Of a stretch of DNA of 64,000 nucleotides, positions 1-64,000 are shown in pieces (within the stretch, counting starts at the first letter, position 1; every line of letters starts with the position of its first letter). The stretch covers positions 21,206,001 through 21,270,000 of the forward strand of contig OZ076409.1 of assembly GCA_964187785.1 (NCBI GenBank), in the 5' to 3' direction. Made by a program: the position numbers and the translations under genes. Under the pieces are notes generated by a model. That model was not told the DNA's origin and did no database searches. It worked only from the letters and a program-made list of their open reading frames with translations. The DNA is from Amphiscolops sp. MND2022 (lineage: Eukaryota).

Positions 1-445
1 TGATGTTTTGAATGAATTTAATTCTGAACTGAATTCATTTAAAATATGATCCAAAAGGTTGTTGTTTTTTTAAACGTGGTAGCTGAAAAAAATAAGCTGT
101 GTACTTGATGTTTGTTTGAAGATGTTTGTGTTATTGTGTTGCTTAGTTTGTTGATCTTTGTGTTGCTGTCATTGTTGATAACTAGTAGCAAAAACATTAG
201 AATTTGTTAATGTTATTTGTCATTTAATGCCAGTAGTAATAAATGGCAGTTTTAATTCAACGCCATTTTTTAATGAAACGCCAGTCGTAGTGGTAAGCCA
301 GTAGTAGTCTACTTCAGTAAAACGCCAGTAGTAGTCTACTTTAGTAAAACGCCATTCGTTTCTCGCCAGATATAATCAATCACCAACATTAGTAATGCGC
401 CAGTTGTAATAAAATGCCGTTTTTCTGCGAAACGCCATTGAGGAC

Positions 446-447
<2 letters not shown>

Positions 448-480
<33 letters not shown>
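448..480 (+). repeat. (TAG)n microsatellite, about 11 units
   Basis: Read directly from the sequence. Confidence 0.95.
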
Positions 481-954
481 TTATGGAGGACAATTTAAAG
501 TCCTTAGTAGTAGTTAATCTTGGGACAAGTTAAAGTGTTCAGGACTTTAAATTGGCATTTTAAATTGGAAGTGACAAAAAAACAACAGTGGAAGAACTTA
601 ATAGAACAAAAATAGGCTAAAACGTAAGAAAAGGTCCCAAAACGTAAAAAGAATGTATTTGGAGATTTTTTTCTTTCGTCAGAAAGTAAGTATTAAGAAA
701 AAATTTTCGAGGACAACTTAAACATAATTTGTAGCATGAGGACAATATAAAGACAACAAAATTTAAATTGGTATGTCGAACAATCGTGGTAGCAACAACT
801 GGGTGGGACAAAGAATCCCTAGCATTTAGTTCAAAAACACATTTTTCGTTAATTTTTGCACCAATGTTGGTAATAACGAAAATGTCGGGAACAAGTGGTT
901 GCTATGATACATTCACAACAAAATATCACTTTTCCCAGTATAATGTAATTTTAA

Positions 955-1032
955 AGAGGCTCTCAGTTAGGGGATCACATAGTGTCGCCCATAACAAGAC
1001 CCACGTCGAGAACGTGGCCTCTGGAGGGTCTC
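955..1032 (-). ncRNA. Candidate HDV/CPEB3-like self-cleaving ribozyme, copy 1
   Basis: Minus strand parses as P1 GAGACCC/GGGUCUU (first pair G.U), P2 AGAGGC/GCCUCU, P3 ACG/CGU, L3 UUCUCGA, P4 UUAUGGG..CCCCUAA, J4/2 CUGA. A homologous copy lies at 54921-55007. Confidence 0.6.
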
Positions 1033-1709
1033 ACTGAATCAAAGAAATTAGATGGTAATGAGATTTATGGGTAATCACTCCCTTTATAGTTTAGTTATGA
1101 GACGAATCTGCATCCTGCCTGTCAGTAATTATTTGATCGAGGATCAATTTTTAATTTCCCATACCACGAGGCCGCTTGGGATAAAATAGAGTTCATTGAA
1201 AAGTGCTTTGAAACATCGTTTATTTGAAAAATTCTTACCTGAGAGAATGGAGCGATTGGCGAATGCGGCAGCCAATCAAACTTGAGCATGAAAAAATTTC
1301 AAGCTTTTTTCATAAAAACATCAAAAAAGTCAATAAAACGAAATTCTTAGGTTAGGGGGTTCTACCTCCCAGGTACTGCGTTCAATGACAAATCGAATGG
1401 TACCTACCCCCCATCTGTATCTTTTCTGTGTGCGGATAAATTAAAAAGTAATTTAAAAAATATTCAAAAATTCAGAAAATCTCAATTATTTTTTTCAAAA
1501 AACAACAAAGTGGTTAAAATAAAATTCCCAGGTTGGAGGGTTCCATTTCCTAGGTACTGCATTCAATGACAAATCGAATGGTACCAACCCCCCATCTGTA
1601 TCTTTCCTGTGTGTAAAGAAATTAACAAAACAATTTTGAAAAAATATTCAGAAAAAATGGGTTCGCATAAGTTTGGCAGTTTCTAATTCTGAGAAATGTA
1701 GAACTCAGC

Positions 1710-1945
1710 AACTAATTTTAGACGTTTGTAATGCGGAAAAGAATTCAACTAATTTTAGACGTTTGTAATGCGAGAAAGAATTCAACTAATTTTAGACGTT
1801 TGTAAGGCGAAAAAGAATTCAACTAATTTTAGGCGTTTGTAATGCGAAAAAGAATTCAACTATTTTTAGACGTTTGTAATGCGACGCAGAGTTTAACTAA
1901 TTTTAGACGTTTGTAATGCGAAAAAGAATTCAACTAATTTTAGAC
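1710..1945 (+). repeat. 37-bp tandem repeat, about 6 copies
   Basis: Unit AACTAATTTTAGACGTTTGTAATGCGAAAAAGAATTC. Confidence 0.9.
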
Positions 1946-2870
1946 TGTTATCATGGGCAGTCACGTCATTTATAATTCAGTTACGAAACGATTTCATTCA
2001 AAAAAACGTGCATTGATATCTACATGAAAATCTGAGTGACCTATCAAAATGGGCATTGGCATTTTTGTGCAGGGTCGAATTATATGGAATCTAAAAGTTG
2101 TAAAAATTGGAGGGAAACTAACACAATCTTTTTTGTTTGGAAAGTTGCGGTTTGAATCAAAATCTAAGCGAGGTTATCCGTATTATTAAAAATCACGTAT
2201 TAAAAATTCGTATTTTTCGTGCAAAAACGATATCAGTAAGAGAATGTGTTCTTGAGTTGCGTACCTCATTTTGTTCCTCTGTACTTGTTATTGGTGCTTT
2301 CGATCAAATTTTTATTATCATTCTGTAGAAAATCTATTGCGAATTTCGCATCCCCCCCAAACACGAAAGCACATTTCGTTCTGGAACAAAGTGTCTTAAT
2401 TGAAATTATTGGGCCGTGTTGAATGCTTCGCATCTGATTGGCCAATGTTAAACCAATCGCAAGTTTTTGTGGCATTTAATTAGTTGCAATTATTTGGGCA
2501 CATTTAATCGATTTATATTTTCGACATGATATTGGAACTTGCTCTAATTTGTTTTTAGTTGTTTAAAAAAAATTCAAGTAAAAAAAATTAGTTTTCATTT
2601 TCTACAGGCTAAAATCGTAGGAAATTCTGTTCTTCCTTGGGCGTATTTCCCGGACACCAAAAAATTTCAATAATGAAAAGTCGATAAAAAAACAGGTATT
2701 TGTAACTAAAACTCCGGCAGTATAAATAAAACAAATTCCTTAAAAAAAAACAAAATTTAGTGTCTTTTCTCAGCTGGGAATTTCGTTTTAATGGTTTTTG
2801 TTTATATGAATTAGAAATAAGACGTCCCTGGATCCATGACTTCTAATAACGTTGATTGTTTCTAATAGTA

Positions 2871-2967
2871 AAAATAATTTGTAAAGAATTTTAAGGTATA
2901 GTATATCAGAAAATGTTATATTTTTTTCTGATCTACTATACCTTAGAATTCTTTACAAATTATTTTT
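2871..2967. repeat. Imperfect ~97-bp palindrome
   Basis: AAAATAATTTGTAAAGAATT...AATTCTTTACAAATTATTTT. Confidence 0.85.
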
Positions 2968-3579
2968 TAAATAAGATATAATATGATATTAGTATATTTT
3001 TTATATACTATAGTATATTTTTCTCTGGACCGTTTTTCTGTTTCACTTGGTATAAAATACCAAAATATTATATATATTGCTGTTTTAAACTGCTTCATTA
3101 TTGGTCGAGAGTACCAAAAATCTTACCTCATGAACGCCAATGCAACAGTTTACATAACACATTTGATTCTGAAAAAACATCAATAAAAGTTCTTAAAGTA
3201 AAATTCCCAGATTAAGGGTTTCTCTTTTCGAGATACTGCGTTCATCAATGACATATCGAATTGTACCAACCCCCCATCAGTATCTCCTGTGTGTAAACAA
3301 ATTGACAGAATAATTTTTTTTTGTTTTCTGAAAGATCATAAACAAGAGTTCGTAAAACAAACTTAATGGAAACACAAGGTTTTACCTACCTTCTTGTCGA
3401 CATAAATTGTACCTGGGTAGATAAAAAGACGTGGTCCATGATTTCTTAAAACAACTGGGAGAAAGTGTAATTTCATCTTCGTAAATTTGAATAAACGACA
3501 GGCATAATTGACAGGTATAATACTGGATAATTTAAATTGTATAAAACATTTAGGTAGAATGAAGATTATCACAAGAAAA

Positions 3580-3634
3580 GATTGACTGATTCCAGTTATA
3601 TCTTATATAAGATATAACTGGAATCAGTCAATCT
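3580..3634. repeat. Near-perfect ~55-bp palindrome
   Basis: GATTGACTGATTCCAGTTATATCTTATATAAGATATAACTGGAATCAGTCAATC. Confidence 0.9.
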
Positions 3635-4144
3635 TGGAATCAGTATATACCTGATAACGTATAAGAAGTTTACTTATATACCAGTATGACTTTGTGTGTC
3701 TAACACGTGTACAGTATAGCAGTCGATGCAGTGGTGAGATTAGAATCACACATTGCGAACAAGTTTGAATTATGACGCAATTACACATGTACATGTAATA
3801 CATGTACATGCCCTGCGCAAGTGTATTCACACTATATGTACACAGTGTCTTCTTTGTACATACAGTGTGATTTTATTTGCGCAGACAGTGCATGTATTAC
3901 GTCATACATGTACGTTTTGTACATGCGCTGGTCAAATTCAATTTACATTCAATTCTCTTATTAGTCGATGAACTCCAATCAAATAGGAAAAAGATTTTTT
4001 ATCTATATCTACGTAATTTTTACGAACAAGAATTTAGCTAACATATTTTGAAACTACCCTACATTATATACATGTATTATATATTTTGTATATTGTATCA
4101 TATGTATCAAATAGTTGTATTTTGTATTATATATATTTAAGCAC

Positions 4145-4920
4145 GGGAATATGATCTAATAATAGGGGACGGGAATAAGATCTAAAGAGAATCAGATCTA
4201 AAATATAGGGACAGGAATAAGATCTAAAAAGGGAATAAGATCTAAAAAAGGAATAAGATCTAAAAATAACTACAGGAATAAGATCTAAAAAGGGAATAAG
4301 ATCTAAAAAGGGAATAAGATTTAAAAAGGGAATAGGTTCTAAAAATAAGGACAGGAATAAGATCTAAAAAGGGAATGAGATATGAAAAGGGAATAAGATC
4401 TAAAAAGGGAATAAGATCTAAAAAAGGAATAAGATCTAAAAAAGGAATAAGTTCTAAAAATAACTACAGGAATAAGATCTACAAATTGAATAAGATCTAA
4501 AAAGGGAATACGATCTAAAAAGGGAATAAGTTCTAAAAATACGGACAGGAATAAGATCCAAAAAGGGAATGATATATGAAAAGGAAATAAGATCTAAAAA
4601 GGGAATAAGATCTAAAAAGGGAATGAGTTCTAAAAATTAGGACAGGAATAAGATCTAAAAAAAGAAAGAGATATGAAAAAGGAAAAAGATCTAAAAAGGG
4701 AATAAGATATAAAGGGGGAATAAGTTCTAAAACATAAGAACAGAAATAAGATCTACAAAGGGAATAAGATCTAAAAAGGGAATAAGATCTAAAAAGGGAA
4801 TAAGATCTAAAAAAGGAATAAGATCTAAAAAGGGATTAAGATCTGAAAAGGGAATAAGATCTAAAAGGGAATAAGTTCTAAAGTAAAAGGACAGGAATAA
4901 GATCTAAAAATTGGGGACGT
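4145..4920 (+). repeat. ~18-bp minisatellite (GGGAATAAGATCTAAAAA)n with variant units
   Basis: Read directly from the sequence. Confidence 0.92.
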
Positions 4921-5916
4921 GAAAAAGATTTTGGGGGGCCATACCTAAAACTTGAGAATGGTAAAAAGATTTGATAATTATTATAAAAAGAATTGAAAGT
5001 TGAATGCAGTACCCTGGAAATTCAACCCCCCAACCTGGGAATTTTGTTTTAATACATTTTTTTGAAGATTTTTTTCTAAAAATATTATGTAATTTTCCTA
5101 TTTCCTGAATAATTTTTGAAATTATTTTGTTAAATTCTCTACATATAAGAAAGATACAAATGGGGAGTAGGGACCATTCAATTCATCATTAAATGCTGGG
5201 AAGTAGAACCCCTAACTTGGGAATTTTGTATTGATAACTTTTTTAGATGTTCTTTAAAAAAACACGAAAATTTTCTGTTTTCTGGAATTTTTTGAAATTA
5301 TTTTGTTAAATTCACTTCATACAAGAAAGGTACCTATGGGGGGTTGGTATTATTCAATTCGTCATTGAATGCCGTACCTGGGAAGTGGAACCCCCCCCCT
5401 GAACCTGGAAATTTTGTTTTAACGTTTTTGGAAGTTCTTCCAAAAATAATATGAAAATTTTCTGTTTTCTGAAATGTTTTTGATTTTTTTTTGAAAATTC
5501 ATTCAGTTATTTCAAATATTAACTACTCGTGACTAGGAATCACGTGACTAACGTGTAAGAGAAGTATTCGCGTAATTAACGTCTTAAACATGAATTCACA
5601 GAACTAACGTCTAAAATAGGTATTCGCGAGACAACCGTCCAAAACATGGTTTCGCGTGACTTATGTCTAAAACAGGTTTTCCCGTGACTAACGTCCAAAG
5701 TAGGCAATCGCCTGATTAACGTTTTAAATAGGATATTTCTACTTTCCGCAAATTATTTTAAAATGGTACTTCGAATACTGACGGTAGTAAGCTAACAGAG
5801 GACAATTTAAAATTAATACTCAGTATTAGGCCATTTTAAATTGGCACTCCACGCAATGAGGACACTTTAAATTGGTATCATAATACCAAAATCCGCTTTA
5901 AATTGTCCCTCAGATC

Positions 5917-6074
<158 letters not shown>

Positions 6075-7626
6075 CGAGATTATCCGATAGCTATATCGTC
6101 CTGGCAAAAGCCAGATCTTCGAGTTTGAGCCAATTGTCGGTTCCAAAGTCTTTTCGGTACGTTTTCAGGATAGTTGGGGGGCGGGGTCCTCTTTTTCTTC
6201 TGGGCAAAGTCTCTACAAATCTGAGAACGTCTTTGAAGGTGCTTTCTCTCCTGAGTAGGTGACCAAGGTGACGTTTTCGATAAAATCTCAAAGATTCGGA
6301 GAATGGTTGGCAATTTGTGATCCAAAAATGATCATGCAAAATGAATATTATAGTACACAAATATTCGTATTTTTGAGTTTAGTACCAGTTCTCAACAAAC
6401 TGCCAGATCATCTCAATCTGCCATTTTTGATGACATGCTTTATTTTGGTACCAGTCATGAGTATCTCTATTCGTACTTTGGTACTTTTCGTGTCAATCAA
6501 AACAAGTTCCATTGATATAAAATTGAATTAGTTTAAATTTTTCTACCTTTCCAAAAATGATTACTCAAAATCAGCGGACCAATCAGAGAGCAGCGGCAAA
6601 AGCGTCATTATAGCAGCAGTATTAGCGTGGAATCCAAGACAAGCACTGTCGTGGAATCCAAGACACCCTTTTCATCAAAGAGAAATTTTGTCCTGGATTC
6701 CACGACTTTTCTCAATTTTCGTGTCCCGGATTCCACGAAAACAGCAAAAAAGCTTGCCTGTGCACTGTAATGACTGAAAGATCACCCAGTAAACCCCATC
6801 AGACCTGGAACTATACGGTCTCCAACAATGAACGTGGCACCCGACTGCCACCAACATGAAAATCTCACCGGCAGGACCTCGACTGAAGCCGTGGACCCGG
6901 TCTAACCCACAATCAACACGGGGACAACAATCTCCAAACTGAAAACAAAGAGAATAAAGAGGTCTCTAATCTTAGAGCCCCCTCCCAGATCAGCCAGTCC
7001 GAAAATGAGGTCGCGGACCCCCGACCCATTGCTACTGACGCAACTAACATGCAGTCTGAATCCTCACCAGGTGTTGCAAACGACACACCGCAACAGTACA
7101 AAACTCAGTCCTACCCCGCAGACCAGACTGCAGAATACCCGAGCCAAAATCACCTGGACACAGGGACATTAACCGCCCTCTCCTCTCACACAAGGCAGTC
7201 CGGAAATGAGGAAACCAGATTATGCAAGCTACAACGCCCTAGAAGTCATTTCAGCAAATTTGACAAATCCGGACAAAAACTTGGACGATGGCCCAGAAAT
7301 ACAAGTGTTGTATTTGAAATACTTATTTTCAAATCTCCTCAACCTACGATGGCTCTCTCTCACACTCTCTAACTCCACAACTTGGATGAAAACAATGCAG
7401 AGGCTAAATACTAAATGGACCGACCCAGTGGATCATTGAGCGGCCTCGAATTTTTTTCTTCAGTTTTTATATTGCTCCATAATACCAGAACATGCTATTT
7501 TTTTCTTTTATCTCTCTCACGGAACCAACTTGTGGAACCGAAATATACTGGAACAGCAAACAGCAAACGAAAATTGAATCAGAAGCAATAATCAGAGATA
7601 CAAATCAAGCAAAGTTAACAAGAAGT

Positions 7627-9575
7627 TCATCGAAAGTTTTTTTCCTCTAAAAGAGTTAAACAGGACTTTCCTTGACGAGCAGCGCGCTTACTTCTTTTTC
7701 CCGCTTGAGATGACGAACACGACTCAGACCGGCTACAATCAGCAGGGACACGACCAACTGTAAAGCCCGAACGCACTGCAGCACCAGACGACATCCGTGT
7801 CTTCCATTCCTCCACCTGCCCAGAATAATAGGCAGTGTAACACTCAAACAAACTACAGTAGATCTCTTCACTGGAATGACAACTTACGCCAGCCCATGGA
7901 TTGAAGAGCCACAACCCAAAAATTGAGGTCCATTCGGCAAATTCAGTTTCAACTCCTCCAGGCATTCTACAGTCAATAAATCATACGACATGAATTTAGG
8001 CTGCAAGATTGCACACCACGGAGACTTGACCGAACGGAGGCAAGCTTGTCCCACTAGTAGAAATATCAACCAGCGGCAATGATTTGGGAGCAAGGCAAAC
8101 GATCACACGAACCAGTCGCACAACTTGCTTTACATAGGCCCGACCTTGGTAACTCTCAATCCCTTCCAAGTAGTTGTTGAATACATCGAGAATTTGTGAG
8201 CAATCAACACATCTTTGACGTAAATCCATAACCAAAAATTTAAATTCGTTTGTTGCGGCATCCCGCTCCACATCGCCCAGACACACGGATTCCTGAAGAC
8301 AGAGGACATGGTCCTGGAATAAATCCACAACGTATTCGACGTCACCACCCAACAGCATGTCGACACTCATGCAACTGAGCGATCGAGCAATACGAGGTTT
8401 GGCATAAGAGCACGAACCAAGAACCTTTAAAATTTCTAATAAAATATCCTCGACATTCACGGAGGAATGACCGCCGGGGACCCTCGTCAAGACCACGTAG
8501 TGCCTTCATGAGACTGGGTTCTCCTTGCAGACATTCAGAAGCAGTCACATTCGCCCAACTGTTCAGTGGCTTGTCAATGTAGTCAGACCAATTGTCGTTA
8601 GAAGGTAACTGGCTTCTCTTTTTTCACCTGACTCAATAAACTCCAATAGAAAAAGCAAAATTCAGTAAAGCTCCTGCACGCGTAATCTGTAACACCCAAT
8701 TCAAACAATTTCTTGCAATTCGAACGAAAAACCACAGGAAAAGAACAAGCAAATGGGCTAGTCGAGGCAGACTCAAACACAGGAGAGAATCCAGATCCAC
8801 GACATTGATGTTTTTCCTCATAAGCAAGACATCGTTTGACAGACAAATCTTGACATTGGACCAATTGTCCAGGAGCTCTTGCAACACATCACACAAGTTT
8901 TCGGAAGGAACAACCCCAGACTCCAAGCATAGACGGAATTGTGGCAAGTTCAGAAGCCAGGTCTGGAGACATAATTTCTTCAAACGTTGTGCCAGATACT
9001 CTATGACTGCAAAAAAAATCCACGCACCCAACACAAACCAAACTAGCATCGCGAACTAAACGACGCAGAAGATCGGAGTCAAAGATGGCAGCAACAACAG
9101 GCACAGGTTGACCCATAGAACGACACCAAACCACATAAACGTTAAATAATACAGGAGGGCAGTTTTAAATAGCAATAGGCCCACGCCGAGTGGACGCCAA
9201 GGACAACACACAGGACAGACACCGAATTTCTGATTCACAGGAAGCAACTCCAACGCCTTCATCCACGAGACATACTTCCCGCAAAGAGTCATCGGGACAG
9301 CATCGGACAGTACATCGCACCCCTGAGAATGTCGATTGCACTGACAAACTAAAAGGGCTGTCACCAAGCCATGACTTCACACGACGAAGTTTGCGTGTGT
9401 AAAGGGTCTGAACAATCACATTCAAGGCCTTAGTTTTGCTCCAGGTAACACAGGCATACGGGCTATCGACAGGAAGAGTTGTACGAATTTGACTCCACAG
9501 ACGACGAAGAAACAGCTGTGAGCCACCACTCCTCAATGGCTCAAACAAACAACCCACAAGAGTAGTAGGGGGCAC
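7627..9575 (-). pseudogene. Frameshifted long coding relic of unknown product, probably mobile-element derived
   Basis: Overlapping minus-strand ORF pieces (8633-9049, 8342-8548, 7996-8496, 7884-8093, 7627-7965) join by frameshifts into one protein-like sequence. GC is higher than in the flanks. No domain recognised. Confidence 0.45.
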
Positions 9576-10204
9576 ATTGGACGGGACAACTCAAAAAGCT
9601 CAACACAAACGGTGTGAACAGCTTTTCAGGACGCGGAATTAGTCAGTCATACTGTAAATCAACTGATTTTCAGCTTGCTTCCAAAACAAAATGCATACTC
9701 TAAACGTGAACGATCAAACAAACGCTGATGTTTTTATTCTCGACCGAGACATGCCAGCACAGCCAGTTCAAAGGCCCAGTACACCGCCACCTAATTACAA
9801 TATAATTATTCCAACGCGGATTAGTATTACTTACGAGATTATCAACACGCAAGACCAGCACGTGGTCCTAGTCCATGAGGAACCGCCAACAGACACTAGA
9901 AACGCAGAGAATGAAAATGGAGTCATAAGACGATTCACCCAGGAAAATCCAGTAATTCCTGATGATTCCTTCATAAGCCCAGTCAGGCAGTTTGACCGAG
10001 AAAATCTGGCTGTTCCTGAAGAGGGTTTCGACATTCCCATCCGCTTTTACAGCAGCTCAGAGGGATATTACTCAGAGGCAGCGATTGGGACACAGATTCC
10101 TCCTGGAGGTCATAGGGTTCGATGAGAGACGATCTATCAACGCTATTAGACACACCAATACGCTCAATCTCCCAATTCTTCCTCTCAGAAGAGACAGCGC
10201 AAAG

Positions 10205-10404
10205 NNNNNNNNNNNNNNNNNNNNNNNNNNNNNNNNNNNNNNNNNNNNNNNNNNNNNNNNNNNNNNNNNNNNNNNNNNNNNNNNNNNNNNNNNNNNNNNN
10301 NNNNNNNNNNNNNNNNNNNNNNNNNNNNNNNNNNNNNNNNNNNNNNNNNNNNNNNNNNNNNNNNNNNNNNNNNNNNNNNNNNNNNNNNNNNNNNNNNNNN
10401 NNNN
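10205..10404. other. Assembly gap (200 N)
   Basis: Run of N. Confidence 1.
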
Positions 10405-10409
10405 CACGG

Positions 10410-11600
10410 CAGTTTCAGTTCATCAAATAAAATTTGTACCGGAGATGAAATTTCTAATAATGGCACTGTCATCAGAGATGAAAAGATCAAGAGAATTGAG
10501 ATGAAAAGGTCTGAATTTACAATCATTTGGACAACAGAAGAAATAGTGGTAGCTGTTCTGCTCTGACGTTCCACAAATACACATAGGCGATGGTGTGCGG
10601 CTCAGTTTCCATAAGTTTTCAGCTAATCTTCGTGAGCTTCCGATGAGAAGATCGCTTATCATATTGGCAATCAAAGGGTTTCCGTCCAGCAAAGGTGAAT
10701 GAATCGTTTCTTGTGGCTAGTTCGAAATAAAATTCCTGAGGAAATTGTCATTATACGGACTGTTCCATCTGCGGTTCCAGTTATCCCTGATGAAGGCATT
10801 GATGGAGTCCCGAGTGTAAGAATGAGACATATGAGTTCTTTCAAATCTTCTCAGTTTGCTTAGGAGAAGGGAGGAGAGACTACTGGTTCTAGTCAATATT
10901 TTACATGCGTCGCGGTAACTAAATCATCTTTATTCACTGATTTGAATAAAAATTTTATTTCAACTGAAGAACAATAAATATCTATAGGAGGAATCCCCGT
11001 CAACACTTCAATAGCTGTTATCTTTGGAGACATGCTGTGTTTCATTATGGTGCGAATGATTCGATTTTGTATAACCTAAAGGCTTGCATAGTTTCTTTGG
11101 GCCCATATCGGCTCCGCATATAATAACTGTGGTCTGGTTATGGTTTTATACAGATAGGCTTGTTGTGTTGGTATACTGAGGCCCCACCTGTTAGAGCATT
11201 TACTTTTAAGCAGCCTCCAGCTAGTTAAAGCTTTCGAGGCCGTAATAGGTTAGTGTTTATAGTTAAGCACAGAAATTTAGTAGTTCGCTTCGTCTTGCAT
11301 CGCTCCGCGTTGAGAAGGTTTGGCTCAGTGTTGTCAGCCAAGCAATTCAAAAGAAGTAGCTCAGTTTTAGACCCATTAACTACCTTTCTCCACTTTTTGC
11401 ACCAAAACTCTATATTATGAAAAATAGCTTGTAGAGCTGAATGTAAGGTATCTGTGTTAAAAGCAGAGAAGATAGCCGAGCTGTCATCTGCAAATTTGAA
11501 CTATACCTCGACTTCGGATAAGAAGTCACTGAGGTAAAAAATAAAAAGAGGGGAAAGCACACTGCCTTGGGGGAGACCACCGGTAGAAAAATGCATCCAT
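10410..11600 (-). mobile_element. Decayed non-LTR retrotransposon 3' part (RT core to CCHC finger)
   Basis: Minus strand gives GLPQGSVLSPLL (~11545-11580), KFADDS (~11480-11500) and CICGTSEQNSYHYFFCCP (ORF 10423-10692). Many stops. Confidence 0.75.
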
Positions 11601-11639
11601 TGTCTATTAGTTTGCGATACTTCTCAATGGGTGGGCGGA

Positions 11640-11960
11640 AGTAGGTCGAAGGAACGGGATCGAAAATCAGATATAGTCCTCAGGTCGACATACCGAATTT
11701 TTGAATGGGATCGAAAAAACTCGGATCGAAATTTTTATAACGTAGTCAGATATGTTCACATACCCCTAGTGCCCTGAATGCAGGAGCGAAGCGAAGCGAC
11801 GTGCCATATGACCATGCCTCAATGTTGCTACTTGGCGAAGGAAGCGAAGCGACCGAGCCATACAACAAAAGCGATAAAATTCGACCGCATTCCATTCGAT
11901 CCCTGCAATTTGATCAAAAGGTTCGACCTCTGTCCTTTCGACCAGAAAAATTCGACCTGT
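11640..11960. mobile_element. MITE-like insert with inverted (G)GTCGAA/GATCGAA subterminal repeats
   Basis: GGTCGAA/GATCGAA repeats on the left, TTCGACC/TTCGATC on the right, and internal GCGAAGCG motifs. Confidence 0.4.
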
Positions 11961-12088
11961 TTACAGCAACCCCTTCTCAATTTTGCGCGCTTCAGCCTCG
12001 GTGGCGGTGGTTCCCGGGTTGCATAAAGTGCCTTGATTCACAGGTTTTTTTCTGATCTGTAGGCCACAGCCTCTGTCGATCAGCTCTT

Positions 12089-14850
12089 TCATGTGACTCC
12101 ATTTCTCACAAGGAACTCGGTGTTGAACATTTTGTGTTCCCAGTGTCTTCCTAAAATTTTAAAAGCGTTTACGTTGTCACAGCGCACAACTGTTTCTGGT
12201 AAGGAATTCCGAACCGCTACTGCAGCGACAGCAAAAAAATTCTTTCTAATTGCTAGTCTCGGTTTCTTTGTCTTCAGCTGGTAAGGGTTACCTCTGGTCT
12301 CTCTTTCGTTCAATTCGAATAACCATTTAGTCGCTTTCCTGTCGTAACATTCATTAAGTATTTTGTATACCTCAATCATTCTACCGCGATGTCTTCTGTA
12401 CTCGAGAGTTGGAATTTTCAATTCTTTTAACCTGTCTTCGTTGCTGAGATTACCGAAGCCGGGTACGAGTCTGATTGCTCGCCTCTGGGCACTTTCTAAC
12501 ATCAATATATGTTTCTGCAGAGACGGTTTCCAGGACTGGTTGGCGTACTCTAGATGAGGTCTAACGACAGTTTTGTACAGTGTTTTGAGGCTTTCTGCAT
12601 TAAAATTTAGGAAGCTTTTTTTAATGATCGCTAAAATGCCATTGGTTGTTTTTGTTTTCTTCGAAATGTGTTCGTGAAAGGAGAGTTTTGTATCGATTAT
12701 AATACCGAGGTCTTTCTCACTGTTAACCCTTGTCAAGGGTGTTGTACCATCCACGGAAGACGTTCTATTTGAGGATGTTGTTCTTAAACTCAAGGTAAGC
12801 TGGTGAAATTTTGTCAGATTGAACTCGAGATCACCACCATTTGAACACTTCTTCAACTTGTAAAGATCCTTTTGTAGTTCTTCCTGTTCTGCTAGGTTGG
12901 TGATTGCTCTGTAAATTTTCGCGTTATCAGCCAAGTAGAACATTTTGGATGTTACGCCATTTGACATGGAGTTGATGTAAAGAAGGAAAAGTATTGGTCC
13001 CAGGACTGACCATTGGGGTACTCACTTTGTCACTTCTGCCCACTGTGAGTGGTTCTCGTTTACTATGACTCGCTGTTTTCTTCCTGACAGAAAGGCAGTT
13101 ATCCAATCGAGAGTTTTCCTCGAATGCCATAAAACTCAATGATTCGCAGTAGGCGTTTGTGGGGGACGCTGTCAAAAGCCTTCTGGAAATCGATATAGAA
13201 TATATCGACTTCATTGCTGGAGTCCAATTCTGCGGTCCAATCTTCAAGTGCCCTGAGCAACTGTAAGGTTGTCGAGCGTCCGGGGACAAAGCCAAACTGC
13301 TGGTCAGATCTGATATGGTTCTGAACTAGGAAATTGATGATGTGCCTTTTGTTTTTCCTCTCCATAAATTTGCAGCAGATTGCTGTTAGACTGATGGGTC
13401 GGTAGTTGTTAGGATCGTTTTTCGAATCTGTCTTGTGAATGGCAGAAATATTGGCAAGTTTCCAGTCTCGGGGAAGTTCTCCAGACTGCCAAGGTTCCGT
13501 GAGAATTCTGTTCAATATGGGAGTTATCTGCTGGCGTGTCTCGTGTAATACTCGAGGATTCAGGTTGTCTGGCCATTGATTTGGTAGTGTTCAGTGACTC
13601 CAATTCTTTTAGAATTATCTCCTCAGTGATCACGAGATCATCTGAAATCTGAGTTGGTCGCCAATCAACTGGATTCCAGTCCCCAGGTGATTCTTTATTG
13701 AAGACGGAGCTGAAAAATCCCGAAAGAGCCTCTGCTTTATCAGTGTCTGTCATTGCACAAGTTTCGTCTTTAAGATTGAGGGTAGGTATTGTTTCAGTTA
13801 GTTTCAGTTTACTCTTTACATGGTTCCAGAAAACCTTCGGGTTAGATTTGACTTTGCTAGCGATTTCTTCTTCATGCTTCAAAGCATTGGTCCTTGTGAT
13901 CTTCCTGACTTTATACCTCATTTTACAGTAGTTTTCGTAGGCGTATTGTGTTCAATTTTTACAAAAGATTTTGTAGCGTTTCTCTTCCTCTAGGATTGTT
14001 TGGAAATATTCACCCAAAATTGGTGTTCGGTTGTGTCTGTTTTGTCGAATTTTCATTTTTGGTACATTGTCTCTGTGGCTTCATTCATCATATCCTTGAA
14101 ACAAATTCAGTTGTCTTCGAATGGTTAGGATTCGTCGTATTTAATATCTCGAACTGATTTGCACAATTCAGAATTGTTTCTTTTTTAACAGGTTGAGTCG
14201 AACTTTGGCTCGACGTTTGGACCAGACGTTGAATTTAACTTTGAGCAAGCTGTGATCTCCTTTGCCTAGAGTTGGCTTGTACTCGACGTTTGGTTCTAGG
14301 GATTTATCGATGAATAAAAGATCTAATTCTGATGGTTCGCGGTTTCCTCTTGCCCACGTTGGCCTGTCGATATGTTGTTCCAGGAATGAGTCCTTGATTG
14401 CCTCTAAGACCTGATGTTCTTTGCTGTTTTCATCATGATTCGTAGTGCAGTTGTCCCTGTCAATGTCACGCAAATTCGTGTCACCACAAGCAATGTGTTT
14501 CTTTCTGTTTCCGCCAATTGCTCTCAAAATTTTGTTTAGTTTGACGTTGTACTCATAGGGTGACGAAAGGATTCTGTATATGGATACAAAAGTAATGATA
14601 TCTTTCGGCAGGAAAAGCTCGTAGGCTTGGATTTCATCGAAACTGAATTCATGAGTCACTTCTTCGGTTTCAATGTCACCGCGTATGTATCGTAGCATTC
14701 ATCTTCCTTTATCTTCTTGGTCCATGTTTTTGTCTTTCAGCTTGTAGCAGTCAAGTTTAAACCAAGTCGGAGGCCATTTAAGAATTGTATTCTTGGGTTT
14801 GGCTCCAGCTATAGCTATAATGTGTGGTAAAGCGGAGGCTTGTTGTAGGA
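12089..14850 (-). pseudogene. LINE ORF2 (APE endonuclease plus reverse transcriptase), frameshifted
   Basis: Endonuclease motifs CGDTN, LDLLF, GKGDH (14168-14698). RT motifs NYRPISLT, QFGF, IDFQKAFDSVPH (13099-13515), YLADNAK, EKDLG, VRPHLEY (12089-12967). Confidence 0.9.
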
Positions 14851-14880
14851 GAGTTTTTGGTTCTAAAAATTTTTCAGTTG

Positions 14881-15890
14881 TCAGGACATCGACATTCCTG
14901 AACCAGACGTTGAATTGTTCACGTTCGTGTCCGTCAATACTTCTTGGGTTTTTAATCGTTTCTTTACCCCTAGAATTCGGTCTCCTCTCACTATGTGAAT
15001 GTAGTCTCCTGATTCCTCTGAGGTCAAGTTTTTTGCCCGTAGAACTAAGAAACGAACGTTTTTTCTTTCCTTCAGGCTCCAGTCTGGGGTGACTCTCAGC
15101 TGTCTAAAGTTTTCGTTAGCAAACTTCAGTTTCGTGAGGTTCTTCAACATCAGATCTGCATTATTTGTTGTGTCAAATGTAACCAATAAAGGTCGGGTCT
15201 GCTCTTCACTTTGGTCGTCTGGTTTTCTACCGAGTCTGGTACATTGCGTCACTGCCGTGCAATCAATATCGATGCTTCCACAAAGTTGGTTTACTATTTC
15301 CAGGTCTTGATCGTAGCGGTCTTTTGAATTTATGGCCTTACTCTCTGGGGCTTTGTAGATTACCACATTCTTTCTCCTTCTTAGGTCTTCAACTTGTACT
15401 TTTTTCTGTTCAGCACCTGCTTCTAGAATTATCACTTTGAGTGGTCTAGCAACGGTTGGCTGCGTTTTCCAGGTTCATGTTTCATTGTCCTTTGATTCAG
15501 GGGTTACTCCGCTCTTCACTTGTGTGCCATTTTTAAAGTAATAGAAGTCATCCATCAGAGTTTTACCCAAGTTCATGGTTGTATCGAGGTCGACCTTCAT
15601 TTTGGAGATTTCATCGGTGGTGCAAGTATTCACTGGTTTTTCATAAGTGCCTTTACTTCCCCAGTACACTTGTCGCAGCACCAAATGTCACTTGTGGTTG
15701 CCATGAACTCGTACACAGCTTCCAGGCTTGTTGATGCAATGCGCGCAGAAGTGTTTCGCACAGTTATCACACTCCATTACTTTATCCGAAGGATTGCTGA
15801 AATCCTTTTTGCAAACCTGACATGTCCATGCTTCGTCCGATGAGTCGGCTGTTGATTTTGATTTGGTTTTCTTGCTCGCGGGTGGCAGTC
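14881..15890 (-). pseudogene. LINE ORF1 with N-terminal PHD finger and RRM-like region
   Basis: CQVCKKDF...MECDNCAKHFCAHC at ~15730-15825. RRRKNVVIY, RLGRK and RPLLVTF in ORF 14881-15435. Confidence 0.75.
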
Positions 15891-15941
15891 GTGTTTAATT
15901 TCACCTAGGCCGCTCCGAAAAAATTAAGTTCCAGTTAGCTA

Positions 15942-16664
15942 TCAGAGTAAAAACAAACTAGAGACAACCCTGTCGATACCTAGGCCGCTCCGAAACAAAT
16001 GTTCCAGAAAGCTACAAGAGAAAAAACTAAAGCTAACCTTATTTGGACTTTTTCTTCGATGGTCTTTTTTTGGGTTTGCCTTTTCGCTGATTTCGCTTCT
16101 TAGATGGTCGTTTTCTGTTGACAGGTCGTTTCTTTTAACGATATACTTGAGGTTACCGGATCCTTTCAGGATAGTGTGGATGAATCTTCTTTCCACGGAC
16201 TTTGCAAGATGGACCTCTCCCAGGTACTCTTGGTGCCACCGATCTTTCTGATTTCGCTTGGAAATTAACTTTTTGGCAGCTGGTATGACAAGGATACCAT
16301 TTGACACAAGTTCTTCAAAGATATAACTGGAACCTTCTCTTTGGCAGTAAATAATTGCTGGAATTCTGTGGCTGAATTTTCGAAGTGTAGCGATCAGGCT
16401 ATCAACAGTTTCAGCTCTGTTATAATTGAGTCGGTGTTCGGTAATTGTATTGCTTATGACGTCGTGCCACAAGACGATGTTGGTTTTGAACTTGAGTTTC
16501 CCTCTTCTCAGAAGAAATCCAAGGTTCAGAATTTGGGAGATAGAGTTAGGTTTGAGACTCAATCTTCTCACATAGAAGGGTTTTCGTGAAAGTTCTTTTC
16601 GCTGATTTCCAGAGGTTGATTCGATTCCTGCTCTGAGGGAGCTTGCTCCAATAATAAATACCAT
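15942..16664 (-). CDS. SGNH-esterase-like ORF upstream of LINE ORF1
   Basis: Open 240-aa ORF. N-terminal VFIIGASSL resembles a GDS(L) block, followed by IVLWHDVISN. Confidence 0.5.
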   Translation of the reverse strand: MVFIIGASSLRAGIESTSGNQRKELSRKPFYVRRLSLKPNSISQILNLGFLLRRGKLKFKTNIVLWHDVISNTITEHRLNYNRAETVDSLIATLRKFSHRIPAIIYCQREGSSYIFEELVSNGILVIPAAKKLISKRNQKDRWHQEYLGEVHLAKSVERRFIHTILKGSGNLKYIVKRNDLSTENDHLRSEISEKANPKKDHRRKSPNKVSFSFFSCSFLEHLFRSGLGIDRVVSSLFLL

Positions 16665-16839
16665 TAACAGGTCTTCACCCAGTAAGCTAGAGGCGTGGAA
16701 CTTATCATTGGGATAACTTGATTCAGTCCTCTAGCTCAAACTTCTGAAAATAAACAAAGAGGTGAATGGGAAATGGACAAATTTATTTAATATGTTTATC
16801 ACGACAATTAGGCTTGTGTGATAAACGTTTATCACAACA

Positions 16840-18400
16840 ATTCAAGCGACTGGGTGCAAGAGCATCCACAACCGTGACATCCCAAACCAGCTGTTTACAC
16901 ATTTCCCAAGGAATCATGGTAACACCGTCTGGGCGTTTGCCATCAGTTCGGTACAATCCACGCGGTTCGAGCATTGAAGGCAAGTCGAGATCCCAACGTC
17001 TGTTTAATGAGAGAATTGACAGTAGCATGACGTGAGAAGCGACCAGCACTCTTGGTGCAAGAAAGACCGTGTGAACCGTCCCGTTCAGTTCTTTTACCAC
17101 AGTGGCACGTATGCGCAACGCAGATGTTGGCACCGAGACGGAAACCAATTGAAATTCGAAATTGCTGATCATTAAGTTTCAGGCCTAGGTTCTTGCAAGG
17201 ATAGACGTTCAGCCATTGAGACCCGAATTTGCCTTGATGAGCGTTAAAAACTTTCTAACGTTTGTCATCCATTCTATAAATCAAACATTGGGCGGTTTTG
17301 ACCTAGACAGGTTGTGTCCAATTTTATGAGTTCCATCGAGAGGACTTTCCTGTTCATTCTTCAAACTCAACCACTTCTCAAGCGTTTTTGTAAGCGAAAC
17401 ATTTTTGAAAACATTTCCGAGAAAATCGTCGAGAGAAAATCACTCGCGAACAGTAGCAAAGACCTTGCAGGAACGGAGATCGCGAAGAGATCATAGTGGG
17501 AGCTGGTCTTTGCGACGGTCAGGGCAAGCGTGCATACACAGCATATGCCCCACATTGATATTTCGCTTTCAGAAAGTTCACATGAATTGAATTTCCTTTT
17601 TTGCTTTTTTTGATGGTCCAGTAATATGCCTTTCGCATTTTAGACATTAGTTACGGTGCATGCTTTTTAGATCTTAGTTCTTTAGATCTTAGTTACGAAA
17701 ATTCTTTAGATCTTATTCCGCAGACCTTAGTTTCGGTCCCCGCGGATGAAACCCCAAGACCACCCATCTCTGCAGGCCGAGCCAGCTGAGTACTCGAAAT
17801 ATCGTCGAAGTTCACGTTACTCACTTTGGAAAGCCCGTCGCGCTCGGTTTTGTCATCTTTCTCCAAGAGAGCTGAATGATTAAAACATGAACTGGTTCTC
17901 AGAAAGTACCACAACTTTGGCAAACTGAAGCAATTTTTCAACATAAAAAAAACCATATTGCGCATCTAGTTTTTCAACGATCTCGTTAACTGTTTCCAGT
18001 TCTTTAATTATCTTTTCCAAAAACTCTGCTTGTGATTTCGGGCCGAGCGGTGAAACAAAAATGATAAGTTCATATTTGGTGTTTTGATACCGGGGCGAAG
18101 TTTTTGCAAAGATGCTAAAATTGTCGATCGTCGTTTTTCACTGATGTCACCAGGGAAAAAATTTCACATTTCGTGGGTTTAATTTTGAGTCCAAGCGTTC
18201 TTTCCGCTTCAACATTTTTTCGAGATTTTTCAAAAGGCTTCGGTAATCATCACCTAAAATTCCATCGTCAAGGTGCCATAAATTTATTTTCGACTCCAAA
18301 CTGTCGATCAGATCCTGAATGGAATCCGAAACAAAAGCTGGAGACCCAGGATGTCCTTGCTGGGTCCCTTCACAAGATTTGATTACTGAATCACCGTAAA
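16840..18400 (-). mobile_element. Fragments of a CRE-like (restriction-like endonuclease) non-LTR retrotransposon
   Basis: [25 protein letters not shown] (ORF 16783-17172), PKLWYFLRT..MGGLGV (17693-17965), WHLDDG (~18261-18278) and GTQQG (~18355-18370). Interrupted by other repeats. Confidence 0.7.
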
Positions 18401-20230
18401 AAAGAAAACTTGGATCTCGTTTGTGGAAAAGGTTTCAGGTATGTTGTTGGATCAGTCTATCTTAAACTTCACAACAAGGAAGCGGTTAATGAACTCATCA
18501 AAATTCAAGAATCAGCTAAGAAATAAGCTAGCCAAGTCAAAGCATAGGTAAAAATAGTATTTGGTGACTACAATGCTCGTAATCGTCTGTGAGGTAATCA
18601 GATTGACAACGAATACGGCGAGGAATTAACCGACAAACTGGATTCCCGAGAATACTCGAATATCAGCTCTGAGGACCCAACATTTCTATCCTCAATGGGA
18701 CTTGCAATATTGACTTTCTTATATGCTCTAACTTTACAGAAACAATGTTTAGTAACCTCTTGATTGATCCAGTTGTCGAACTGTTTTGCGGAGCTCCAAA
18801 CTGCGGACATGTACCAACAAGCACAACCATGAAGATAAACTGCCCCGGTACTCAAAACCCACCTCCCAAGTTGAGGATCGATCGTGACCGCATGGACTGG
18901 AAAGGGTGGTCTGAATTCATAGAATCATCTCTGGAAAAAGATTCAATCGACTTCTTCAATAGCTCAACACAGGACCAACGGAAAATCATTGACAGAACTA
19001 TCAATGAAGCCATACTGAAATTCTCAAAATGTAAAAAAATTCCAACCCATTACAAGCCATTCTGGATTGCGCAATTTACGCAGTTCTGGAGAGAGTTCAA
19101 TAGGTCCTTTGCAAGTAAATTGTATAACAAGGTTGATCCGCACCACTCTAATGATGATAACGTTCCAACAGATCGAAATAAAATGGAGGATATTCTGTTT
19201 AAAAGCTTTTTTGCTGGAAGGCGCCTCATAGAAAAACGCTCAGATTTTGATGATGTCTTTTATGATCACGTTAATAGAATTTGCAACGCGATCTTAGAAG
19301 CAGACGGGGAGCATGACAGAGGGCAGCAGCATTTATTGTATGAAGAAAGTAACAACAATTTGAGCTCTGAAATAACAACAGGAGAGATACTTTACTTCTT
19401 CAAAAAATATGAAACGTCAGACAAAAGGTATGATAATCATGGCTTCCACCCAATCATGCTGAGACACCTGAGAGTAAGAGCCGTAGATCTAATCAGGACT
19501 CTCTTTAGCTCATGCCTATCCGCAGGTAACTAGGTATGGGACACTGCCGATGTTAACTTCCTCAAAAAAGTCGGGAAACCAGACTACGCCACCAATCCAA
19601 GATCATATAGTGAACAAGACGTTTCGGCGACCATATGGCGGCGGACGTTTCGGCGACAAAGTGTCGGTGAAACATCTCTTAACAGGGTGGGAGGAGAACT
19701 GTCGCCGCAACGTCTTTCCATAGGATGGGCGGAGACATATATATGAACTGTACAACATAAATTGTCAAAAGACTTGGTTTTGTATACATCATACAGAAGA
19801 TATCATTCAAAAATATAAAACGTTCCTCGGATATGTCCCCATTTCCTCTAGTACCTCGCGGCCCCTTGGGGCCGCTTATTTTCCTTTTTTGCTGAGCGAG
19901 GTCGAGCAGGAGCAAAGACCTAGCGGGAATAGAGATCGCGATCGTAGTGGAGCTGGTCTTTGCGACGGTGAGCGCGAGCGTGCATACACAGCATATGCCC
20001 CACATTATATTTTTTTGCTTCCAGAACAAACGTTTTTAGCTTTTTAGAGGACGTTTCGGCGACAAAAACGTTTCGGCGACACTTTTGTTGCCGGAACGCC
20101 TGTCACCGAAACGTCAAGAATCCATCATATAGACCTATTTCATTAACCTCGAAGACAGGTAAAGTGTTCGAGAAAATTATCGCCTCAAGACCAGAGAATT
20201 TCTTGAAAACTACTGGAATCCACCAGTTTG
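18400..20230 (+). mobile_element. Decayed LINE ORF2 fragment (endonuclease end to RT start)
   Basis: GDYNAR..PTFLS at ~18560-18690, linker ORF 18745-19533, and a YRPISLTS motif split by a MITE. Confidence 0.75.
19611..20123. mobile_element. MITE with 9-bp TSD (Mutator-like); one per array unit
   Basis: ATCATATAG is duplicated at 19602-19610 and 20124-20132. GACGTTTCGG/CCGAAACGTC form inverted ends. Removing the insert restores the LINE peptide PRSYRPISLTS. Confidence 0.8.
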
Positions 20231-23200
20231 ATCATATCATGGCTTGTTCTGCTTCTTAGTTCTTCAATTGACCCGAATTTGATATGCTTTTTCTCAAGTT
20301 TTTGTAAACATTGCATTTGAAGATAAAATGCATGGACGTCTCTTCGTGATTCCACATCTTAATAATCATTTTGGTAGCTTGTTTGCTGAAAAATCTCGGT
20401 ATCAATTGTTCTGTCGATTTGAGTGGAGGGAATTCAGGCAATATAATTCCCAATCGGAATTTCCATATATCTAGTGGCGGTGCATATTTGCATTGAATCA
20501 ATTTGCGGGAATGTGCAATCTGTCACTGAGATCGAAGTAAAATTGTCAAAGAAAATGAGATCGAATCAATGTTTTCAAATACCTAGCGTTTTCAAATATT
20601 AATGTTTTAGGCCCTCGTATGGGCCCCATTTCCTCTAGTGTCCCGCGGCTCCTTGGGGCCGCTTTTGTTCCCATCTAGCTGAGCGAGGTCGAACATGAGC
20701 AAAGACCTAGCGGAGATCGCGAAGCGATCGTAGTGGAAGCTGCTCTTCGCGATGGTGAAGGTGAGCGTGCATAAACGTTATATGACCCTATTTTAGTAGG
20801 GAAAAGAACCTAAAGTCTTTTAAACGCCTTTACACGGTCTGCAGGAGCAAAAACATAGCAAAAACGGAAGAATTCGATCCCAAAACTATTGAATTTTTTC
20901 TCGATCTCGCTTTTCGATCTCACGAACTATCGATCTCAAAATACTGAAATTACCCCACCAATTCAAGTCTATACTGTTCAGAGAATTGTTTTGTGTGTTT
21001 TTAACCCGAGCGATACCTGAAATATGAACTTAACAAGATCAATTTTTAAACTATTGAACGCGTTTTGAGTATAAACTCATCTTCAGCAACTGAAAAAAGT
21101 ATAGAATGAAACAAATGGAAATTTAACATTTTTATATTGCCAGTAAAAAAATGTTATCAAAAGTATATGTGCGCGATGGAATGTGCGGAATGTGCAAGAG
21201 AGTGTTGGCACTGTAGCAAATTTACACGGCTATAAGTTGATCGTGAGAAGGCGCTGACGGTGTTCATCTCTTTGAGTAACTCCCGGGCACTTCTTGTTTA
21301 TATATATATGTATGCAGGGCCTGGAGTGTGAGCATTTTTGGATATCTCGGGATTTGTCAACCACACGAGCTTTCGTGGATGTTTTACCATATGACAAACA
21401 ATTTCGAACGTGTTGGCCAACGGATGATAAGGTTCTGTATGGAACCAGTTTGTAGGAAACCAGTTTGTGGAATCCAGTTTGTAGAAAAGTGATGTCCAGT
21501 TCGTAGAATGTTTCTCTGCAAACTGGATTCTACAAACTGGTTTTCCACAAACTGGTTAGGTCCAGTTTGTTAAATTCTGGACTTGAAAAAACCAACAATA
21601 AGACCAAAAAATAGGAATGTTGCAAAGTATAAAACGTGCCTCGGATATGTCCCTATTTCTTCTAGTGCCTCGTGGCTCCTTGGTGCCTCTCATGTTCCCA
21701 TCTTGCTAAGCGAAGTCGAACAGGAGCAACGACCTAGCGGGAACGGAGATCGCGAAGCAATCATAGTGGGCGCGTGTCTTTGCGACGGTGAGGGTGAGCG
21801 TGCATACACCGGATATGGCCCACAATTCAGTTTTTGGATCTTATTCCTTTAGATTTTAGGCGGTGGAGCTTTCAGTATCTTGTGTGAAGGATGTCCAGTT
21901 TGTAGAATTTAAAGATTCAGTTTCCAGAAAAAAACTCTTATATGCTCTAATAACACAGAACCAATGTTTAGTAACCTCTTGACAGATCCAGTTTTCGAAT
22001 TGTTTTCCGGAGCTCCAAACCGCGGATATGTACCAACAAGCACAACCATGAAGATAAACTGCCCCGGTACTCAAAACCCACCTCCCAAGTTGAGGATCGA
22101 TCTAGACCGCATGGACTGGAAAAGGTGGTCTGAATTCACAGAATCATCTCTGGAAAAAGCTTCTATCAACTTCTTCAATAGCTAGCTCAACAGAGGACCA
22201 ATGGAAAATCATTGACAGAACTATCAATGAAGCCACACTGAAATTCTCAATATGTCAAAACAATTTCCAACTGATAGCAAGCCATACTGGATTGCGCAAT
22301 TTAAGCAGTGCTGGAGAGAGTTTAATTGGTCGTTTGCAAACAAATTGTAAAACAAGGTTGATCCGCTCCACTCTAATGATCATAACATTGCAACAGATCC
22401 AAATAAGATGGAGAATATTCTGTTTAAAAACTTTTTTGCTGGAAGGCACCTCAAAAAAAAGCTCAGATTTTGATGATGTCTTTTATGATCACGTTAATAA
22501 AATTTGCAACGCGATCTTAGAAGCAGACAGAGAGCATGACAGAGGGCAGCAGCATTTTTTGTAAGAAGAAAGTAACAGCATTTTGAGCTCTGAAATAACA
22601 ACAGGAGAGATACTTCTCTTCTTCAACAAATATGAAACGTCAGACAAAAGATTTGATAATCATGGCTTCCACCCAATCATGCTGAGACACCTGAGAGTAA
22701 GAGCCGTAGATCTAATCAAGACTCTCTTTAACTCATGCGTATCCGCAGGTAACTAGGTATGGGGGACTGCCGATGTTATCTTCCTCACAAAGGTCGGGAA
22801 ACCAGACTACGCCAATCCAAGATCATATAGTGAACAAGACGTTTCGGCGACAGACGTTTCGGCGACCATATGGCGGCGGACGTTTCGGCGACAAAGTGTC
22901 GCTGAAACATCTCTTAACAGGGTGGGAGGAAAACTGTCGCCAAAACGTCTCTTCAAAGGATGGGCGGAAGCCTAAATATGAAGTGTACAACATAAATTGT
23001 CAAAAGACTTGGTTTTGTATACATCATACAGAAGATATCATTTAAAAAGTATAAAACGTGCCTCGGATATGTCCCCATTTCTTCTAGTACCTCACGGCCC
23101 CTTGGGGCCGCTTATTTTCCCATCTTGCATAGCGAGGTCGAGCAGGAGCAAAGACCTAGCGGGAATGGAGATGGCGAAGCGATCGTAGTGGGAGGTGGTC

Positions 23201-26200
23201 TTGGCGACGGAGAGGGCGAGCGTGCATACACAGTATATGCCCCACAATATAATTTTTTCGCTTCCAGAACAAACGTTTTTAGCTTTTTAGAGGACGTTTA
23301 GGCGACAAAAACGTTTCGGCGACACTTTTGTCGCAGAAACGTCCGCCGCCATATTGTCGCCGAAACGCCTGTCACCGAAACGTCCAAAATCCATCATAAT
23401 GACCTATATCATTAACCTCGAAGACATGTAAAGTGTTCGAGAAAATTATCGCCTAAAGACAAGAGAATTTATTGAAAACCACTGGAATCCACCAGTTCAG
23501 CCATATCATGGCTTGTTCTTCTTCTTAGTTCTTCAATTGACCCGAATTTTATGTGCCCTTTCTCAAGTTTTTGGTAAATATTGCATTTAAAGATAAAATG
23601 CATAGACGTCTCTTCGTGGCTCCACATCTCAATCTCAATAATCAATTTGGTAGCTTGTTTGCTGAAAGATCTCGGTATCAATTGTTCTGTCGATTTGACT
23701 GGAGGGAATTCAGGCAATATAATTCCCAATCGGCATTTCCATATATCTAGTGGCGGTGCATATTTGGATCGAATCAATTTGCGGGAATTTGCAATCTGTC
23801 ACAGAGATCGAAGCAAATTGGTCAAAGCGAAGGAGATCGAATCGATGTTTTCAAATACCTAGCGTTTTCAAATAATAATGATTTAGGCACTCGGATATGC
23901 CCCATTTCCTCTAGTGCCCCAGGCTCCTTGTGACCGCTTTTGTTCCCATCTAGCTGAGCGAGGTCGAACAGGAGCAAAGACCTAGCGGAGATCGCGAAGC
24001 GATTGTAGTGGAAACTGCTCTTCGCGATGGTGGGGGTGAGCGTGCATAAACGGTATTTGACCCTATTTTAGTAGGGAAAAAAACCTAAAGTCTTTTAAAC
24101 GCTTTTAAACGCTCTGCAGGAGCAAAAACAGCAAAAACGGAACATATCGATCCCAAAACTTTTGATCATTTTTCGATCTCGCTTTTCGATCTCACGAACT
24201 ATCGATCTCAATATACTGAAAAACCCCACTAATTTAAGTCTAAATTGTTCACAGAATTTTTTCGTGTGATTTTAACCCGAGCGATACCTGAAATATGAAA
24301 TTACCAAGATCAATTTTCAAACTATTAAACGCGTTTTGAAATTAAACACATCTTCAGCAACTGAAAAAAATATAGAATGAAACAAACGGAATTTTAACAT
24401 TTCTATATTGCCAATAAAAAAATTGTTATCAAAAGTATATGTGCGCTATGGAATGTGTAAGACTGTGTTAGCACTGTAGCAAAATTACACAGCTATGAGT
24501 TGATCGTGAGAAGGCGCTGACGGTGTTCATCTCTTTGCGTGAACCCCGGGCACTTCTTGTTTATAAATATATATATATATATAGGCCTGGAAGGTGAGCA
24601 ATTTTGGATATCTCGGAATTTGTCAACCACACGAGCTTCCGTGGACGTTTTACCAAGTGACAAACAATTTCGAACGTGTTGGCCAACGGATGATAGTGTT
24701 CTGTATGCAACCAGTTTGTAGGAAACCAGTTTGTGGAATCCAGTTTGCAGAAAAATGAGGTCCAGTTCATAGAATGTTTTTCTACAAATTGGATTCTACA
24801 AACTGGTTTTTCCACAAATTGGTTAGGTCCAGTTTGTTAAATTCTGGAATTGAAAAAACCAACAATACGACCAAAAAGTAGGAATGTTGCAAAGTATAAA
24901 ACGTGCCTCGGATATGTCCCTATTTCTTCTAGTGCCTCGTGGCTCCTTGGTGCCGCTCATGTTCCCATCTTGCTAAGCGAAGTCGAACAGGAGCAACGAC
25001 CTGGCGGGAACGGAGATCGCGAAGCAATCATAGTGGGCGCGTGTCTTTGCGACGGTGAGGGTGAGCGTGTATACACCGGATATGGCCCACAATTCAGTTT
25101 TGGGATCTTATTCCTTTAGATTTTAGGCGGTGGAGCTTTCAGTATCTTGTGTGAAGGATGTCCAGTTTGTAGAAATTAATGACCCAGTTTGTAGAAGAAA
25201 ATTTCTTATATGCTTTAATAATACAGAACCAATGTTTAGTAACCTCTTGACAGATCCAGTTGTCGAACTGTTTTCGGGAGCTCCAAACCGTGGACATGTA
25301 CCAACAAGCACAACCATGAAGATAAACTGCCCCGCTACTCAAAACCCACCTCCCAATTTGAGGATCGATCTAGACCGCATGGACTGGAAAGGGTGGTCTG
25401 AATTCATAGAATCATCTCTGAAAAAAGATTCTATCGACTTCTTCAATAGCTAGCTCAACACAGGACCAATGGAAAATCATTGACAGAACTATCAATGAAG
25501 CCACACTGAAATTCTCAAAATGTCAAAATATCTTCCAACTCATTGCAAGCCATACTGGATTGCGCAATTTAAGCAGTTCTGGAGAGAGTTTAATCGGTCA
25601 TTTGCAAACAAATTGTATAACAAGGTTGATCCGTTCCACTCTAATGATCATAACATTGCAACAGATCCAAATAAGATGGAGGATATTCTGTTTGATAGCT
25701 TTTTGCTGGAAGGCACCTCATAGAAAAAAGCTCAGATTTTGATGATGTCTTTTATGATCACGTTAATAGAATTTGCAACGCGATCTTAGAAGCAGACAGG
25801 GAGCATGACAGAGGGCAGCAGCATTTTTTGTAAGAAGAAAGTAACAACATTTTGAGCTCTGAAATGACAACAGGAGAGATACTTCTCTTCTTCAAAAAAT
25901 ATGAAACCTCAGACAAAAGGTCATGCTGAGACACTTGAGAGTAAGAGTCGTAGATCTAATCAAGACTCTCTTTAACTCATGCCTATCCGCAGGTTACTAG
26001 ATATGGGATACTGCCGATGTTATCTTCCTCAAAAAGGTCGGGAAACCAGACTACGCCAATCCAAGATCATATAGTGAACAAGACGTTTCGGCGATCATAT
26101 GGCGGCGGACGTTTCGCGACAAAGTGTCGCTGAAACATCTCCTAACAGGGTGAGAGGAAAACTGTCGCCGAAACGTCTCTTCAAAGGATGGGCGGAAACA

Positions 26201-27705
26201 TATATATGAAGTGTACAACATAAATTGTCAAAAGACTTGGTTTTGTATACATCATACAGAAGATATCATTTAAAAAGTATAAAACGTGCCTCGGATATGT
26301 CCCCATTTCTTCCAGTACATCACGGCCCCCTGGGGCTGTTTATTTTCCCATCTTGCTGAGCGAGGTGGAGCAGGAGCAAAGACCTAGCGGGAATGGAGAT
26401 CGCGAAGCACAGTATAGGCCCCACATTATAATTTTTTTGCTTACAGAACAAACGTTTTTAGCTTTTTAGAGGACGTTTCGGCGACAAAAACGTTTCGTCG
26501 ACAATTTTGTCTCCAAAACGCCTGTCACCGAAACGTCCAGAATCCATCATAATGACCTATATCATTAACCTCGAAGACATGTAAAGTGTTCGAGAAAATT
26601 ATCGCCTCAAGACAAGAGAATTTCTTGAAAGCCACTGGAATCCACCAGTTTAATCATATCATGGCTTCTTCTTCTAAGTTCTTCAATTGACCCGAATTTT
26701 ATGTGCCCTTTCTCAAATTTTTGTAAACATTGCATTTAAAGATAAAATGCATAGACGTCTCTTCGTGGTTCCACATCTCAAAATTCATTTTGGTAGCTTG
26801 TTTGCATAAAGATCTCGGTATCAATTGTTCTGTCGATTTGATTGGAGGGAATTCAGGCAATATAATTCCCAATCGGCAATTCCATATATCTAGTGGCGGT
26901 TCATATTTGCATTGAATCAATTTGCGGGAATATGCAACCTGTCACTGAGATCGAAGTAAAATTGTCAAAGAAAATGAGATAATATCAATGTTTTCAAATA
27001 CCTAGCGTTTTCAAATAATAATGTTTTAGGCCCTCGTATGGGCCCCATTTCCTCTAGTGTCCCGCGGCTCCTTGGGGCCGCTTTTGTTCCCATCTAGTTG
27101 AGCGAGGTCGAACATGAGCAAAGACCTAGCGGAGATCGCGAAGCGATTGTAGTGGAAACTGCTCTTCGCGATGGTGAGGGTGAGCGTGCATAAACGTTTG
27201 ATGACCCTATTTTAGTAGGGAAAAAAACCTAAAGTCTTTTAAACGCTTTTAAACGCTCTGCAGGAGCAAAAACAGCAAAAACGGAACATATCGATCCCAA
27301 AACTTTTGATCATTTTTCGATCTCGCTTTTCGATCTCACGAACTATCGATCTCAAAATACTGAAAAACCCCACTAATTTAAGTCTAAATTGTTCACAGAA
27401 TTTTTTCGTGTGATTTTAACCCGAGCGATACCTGAAATATGAAATTACCAAGATCAATTTTCAAACTATTAAACGCGTTTTGAAATTAAACACATCTTCA
27501 GCAACTGAAAAAAATATAGAATGAAACAAACGGAATTTTAACATTTCTATATTGCCAATAAAAAAATTGTTATCAAAAGTATATGTGCGCTATGGAATGT
27601 GTAAGACTGTGTTAGCACTGTAGCAAAATTACACAGCTATGAGTTGATCGTGAGAAGGCGCTGACGGTGTTCATCTCTTTGCGTGAACCCCGGGCACTTC
27701 TTGTT

Positions 27706-27709
<4 letters not shown>

Positions 27710-27761
<52 letters not shown>
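27710..27761. repeat. (TA)n microsatellite, variable in length between array units
   Basis: Shorter versions at ~21298, ~24567 and ~30887. Confidence 0.9.
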
Positions 27762-27764
<3 letters not shown>

Positions 27765-30700
27765 CCTGGAAGGTGAGCAATTTTGGATATCTCGGAATTT
27801 GTCAACCACACGAGCTTCCGTGGACGTTTTACCAAGTGACAAACAATTTCGAACGTGTTGGCCAACGGATGATAGTGTTCTGTATGCAACCAGTTTGTAG
27901 GAAACCAGTTTGTGGAATCCAGTTTGCAGAAAAATGAGGTCCAGTTCATAGAATGTTTTTCTACAAACTGGATTCTACAAACTGGTTTTTCCACAAACTG
28001 GTTAGGTCCAGTTTGTTAAATTCTGGAATTGAAAAAACCAACAATAAGACCAAAAAGTAGGAATGTTGCAAAGTAAAAAACGTGCCTCGGATATGTCCCT
28101 ATTTCTTCTAGTGCCTCGTGGCTCCTTGGTGCTGCTCATGTTCCCATCTTGCTAAGCGAAGTCGAACAGGAGCAACGACCTGGCGGGAACGGAGATCGCG
28201 AAGCAATCATAGTGGGCGCGTGTCTTTGCGACGGTGAGGGTGAGCGTGTATACACCGGATATGGCCCACAATTCAGTTTTGGGATCTTATTCCTTTAGAT
28301 TTTAGGCGGTGGAGCTTTCAGTATCTTGTGTGAAGGATGTCCAGTTTGTAGAATTTAAAGATTCAGTTTCCAGAAAAAACTCTTATATGCTCTAATAACA
28401 CAGAACCAATGTTTAGTAACCTCTTGACAGATCCAGTTTTCGAATTGTTTTCCGGAGCTCCAAACCGCGGATATGTACCAACAAGCACAACCATGAAGAT
28501 AAACTGCCCCGGTACTCAAAACCCACCTCCCAAGTTGAGGATCGATCTAGACCGCATGGACTGGAAAAGGTGGTCTGAATTCACAGAATCATCTCTGGAA
28601 AAAGCTTCTATCAACTTCTTCAATAGCTAGCTCAACAGAGGACCAATGGAAAATCATTGACAGAACTATCAATGAAGCCACACTGAAATTCTCAAAATGT
28701 CAAAATATCTTCCAACTCATTGCAAGCCATACTGGATTGCGCAATTTAAGCAGTTCTGGAGAGAGTTTAATCGGTCATTTGCAAACAAATTGTATAACAA
28801 GGTTGATCCGTTCCACTCTAATGATCATAACATTGCAACAGATCCAAATAAGATGGAGGATATTCTGTTTGATAGCTTTTTGCTGGAAGGCACCTCATAG
28901 AAAAAAGCTCAGATTTTGATGATGTCTTTTATGATCACGTTAATAGAATTTGCAACGCGATCTTAGAAGCAGACAGGGAGCATGACAGAGGGCAGCAGCA
29001 TTTTTTGTAAGAAGAAAGTAACAACATTTTGAGCTCTGAAATGACAACAGGAGAGATACTTCTCTTCTTCAAAAAATATGAAACCTCAGACAAAAGGTCA
29101 TGCTGAGACACTTGAGAGTAAGAGTCGTAGATCTAATCAAGACTCTCTTTAACTCATGCCTATCCGCAGGTTACTAGATATGGGATACTGCCGATGTTAT
29201 CTTCCTCAAAAAGGTCGGGAAACCAGACTACGCCAATCCAAGATCATATAGTGAACAAGACGTTTCGGCGATCATATGGCGGCGGACGTTTCGCGACAAA
29301 GTGTCGCTGAAACATCTCCTAACAGGGTGAGAGGAAAACTGTCGCCGAAACGTCTCTTCAAAGGATGGGCGGAAACATTTATATGAAGTGTACAACATAA
29401 ATTGTCAAAAGACTTGGTTTTGTATACATCATACAGAAGATATCATTTAAAAAGTATAAAACGTGCCTCGGATATGTCCCCATTTCTTCCAGTACATCAC
29501 GGCCCCCTGGGGTTGTTTATTTTCCCATCTTGCTGAGCGAGGTCGAGCAGGAGCAAAGACCTAGCGGGAATGGAGATCGCGAAGCACAGTATAGGCCCCA
29601 CATTATAATTTTTTTGCTTACAGAACAAACGTTTTTAGCTTTTTAGAGGACGTTTCGGCGACAAAAACGTTTCGTCGACAATTTTGTCTCCAAAACGCCT
29701 GTCACCGAAACGTCCAGAATCCATCATAATGACCTATATCATTAACCTCGAAGACATGTAAAGTGTTCGAGAAAATTATCGCCTCAAGACAAGAGAATTT
29801 CTTGAAAGCCACTGGAATCCACCAGTTTAATCATATCATGGCTTCTTCTTCTAAGTTCTTCAATTGACCCGAATTTTATGTGCCCTTTCTCAAATTTTTG
29901 TAAACATTGCATTTAAAGATAAAATGCATAGACGTCTCTTCGTGGTTCCACATCTCAAAATTCATTTTGGTAGCTTGTTTGCATAAAGATCTCGGTATCA
30001 ATTGTTCTGTCGATTGGATTGGAAGGAATTCAGGCAATATAATTCCCAATCGGCAATTCCATATATCTAGTGGCGGTTCATATTTGCATTGAATCAATTT
30101 GCGGGAATATGCAACCTGTCACTGAGATCGAAGTAAAATTGTCAAAGAAAATGAGATAATATCAATGTTTTCAAATACCTAGCGTTTTCAAATAATAATT
30201 TTTTAGGCCCTCGTATGGGCCCCATTTCCTCTAGTGTCCCGCGGCTCCTTGGGGCCGCTTTTGTTCCCATCTAGTTGAGCGAGGTCGAACATGAGCAAAG
30301 ACCTAGCGGAGATCGCGAAGCGATCGTAGTGGAAGCTGCTCGTCGCGATGGTGAGGGTGAGCGTGCATAAACGTTTGATGACCCTATTTCAGTAGGGAAA
30401 AGAACCTAAAGTCTTTTAAACGCTTTCAAACGCTCTGCAGGGACAAAAACATAGCAAAAACGGAACAATTCGATCCCAAAACTTTTGATCCTTTTTCGAT
30501 CTCGCTTTTCGATCTCACGAACTATCGATTTCAAAACACTGAAAATACCCCACCAATTCAAGTCAATACTGTTCACAGAATTGTTTTGTGTGTTTTTAAC
30601 CCAAGCAATACCCGAAATATGAAATTAACAAGATCAATTTTCAAACTATTGAACGCGTTTTGAGTATAAACTCATCTTCAGCAATTGAAAAAATATAGAA

Positions 30701-32249
30701 TGAAACAATCGAGTTTTAACATTTTTATTTTGCCAGTAAAAAAATGTTATCAAAAGTATATGTGCGCGATGGAATGTGTAAGACAGTGTTGGCACTGTAG
30801 CAAAATTACACGGCTATAAGTTGATCGTGAGAAGGCGCTGACGGTGTTCATCTCTTTGATTCAGCCCCGGGCACTTTTTGTTTATCTATATATAGGGCCT
30901 GGAGTGTGAGCAATTTTGGATATCTCGGGATTTGTCAACCACACGAGCTTCCGTGGATGTTTTACCAAATGACAAACAATTTCGAACGTGTAGGCCAACG
31001 GATGATAGTATTCTGCATGGAACCAGTTTGTAGGACACCAGTTTGTGGAATCCAGTTTGTAGAAAAGTGAGGTTCAGTTCGTAGAATGTTTTTCTTCAAA
31101 CTGGATTCTACAAATTGGTTTTCTACAAACTGGTTAGGTCCAGTTTGTTAAATCCGGGAATTGAAAAAACAAACTATAAGACCAAAAAGTAGGAATGATG
31201 CAAAGTATAAAACGTGCCTCGGATATGTCCCTATTTCTTCTGGTTCCTCGTGGCTCCTTGGTGCCGCTCATGTTCCCATCTTGCTAACCGAAGTCGAACA
31301 GGAGCAACGACCTAGCGGGAACGGAGATCGCGAAGCGATCATAGTGGGCGCATATCTTTGCGACAATGAGGGTGAGCGTGCATACATCGGATATGGCCCA
31401 CAATTCAGTTTTTGGATCTTATTCCTTTAGATTATAGGCGGTGGAGCTCTCAGGATCTTGTATGAAGGATGTCCAGTTTGTAAACTTTAATGATCCAGTT
31501 TGTAGAAAAAATTCAACAAACGAGCACCTAGGACCAGTTTGTAGAATTTTACAAACTGGTATTCTACAAACTGGAACGAATTCTGATGTTCGCGCATGCC
31601 CAGTAAGCCGTGTGGTCAAATGCCGCACAGCTTGTACGACATAGCAGGCGTTACAGCCTGGAGAGTCACTTTAATAGACCACTCGACTAGCAAGCAATTA
31701 TTGAACAGCTGATTTGAGTGATGGCCGGACACTTCTCATATTTCTAGTTGTAGATACAGTCATATTGTACACGCGCATTTCGCAATTTGATCTGATTCGT
31801 TTCCACGGTACTACAAATAAAACACTGGCGTCTCATGAGTTTTCTTCCATTAACTCCAGGTCTTGATGGGGTATACAAATTGTTCTTGTTGTCAGATTCC
31901 ATGATCATCGTTTTGTTTATCTGACGCAAGAAAGTCTCATAAAATCTCGGAGGCTAGATTGTAGTGACCTCGATACCATCACCGTGTTACCATGATACAT
32001 TTTTCAACAGGTGGCCAAATAAGCACGACGATCAACGAGCTGGCAGTTTTTTGAAGCAACGGATCTTATATTGGAGGAACGTTCGAAGAAATCCCTTACA
32101 TATAGTACTGTTTGTTGGGACTGGCTTTCTTCATGGCAACTCTCTTCTCTCCGTTTTCTTTCTGCGGTCGATTGTAAAAGCGTCTGATACGAGGTAGTTG
32201 TTGGTCGTTTTCTTTATTCTTTCTACATGTCTACTAGCCATAACTCCGA

Positions 32250-35200
32250 AAATTGATTTTAGTTGAGCACACTCGGTTCTTAAAATTGCTTTCTTACTTC
32301 ACTCCATTACCATATTTAGCTGACAACCTAACAATTATTATTGGTTTTTCCTTTTCAGAGAAATTCAACCTATTCGAAAAAACTTTCCAACAAAACGTCA
32401 AACTTGACTGTTTACTTGAAAATGATTCAATGAGGCTGGATTCCCATGAGAAAAAAATTGAATGACATATTACGCAATCAAGAAACCAACAAAGTTTATA
32501 ATTCCAACAATGTGAAAGAAATCGGAAACAATCATACACAATCAATACAAATTCGTTCATTTCGACCTCACTTGCTGAATCCAGAAACCGAAAACCTTAT
32601 TATTGGATCGAGCATCATCAGTAGAAAAAGTCAAAACGACTTTTCTCGCGATGTGGCTATCCATGCTTATCCTGGGTCAACGACTGATGAAAAGGCAGGA
32701 ATACTGGACTCATACGAAAACAAACAACCACGGACGATAACTCTCCAGGATGGAACGAATAGGCTGCTAAAGCAGAGAAGAAACAAGTTGGAAATTCATT
32801 TCGAAAAATGGAATTTGTTAATTGAGAATTTATCTTCGAAATTTAGGCCGCAGAAATTTTTCATTTGCGAAATTCCACCAGTAAAAAATGATCATACTGT
32901 CAATGAACGAATTGGAAATTTCAATAATCTATTGAATAACGAATATCATGATAATTAGTGATATTTATACTTTTTAGTCGTGAATATACTTTTGCGTAGT
33001 GAAAAGATGAGTGTTAAAAAACGCATAGAAAAAAATGGTTTTTCAAAAATCCAGACTCAATAGGGCTGTATTTCGCACAACTTTAAAATCTCTGGATTGG
33101 GTTATAATATATAATCAATTGAGTGCTGATTATATGTCGTACATTTTTTTATTAAGTGGAGCTTTGAAGCAGCACGCTCTTTTAAAAAAGTCTTTATTCG
33201 TACACAAAAACCCTTAAAACACTTTAAATCAGAATGGTTCTACGATGAATGTAAATGCCTGCTACAAAAAAGATCAGTAGCTCTAAAACGTTACCAACGC
33301 CAAACTTCTGCTATAACTTGGGAATATTACAGAAAAACTGAATGCAGAATTTTTGGAACTAATAACTAGAAAGCAATCTGATTACAGCTTGAACTCATAG
33401 GAAACTTTCAAATCATCCAGAAAAACATGGAACTTAATCAACAACCTGCGCAATCCAAAAAGTGAAAAATCGCGAAGATCGGCTCTAATGAATACTCTCG
33501 GAGAGTTAATCCCTGAAGACAAAAAGGTTGCGAACCTACTGAATTATACTTTTTCACAACTAGGATTATATATTTGATTACAACGGGAAAAAGTTAACAA
33601 AATTCATCGAAAGCAAAACTACACCTAACTTGTTTTTTTCCGACCACCCACCATCAAAGAAGTTTTCGATGCCGTAAAAACTTTGAAAATTAATAAACTT
33701 CTGGGACCATGCTCGATACCAGCATGGGCTTTTAAATACGGAATGACTGAAATTGTACCACATCTGACAGTTGTTATAAATGAAAACATTCAAGCACAAA
33801 AGTTTCCCTCAATTTTGAAGAAAGGTCTCATTACACCTCTATATAAAAAAGATGATCCACTAAACCCTTTGAATTACGGACCCATTACAAAAACGAACAG
33901 TTTGTCAAGAAAAATTTTTGCGTAAACAAATTAATCAATACCTATCATGTGATAAACTTCTGTCTCCTTTTCAATTTGGCTTCCGCCAGAAAGTATCAAC
34001 ACAAAATGTTCTCATTTATTTCTCCGAATCGTTCCTTGAACGTGTGGACAATAACAATTCTATTTATTCAGTATGTATAGCTGTTTCGAAAGCATTCGAT
34101 TCCGTATGCCATCAAATTTTGATGGATAAATTGAAATGATTCGGCTTCAATGACGATGCTCAGACACTAAATTTTAGCTTTTTATCAAACAGACGTGAAC
34201 AAGTTGTTATCAATATTACGGTATCTAACTTTATCGAAACCCTTCAAGGTGTACCGCAAGGAACAGTACTTGGCCCATTACTTTTAAACACCTACATTAA
34301 CGATATTACAAAACACATCTCGGAAGAATGCAGAGTTATCCAATACACCGATGACTGTTCGGTATACTCACCGAATCCAAAATCTGATATTGCATTTGAG
34401 AATTTACAAATCAGTGTCAGAATCCTAAAAAAAGATTTTTGGTCGAATCAGGTAACTCTGAATGCATCTAAAACAAAGCTCATACGTTTCACAACATCAA
34501 AAATGACCGTATCCAATAATCAACTTATAGTCGGCGGTTCCAATACAAAACTTAAATATGAAGTGAAGTATTTAGGCGTTATCATCTACAACAAACTAAC
34601 TTTCGAAACTCAAGTTAAACGTTTACTTTCAAAAATGGCCCTTGGCAGAAAAGTAATCCTAACAATTCGCAACAACCTACCCAAAAATGTTGAAAAGAGT
34701 GCTTCATGCTCTTGTCCAAAGTCATTTTGAATATTGTAATCTTCTTTTAACGGACATCAGTATTGCTCTTTTACTTTTTTCGAGAATCAACTGAATTGAA
34801 CTCTTCAAACCGTATTCTACAGATCTAGAAACAAATACTCAACCTCCTTGAGAATATCCGAAGTATTAGGTATGAATTAAAGAATTGACTTGAAACCATT
34901 TGATTTAAAATTTTCGATTCTCAAAAACGGAAGTTCGGCTCTTCAGAATCACCTTAAACTCCCAACAGTGAGTTTTCGAATGAATGATCTAAACAAAAAA
35001 ATTATATTCAAAAAGCCTGGTTCAAGTAAGTTTCTTCATGGAACATTCTTTTATACCTGTTTGAGAAGTTGGAATTCCTTACCCTCTGAATTGAGAACAA
35101 TCAAATACAAGCGAGAAAAATGGAAGAAACTTATCAAAGAACACATGTTACTACTTTACGAACAAAGTCCACATTTTAAAAAGCATTCTTGCATGGCTTC

Positions 35201-35300
35201 CATCTTCTGCAAAAGTTCATTTTATAATTACGCCTACTGTTCTAAATGAGTTGTTTCTTTTTTATATACTGCTGAGCAAAAATATGCGCTTGAACATCGA
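32250..35300 (+). mobile_element. Decayed L2/CR1-group LINE with SGNH-esterase ORF1 and an internal deletion
   Basis: ORF 32446-32958 has LIIGSSI, YPGST, LQDGTN. RT motifs NYGPIT, QFGFR, SKAFDSV, GVPQGTVLGPLL, QYTDD, VKYLGV. The endonuclease is largely missing. Confidence 0.82.
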
Positions 35301-37447
35301 TTACCAGATTTAAGTGTAACAAAACACAATAATGTCGATAAACTGAGTCTAATAGCTGGTCGGTCCACCTCTTTTTCGGATACATTGAATAATTCGTCTT
35401 GGAATGGAATCAATAAGCTTTCTTATTGAACTTTGTGGGTAGGTTAGCCAAAGATCGTTTAGCACGTCTTTAAGCTCGGTTGTATTTCAGGGCAAAGGTT
35501 CCGTTTTCGCAAGGACTGTTTAAGTTGACTAATACTTTGAGTGGACTGTTTAAGTTGTTCATTACGATACACGTACCGGTAAGCTGCATTTCAGTCAAGC
35601 AGCGTAATCTGTGTAATCCGTAAAATGGTCATTCAGCGTAAGTTAGTCAAGACGGTCTATGCTTCAACGGTGTAGCTGTGTCAACGCGCGTAATGGAAAC
35701 TAGTGTAAGCTAGTCAAAACACGTAGTTAGTGAAAAGTGGAAGTTAGTCCAAAAATACTCTTCTTCGTAATTCAGTCAAAACTTTTGACTAACTTACACC
35801 ATGTTTATATGCATTCAAAACTCAGTGTTCATTTTAATTCCAATTCATACTAGAGCATCGTAAACCAGTCAAAGTAAACAATGATTCAATAAATAATTAG
35901 TTATCATTACTGAGCTCTACCGTGCATAGTACGTATAAACTGCATTCAATGCAAGTTGCACACGTGAACACGTGTGTTTCATCCACGCATTTACGTGCAA
36001 ATAAAATACCTTGTAGCTTCTAATTAGTACAATTGATTGATCTGTCAACAGGTTTCCTATTTTAACAAAACATAATTTCAAAGCAGCCCTCATTAATAGT
36101 TGCCTAACTAATTTTAATTTTGGTCCCTGTCGTGAGCACAGTCACCGGAATGATTGGATAACTTGTTATTTTGGTCTGGGTATTTTGAGCCAGGGTATTG
36201 GCAAAACTCTATTTTGATCCCTGTCGTGAGCAACATCAAGAAAAGTTGTAACAAATAGTCTTTACGAAGTTGAAACTTTATCAAACCGAAAACAGTAGTT
36301 TATGGAATACCAATCTTGAATTATTGAACTAAAAACCAAGTTTGGACCATGTGCCTTATCCTCCCTCAGATAAATACTGTTTCTTATCCAACAACACCCC
36401 CCATCCAAGTCTTCCCAAACAAATGAAAGTAGTTCACTATTCCAATTCGAGATCCAAATGTGCCTTACCCCCCTTAGATAAAAATCGTTTCTTAATTGCT
36501 TGTTGTTAATTAATTGCTTAGTCAATTAAATGAATGGTTTTTTAAAGAAGTAAAGAAGTAAATTCAATTGGTCAAATGGAAAAGAGAATGAGAGAATTGA
36601 TTTCAAAAATTGAATTACTTTGTATCATGGTTAAGCATTAAAAGCATTGAATAACGCCACGTGACATATACGTCACGTTACATATACGGTACATGTATGT
36701 TTTAAAAGTTTATGAATGTGTGCAAAGCAGCGGCAAAGTGGGGATGTTGGCGCGGTCGATAAGTCCGTGGGAAGTGACTGTTAGTACCACAGGATCGATC
36801 CCAGCCATTATCACACTGGCTAGGTGAATCGATGCACACAACTCTGACGAAGATATCCTCCATATTTGGCGTCTCATTTCGCGGAATATTCCACATTGAA
36901 GGTATCAACACCGCTGAAACATCCTTTTTGATGAGAGGAACTCCAAGGTGTGACCTTGTTCTGTGCCGCAACTTGCGCAAGTTGAACTTTGTGTGCCCCG
37001 ACTTTATGTGACCAGACTTTGGTAAGTAATGATTGCAATGATTTTCATACTGAAAATACGTTATCTTTACGGCGTTTGGTTCTAAATGAGCAATTGCAAT
37101 TTTTGCAATGATTTTTCAATATTAAAATTTTGTTTCGAAGACTGAATTCAACTGCAATTTGAAATAATCATGAAGCATAATCATTCAATAAGTATTGCAG
37201 TTATTTTTCACTGATTTATTTATTACCAAGGTTTGGTGGTGACTCAAAGCAAACCACTGAGACAAATTCCCGCCATATTGATTCAGCAAAAGACACATGT
37301 CTTGTTCCGCTTTCCAATCCCACATTGAAGGTATCATCACCGCTGGAACATCCTTGTTGATGAAAGGAATTGTTCAATCCTTGTTCATATCAAATTAAAG
37401 TATTCTTCTTTCTTCTTTCGGAACTCTTGAATGTAAATTCCCTCCAT

Positions 37448-38093
37448 GATCTTTTCTGTTAATTCCCCCCCACAGTAAGGGCGGAAATTTTAATTCCCCA
37501 CCACTATCCAGGGGTGTGAAATATTGTACTGGTTATTGTATTGTAGCTCACAATAACGTATTTTTATTACGTGCGCACAAAAACAAATAATTGTTTCAAT
37601 AACTCGAATTATTTAAAGCAAACATAAATTATTGATCAACATCATCAACAATTATTGCTTATCAACGACAGCTTATCTTTGTTGAATTTCAGGAAGATTT
37701 GCGCTTCCACGTTAACTGGGGTCGTTTTCTTGGATAATCGGTAAAAACGGCACGAACGACACTAAATCGCATTGTATCGATCTGCGCTGTATGCGCGGCG
37801 ATTCAGACTTTAAATTATTGAGCCATTGAAAACAATTATTGTTGCAATCAAACAAATAATTGCTATTGAATTTTTGCCTCAAATAAATAATTTTATTGTA
37901 TTTATTGGAAATTATTTATCAATAAATTATTTATTTTACACCACTGCCAATATCAGCGATGAGTTTCAGTTGCAGTTAGAGCTATTAAATACTGCAATTT
38001 GATTGGTTGTTACTATTAATTCAGTGATAATTTCACTTGACCGCCTAACTGGGGGGAATCAAATTGGTGCGGGGGGAATTAACAGAAAAGATC
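37448..38093. mobile_element. MITE with ~23-bp TIRs
   Basis: GATCTTTTCTGTTAATTCCCCCC / GGGGGGAATTAACAGAAAAGATC, with an imperfect 10-bp flanking duplication TTCCCTCCAT / CTCCCTCCGT. Confidence 0.75.
37509..37946. mobile_element. Nested hAT-like MITE
   Basis: TIRs CAGGGGTGTGAAAT / ATTTTACACCACTG and an 8-bp TSD CCACTATC / CCAATATC. Confidence 0.75.
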
Positions 38094-38286
38094 CTCCCTC
38101 CGTATTGATTCAGCAAAGAGCACGTCTTGTTCCGCTTTCCAATGGTACAAAAATCCCACATTGAAAGTATCAACACCGCTGTAACATCCTTGTTGATGAG
38201 AGGAACTCTTGAATGTAAACTTCCTTTAGGAGTTTAGACTGGTCCGATTAACTGTTTAAACTGATTGATTACGCAAAAATAGTGTG

Positions 38287-38448
38287 AAGAATGTTTGTAT
38301 CTCAAATTGAGATTCTCAATTCCAAACTCTCACTTTGAAAAAAATTAAATTGATAGTTTATAGTTTGTATTCAACTTGAATACAAACTAGAAACCATCAA
38401 TTTAAATTTTTTCAAAGTGAGAGTTTGGGAATGAGATACAAACATTCT
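38287..38448. repeat. ~160-bp imperfect palindrome
   Basis: AAGAATGTTTGTATCTCA...TGAGATACAAACATTCTT, centred on TATTCAACTTGAATA. Confidence 0.85.
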
Positions 38449-38792
38449 TTTTTTGAAATCTTCTGATCTTTTTTTTGATACCTGTCGTGAGCTTCAGCAA
38501 AAACTGTTCCGAAAAAAAATTTTTTTCGATCAACTGTACTCTTTTGTATGAAAGAAAGGAAATTAAAGACAAGAATAAAAAGCCATTAGTTTAAAAGTAA
38601 CCCGCTTTTGAGTTTTGTGAACGAACGATTTTCATAAATCAGGAAAGTTTACAAAAGTGTAGTTCCAAACTGAACGAACTGTTTCATTCTTTTGTTTACC
38701 ATTCATCAATCAATTTTTAAGTTGTTACAGCTACACATGGTTTCAAAAAGGATGCGAATAAGTCCTACCTTATAAGGTAACGAAAGTTTCAC

Positions 38793-38994
38793 TCATCATG
38801 AGTGATGATCAGCTCTCATTTCCTTATAAGGTACGCGCTGTTCCATTTCTATGAAAAAGCTACCTTATTACCTTGTTTGGTCAATACGGTGATCATCATG
38901 AGTGATGATCAGCTCTCATTTCCTTATAAGGTACGCGCTGTCCCATTTCTATAAAAAAGCTACATTATTACCTCATTTGGTCAATACGGTGATT
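38793..38994 (+). repeat. ~101-bp direct tandem duplication
   Basis: TCATCATGAGTGATGATCAGCTCTC...CAATACGGTGA occurs twice. Confidence 0.9.
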
Positions 38995-39232
38995 CATCGT
39001 TGACGAACAAGCGTGCGCGTACTACCTTATGTGGTCAGTAAGCGCCTGCTTTAAAGTACTTCAAGTTTGATCGCGGTAAAATTCCAATTAAATTGGCGGT
39101 TATCAGATCTTCTCGAAGAGACCACTTTCCCGTATGAGTAGGCATTGGATTTATTTGGAAATTACAGTAGTAGCAGAAGCATACAATAAAGTATGGATAC
39201 CGTTTGGTTGATGGCTAGGCAATACGGAAACA

Positions 39233-39337
39233 AATACGGAAGAAGCGTTGAATATGTGAACGTAAAAACAGTATTCAATTCTGACTCAGAAAGAAATACT
39301 GTTTTTCTTTTCACATAATCAACGCTTCTTCCGTATT
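39233..39337. repeat. ~105-bp imperfect palindrome
   Basis: AATACGGAAGAAGCGTTGA...TCAACGCTTCTTCCGTATT. Confidence 0.85.
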
Positions 39338-40560
39338 CTGAGAAGTACTGAGATTAGTGATTGTTAATCGCGTCGCTTCTCAGAAACATGTCAATTCAGC
39401 TAAGTATTGAATAATTTCTATCAAAATAGATATAAACTTATGTAAGGCGAAATATAGAGAAACATGATATTTGGATACAAATAAATCCTAAGCCTACTCA
39501 TGATTGTTCGCTATGGATGAATCAAATGAAGATTTTTGGAAATTGGCAGTCAGTATTTGTAACAGACAGCAATATCATTGACTTGTTGGTAAATATGAAC
39601 GTCAATGCGAATTTTTAAAATTGATGATTGACACTTCAATCGTGATTCTTTCTCACCACTGTTACAATACGCTTCTGACAGCAGAAAGTGGTTCGCAATA
39701 CTAGCCCCGAGAAGAAAAGTTTAGCTCCGAAATTTATCATTACTAGAAAAGCAAAACGGTTGACCGTTGAATCCTCTCCCTTTACAGAAGTTTCAACAGT
39801 GTTAGTAGGTAAGATATTGATAGTTTTGTTTCCTTTCCGTAGTATTCAGCTATCTAAAAATTTATTCACTTCACTAAAAGCTTTAAATATAGTATATCTT
39901 CAAACAAACTCCGGTTTCACCCCCTTTGGAAAAACGAATGTTTCTTCTATATTGAATCTGAATCAGTTACTAAGGAACTGGATATAAGTTGAATCGGACA
40001 CTTTTCAAGCGCCCGGCGCCGAATTTTGGTCGCGTTAACCTAAATAAAAACAGTATGTCCCTCATATTATCGTCACGGTTGTGATTACGCTCACGGCAGG
40101 GACCAAAGTTCAGAAATTTGATTGAGAGTAAAAACATTTATGGTAAACAAGGTACCTCAGTAAACAAACAAAATCCTGAAATTTGGTCCCTGTCTTGAGC
40201 GCAATCTTATTAAACAATTCATTAACTTGTCAGCATAACAACAAACACTGTCTGGCCGACAATAGTTGATAAATTGTTTAATGCGTAAGTTTAATGATGA
40301 ATTGTTAATGATAAATTGTTTAAACTGAGTTGCAGCTAATTTTGGTCCCTGGTGTAAGCGCCTGATGTAATAAAACGTTCCTATGACAAAAATGACTCCG
40401 ATGACTTCTGATCAAGGAAAACGCTAATTTGAAAATTCCATTTTGGAATTTTTGTATTTATGATACTTTTATGAAAAATGCAATAATCATGATCGTAATC
40501 ATTTGAGGATCACACCATTTGAATATCATATGAAAAGTTACATGACAAATGAAGTTGAAA

Positions 40561-41300
40561 TTAGGAGCAATGTTCCTTTACGAGCATCCTATAATTTTCC
40601 ATTGTCTTGAAATTCGCATTGGATACGAGTGTCGCGTGAACATAAATGTTGCTGTTGAAGTTTAGAGTTGATGTTTTGTCAACTTTGAATTTCAGGGACG
40701 TAATGACAGCTGTTCCATCCGCAACTTTGTCCCATTCGTTGCCCAATATGTGGTCCCATGCTGATGTTGAAAAAGGGCCGTCGTCTTCTTTTATGGAGAA
40801 TGTCACTGGGCCATTTGTGACACCGAACGCGTGAATCGTCGCATCAGTGCAAGGGGCAAAATCTTGCTTGATGTCTTTGGCTCTGCTGCGTCCACTGAGG
40901 GAATTCATCAGCAAGTTCTTCAGGTTAGAATATGCCCAATACACTAACGCATAGTCGTCGTATAACGGCGCGCCAGGTGCGTTTTCAACTGCTCCCATTC
41001 TTTTTTTCCGGAGATAACTTACAGGGACTGTTTTGTTAAAGGAAGGATCGTCCTGTTTTTCGACTTCTACGAGAAGTTTCGTCTTTAAATAATAAATAGA
41101 ATTAATCTTCCAATCGCAGCCCAAAACTCCAACAATGTCTCCCTTGATGACGACTCCGGTGCTGATGGGGACACAAACTAGTTCTTTTCGTTCAAGTGGG
41201 GTACTTTTGAAACTCTGGGAAGGTCCACCAATGATTATGGCCTGGTATGGTATTGCATCAGGATTGCCGAACAGTTTATCGTAGTCACTATTCCAAAGTT
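40561..41300 (-). CDS. Hypothetical protein, probably a terminal exon (~245 aa)
   Basis: The frame of ORF 40561-41124 stays open upstream to ~41300 (LWNSDYDKLFGNPDAIPYQAIIIGG...). No domain recognised. Confidence 0.5.
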
Positions 41301-41583
41301 GAAAAAATAATAGAAAAATGTTTGAAAAGTACTACAACTAACCCATTGAACCTATTTTGGTTGGTGATATGCGAATGATAATAGATATTTTTGCCAAAAT
41401 TGAGAACTCAATTCGCTTCGGAAAAACCGAGTATAAAGCACTTCGGAAACTTTTCCTAGTAGTATTGTCAAAAACATTTATGTACTCTACAAAAAATTCA
41501 AATCAACTGTACGTGCTTTTTCTCGGGAGGCTGCCAACAATTTGCAACGTTAAACTTGCAATCATTCAACCCTCATAGTCTAG

Positions 41584-42323
41584 CTAAAAAATAGTTGTAC
41601 CTCTGTTAAAAAAAATATTGAAGTAGTATTTTTGGTAAGCCTGCTTTACATCAATTTTAGTCTTCTTTTTAGGCATCTTGGCGGGGATCGTAGCCTCTAT
41701 TAAGCTGGTCACCAACACGGTCGTTTTGTCGCATCTTGAAGTAACGTGTTCTTCGTCAGATTCATCCGAGGACTCGGAGTCCTCGGGTTCTTCGAATTTC
41801 ATTTTTTTGAAAACGGATGCTGCCTTTTGTGACGATTCGCATCGAAGCTGGTAGTATTTGATGGGGACCAAATTCACATTTTCCAGCTGTTCATCGAAAA
41901 AAAAGTTTTCACCTATTGGTATCACAACTGGTGATATCAACATTTCTTTACGGAAGGGATCGTTTTTCATTCCAAACCTTCTTCGATGTCCCCTATGTGT
42001 CGGACGCCGTCTTTAGCATGGGCCAGTGTGTAATGAACTTTATCGTTTCTAACACGTTTTTCTTTCATGTAGCCCAGAACATCAAGGCTCGGTGTCAGTT
42101 CAACACTGCGGCTGTAGCTTGGAATTGGCGTTTCGTTCTTTCGGATGGGCCATTTCTCTGGAAAGTCATGGAATTTTGGGGGTGTTCTAACGACTACTGC
42201 TGCATGTTTTGAGTTGTAATCCAACCATTTGACTTTCGCCTGAAAACAAAAACTTTTTAAATTGTAACTCATTGAATAAAACTCATTAGCAGTAGTGATA
42301 TTTCTGAAAGCAACAAATCGCAA
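41584..42323 (-). CDS. Hypothetical protein exon(s): two ORFs overlapping by ATGA, possibly a frameshift
   Basis: ORFs 41967-42323 and 41584-41970, with an acidic tract and a basic KKK motif. Partly duplicated at 47615-48218. Confidence 0.4.
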
Positions 42324-44162
42324 GTCTGAAAATCGAAAATCTCTAAAACAGCAGCGATTTCTGAAAAAATTATGAGGATGAAAGTCCCTTAGATTTTCGT
42401 ATATGTTTATTCGAAGAATATAGGATGAAAATTTAATACCTCATGAGTTCGGTGGAATTCGGTGACGTAGGCTGATCGCCAAAATCCACATTCTTCCTCG
42501 AAACATTGCAAGAGTTTTCCGTTTTTGAAATTTTTAGAGAATGTCTGCATTGTCTGTTTCGCACTCGGTTCAAGACTCGGTACTAGTAGTGGGTTTAAGA
42601 GGACTAAATTCAGTGTCTTTGTAGTGAAATGAGACTAATATTATGTTGCTTCAAGCAAGCTAAGTTAGCAAAAAGACTTCAACTTGAACTGACTTCAACA
42701 AAAATTAGAATAACTTCAACTTAAACTTGTCACAGCCACAAAACCAAATTGGGTTAAATTGTTCCAAAATAATATGCCTGCCCGCGGGCGTTAATTTGAA
42801 CCAATGTGGTCAAAACTTAGATTTTCGGATAATCAGTTGAATTGCACAATGGAAAAACAATCTATTTAATGATGCTATTCTTTACTATCCAATTTATACT
42901 AATGAATGATGCCTCCTATGATGGGGATGACCATCCTTACAAGGCCCACTTCATCCAATATTCAATCTTGGTTAAAACCTAAACCACAAAACCAAATTGG
43001 GTTAAATTGTTCCAGAGTATTTTGCCGGCCCGGAGGCGTTAATTTGGACTTGAATTTCGAATAATGATAATTATTAAGTGATTATACAATGATGCCCCGT
43101 CCTGGCTGACTTCAAGTCACGCTGATAAGTCACGCTTTAAGTTACGCTGATTGACCATCTTACGCTGCATGACTGAAATCCATTCTACCGGGAAGTGTCT
43201 CGTAATTACATCGTAAAATCGAAAAGGGAATAAGATTTTGAATTCATCATTTGAAATCAATTCCTCGTCAAGTTCAGACCTCAATTTTATTCAAACTTCT
43301 CAACTATATTGTTGCAACAACCAGTTTACTAATCTCTTGAATTCGAGAATCAAACTGAAATTTTCCAAAATGCTCGATGCTTCTTTTTCTCAAACAACAT
43401 CTTCCCAAACTTCGGTCAACATTGCTATCGAGCAAATTATTGCTCGTCAATTGAATGATGATGGAATTGTACAAGAAGTTATCCATGAACTCGCGCCTCC
43501 CCCTGTTCTGACAAGTCAGATATCTCCTCCTCACGGTCAGGCTGATATATATGCCTTCGTTCCATCGAACTCATCAATGCCAGCAATACTCGCCGACAAT
43601 CATACAGGTTCAACATTTTTTGGTACTTTAAAACGTTTGTTGGGCGTAATATACTTTTTCCCTCGGCTATGTGTCGTCTGTTGATAGTTCCAGTTACGTA
43701 GTTACACTCAGTGTCAGTAATTTAAATCATTCTAAATAATTGTCGCACTATGTCAGATAAATTTTACGGAACAAAGTGCTCTACATAACTGGGTAGCGCT
43801 CTAAAGTATTGCAAATCCATAATAATACTTGAATTTATACCACAATAATAAGTTGAATAATATCCATAATAAGTTGAATAATACTTTCTGAACAAGTTTT
43901 GGTCAAACAACTGCCGTCGAAAATGATCCTTCCGACTTAGTAATTCGAATGAAATACTTTTCTGATTTTACAAATTAGGATGAACAACGGATGTTTCCAA
44001 CTGAGTAAATTATTGAGCTAAACAATCAGTGTAGGATAAAAATCGTTTCTTTAGATAACTGAATGCAATCAATTTTTTCTGAATTTTCTTGGATTTATAT
44101 GCTTTCTCTTATTCAAAGAAAAACAGATCGATTTCAAAAATCAATTAGGTTTCGGTAATCAA

Positions 44163-47596
<3,434 letters not shown>

Positions 47597-50057
47597 TTTT
47601 GTGTGTCGTTTTGTGTCGTTTTGTCGCATCTTGAAGTAACGTGTTCTTCGTCAGATTCATCCGAGGACTCGGAGTCCTCGGGTTCTTCGAATTTCATTTT
47701 TTTGAAAACGGATGCTGCCTTTTGTGACGATTCGCATCGAAGCTGGTAGTATTTGATGGGGACCAAATTCACATTTTCCAGCTGTTCATCGAAAAAAAAG
47801 TTTTCACCTATTGGTATCACAACTGGTGATATCAACATTTCTTTACGGAAGGGATCGTTTTTCATTCCAAACCTTCTTCGATGTCCCCTATGTGTCGGAC
47901 GCCGTCTTTAGCATGGGCCAGTGTGTAATGAACTTTATCGTTTCTAACACGTTTTTCTTTCATGTAGCCCAGAACATCAAGGCTCAGTGTCAGTTCAACA
48001 CTGCGGCTGTAGCTTGGAATTGGCGTTTCGTTCTTTCGGATGGGCCATTTCTCTGGAAAGTCATGGAATTTTGGGGGTGTTCTAACGACTACTGCTGCAT
48101 GTTTTGAGTTGTAATCCAACCATTTGACTTTCGCCTGGAAACAAAAACTTTTTAAATTGTAACTCATTGAATAAAACTCATTAGCAGTAGTGATATTTCT
48201 GAAAGCAACAAATCGCAAGTCTGAAAATCGAAAATCTCTAAAACAGCAGCGATTTCTGAAAAAATTATGAGGATGAAAGTCCCTTAGATTTTCGTATATG
48301 TTTATTCGAAGAATATAGGATGAAAATTTAATACCTCATGAGTTCGGTGGAATTCGGTGACGTAGGCTGATCGCCAAAATCCACATTCTTCCTCGAAACA
48401 TTGCAAGAGTTTTCCGTTTTTGAAATTTTTAGAGAATGTCTGCATTGTCTGTTTCGCACTCGGTTCAAGACTCGGTACTAGTAGTGGGTTTAAGAGGACT
48501 AAATTCAGTGTCTTTGTAGTGAAATGAGACTAATATTATGTTGCTTTAAGCAAGCTAAGTTAGCAAAAAGACTTCAACTTGAACTGACTTCAACAAAAAT
48601 TAGAATAACTTCAACTTAAACTTGTCACAGCCACAAAACCAAATTGGGTTAAATTGTTCCAAAATAATATGCCTGCCCGCGGGCGTTAATTTGAACCAAT
48701 GTGGTCAAAACTTAGATTTTCGGATAATCAGTTGAATTGCACAATGGAAAAACAATCTATTTAATGATGCTATTCTTTACTATCCAATTTATACTAATGA
48801 ATGATGCCTCCTATGATGGGGATGACCATCCTTACAAGGCCCACTTCATCCAATATTCAATCTTGGTTAAAACCTAAACCACAAAACCAAATTGGGTTAA
48901 ATTGTTCCAGAGTATTTTGCCGGCCCGGAGGCGTTAATTTGGACTTGAATTTCGAATAATGATAATAATTAAGTGATTATACAATGATGCCCCGTCCTGG
49001 CTGACTTCAAGTCACGCTGATAAGTCACGCTTTAAGTTACGCTGATTGACCATCTTACGCTGCATGACTGAAATCCATTCTACCGGGAAGTGTCTCGTAA
49101 TTACATCGTAAAATCGAAAAGGGAATAAGATTTTGAATTCATCATTTGAAATCAATTCCTCGTCAAGTTCAGACCTCAATTTTATTCAAACTTCTCAACT
49201 ATATTGTTGCAACAACCAGTTTACTAATCTCTTGAATTCGAGAATCAAACTGAAATTTTCCAAAATGCTCGATGCTTCTTTTTCTCAAACAACATCTTCC
49301 CAAACTTCGGTCAACATTGCTATCGAGCAAATTATTGCTCGTCAATTGAATGATGATGGAATTGTACAAGAAGTTATCCATGAACTCGCGCCTCCCCCTG
49401 TTCTGACAAGTCAGATATCTCCTCCTCACGGTCAGGCTGATATATATGCCTTCGTTCCATCGAACTCATCAATGCCAGCAATACTCGCCGACAATCATAC
49501 AGGTTCAACATTTTTTGGTACTTTAAAACGTTTGTTGGGCGTAATATACTTTTTCCCTCGGCTATGTGTCGTCTGTTGATAGTTCCAGTTACGTAGTTAC
49601 ACTCAGTGTCAGTAATTTAAATAATTCTAAATAATTGTCGCACTATGTCAGATAAATTTTACGGAACAAAGTGCTCTACATAACTGGGTAGCGCTCTAAA
49701 GTATTGCAAATCCATAATAATACTTGAATTTATACCACAATAATAAGTTGAATAATATCCATAATAAGTTGAATAATACTTTCTGAACAAGTTTTGGTCA
49801 AACATTTGCCGTCGAAAATGATCCTTCCGACTTAGTAATTCGAATGAAATACTTTTCTGATTTTACAAATTAGGATGAACAACGGATGTTTCCAACTGAG
49901 TAAATTATTGAGCTAAACAATCAGTGTAGGATAAAAATCGTTTCTTTAGATAACTGAATGCAATCAATTTTTTCTGAATTTTCTTGGATTTATATGCTTT
50001 CTCTTATTCAAAGAAAAACAGATCGATTTCAAAAATCAATTAGGTTTCGGTAATCAA

Positions 50058-52624
<2,567 letters not shown>

Positions 52625-52819
52625 ATTTCTAGAAATATCGAGTCCATTTTGCAGGAGGCCCGGAGGCCAATTTGCACAGCTGAGGCCATTTTGCACAAGT
52701 GGAGGCCAAATTGCACAGGATCTATTATTTTGTTGCGTTTTGGAGTCTTTGCCATAGAGAGAGCATCGAGAAACCGTTTTGCACATGCCACGAAAATGGA
52801 AATTGGTCTCTCTACAGAT

Positions 52820-53955
52820 AAGCCGTTTCACAGACTCGAGAATCCATTTTGCACTTCTTACGTGATCAGGCTAAGCCAAACTGCATTTCGTAGTTTTCAT
52901 TCGGGAGTCCAATTTGCACAATCATTTTCATTACTTCAACCCAACTAAACTCGAAAAGGGAAATGCAAATTGGCTTCCCTACAGATAATCCCGATGTGCT
53001 CTCTGGCTTCTCGACTCTATCCACAGGGGTGCAATTTGGATTCTCGCCGTTTCACACACTCGAGAATCCATAATGCACTTCTTACGCAATCATCGCGAAG
53101 CCAAATTGCATTTCGTAGTTTGCATTCGAAAGTCCATTTTGCACAATCATTTTCATTACTTCAACCCAACTAAACTCGAAAAGGGAAATGCAAATTGGCT
53201 TCCCTACAGATAATCTTGATGTGCTCCTTGGCTTCTCGACGCTACCCACCCTGGTGCAATTTGGATTCTCGCTGTTTCACACACTCGAGAATCCATTTTG
53301 CACTTCTTACGTAATCATGGCTAAGCCAAATTGCATTTCGTAGTTTGCATTCGGGAATCCAATCTGCACAATCATTTTCTTTACTTCAACCCAACTAAAC
53401 TCGAAAAGGGAAATGCAAATTGGCTTCCCTACAGATAATCTTGATGTGCTCCTTGGCTTCTCGACGCTATCCACCCTGGTGCAATTTGGATTCTCGCCGT
53501 TTCACACACTCGAGAATCCATTTTGCACTTCTTACGTAATCATGGCTAAGCCAAATTGCATTTCGTAGTTTGCATTCGCGAATCCAATCTGCACAATCAT
53601 TTCCTTTACTTCAACCCAACTAAACTCGAAAAGGCAAATGCAAATTGGCTTCCCTACAGATAATCTTGATGTGCTCCTTGGCTTCTCGACGCTATCCACC
53701 CTGGTGCAATTTGGATTCTCGCCGTTTCACACACTCGAGGATCCATTTTGCACTTCTTACGTAATCATGGCTAAGCCAAACTGCATTTCGTAGTTTTCAT
53801 TCGAGAAGCCAATCTGCACAATCATTTTCAATACTTCAATCCAACTAAGCTAAAAAAAAAGGGAAATGCAAATTGGCTTCCCTAAAGATAATCCCGATGT
53901 GCTCCTTGGCTTCTCAACTCTATCCACAGGGGTGCAATTTGGATTCTCGTCGTTT
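52820..53955 (+). repeat. 225-bp subterminal tandem repeat, about 5 copies
   Basis: ATGCAAATTGGCTTCCCT at 52963, 53188, 53413, 53638 and 53866. Confidence 0.93.
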
Positions 53956-53963
53956 CGCAAACT

Positions 53964-54530
53964 CGAAGTTCACGGTATCGCTTTTTCGAACTTAGTCACG
54001 GGATCGCTGTTTCGAACTTGGTCACGGTATCCCTTTTTCGAATTTATTCACGGGATCGCTTTTTCGAACTTAGTCACGGTATCCCGTTTTCAAAGTTATT
54101 CACGGTATCCCTTTTTCGAACTTAGTCACGGGATCGCTGTTTCGAACTTGTTCACGGTATCCCTTTTTCGAACTTAGTCACGGGATCGCTGCTTCGAACT
54201 TAGTCACGGTATCCCGTTTTCGAAGTTATTCACGGTATCCCTTTTTCGAACTTAGTCACGGGATCGCTGTTTCGAACTTGGTCACGGTATCCCTTTTTCG
54301 AATTTATTCACGGGATCGCTTTTTCGAACTTAGTCACGGTATTCCGCTTTCGAAGTTATTCACGGTATCCCTTTTTCGAACTTAGTCACGGGATCGCTGC
54401 TTCGAACTTAGTCACGGTATCCCGTTTTCGAACTTAGTCACGGGATCGCTGTTTCGAACTTGTTCACGGTATTGCTTTTTCGAACTTAGTCACGGTATCC
54501 CGTTTTCGAACTTAGTCACGGGATCACTGC
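53964..54530 (+). repeat. 26-bp minisatellite, about 21 copies, with two largely alternating variants
   Basis: CGAACTTAGTCACGGGATCGCTGTTT / CGAACTTGGTCACGGTATCCCTTTTT. Confidence 0.93.
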
Positions 54531-54920
54531 ATTCTATATCAAATTTAATTTATAGTGCAAGTACATGTATTACAGCAGTGAGTAGTTAGAACTGCCTCAA
54601 TGCTTAATTGCAATACTTATTTATGCAGCCGGCCTGGAAACAACGCAAATTTAGAATACAACGTGAAGCAAACATTACATGTAGTTCGAAACAGCAGAAT
54701 TCAATTTACTTTAACGATTAGAAGCGACTGGGAATTGATTTCTTTCAATTGAAATCAATTTCAAACGAAATTGAAAATTGTTGACAATTGAATTCGCCAC
54801 TTTAGAATACTCTCTACACACATTGATCTTCTTCACACATTGATCTCCACACATAGATAGTATTTTGTACATATAAAACTTTGTAAAATGTAGTTAGCAT
54901 ATTTTTGTAGTGTAATTTTT

Positions 54921-55007
54921 GAGACCCTTCAGAGGCCACGTTCTCGTCGTGGGTCTTGTTACGGGCGACACTATGTGATCCCCAAACAGACCAAACAGAG
55001 AGCCTCT
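54921..55007 (+). ncRNA. Candidate HDV/CPEB3-like self-cleaving ribozyme, copy 2
   Basis: GAGACCC UUC AGAGGCC ACG UUCUCGU CGU GGGUCUU GU ...P4... CAGA GAGCCUCU. A 9-nt duplication (CCAAACAGA) lies at the P4-J4/2 junction. Confidence 0.6.
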
Positions 55008-55622
55008 TTAAAACTACATCAGAATGGGCAAAAGTTTTTTTCGTTGAGATTTGTAATCTCAGCTAGAATTTATGCCCGACAAAAATTACTTGTTCAACTT
55101 ATAGTTACTCCAGTTATAGTTACTCCAGTTAAATGCAGATCACAGTGTGATTTCAATTTATAGTGCATGTACATGTACTCAATATACTCAATACTTAATT
55201 ATTCTGACGTCAGCGTATAGCTGATTTGAACAACAGATCATTTTCCTTCCAACTTTTATTCCTCCTCTCTAACTTTATTTTACCCTAACTCTAATGCTTA
55301 CCCACTTGATTTCATTTGATCCACGGAGATGTCAAAGGTAAGAACAGGTAAAAGATAGTAACACAAAAATTCAATTAGTGTGTAATAACACAAACTCTAA
55401 TTAGTTGAAGTTTAATGCTGATTGGTTTAAAATCGTTGACCTCTCTGACACCAAGGCTACCTCTGGCAATAAACAAAAATAGATCAATTAAATCTGCATC
55501 AATTAAATGAATAGAAAGAATGAAAACTAGAATGAAAATATTTCATGTAAATCAATCAACAAGTTTATTTAAATATTGAAAATGCCCAAAGAATCAGACT
55601 TTGCATGTTTTACAGCAGTACG

Positions 55623-56355
55623 TTACACAACAAATTTCGATGTTTTGTGTTGATAATATTCAAAAGTTAAGTATTGCTCACAGTTTTGTATTTTTTTATA
55701 GATTCTAGTGACGGCACAAGGGGCTAATTGTTTCCCATTAATTTGTAGAATTGTTTTTACGTTCTCAAGGGTCGGAGCTTTGACAACATTTTCGAAATAC
55801 TTTAGGCATCGTTTTTCTTCGTCACTCCAATTTTGCTCCTTTCTGAATAGATTTAAATGCTCAATGTAATTTTGGCGCATGCGATCCTCCTCGTCAAAAT
55901 CTTTGGGGTCAGGTCTCACTCCCGACCAGCGGCGACAATATATTTTACTCCTTTTCTCAGCACTTCCTGGCTGATAAGTGCTGTCACCTCCATCAGAATC
56001 AATGACATCCGATTGAGCTTTTCGTTTTATTGCACCACTCTTGATGGGTGATAATTTTGGTTCACGCACAGGTGTCTGAACTTCCTTCATTGTTGAGTTG
56101 AGGACCTGTGGAGATTCTCCTGAGTTCAGCGTCTCCTGCGCGTCTCCTGATTCATTTTCGGCAATGAGTGGCAAAGGCTGGCTTCGGAGCGGTTCCGATT
56201 CCGTTCTGAGGAAATGGAAGAGCTCGTCGCGTTGACGTTCTGAGGTCTTCGCCAGATAAACTCGCTTTTCCGTGCCATCTGTATGTCCAGTTTGAGCTAT
56301 GTGAGCCCGGGCGAGGGGCGTTTCCATGTTTGGATGCTTATGCCTGAAACAAAAA

Positions 56356-56399
<44 letters not shown>

Positions 56400-58530
56400 T
56401 ATTATTATTATTATTGCTGTTGTTTTAATTTTCATTAGTGAAATCAATACGTAACGATCAATCATTCTATTCCGCGTGACATTGTTGCATTTTAGTTTAC
56501 TAACGATTTTAAATTAGCAAGCCGAATTAGCGCAGTGGATTTAGCATTTGCGAACAACATATCTCGTGTAAATTCTATGTGGGTTCGATTCTCTGTATAA
56601 TTATACATATTTTTATATAAACATTATTTTTAAACTTAAAATAGAATTATAATAATTACTATACATTACTATAATAATAGACTTATACAAACATAATTAC
56701 TTATACATTACTTATATATAATTACTTATACATACTATATAATTACTATAATATATAATATATAAATTATACAAACATATAATTGTAAATATAATAATTA
56801 TAGTATACACACCTGTAGTGGAACGCCCAAAACTTCCGGATGGAATTCGAATTAAAGCGCAGACTTTCGGGGGATATTTTGTAACGGTTTTGTAATGTCT
56901 CTTTGACATCATTGGCCATCGACCTCTCTTCTTTATCACCAGGTGTTCCGAAAACATAAACGGGAGTGAAATTATATTTCGCCTGGAACCGTTTTTTCAG
57001 ATGATCAAAAAGATCATACAAGTCCTCGTGAACCCGAATGGACACCGCAGTCGTTTTTCCTGTCTTGTGTTTGTTGGTTCTGATTTCTTTTTGGTTATTA
57101 TTTTTGAGCGAATCATATTCCTGCCAAGTGAATCGATTCAGCGGTCCAGGGCGACAATTCATACGCACGCTTTGTATAAAATATACCAAAGCTTTTTCCT
57201 CTACAAACTTCAGAATGTCGTGTTGCAGATTCATCTGTAGGTCTTCTTTTATTTTGGCCATAGCGCTTTGGACGTCTATCTGTTCGGGCACCAGCTGCTG
57301 CAATCTTTCTTGTGTTTCTCTCTTCTCGTTGCAAGCTGGTTCCTCGAAGTCTTTATTAACGTTGCTGATAACGTAGTTCCACTTGGGTTGGTCGATTGCT
57401 TCGTCTTTGAACGTAGCGTACCAATTCAGAAATTTGGTGAAACTGTATAGATACTTTTGAGTGGTTTGAAACCCACACGATACTCTTTTTCTCCAATCGT
57501 CGATTACTTTCCCAAAAGCATGCAGTGTACTTTTATGGAATTTACGAGTCCCGTGGAACCACATTGCCATTGTTTTAGCCAAAGTGCTGTTTGGCAAACA
57601 TGTAAATTGTCTACGACCTCTTCGTTTCTCATCGGCGGTTGTTTTTTCGCACCATTCATTTATCAGCTCCATGTGGTCTTCTTCATAACCTCGTTTGTTT
57701 TTCAATAATTGCTTCACCCAGTCAGGAAACTCTTCCACTGCAGCGGGATTTTTGACTCTTTGGATATTCCGACATTCGCAATTTACGTTTTTGCCTCGTG
57801 ATCGCTGTGTTTGGATCGCTCTTTTGTGGGAAGGAATGCTTCCGAATCGTCTTTTGCAATCACTGCAATAATAAACGTTTTTACTTTTCAATGATTGGGC
57901 TCCTCTGAGTTTGTAGTAATTATTGAGAAACAATTTTAAATCTTCTGGTTTCTCGCAATGGACTTTGTTCAAATGTCTGTCAATTCTCGCGTGAATTACA
58001 GCATCGCAAATCAGACATTCATTTACATTCAGTTTTTTAATTCTCTTGTTTTGGCTCGCTTTGGTTTCATTGTCACCTGATTCGCCTTCTGTTTCGATGT
58101 CTGAATTGGGGCAAACCACATTTTGAACATTTTCAGTTGGAACTTCTTCAACAGAGTTGGATTCATCTTCACAGGGAGATTTATTGGGGACCAAATTTTC
58201 ATGAACGTTTTCTGTTGAAACTTCTTCAACAGAGTTGGATTCATCTTCACAGGGAGATTTGTTGGGGACCAAATTTTCATGAACGTTTTCTGTTGCACTT
58301 TTTTCAACAAAACTTGGTTCAACTTCCCTAGGAGATTTGTTGGGAACCAAATTTCCATGAACTTTCTCAGTTGCACATTCTTCAACTTCCATGGGAGATT
58401 TGGTGACAACCGTATTTTCATGAACGTTTTCGGTGTCAACCACGTTTTTGCGTTTTTGATTAAGAGCTGGCTTTTCTGATATATTTTTTTGTGCAGATCT
58501 CCTGGCTCGTCTCACGGATCGGGATTCCAT
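55623..58530 (-). CDS. Two-exon zinc-finger / tyrosine recombinase / Myb-like protein, 812 aa (exons 58530-56813 and 56343-55623)
   Basis: Donor AG|GTGTGT and acceptor TTTGTTTCAG|G are phase-matched (2439 nt in total). YR motifs in order: NCRPG (R), HKTG (K), SNSIRK (R), QTGHT (H), KRVY (Y). C2H2 finger CLIC..HLNKVH, N-terminal 26-aa repeats, C-terminal WSDEE helical domain. Confidence 0.85.
56521..56593 (+). other. Degenerate tRNA-like/SINE head inside the recombinase intron
   Basis: A-box-like TAGCGCAGTGG and B-box-like GGTTCGATTC. No intact cloverleaf. Confidence 0.45.
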
Positions 58531-58544
58531 TTTTGTGCTCACTA

Positions 58545-58940
58545 AACTACCGAATTCTATTCAATGAATGAATTACAGGTATTATTAGATTTACAAGAAT
58601 GCAGGTTTATTAAGTAACAGGTTTGATATTGAGGTTCCAAATTGAACGCCAATGAGGTGTGAACCTCATTGTTAACAGGTAGTTCGATTTTCCCTTCAAT
58701 TAACAGGTATATCTGTTGAACGCAGATCTGCAGGTGTGCAACCGATCGTTTGAAATCAACCTTCATTTATTCTTTAAGCTTCAATCATTTTTCAACATCG
58801 CACGCAATTCTGCAGGTGTGAAATCGATAGTTTGAAATCAACCTTCATTTATTCTTTAAGCTTCAATCATTTTTCAACTTTGTACGCAATTCTGCAGATG
58901 TGAAATTTTATTCAAAGATTTTATTCAAAGTTCACTTTCA
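58545..58940. promoter_or_regulatory. Putative bidirectional promoter
   Basis: 413 bp between divergent ATGs, with seven same-strand CAGGT motifs and an 82-bp direct repeat (58729 and 58811). Confidence 0.5.
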
Positions 58941-58943
58941 GAA

Positions 58944-59621
58944 ATGTATAACGTTACTAACGACACTGCTTCTCTTTATGACGAGTGTGACTACGAAGAG
59001 GAATGTACGTTGTCTGATGGCGAGAAGTTCAGACTTAACACGTCGTTAACGTCTTTCCGTTCGACTTTCTCACACGAAGAAAAAAATGCCCTTTTATTGT
59101 TTAGAAACATCGACAAAGTCCCTACCTTAAATTCCGTGGTTACCACGTTAAATAGAAATGATGTCTGTTTTAGTGACGATCGGATTTTCAAAATATATAA
59201 TAAAGTCAAGACTGCGTTCCATCAAATGAAGAAGACTAGCGCAGAAAGTACTTTCACACAACTTTCAACAACCAGAGGCAGTGAAGACATCCGCGCAACT
59301 TACAAAGCTTCCCTGTTGCGTTTCAGAGTAATCGAGTGGGATACTGAAACCAGGGAAGCCATTCAGTGTTTTGTTGGCGTCGATCTGAAAAAACCCTTGT
59401 CATTCAAAGAAGTGAATGTTGTATTGGAAATTAATGGTTTTGAGTTGCCACACAACACAATTTTGCGAATTTTCAGAAAAGTTAGAAGAGCTATGGTTGG
59501 TATTGGTTGCGTGTCGAGGGATGGTTGTATTACCAACCAGATTACTGAATCAATTTCTCCTGAGCAAGCTGCGATAAGGAGGAAAAAATTTAAAGCTTCA
59601 CTGTCTTCATTGGGACGTTAG
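58944..59621 (+). CDS. 225-aa protein with two Myb/SANT-like repeats paralogous to the recombinase C-terminus
   Basis: FSHEEKNALLLFRNIDKVPTLNSV..IFKIYNKVK and WDTETREAIQCF..VLEING..ILRIFRKVR align by eye with WSDEEKRCLKYFENVVKAPTLENVKTILQING..TRIYKKIQ. Confidence 0.75.
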   Translation: MYNVTNDTASLYDECDYEEECTLSDGEKFRLNTSLTSFRSTFSHEEKNALLLFRNIDKVPTLNSVVTTLNRNDVCFSDDRIFKIYNKVKTAFHQMKKTSAESTFTQLSTTRGSEDIRATYKASLLRFRVIEWDTETREAIQCFVGVDLKKPLSFKEVNVVLEINGFELPHNTILRIFRKVRRAMVGIGCVSRDGCITNQITESISPEQAAIRRKKFKASLSSLGR

Positions 59622-61219
59622 TCACGCACATTGGCCTGCTTCACGTGCGTGGCTTTATTTTATCGGACTGAATTCGAACTGAAATGAAAATTATCGAACT
59701 GAACTCTTTGACAAATTGAATAGCACCTACCCACAATAACGCATTTTCTGCTGCCTAACTTTTGAAAATCTGCCTTTAAAAATCTGAATTTCACTTTTGG
59801 TCTCACACAATTTTGGACAAAACTTTTATTATGCTTATTTCTAGTCAGCAACAAAGATATTCATTTTTCTAGAAACAACACAACATTATTGGAAATATGT
59901 CTTTTTTTCCTCCCGAAATACACCTTTTTTTGTATCATCTCAACCCCCCCCCCAATACGAAAGGTTTTCTGTCTTATAAACCTTATAAACCCAACTCTGT
60001 CTTATATTAATAACATAACCTTCTTACAGATGAAATTTGTAGATGAAATTTGACTGTCTATCAAGCTGAACTGAATTTAACTGGTGGAACTCTCGGCCAA
60101 TAAGAAAGCGCCATTGTGCAGGTTATCATAAAGGCATCGAATTATTTCTGCAATTTATAGAAGGTTAAGAAAAGTACAAGGTAATATAATTAATATTAAT
60201 TATTATTAATATTGTTCAATATTTATAGACAACATGAGCCGACTCCATTTTTAGTTACTATTTGATCCTCAAACTGAGAACCTCTCGAAAAATACATCAT
60301 ACTTGAATTATAAGTCGTTAATAAAAATATAAATTACTTTATTAAATTATTATAGGATTTGAATTTACAATTTACAAATTTACAATTTACAATATACAAT
60401 TCAAAAAATTTTTTGTGAGCTAATGAAACCAAATGTGCTTTCGTATTCACAACAAGGTGTACCTGGACGGGTATTTGGTTGGTTGAACACCCAAAATAAT
60501 GCAGCCCAACTGTTATTGTCAGTGAATTTGAGTCCTTTCTTCAGATCATCACTTCCGTGTGAGAGGTGTGAAATAATTGGCGAAAGCGGCAGGCAGCCAA
60601 TCAAATTTGAACTTGAAGGTTTTTATTAAGTACCTGCAATGGCAAAACTGTCAATTTATAAAATGGCAATAGAATTGCAAAAAATCATTTACATATTAAT
60701 ATATTAATAACATAATATAATTGTAATATAAAATAATATAATTGTATATTGATACAAATTTACAGTTCCAAATGATTATAGCAACAAACCCACCTCCCAA
60801 ATATATTGGATATAAAACTGAATTTCCATCTTTGAGCAACAATTTTACAACTTTCGAGAATACCACCAGGAAGTAAATATGAAATTAAAGCCAGCCAGTG
60901 TTTTCTTTCCTACAACTTCGGTAACAATAATTTGATGTGCAAACTGGCCTCTTTCTCAACTAGCCGGGATGGTGCAATTTGGCCTCGACGTTCTGAACTC
61001 GACGGCGAGTCGCTAAAGATGGGTTAAAAAAGTCGATTTTTTTTTCACGAATGGACGTTTTTTGGGCGTTTTGCATGTGTGGTAAAATATTTTTTTCCAA
61101 CTCTTTCGGGAAGATGCTTAAACCATGGATGCCAAATTGCACGGCCAATTTGCAGGGGGACTTTGTGCAAATCGGACTGTCGATTGAACTCAAGGGGTGC
61201 AATTTGGACTCTCGGAGTA

Positions 61220-61800
<581 letters not shown>

Positions 61801-62479
61801 GTAACTCTCAAGTGACCGAGACGCCTGAAAGTCCTACCCTCTTTTGAAACTTGAAGTGTAATCATTAGTGAAGATGATCTTAGTACAGTAGCGTGATTAA
61901 AAAAAATGCCCGGCCTGCTTCTACACTGAGCGTTATCATAATTGATCGATTAAGCTATGATCAACTTTTAAAAATGCATATTTGCTCAATTTCAACTGAT
62001 TATATATTTTCAACACTTTCAACTAATATCATATTTCAACATATTTTCAACTAATAACAACTAGTTTTCAAATAGTTTTTTCTTTATCGAAAACATTATT
62101 TTTCTTCCTTACATGCTGATGATACGTATGATACTAGTGGAGTCTCTCATAAATTTAGAAATGTTTTCAGGACAACCAAAGATTTTTTTTTGAATTTTTG
62201 AATTACGTTTCGAGTTACTTGGTTTTTTCTCTGGAGTTAACGCTTTATCTCATAACGAGACAACCCGGTAAAATAGGTTTCAGGCACGCAGCTGTATGAT
62301 CTCGGACATTTCAAAAAGTCTGTCGGAAGTTTGCAATTTGTTTTTTCTTCTTCTACCGTGACGGTCACTTCTGGTGGCTATCATAACTTTTGAAATTGTT
62401 TTCATAATCATTAAGCCAGTATCATCGTTTTTGTGATTTGTTTCTGGTTTCTTGCTTAAACAGGTGTTGTATTTCAGAT

Positions 62480-63500
62480 CGAAATGATACAAAAACCAAT
62501 CATCACTCATGCTGGCATCAATTACGTGAAACTCATATTCCTGAACCTCTTGTTCCCGAATGTGTTCCTGCTGGAAAGCAATGACTGTCTTCTTCCCAAT
62601 GATCGCAGGAAGGCTACAGATTTCCTCAAGAAGCATTTAAAAGGTTTATTTTCATTTATCAAAAACATACATACTACGTTTTGAACAATTACGTTTACGA
62701 TCTCTAGTTAGTAACTAGAGATCGTAAACGTAATTGTCCAAAACGTGGTTGTGAGATGTAAGGAATGCACTTAAGCATAGCATTGTAGTTGATCGTTCGT
62801 GGCACGTTTTGATTCATGATTGTTGCAGGACTGAACGTAAACTTCTCTGATGTATACAAGCCCCATGGATCCAGCAATTCCAATCTCTTTACCAGTTACT
62901 TGATTTGCTTTGACAGAGAGAACTCAAAGATATTCCAAAGTGTAAAGATCTCTATGAGATTTATTACCAGTCAACTTTATGTCTTTTCGTTGATCGTGCG
63001 TTGACGCCATACAAATTGAAACTGGATATTTTACTCAGACTTTTTGAGAAGTGTGAGCTTCTGTCTCCATTTTATTACATGACAGAAGGAACTGAAAAAA
63101 GCCACCACACGGCAGCCAAAGACTACAATACGAAGACAATGCGTGATGGTGGCAATGATGCTTGGAACATGTCATCCAGTTATCTCGATATTCAGTTTTC
63201 CTTCTACCGTGCAATTGATTTATAATCTTCAAAGTCTTCGACACTTGAATCTTACCGGAAGTTGTATAGAAAAACCGACGTGACAAAGACGTATCTTGAA
63301 ATTTGCTGTGAACCCATTCCAGAACCGGAACTTGACTATCTTAGAACTGAAGACATGTTTAGAGGTATGCACTTTGTCATTCTTGGAACATATGGTCACC
63401 TGAAAGAAACTCAAGCGAGTCGTGAGAAGAAGATCACTGGAAATGGACGTATTCAATTTATTGATAATATCTGCACCTCCATCATTGATTCCCTGGACGA
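62480..63500 (+). pseudogene. Decayed spliced gene, possibly a RAG1/Transib-like transposase C-terminus followed by a BRCT-like start
   Basis: LFVDRALTPYKLKL...MTEGTEKSHH resembles the TPY..EGxExx segment around the last catalytic Glu. FRGMHFVILG..KKITGNG resembles a BRCT beta1-alpha1. Probable intron at ~62644-62829. Stops and frameshifts present. Confidence 0.3.
62676..62746. repeat. ~71-bp near-perfect palindrome
   Basis: ACGTTTTGAACAATTACGTTTACGATCTCTAGTTAGTAACTAGAGATCGTAAACGTAATTGTCCAAAACGT. Confidence 0.9.
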
Positions 63501-64000
63501 CTGAAAGAGTTGGCTATTTACGACAATTTTTCCCTTCGTTGCCCATTCCAGGCTCAACCTCTTTTTTAACAATTGACACTATTTTTTCACAACAGTCATT
63601 GGAAACAGGCGTTTCGCTGCAGAATTTTTGGAGCTCTTCTTTGAAGACTATATCAGAATTAGAAATTGCATTGGGTCATTTTATTGAAATTCTCAAGCAG
63701 TTTTTCACAAGTCAAACTTTGAAAATCAAGAAAAAAAACACCTTAGTTCATAAACTTCTTCATTTATTTCTGCCAAACTTGTTTTGCCTTCAAAGGGAAG
63801 ATATTCAAATGGAGATTCAATGCCTACTTACTCTCAGTAATCCTCAGGATCTTTTAGTCAAAATACGTCGACTTATACAATGCCCTTTCATCAAATCCAC
63901 CATTCTCCCTTCAAGACGTGAACTTCAAGCAATCACATACAAATTGAACGAAGATTTCAGATCAAAACTTACTCCCAGAAGAACCCCCACTAGGTTCCGT

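What the first reader, a model, noticed from the sequence alone, without database searches (positions are those of the whole stretch)
955..1032. Second ribozyme copy in a different microsatellite-flanked element, same polarity relative to the repeat
It is the reverse complement of 54921-55007. P1, P2 and P3 are identical; differences fall in J1/2, L3 and the P4/J4/2 region, and similarity fades about 40 nt downstream. Both copies lie on the strand that reads (CTA)n in the flanking tracts, although I see no other extended similarity between the two host elements. This suggests a conserved functional module of a family of CTA/TAG-targeting elements.
Basis: partly seen in the sequence, partly recalled or inferred. 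Interest (0 to 1): 0.7.

Follow-up and report, generated by a model that had tools for sequence, protein, structure and literature searches.

The report
Ribozyme-hairpin RNA cassette in microsatellite transposons
Several unrelated DNA transposons that sit inside CTA repeats carry the same small cassette, a self-cutting RNA fold followed by a snoRNA-like hairpin, which probably releases a short stable RNA, a pairing of parts we found no description of.

Summary
955-1032 (-) is an HDV-type ribozyme fold, homologous to 54921-55007 (+), and both lie on the CTA-reading strand of different microsatellite-bounded elements; one host encodes a tyrosine recombinase (CryptonV-like). A fourth, 3'-half remnant lies at 60256-60303 (+). 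All three full copies continue with an A-rich hinge, a hairpin whose sequence has diverged (20/52) while its pairs are kept (5 of 12 pairs changed on both sides), and ACA 14-15 nt from the upper stem, an H/ACA-type 3' end. Best reading: a ~153-nt cassette whose 5' end is made by self-cleavage and whose 3' end is held by H/ACA proteins. No target-site duplication or tail was found, against a SINE head. Limits: three full copies, no covariation in the ribozyme itself, no genome, no RNA data, no cleavage assay; two H/ACA features fit poorly. No paper combining these parts was found in four searches.

The parts
955..1032 (-). HDV-type ribozyme fold, copy A; predicted cut 5' of G1032; P1 7 bp opening with G.U, P2 7 bp with a bulged A, P3 3 bp, 7-nt L3, one P1.1 C-G pair plus U.U, P4, J4/2 with putative catalytic C at 966
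   Evidence: role of each helix by analogy to HDV-like ribozymes (rest recalled)
938..954 (-). A-rich hinge with two ANANNA candidates for an H box (951-946 and 946-941)
   Evidence: 15/17 identical to L001, 13/17 to copy B
887..936 (-). 3' hairpin of copy A: lower stem, internal loop, 7-bp upper stem; pairing kept by compensatory changes
   Evidence: z -2.64, MFE = centroid; pair table
883..885 (-). ACA box candidate; end of the shared unit
54921..55007 (+). Copy B of the ribozyme, with a 9-nt tandem duplication (54982-54999) that lengthens P4-3'/J4/2
55008..55081 (+). Hinge, 3' hairpin (55026-55077) and ACA (55079-55081) of copy B
   Evidence: z -3.22
60256..60303 (+). Copy D: remnant holding only the 3' half of the ribozyme and the hinge; no P1/P2-5'/P3 found upstream
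   Evidence: E 4.8e-8 with a sequence model of A, B, C; alignment
481..5917 (-). Host element 1: bounded by CTA tracts, one subterminal motif at both ends, no ORF of 120 aa or more; probably non-autonomous
52606..61219 (+). Host element 2: bounded by CTA tracts, a different subterminal motif at both ends, tandem arrays at the left end, carries B and D
55623..58530 (-). Tyrosine recombinase gene of host 2, two exons (58530-56813, 56343-55623), antisense to B and D
   Evidence: family consensus with R, K, xxR, H, Y; fold closest to Cre; splice sites; second exon matches the family profile, E 1e-20
58860..59621 (+). Second ORF of host 2, two copies of the repeat found at the recombinase C-terminus
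   Evidence: E 1e-12 to the recombinase family profile; no Pfam or Atlas hit
447..480 (-). (CTA)11 tract, 474 nt downstream of ribozyme A
5918..6074 (-). (CTA)52 tract at the other end of host 1
52299..52605 (+). (CTA)102 tract, 2316 nt upstream of B
61220..61800 (+). (CTA)193 tract, 935 nt downstream of D

Best explanation
A ~153-nt self-processing RNA cassette carried by several families of CTA-inserting tyrosine-recombinase (CryptonV-like) DNA elements. A polymerase II transcript runs along the CTA strand (from inside the element or from the neighbour in the array; inferred). The HDV-type fold cuts 5' of G1, leaving a 5'-OH end (inferred from the fold). The hinge, hairpin and ACA then load the H/ACA proteins (dyskerin, Nop10, Nhp2), which stop 3' trimming a few bases after ACA (inferred). 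The product is a discrete, uncapped, nuclear RNP built like telomerase RNA or AluACA RNA, with an atypical 5' domain and no guide role, since the pocket sequences differ between copies. My best guess for its use: it serves the elements, by cutting CTA-strand read-through (B sits 542 nt beyond the recombinase stop, on the antisense strand) and by turning the cut product into a stable RNP shared by all families. Shown: the fold, the conserved hairpin and ACA, the boundaries, the polarity in 4 of 4 copies, the recombinase. Inferred: transcription, cleavage, protein binding, purpose.
For: All HDV-type helices form in 3 of 3 full copies; all 7 variable columns of 78 are unpaired, P 2.5e-4; descriptor found the 3 copies and 0 hits in 60 shuffles. 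Similarity starts at the cut site (upstream 12/40) and ends at ACA (downstream 5/20). Hairpin: z -2.6, -3.2, -2.7; same offsets in all three; of 12 pairs 6 invariant, 1 changed on one side, 5 on both sides, at 20/52 identity between A and C. A structure model built from A and B without the ribozyme ranks the L001 hairpin first among non-training hits (25.7 bits, E 0.011; next 15.1), the sequence-only model does not (5.7 bits, E 1.8). ACA 14-15 nt from the 7-bp upper stem; geometry met by 21 of 600 background ACA sites, 3 of 600 at similar energy. First H candidate is 27 nt from the P4 loop in A and C, inside the 24-28 nt range of PMC5207380. Outside copy 404 nt 5' of a CTA tract in the same polarity; 2-4% of strand positions of this window are so placed.
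Against: Only three full copies. The ribozyme shows no covariation: 0 of 26 pairs vary. Pseudoknot-free folding is not unusual for A on its own strand (z -0.96). Loop-to-ACA distances are 22, 24, 21 nt, so 1 of 3 falls in the human 24-28 range; no CAB box or full BIO motif in the loops. ANANNA is cheap in an A-rich hinge. The geometry filter was loosened after the real folds were seen, stems were chosen as fully paired windows, and the model matched the L001 lower stem and ACA but skipped its upper stem. D lacks the 5' half and its hairpin is weak (z -0.79, ACA not at the stem base). A donor-like site and CCAAT boxes lie upstream of A only, not of B or C. Position in the host varies (404, 474, 935 nt from the downstream tract; B over 6 kb). 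The purpose is a guess.
Confidence: 0.5

Rival explanations
1. An independent short retroelement: ribozyme head as in L1Tc/NARTc, RIME, SIDER or R2 SIDEs, with a 3' stem-loop read by a partner LINE, that landed in these elements.
For: The conserved head is 78 nt, the size of the Pr77 hallmark, with divergent sequence behind it; the 5' boundary is the cut site; position inside the hosts varies and host 2 has two copies. About 30% of the window lies in tract-bounded segments, so co-occurrence here is not rare.
Against: No TSD over 6 nt and none next to the ends, no poly(A) or repeat tail after ACA in 3 of 3. Divergence is uneven (74/78 head, 20/52 hairpin with pairing kept), which fits selection in place better than decay. 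4 of 4 copies are in tract-bounded elements in one polarity. The body between A and its tract holds host subterminal motifs, so A plus tract is not a tailed SINE.
Confidence: 0.2
2. A cis cutter only: the ribozyme stops read-through between elements in the array and antisense RNA over the recombinase; the hairpin is a stability or folding aid, not an H/ACA site.
For: Elements sit head to tail in CTA tracts; B lies 542 nt past the recombinase stop on the opposite strand and D 635 nt past the second ORF on its strand; H/ACA loop rules fit poorly.
Against: Does not explain the invariant ACA at fixed spacing or the conserved hinge; host 1 has no gene to shield; P4 is variable in R2 ribozymes but almost fixed here.
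Confidence: 0.18
3. An ordinary two-hairpin H/ACA RNA captured by the elements; the HDV-type pairing is incidental and it does not cleave.
For: The pseudoknot-free fold of A is hairpin-hinge-hairpin-tail; no covariation in P1; P2/P4/H spacing fits a 5' hairpin.
Against: An 11-nt 5' leader that forms all 7 pairs of P1 is conserved and starts exactly at G1; L3, P1.1 and J4/2 match the ribozyme pattern with change only at tolerant positions; no Rfam snoRNA family matches at the locus; 3' pockets differ between copies.
Confidence: 0.07
4. After the cut, the cassette acts as a protein-bound 5' cap on a longer RNA that runs through the element end into (CUA)n and helps find or open microsatellite targets.
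For: A, C and D lie 404-935 nt upstream of the tract on the CTA strand; fixed polarity.
Against: B is over 6 kb from its downstream tract; Cre-type recombinases need no RNA (recalled); no RNA data.
Confidence: 0.05

Closest known systems
HDV-like ribozymes (CPEB3 type; R2, L1Tc/ingi Pr77, RTE, Baggins)
   Same: Nested double pseudoknot with P1, P1.1, P2, P3, P4, G.U at the cut site, C and A in J4/2; 78 nt like Pr77. Single P1.1 pair with U.U as in CPEB3 (recalled).
   Different: Not at the head of a reverse-transcriptase element; no ORF, TSD or tail follows; P2 has a 3'-side bulge; P4 nearly invariant; followed by hinge-hairpin-ACA. No Rfam model matches.
Non-guide H/ACA RNAs: telomerase RNA 3' domain, AluACA RNAs
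   Same: Atypical 5' domain, hinge, 3' hairpin, ACA; pocket not conserved; H candidate 27 nt from the P4 loop (PMC5207380 passages).
   Different: 5' end would come from self-cleavage, not from a cap or intron trimming; no CAB box, no full BIO motif; 3' hairpin 2-3 nt short in 2 of 3 copies; carried by DNA elements.
CryptonV DNA transposons
   Same: Tyrosine recombinase, insertion in microsatellites (PMC8869645 passage); short direct repeats and circular intermediate proposed for Cryptons (PMC3212892 passages).
   Different: No ribozyme or small RNA found reported. Hosts here carry subterminal motif clusters at both ends; relation to Repbase CryptonV sequences untested.
Short non-autonomous ribozyme retroelements (NARTc, RIME, SIDER, R2 SIDE); platypus snoRTE (recalled)
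   Same: Conserved ribozyme head with divergent body; snoRTE joins an H/ACA RNA to a mobile element.
   Different: No TSD or tail; order here is ribozyme then H/ACA hairpin, with no LINE-like 3' end seen.

Membership tests
HDV-like ribozyme | P1, P2, P3, P1.1 and P4 in nested double-pseudoknot order | tested here: met
   26 of 26 pairs form in 3 of 3 copies; helices listed
HDV-like ribozyme | G.U or G-C first pair; catalytic C and conserved A in J4/2; conserved G in L3 | tested here: met
   features from PMC3774820 passages and recall
HDV-like ribozyme | Covariation in the helices | tested here: inconclusive
   0 of 26 pairs vary; all 7 variable columns unpaired, P 2.5e-4
HDV-like ribozyme | Match to a curated Rfam model | tested here: not met
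   no match at the locus at E up to 1 (whole window) or 10 (900-1100, L001); Rfam models leave out pseudoknot pairs (recalled)
HDV-like ribozyme | Self-cleavage 5' of G1, lost on C-to-U change | not testable with these tools
   needs an in vitro assay
Box H/ACA RNA | 3' hairpin with internal loop directly before ACA, 14-15 nt from the upper stem (rule recalled) | tested here: met
   15, 15, 14 nt; compensatory changes in 5 of 12 pairs
Box H/ACA RNA | H box (ANANNA, recalled) in a single-stranded hinge | tested here: inconclusive
   two candidates in 3 of 3 copies, but the hinge is A-rich
Box H/ACA RNA | 24-28 nt from terminal loop to H or ACA (human set, PMC5207380) | tested here: inconclusive
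   5' side 27, 27 (36 in B with its duplication); 3' side 22, 24, 21
Telomerase/AluACA-type H/ACA RNA | BIO motif or CAB box in the 3' terminal loop | tested here: not met
   loops listed are closed by A-U pairs and hold no ugAG; definition
Box H/ACA RNA | Dyskerin/Nop10/Nhp2 binding; 3' end three bases after ACA | not testable with these tools
   no RNA run listed
Pseudouridylation guide snoRNA | Conserved pocket complementary to a target | tested here: not met
   3' pocket sequences differ in all three copies and are mostly closed in A and B; no target search was run
SINE/LINE 5' end (NARTc, SIDER, SIDE, RTE) | Target-site duplication and poly(A) or repeat tail | tested here: not met
   no match over 6 nt within 700 nt, none adjacent; no tail after ACA
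CryptonV (host) | Tyrosine recombinase with catalytic residues | tested here: met
   host 2 only: consensus, Cre-like fold, probability 1.00 but E 9e-3; 2 of 25 homologues scanned hit Phage_integrase below cut-off
CryptonV (host) | Both ends inside a microsatellite | tested here: met
   hosts 1 and 2; one end seen in L001
CryptonV (host) | Recombinase groups with Repbase CryptonV sequences | not testable with these tools
   no Repbase; homologues carry no informative names

The most novel reading that the evidence does not exclude
A new class of RNA: a ribozyme-released H/ACA RNP that microsatellite-targeting tyrosine-recombinase transposons make as a working part, either a trans-acting scaffold shared between element families or a protein-bound cap on a (CUA)n-ended transcript that helps pick the target. 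It would give a eukaryotic DNA transposon an RNA component and add a third route of H/ACA RNA biogenesis.
Probability: 0.13. Interest if true: 0.92.

Novelty: new variant of a known kind. Interest (0 to 1): 0.72.

Why it matters
In eukaryotes HDV-like ribozymes are known mainly as heads of retrotransposons and in a few introns (PMC6765202 passages); a DNA transposon that moves by a tyrosine recombinase has no evident need for one. H/ACA RNAs are known to get their 5' end from a cap or from intron trimming. A natural fusion of the two would show a new way to make a stable uncapped nuclear RNA, would give an RNA handle on how poorly described CryptonV-like elements work, and is a compact design of practical use for expressing defined small RNAs. 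It is cheap to test: one cleavage assay, one northern blot, one pull-down.

Tried and rejected
No whole genome is held, so enrichment and strand bias could not be measured genome-wide. No sequencing run was listed for 481-4100: no RNA holder listed, which is no evidence either way. Rfam: nothing at the locus. Viral contigs: 0 matches to three ribozyme patterns; 11 stretches matched recombinase peptides, 0 confirmed. Prokaryote genomes: 2 matches to a looser 25-nt pattern (L002, L003), rejected as chance since the match is confined to about 30 nt, without P1-5' or P4. 80 of at least 120 viral loci with a CTA tract: 0 hold the ribozyme. Phage records: no match. The MAFFT/RNAalifold consensus gave only 3 of 12 pairs with double changes and 9 of 12 with one broken cell, because L001 is one column out of register; the anchored count replaces it, and both are reported. 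PDB by sequence: 0 hits; Foldseek: none at E 0.001 or better. The SET gene at 44055-46403 looked like a recombinase fusion by eye but did not match the family profile. An intronic setting is suggested for A only. B and D as long terminal repeats of a nested unit: rejected, they share only about 48 nt. Telomerase CR4/5 identity: considered from memory, helix order differs, not pursued. Earlier findings of the scan: nothing returned in 6 look-ups.

Full report
Setting. The window is AT-rich eukaryotic repeat DNA with decayed LINE-like ORFs, an assembly gap and five pure CTA tracts. No genome was held and no sequencing run was listed, so the evidence is the window plus collection scans.

Observation. 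Copy A (955-1032, -) and copy B (54921-55007, +) align at E 6e-33; their 25-nt core occurs twice in the window and never in 100 shuffles. Written out, both give P1 (7 bp, first pair G.U), J1/2 (3 nt), P2 (7 bp, one bulged A on the 3' strand), P3 (3 bp), a 7-nt L3, one P1.1 C-G pair beside U.U, P4, and a C-N-G-A J4/2 with the putative catalytic C at 966. A descriptor for this fold found A, B and later C, and 0 hits in 60 block-wise dinucleotide shuffles; I wrote it after seeing the sequence, including the bulge option. Rfam has no match at the locus. B carries a 9-nt tandem duplication in P4-3'/J4/2, so A is the cleaner copy.

More copies. One exact-pattern scan of the metagenome collection gave 1 locus, L001. 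Its copy C is 74/78 identical to A, lies on the CTA-reading strand and ends 404 nt before a 9-unit tract; A ends 474 nt before its tract. Beyond the L001 tract begins another element whose end is 72% like the far end of host 1, so both genomes have arrays of elements joined in CTA tracts. In this window 2% and 4% of strand positions lie within 500 and 1000 nt upstream of a tract; the background in the L001 genome is unknown and it may be a close relative. A sequence model of A, B, C found a fourth, partial copy D at 60256-60303 (+), E 4.8e-8, again on the CTA strand. Viral, phage and prokaryote collections gave no true copy. Across A, B, C, 26 of 26 pairs are invariant, so there is no covariation, but all 7 variable columns of 78 are unpaired (P 2.5e-4).

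Hosts. Host 1 (481-5917), host 2 (52606-61219) and the L001 host each have their own subterminal motif, found at both ends in hosts 1 and 2, and share only the cassette and, for hosts 1 and 2, a 40-nt CCAAT motif. Host 1 has no ORF of 120 aa. Host 2 encodes a two-exon protein on the minus strand with 59 relatives at E up to 0.001; 25 aligned sequences give a consensus with R, K, xxR, H and Y in tyrosine-recombinase order; the model (pLDDT 92.8) is closest to Cre, probability 1.00 though E only 9e-3; 2 of 25 relatives scanned hit Phage_integrase below its cut-off. A recombinase element inserted in microsatellites is what a passage of PMC8869645 calls CryptonV; I did not see the Repbase report it cites, so the label is a resemblance.

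After P2, A, B and C keep a 17-nt A-rich hinge, then a hairpin, then ACA 69-71 nt from the ribozyme. Each hairpin folds on its own (z -2.64, -3.22, -2.70; MFE equals centroid). Anchored on ACA, the lower stem starts at offset 17-18 and the upper at offset 35 in all three; of 12 pairs, 6 are invariant, 1 changes on one side and 5 on both, while A and C are 20/52 identical there. Stems were picked as fully paired windows, so zero broken pairs is partly by construction; the automatic alignment, one column out of register for C, gave 3 of 12. As a separate test, a structure model from A and B without the ribozyme ranked the C segment first among non-training hits (25.7 bits, E 0.011, rough; next 15.1), matching hinge, lower stem and ACA but not the upper stem, whereas a sequence-only model gave 5.7 bits, E 1.8. 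Similarity drops to background before G1 (12/40) and after ACA (5/20). ACA lies 15, 15 and 14 nt from the base of the 7-bp upper stem, the H/ACA spacing (rule recalled). A loosened geometry filter passed 21 of 600 background ACA sites (of 2286), 3 at similar energy, and 9, 12, 6 of 300 shuffles. The first ANANNA lies 27 nt from the P4 loop in A and C, inside the 24-28 nt range reported for human H/ACA RNAs (PMC5207380 passages). Against: the 3' loop-to-ACA distances are 22, 24, 21 nt, no CAB or full BIO motif is present, and the hairpin after D is weak (z -0.79).

How it most likely works. A CTA-strand transcript is cut at G1; H/ACA proteins bind hinge, hairpin and ACA and stop 3' trimming; a ~153-nt (164 in B) uncapped RNA results. 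It is unlikely to guide pseudouridylation, as the pockets differ. A cassette that fixes both ends makes most sense as a way to produce a discrete RNA; cutting read-through in the arrays, and antisense RNA near the recombinase (B is 542 nt past its stop), may be a second use. Every step after the sequence is inferred. The main rival is an independent short retroelement like NARTc or SIDER (PMC4035085 passages); no TSD or tail was found in 3 of 3, but only a genome scan can settle it. My odds: real self-cleaving fold about 0.85; conserved 3' hairpin about 0.9, H/ACA in function about 0.65; module of the elements about 0.7; all together about 0.5.

Literature. Four searches looked for the combination: HDV-like + ribozyme + Crypton, 0 papers; HDV-like/H ACA/ribozyme/ACA box, 0, though the slash in H/ACA may defeat that term; ACA/HDV/ribozyme/dyskerin/transposon, 12 papers, by title and abstract start telomerase studies, reviews or unrelated work; self-cleaving ribozyme/snoRNA/HDV-like/DNA transposons/microsatellite since 2018, 3 papers on retrotransposons. 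CryptonV itself appears in 3 papers. I read keyword passages only, of PMC8869645, PMC5753468, PMC6765202, PMC10871703, PMC3212892, PMC5207380, PMC3774820 and PMC4035085; all other papers were seen as listings; no supplements were opened. Subscription journals and Repbase are not covered, so a prior description there is possible. CPEB3 details, the ANANNA and 14-15 nt rules and snoRTE are recalled.

Verdict. Real, conserved under selection, and larger than reported. The parts are known classes; their fusion and their presence in recombinase DNA elements appear undescribed. New variant of a known kind, interest 0.72.

Noticed in passing
window 41720-53509: A 5.9-kb tandem duplication at 99.8% identity (41720-46710 = 47615-52605, continuing into the left end of host 2); the first copy of host 2 breaks off near 47600, before the ribozyme. 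Could be real or an assembly artefact.
   Followed up: no
window 44055-46403 (+), repeated at 49950-52298: SET-domain gene (Pfam E 2.6e-6) split by a ~170-nt double-hairpin insert at 45199-45367 and running into the CTA tract; a 796-aa unsplit relative exists. It did not match the recombinase profile, but one recombinase relative, P0022, carries an N-terminal SET domain.
   Followed up: partly
window 1292-1655 and 5000-5505: Inverted arms of ~185-nt repeats inside host 1, enclosing 37-bp and 18-bp arrays; may be a nested foldback-type element.
   Followed up: no
window 1238-1277 (-): Splice-donor-like site 207 nt upstream of copy A, behind two CCAAT boxes; the same 40-nt motif recurs at 60576-60617 in the opposite relation to the cassette.
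   Followed up: partly
window 1-446, 6075 onward, 61801 onward; L001 1-824: Further element ends abut the tracts; 220-446 has its own repeated short motif, so the window holds more CTA-joined units than the two studied.
   Followed up: partly
window 54912-54920 and 55080-55088: Copy B is flanked by a 9-nt inverted repeat that would pair the two ends of the cassette; not seen in A or C, probably chance (read).
   Followed up: no
window 18715-31514: About four tandem copies of a 3.2-kb unit (89-92% identical) with decayed LINE-like coding remnants.
   Followed up: no
window 12089-15474 (-): Decayed non-LTR retrotransposon with reverse transcriptase remnants (weak RVT_1); no ribozyme match near its 5' end.
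   Followed up: partly
window 58860-59621 (+): ORF divergent from the recombinase, made of two copies of the recombinase's C-terminal repeat; possibly a DNA-binding accessory protein.
   Followed up: partly

Follow-up and report, generated by a model that had tools for sequence, protein, structure and literature searches.

A stand-alone transposon gene built from repeated recombinase tail domains in Amphiscolops sp. MND2022

In a microsatellite-inserted transposon of Amphiscolops sp. MND2022, we identified an accessory gene that lies divergently next to a tyrosine-recombinase-like gene and whose intact version encodes a protein of 290 aa with three copies of an approximately 72-aa domain. The same domain closes the recombinase-like protein of the element, while the recombinase core is absent from the accessory product. 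Our favored reading, to which we assign a probability of roughly 40%, is that with this product the element encodes its own DNA-binding competitor to the recombinase, which acts at the motifs near the element ends and is thus a brake on transposition. It builds on the anatomy of the gene, the position of the domain at the end of the recombinase, the motif arrays at both ends of the element and the existence of a second, independent gene of a comparable kind, all of which were observed directly.

Results

Anatomy of the gene pair and of the tail domain

The window, i.e., the whole stretch of 64,000 nucleotides that was analyzed (contig OZ076409.1), contains one copy of the gene pair (Table 1). 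The first-pass annotation had described an ORF head to head with a recombinase-like gene, and this arrangement was confirmed, with 413 bp between the two ATGs (copy C8a). Its observation that both halves of the ORF resemble the C-terminus of the recombinase also proved to be real: the last 100 aa of the recombinase aligned with the N-terminal half with a score of 88 (z = 13) and with the C-terminal half with a score of 71 (z = 10), values that were reached in 0 of 5,000 shuffles each. Furthermore, repeats 1 and 2 were detected with a profile built from 28 recombinase tails and zero accessory-gene sequences (Table 1), for which the best of 2,000 shuffled controls scored 9.4 bits. The two halves of the ORF matched each other weakly (z = 3.1, 56 of 5,000 shuffles). 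As for the literal motif by which the domain had been described, the underlying similarity was upheld, but in repeat 2 the motif itself fits only loosely (WD..E, PLS).

Table 1. Features of the accessory gene, the recombinase-like gene, the element and the second recombinase-less gene. Positions are those of the window unless a locus or contig is given.
Feature	Position	Strand	Remark
(CTA)n target array, left	52299..52605
Left imperfect terminal inverted repeat, overlapping the target repeat	52600..52621	+	19/22 match to the right one
17 copies of CAAWTTGCA, mostly inside the 225-bp tandem repeat (52822-53966)	52613..53941		candidate binding sites
Tandem array of 26-bp units, left arm	53969..54529
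Recombinase exon 2: catalytic H and Y, linker, tail domain	55623..56343	-	acceptor inferred
Recombinase tail domain, single copy	55665..55886	-
Recombinase exon 1: 78-bp repeat region, zinc-finger-like motifs, catalytic R, K, xxR	56813..58530	-	donor inferred
82-bp repeat, 2.3 copies, in the 413-bp divergent spacer	58720..58906		candidate promoter or operator
Accessory ORF, truncated window copy, ATG start, 225 aa	58944..59621	+	intact copies 290 aa, 3 repeats
Repeat 1 of the recombinase-tail domain	59040..59234	+	51.5 bits, recombinase-tail-only profile
Repeat 2 of the recombinase-tail domain	59292..59495	+	39.9 bits, recombinase-tail-only profile
Start of repeat 3 (first ten residues), cut by the deletion junction	59577..59612	+	recombinase-tail profile
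Right end, with the terminal inverted repeat (61198-61219) and 4 CAAWTTGCA motifs	60973..61219
(TAC)n target array, right	61220..61800
SET-domain ORF / FLYWCH-like ORF, full-length copies	L014:733-1392 / L029:430-924	- / -	missing from the window copy
Second recombinase-less gene, multi-copy	L138, L141, L146, L152, L154, L166; e.g., C4:526349-526771	+

The earlier count of two domain copies, however, reflects damage to the window copy, since the intact gene has three. In the window, residue ~222 is joined to sequence 3,948 bp downstream and the ORF terminates in three junction codons; the same 3,948-bp deletion also took out the SET-domain gene and the FLYWCH-like ORF. In all other copies of the gene, divergence from the window sequence begins at 59611, and repeat 3 and the DNA downstream of it are kept at all 8 loci other than the window.

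A protein search of the 1.07-Gb genome revealed the accessory gene at 9 loci, with copies 97% to 99% identical to one another. Of the 8 copies examined, 3 have an open ORF, while the other 5 contain frameshifts, stops or deletions, and the variation among copies is neutral (15 non-synonymous and 4 synonymous changes, pN/pS 1.04). This is what is expected for young copies, yet it lends no support to a function as a brake. A 63%-identical relative, absent from this assembly, comprises 200 aa and carries repeats 2 and 3, within which its conservation is higher (52/72 and 52/81 positions) than in the linker (11/23). A metagenome scan for the DNA of this relative yielded 187 pattern matches, none of which was confirmed.

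The recombinase-like protein comprises 812 aa encoded by two exons, with splice sites inferred from GT/AG and the reading frame. The catalytic motifs of tyrosine recombinases follow a known order, which was used as the expectation for the core alignment. The order found was the expected one, and the catalytic positions are conserved among related cores (R in 35 of 36, K in 36 of 36, xxR in 34 of 34, H in 28 of 30 and Y in 30 of 30), with S or N standing at the position where His is usual. Because no match to Pfam, PHROG or PDB profiles was found for the recombinase, the label tyrosine recombinase is based on motif and context. At least 150 related recombinase cores are present in the genome (150 of 652 candidates were scored), and 30 loci of 20 kb were sampled from these. 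At 26 of the 30 sampled loci, the domain was found downstream of the recombinase core, 2 of the 4 exceptions being truncated genes. All 70 proteins collected with a full domain end within 58 aa after it, and only 6 of them, all products of accessory genes, have more than one copy.

The transposon, its ends and its neighborhood

Two further ORFs are part of the full element of approximately 12.6 kb, one with a SET domain (E 9e-12) and one that is FLYWCH-like (E 0.006, below the cut-off). While SET is a separate ORF in full-length copies of this element, it is fused in front of the recombinase in other families. The 9-bp motif CAAWTTGCA is confined to the two ends of the element, with 17 copies in the leftmost 1.35 kb and 4 in the last 250 bp on the right, whereas the 7-kb interior has none; across the window, 34 occurrences were observed versus 2.65 expected, an excess that is inflated by tandem copies. 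Other families each have their own short motif at both ends, as judged by eye. Between the two genes, the 82-bp spacer repeat showed no significant relation to the 225-bp arm repeat (60 of 1,000 shuffles), and CAAWTTGCA was not found in the spacer, so that transcriptional autorepression through the end motif is unsupported.

The left end is visible in 8 copies, all of which adjoin (TAC)n there, and 7 of these do so at the right end as well. Right ends with at least 93% identity number 26, compared to 9 loci carrying the accessory gene, which implies many short non-autonomous copies. Three copies of a sister family (79% to 82% core identity) lack both the accessory gene and the cargo and adjoin the same repeat; 2 of the 3 have truncated recombinases and the copies may therefore be deletion derivatives.

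The surroundings of the element are rich in further repeats. Another element, which has a SET domain at its end, is present at 41720-46403 and again at 47615-52298, the two copies being 99.8% identical. The reading frame of this neighbor runs into the (CTA)n array and has no tail-domain match, and an apparent intron contains a 115-bp near-perfect palindrome (51094-51262 and 45199-45367). Its two copies flank a 650-bp fragment from the left end of the focal element (46948-47596). Elsewhere in the window, we found a large tandem array of ~3.2-kb units with 89% to 97% identity and internal inverted repeats (18715-31513), broken LINE-like frames on the minus strand that appear endonuclease- and reverse-transcriptase-like by eye (12089-15435), and an assembly gap near 10205-10404. 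At another site, L015/L026 (C8 near 1962400), two neighboring elements are separated by a switch of the target array from (TAC)n to (TAG)n, and several families lie nested end to end within a single array.

A second recombinase-less gene

A second gene combines, in its last exon, the first zinc finger of the recombinase with one tail domain and has no core between them. It is located inside (GATA)n-targeting elements (Table 1); exons upstream of the last one were not found. Two copies have 27 kb in common at ~99% identity, starting at the (GATA)n boundary and with different flanks, and this shared unit covers both the second gene and a gene encoding SET, recombinase and tail. In a second subfamily, the gene is divergent from the recombinase at a distance of ~5.7 kb. 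Between the subfamilies, dS is 1.5 to 2.0 and dN 0.31 to 0.38, giving a dN/dS of about 0.2 for a set of 6 of the 30 fetched loci (L159 and L153, the latter with a broken frame, were left out); the second gene is under purifying selection at this level. Within subfamilies, ratios were mixed, with dN exceeding dS in 1 of 7 pairs.

The second gene groups with the tails of its own clade (support 95/82), and a single clade uniting it with the triple-domain gene was rejected (AU p = 0.009). The second gene thus arose separately, and a catalysis-less tail gene has been kept beside a complete recombinase at least twice.

A third orphan tail domain was observed at L118 (8557-8787, minus strand), where it follows a low-complexity linker and the 11 kb upstream contain no core. 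It lies ~850 bp before a divergent recombinase-like ORF of 757 aa, itself equipped with a more divergent helical tail, and is either a remnant or another stand-alone gene.

A possible brake on transposition and a possible helper

The first-pass annotation proposed that the gene encodes a non-catalytic partner with a domain in common with the recombinase. This is supported by the lack of a core, by the domain signature kept across deep divergence and by the second, independent gene. In the favored reading, the tail domain would be the module with which the recombinase recognizes its ends, reading family-specific motifs near them, and three linked copies of it would bind motif arrays more tightly than a single one. 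Stand-alone proteins would then occupy the sites of the recombinase, and binding without a catalytic core may inhibit rather than help, as it does for the Mu repressor and the P-element deletion proteins.

Both of these systems bear comparison with the accessory gene, which has the trait of transposase-derived repressors, namely a domain shared with the enzyme without the catalytic core. Rep and MuA of Mu have one domain in common, whereas the accessory gene has three tandem copies. As described in the available text of PMC3820752, the Mu repressor is homologous to the transposase, binds the Mu ends and is divergently transcribed. The likeness thus lies in a separate, divergent gene that shares a domain with the transposase of its own element; however, Mu is a bacterial DDE system with an unrelated domain, and repression has been demonstrated for Mu while it is inferred for the accessory gene. 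According to the pertinent part of PMC12393704, P-element deletion proteins in which the DNA-binding domain is preserved block the sites of the transposase. Like the KP protein, the accessory product is devoid of catalysis and keeps a domain of the enzyme, and the gene with zinc finger and tail described above has just such a deleted anatomy. KP, however, belongs to a non-autonomous element, whereas the accessory gene shares its element with a complete recombinase and has been long retained.

The main rival to a brake, which we regard as unlikely but still worth weighing, is a helper or directionality factor whose linked domains would bridge the two ends through their motif arrays or load the recombinase, and which would aid the excision of long, cargo-laden copies. 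Tandem domains fit such bridging, and both recombinase-less genes are found in long versions of their families: the focal element reaches 12.6 kb with cargo, compared to a sister without it, and the element with the second gene reaches at least 27 kb, compared to a 9.6-kb relative without a match inside. This size trend, however, consists of two cases. Precedents for helpers come from two other groups of transposons. In Starships, as far as covered by the section available from PMC12256816, an optional MYB/SANT gene is carried by the larger elements and is sometimes fused to the recombinase, and a helper role has been proposed for it. For the Myb/MADF partner of Harbinger, which binds subterminal sequences and is arranged head to head with the other gene in some Harbingers, a helper role has been shown (PMC13668399, in the portion available). 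The accessory gene resembles these as a second, non-catalytic and helical gene of a transposon, but its domain is not detectably Myb/SANT and is also present on the recombinases themselves (26 of 30 sampled loci). The presence of the domain on the recombinase argues against a helper, as do the absence of the gene from the sister family and from most sampled families and the excess of right ends (26 at 93% identity or more) over gene loci (9).

Fold and relationships of the tail domain

The competition envisaged for the brake presupposes that the domain contacts DNA. An AlphaFold model of repeat 3 has a pLDDT of 87 and four helices, a fold that repeats 1 and 2 and the recombinase tail of the same element are predicted to share by homology; a single-sequence model of the 290-aa protein (pLDDT 32) was unusable. 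The repeats align significantly, one of them has a confident fold and further copies of the element contain the gene, and in these respects the initial idea of a repeated, shared domain has stood up. Structural matches were weak and mixed, the best being the N-terminal domain of NAB2 (Z 6.0, rmsd 3.0, 75 aligned), followed by matches such as HRDC (Z 5.9) and a homeodomain (Z 4.4). Foldseek with the repeat 3 model returned no match at E ≤ 0.001, and ESM Atlas returned only scores under 0.8. The repeats are basic (pI 9.2 to 10.1), and the last helix of the domain has near-invariant lysines at two positions. Given its basic, helical character, DNA binding by the domain is plausible, although the fold matches are weak (Z ≤ 6).

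At the sequence level, Pfam scans of the ORF and the domain gave nothing above the cut-off, and scans of 31 domain members revealed neither a Myb/SANT nor an EF-hand match. An hhalign comparison of the domain with 9 Myb domains of the host was weak (4%, E 0.01), Myb and trihelix families were absent among the structural matches listed, and trihelix searches of the host genome gave no match. A profile search of 1.84 billion proteins resulted in 89 matches; those with multiple matching stretches that were checked proved to be EF-hand, TPR or other repeat proteins, with short stretches. The domain is thus without a convincing match to any Pfam family or solved fold.

The likeness to EF-hand proteins raises an improbable alternative, in which the domain is an EF-hand-like or oligomerization module for protein contacts and the triple protein a dominant-negative sponge or a recruiter of chromatin factors, the host factors being recruited together with the SET protein of the element. 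The middle of the domain does resemble EF-hand proteins in sequence, with weak similarity to centrin and calmodulin (best E 0.002), EF-hand proteins occur in the tail of the 89 profile matches, and the best structural matches include helical bundles without DNA binding. However, this likeness spans 32 columns and was obtained with sequences that had been picked for matching. An EF-hand is a helix-loop-helix with acidic calcium ligands in the loop; such an acidic signature was not visible in the domain alignment, and no protein titled EF-hand was among the best 50 structural matches. In addition, conservation in the last helix falls on basic residues, which also argues against a protein-contact module.

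Origin of the three repeats

The repeats are 26% to 31% identical to each other and to the recombinase tail of their own element. Their assignment to the "recombinase's own" domain in the first-pass annotation had to be widened to a lineage-wide domain, as the tail of the same element ranks 8th for repeat 1, 5th for repeat 2 and 22nd for repeat 3 among 67 tails. Repeat 3 is matched best by the L077/L079 family (138, versus 69 for the own tail) and repeat 1 by the C9 family (110 versus 81). A clade of the repeats and their own tail was neither recovered nor rejected (AU p = 0.31); the AU tests covered 36 of 72 domain rows under a simple model, with groups picked after the first tree. The duplication is thus old. 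Since the own tail is not the closest, the repeats may not read the same sites as the recombinase. The recombinase lineage is fast-evolving, however, with a long branch of 1.27, so the repeats may merely retain the ancestral state.

These affinities also invite the view, likewise improbable, that the protein is a weapon against rival families, with each repeat mimicking the tail of another family, blocking its ends and thereby guarding the (TAC)n sites. The nearest relatives of repeats 1 and 3 would suit this, as would the many families crowded and nested in the same arrays. On the other hand, ancestral repeats beside a fast-evolving recombinase would show the same pattern, the tree does not settle where the repeats came from, and the second gene is placed with its own clade.

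Discussion

We propose that the accessory gene encodes a competitor that would act on its own recombinase at the element ends. Among the three roles offered initially (repressor, targeting factor, directionality factor), targeting came out weakest. That the protein reads (CTA)n and brings the recombinase there is very unlikely: a three-unit protein could read a repeated target, and each of the 8 copies whose left end is visible adjoins (TAC)n, but copies of the sister family without the gene adjoin the same repeat, as does the neighboring SET-bearing element without a domain match (although its copies may be incomplete), and (GATA)n families as well as loci without a nearby microsatellite have the domain, too. 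Equally remote is a functionless passenger made of decayed recombinase tails, which the neutral variation and the 5 broken copies out of 8 would suit, but not the open frame of 290 codons, the family signature kept in repeats that are only 26% to 31% identical, the existence of a 63%-identical relative and the purifying selection on the analogous second gene.

Among described transposons, the element resembles CryptonV, a DNA transposon of the tyrosine-recombinase type inserted in microsatellites (Kapitonov and Jurka 2012, via PMC8869645), with which it has the microsatellite insertion and, judging by motif and context, the recombinase-type gene in common. It differs in that the description of CryptonV in the part of PMC8869645 available, the sole basis of this comparison, gives no accessory gene or tail domain. 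Cryptons of the F, S, A and I groups have no terminal inverted repeats and short terminal direct repeats or none (PMC3212892, in the text available), while the focal element has an imperfect inverted repeat of 22 bp with 19 of 22 positions matching. The same portion of PMC3212892 describes animal Cryptons as being without a C-terminal domain, and reports that the C-terminal GCR1_C domain of CryptonF recombinases is reused without catalysis in yeast Gcr1, Msn1 and Hot1. Reuse of a C-terminal recombinase domain without catalysis is the common trait here, but GCR1_C was not detected in the focal domain (0 of 31 domain sequences at E ≤ 0.1).

A search of the literature on accessory genes of CryptonV and other Cryptons, which did not extend to Repbase reports and supplements, revealed nothing on this gene. 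The domain, its triple design and its repeated origin were not found in the literature, while transposase-derived regulators as such have long been known.

How the ends are recognized and how excision versus integration is controlled in eukaryotic tyrosine-recombinase transposons is largely unexplained, and for Cryptons a circle model has been proposed (PMC3212892, in the text available). Our analysis offers a candidate end-binding domain, family-specific candidate 9-bp sites and two natural catalysis-less versions of the enzyme. More broadly, the findings tentatively suggest that a large lineage of animal tyrosine-recombinase transposons targeting microsatellites has an undescribed four-helix end-recognition domain that was spun off at least twice as a stand-alone regulator of the rate or direction of recombination. 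If this holds, eukaryotes would have their own version of the repressor and excisionase logic of phages, with a modular, multivalent DNA reader. If the accessory gene does regulate the recombinase, animal repeat-targeting integrases would carry a built-in switch, which would be relevant to transposon biology as well as to tools for integration at safe sites.
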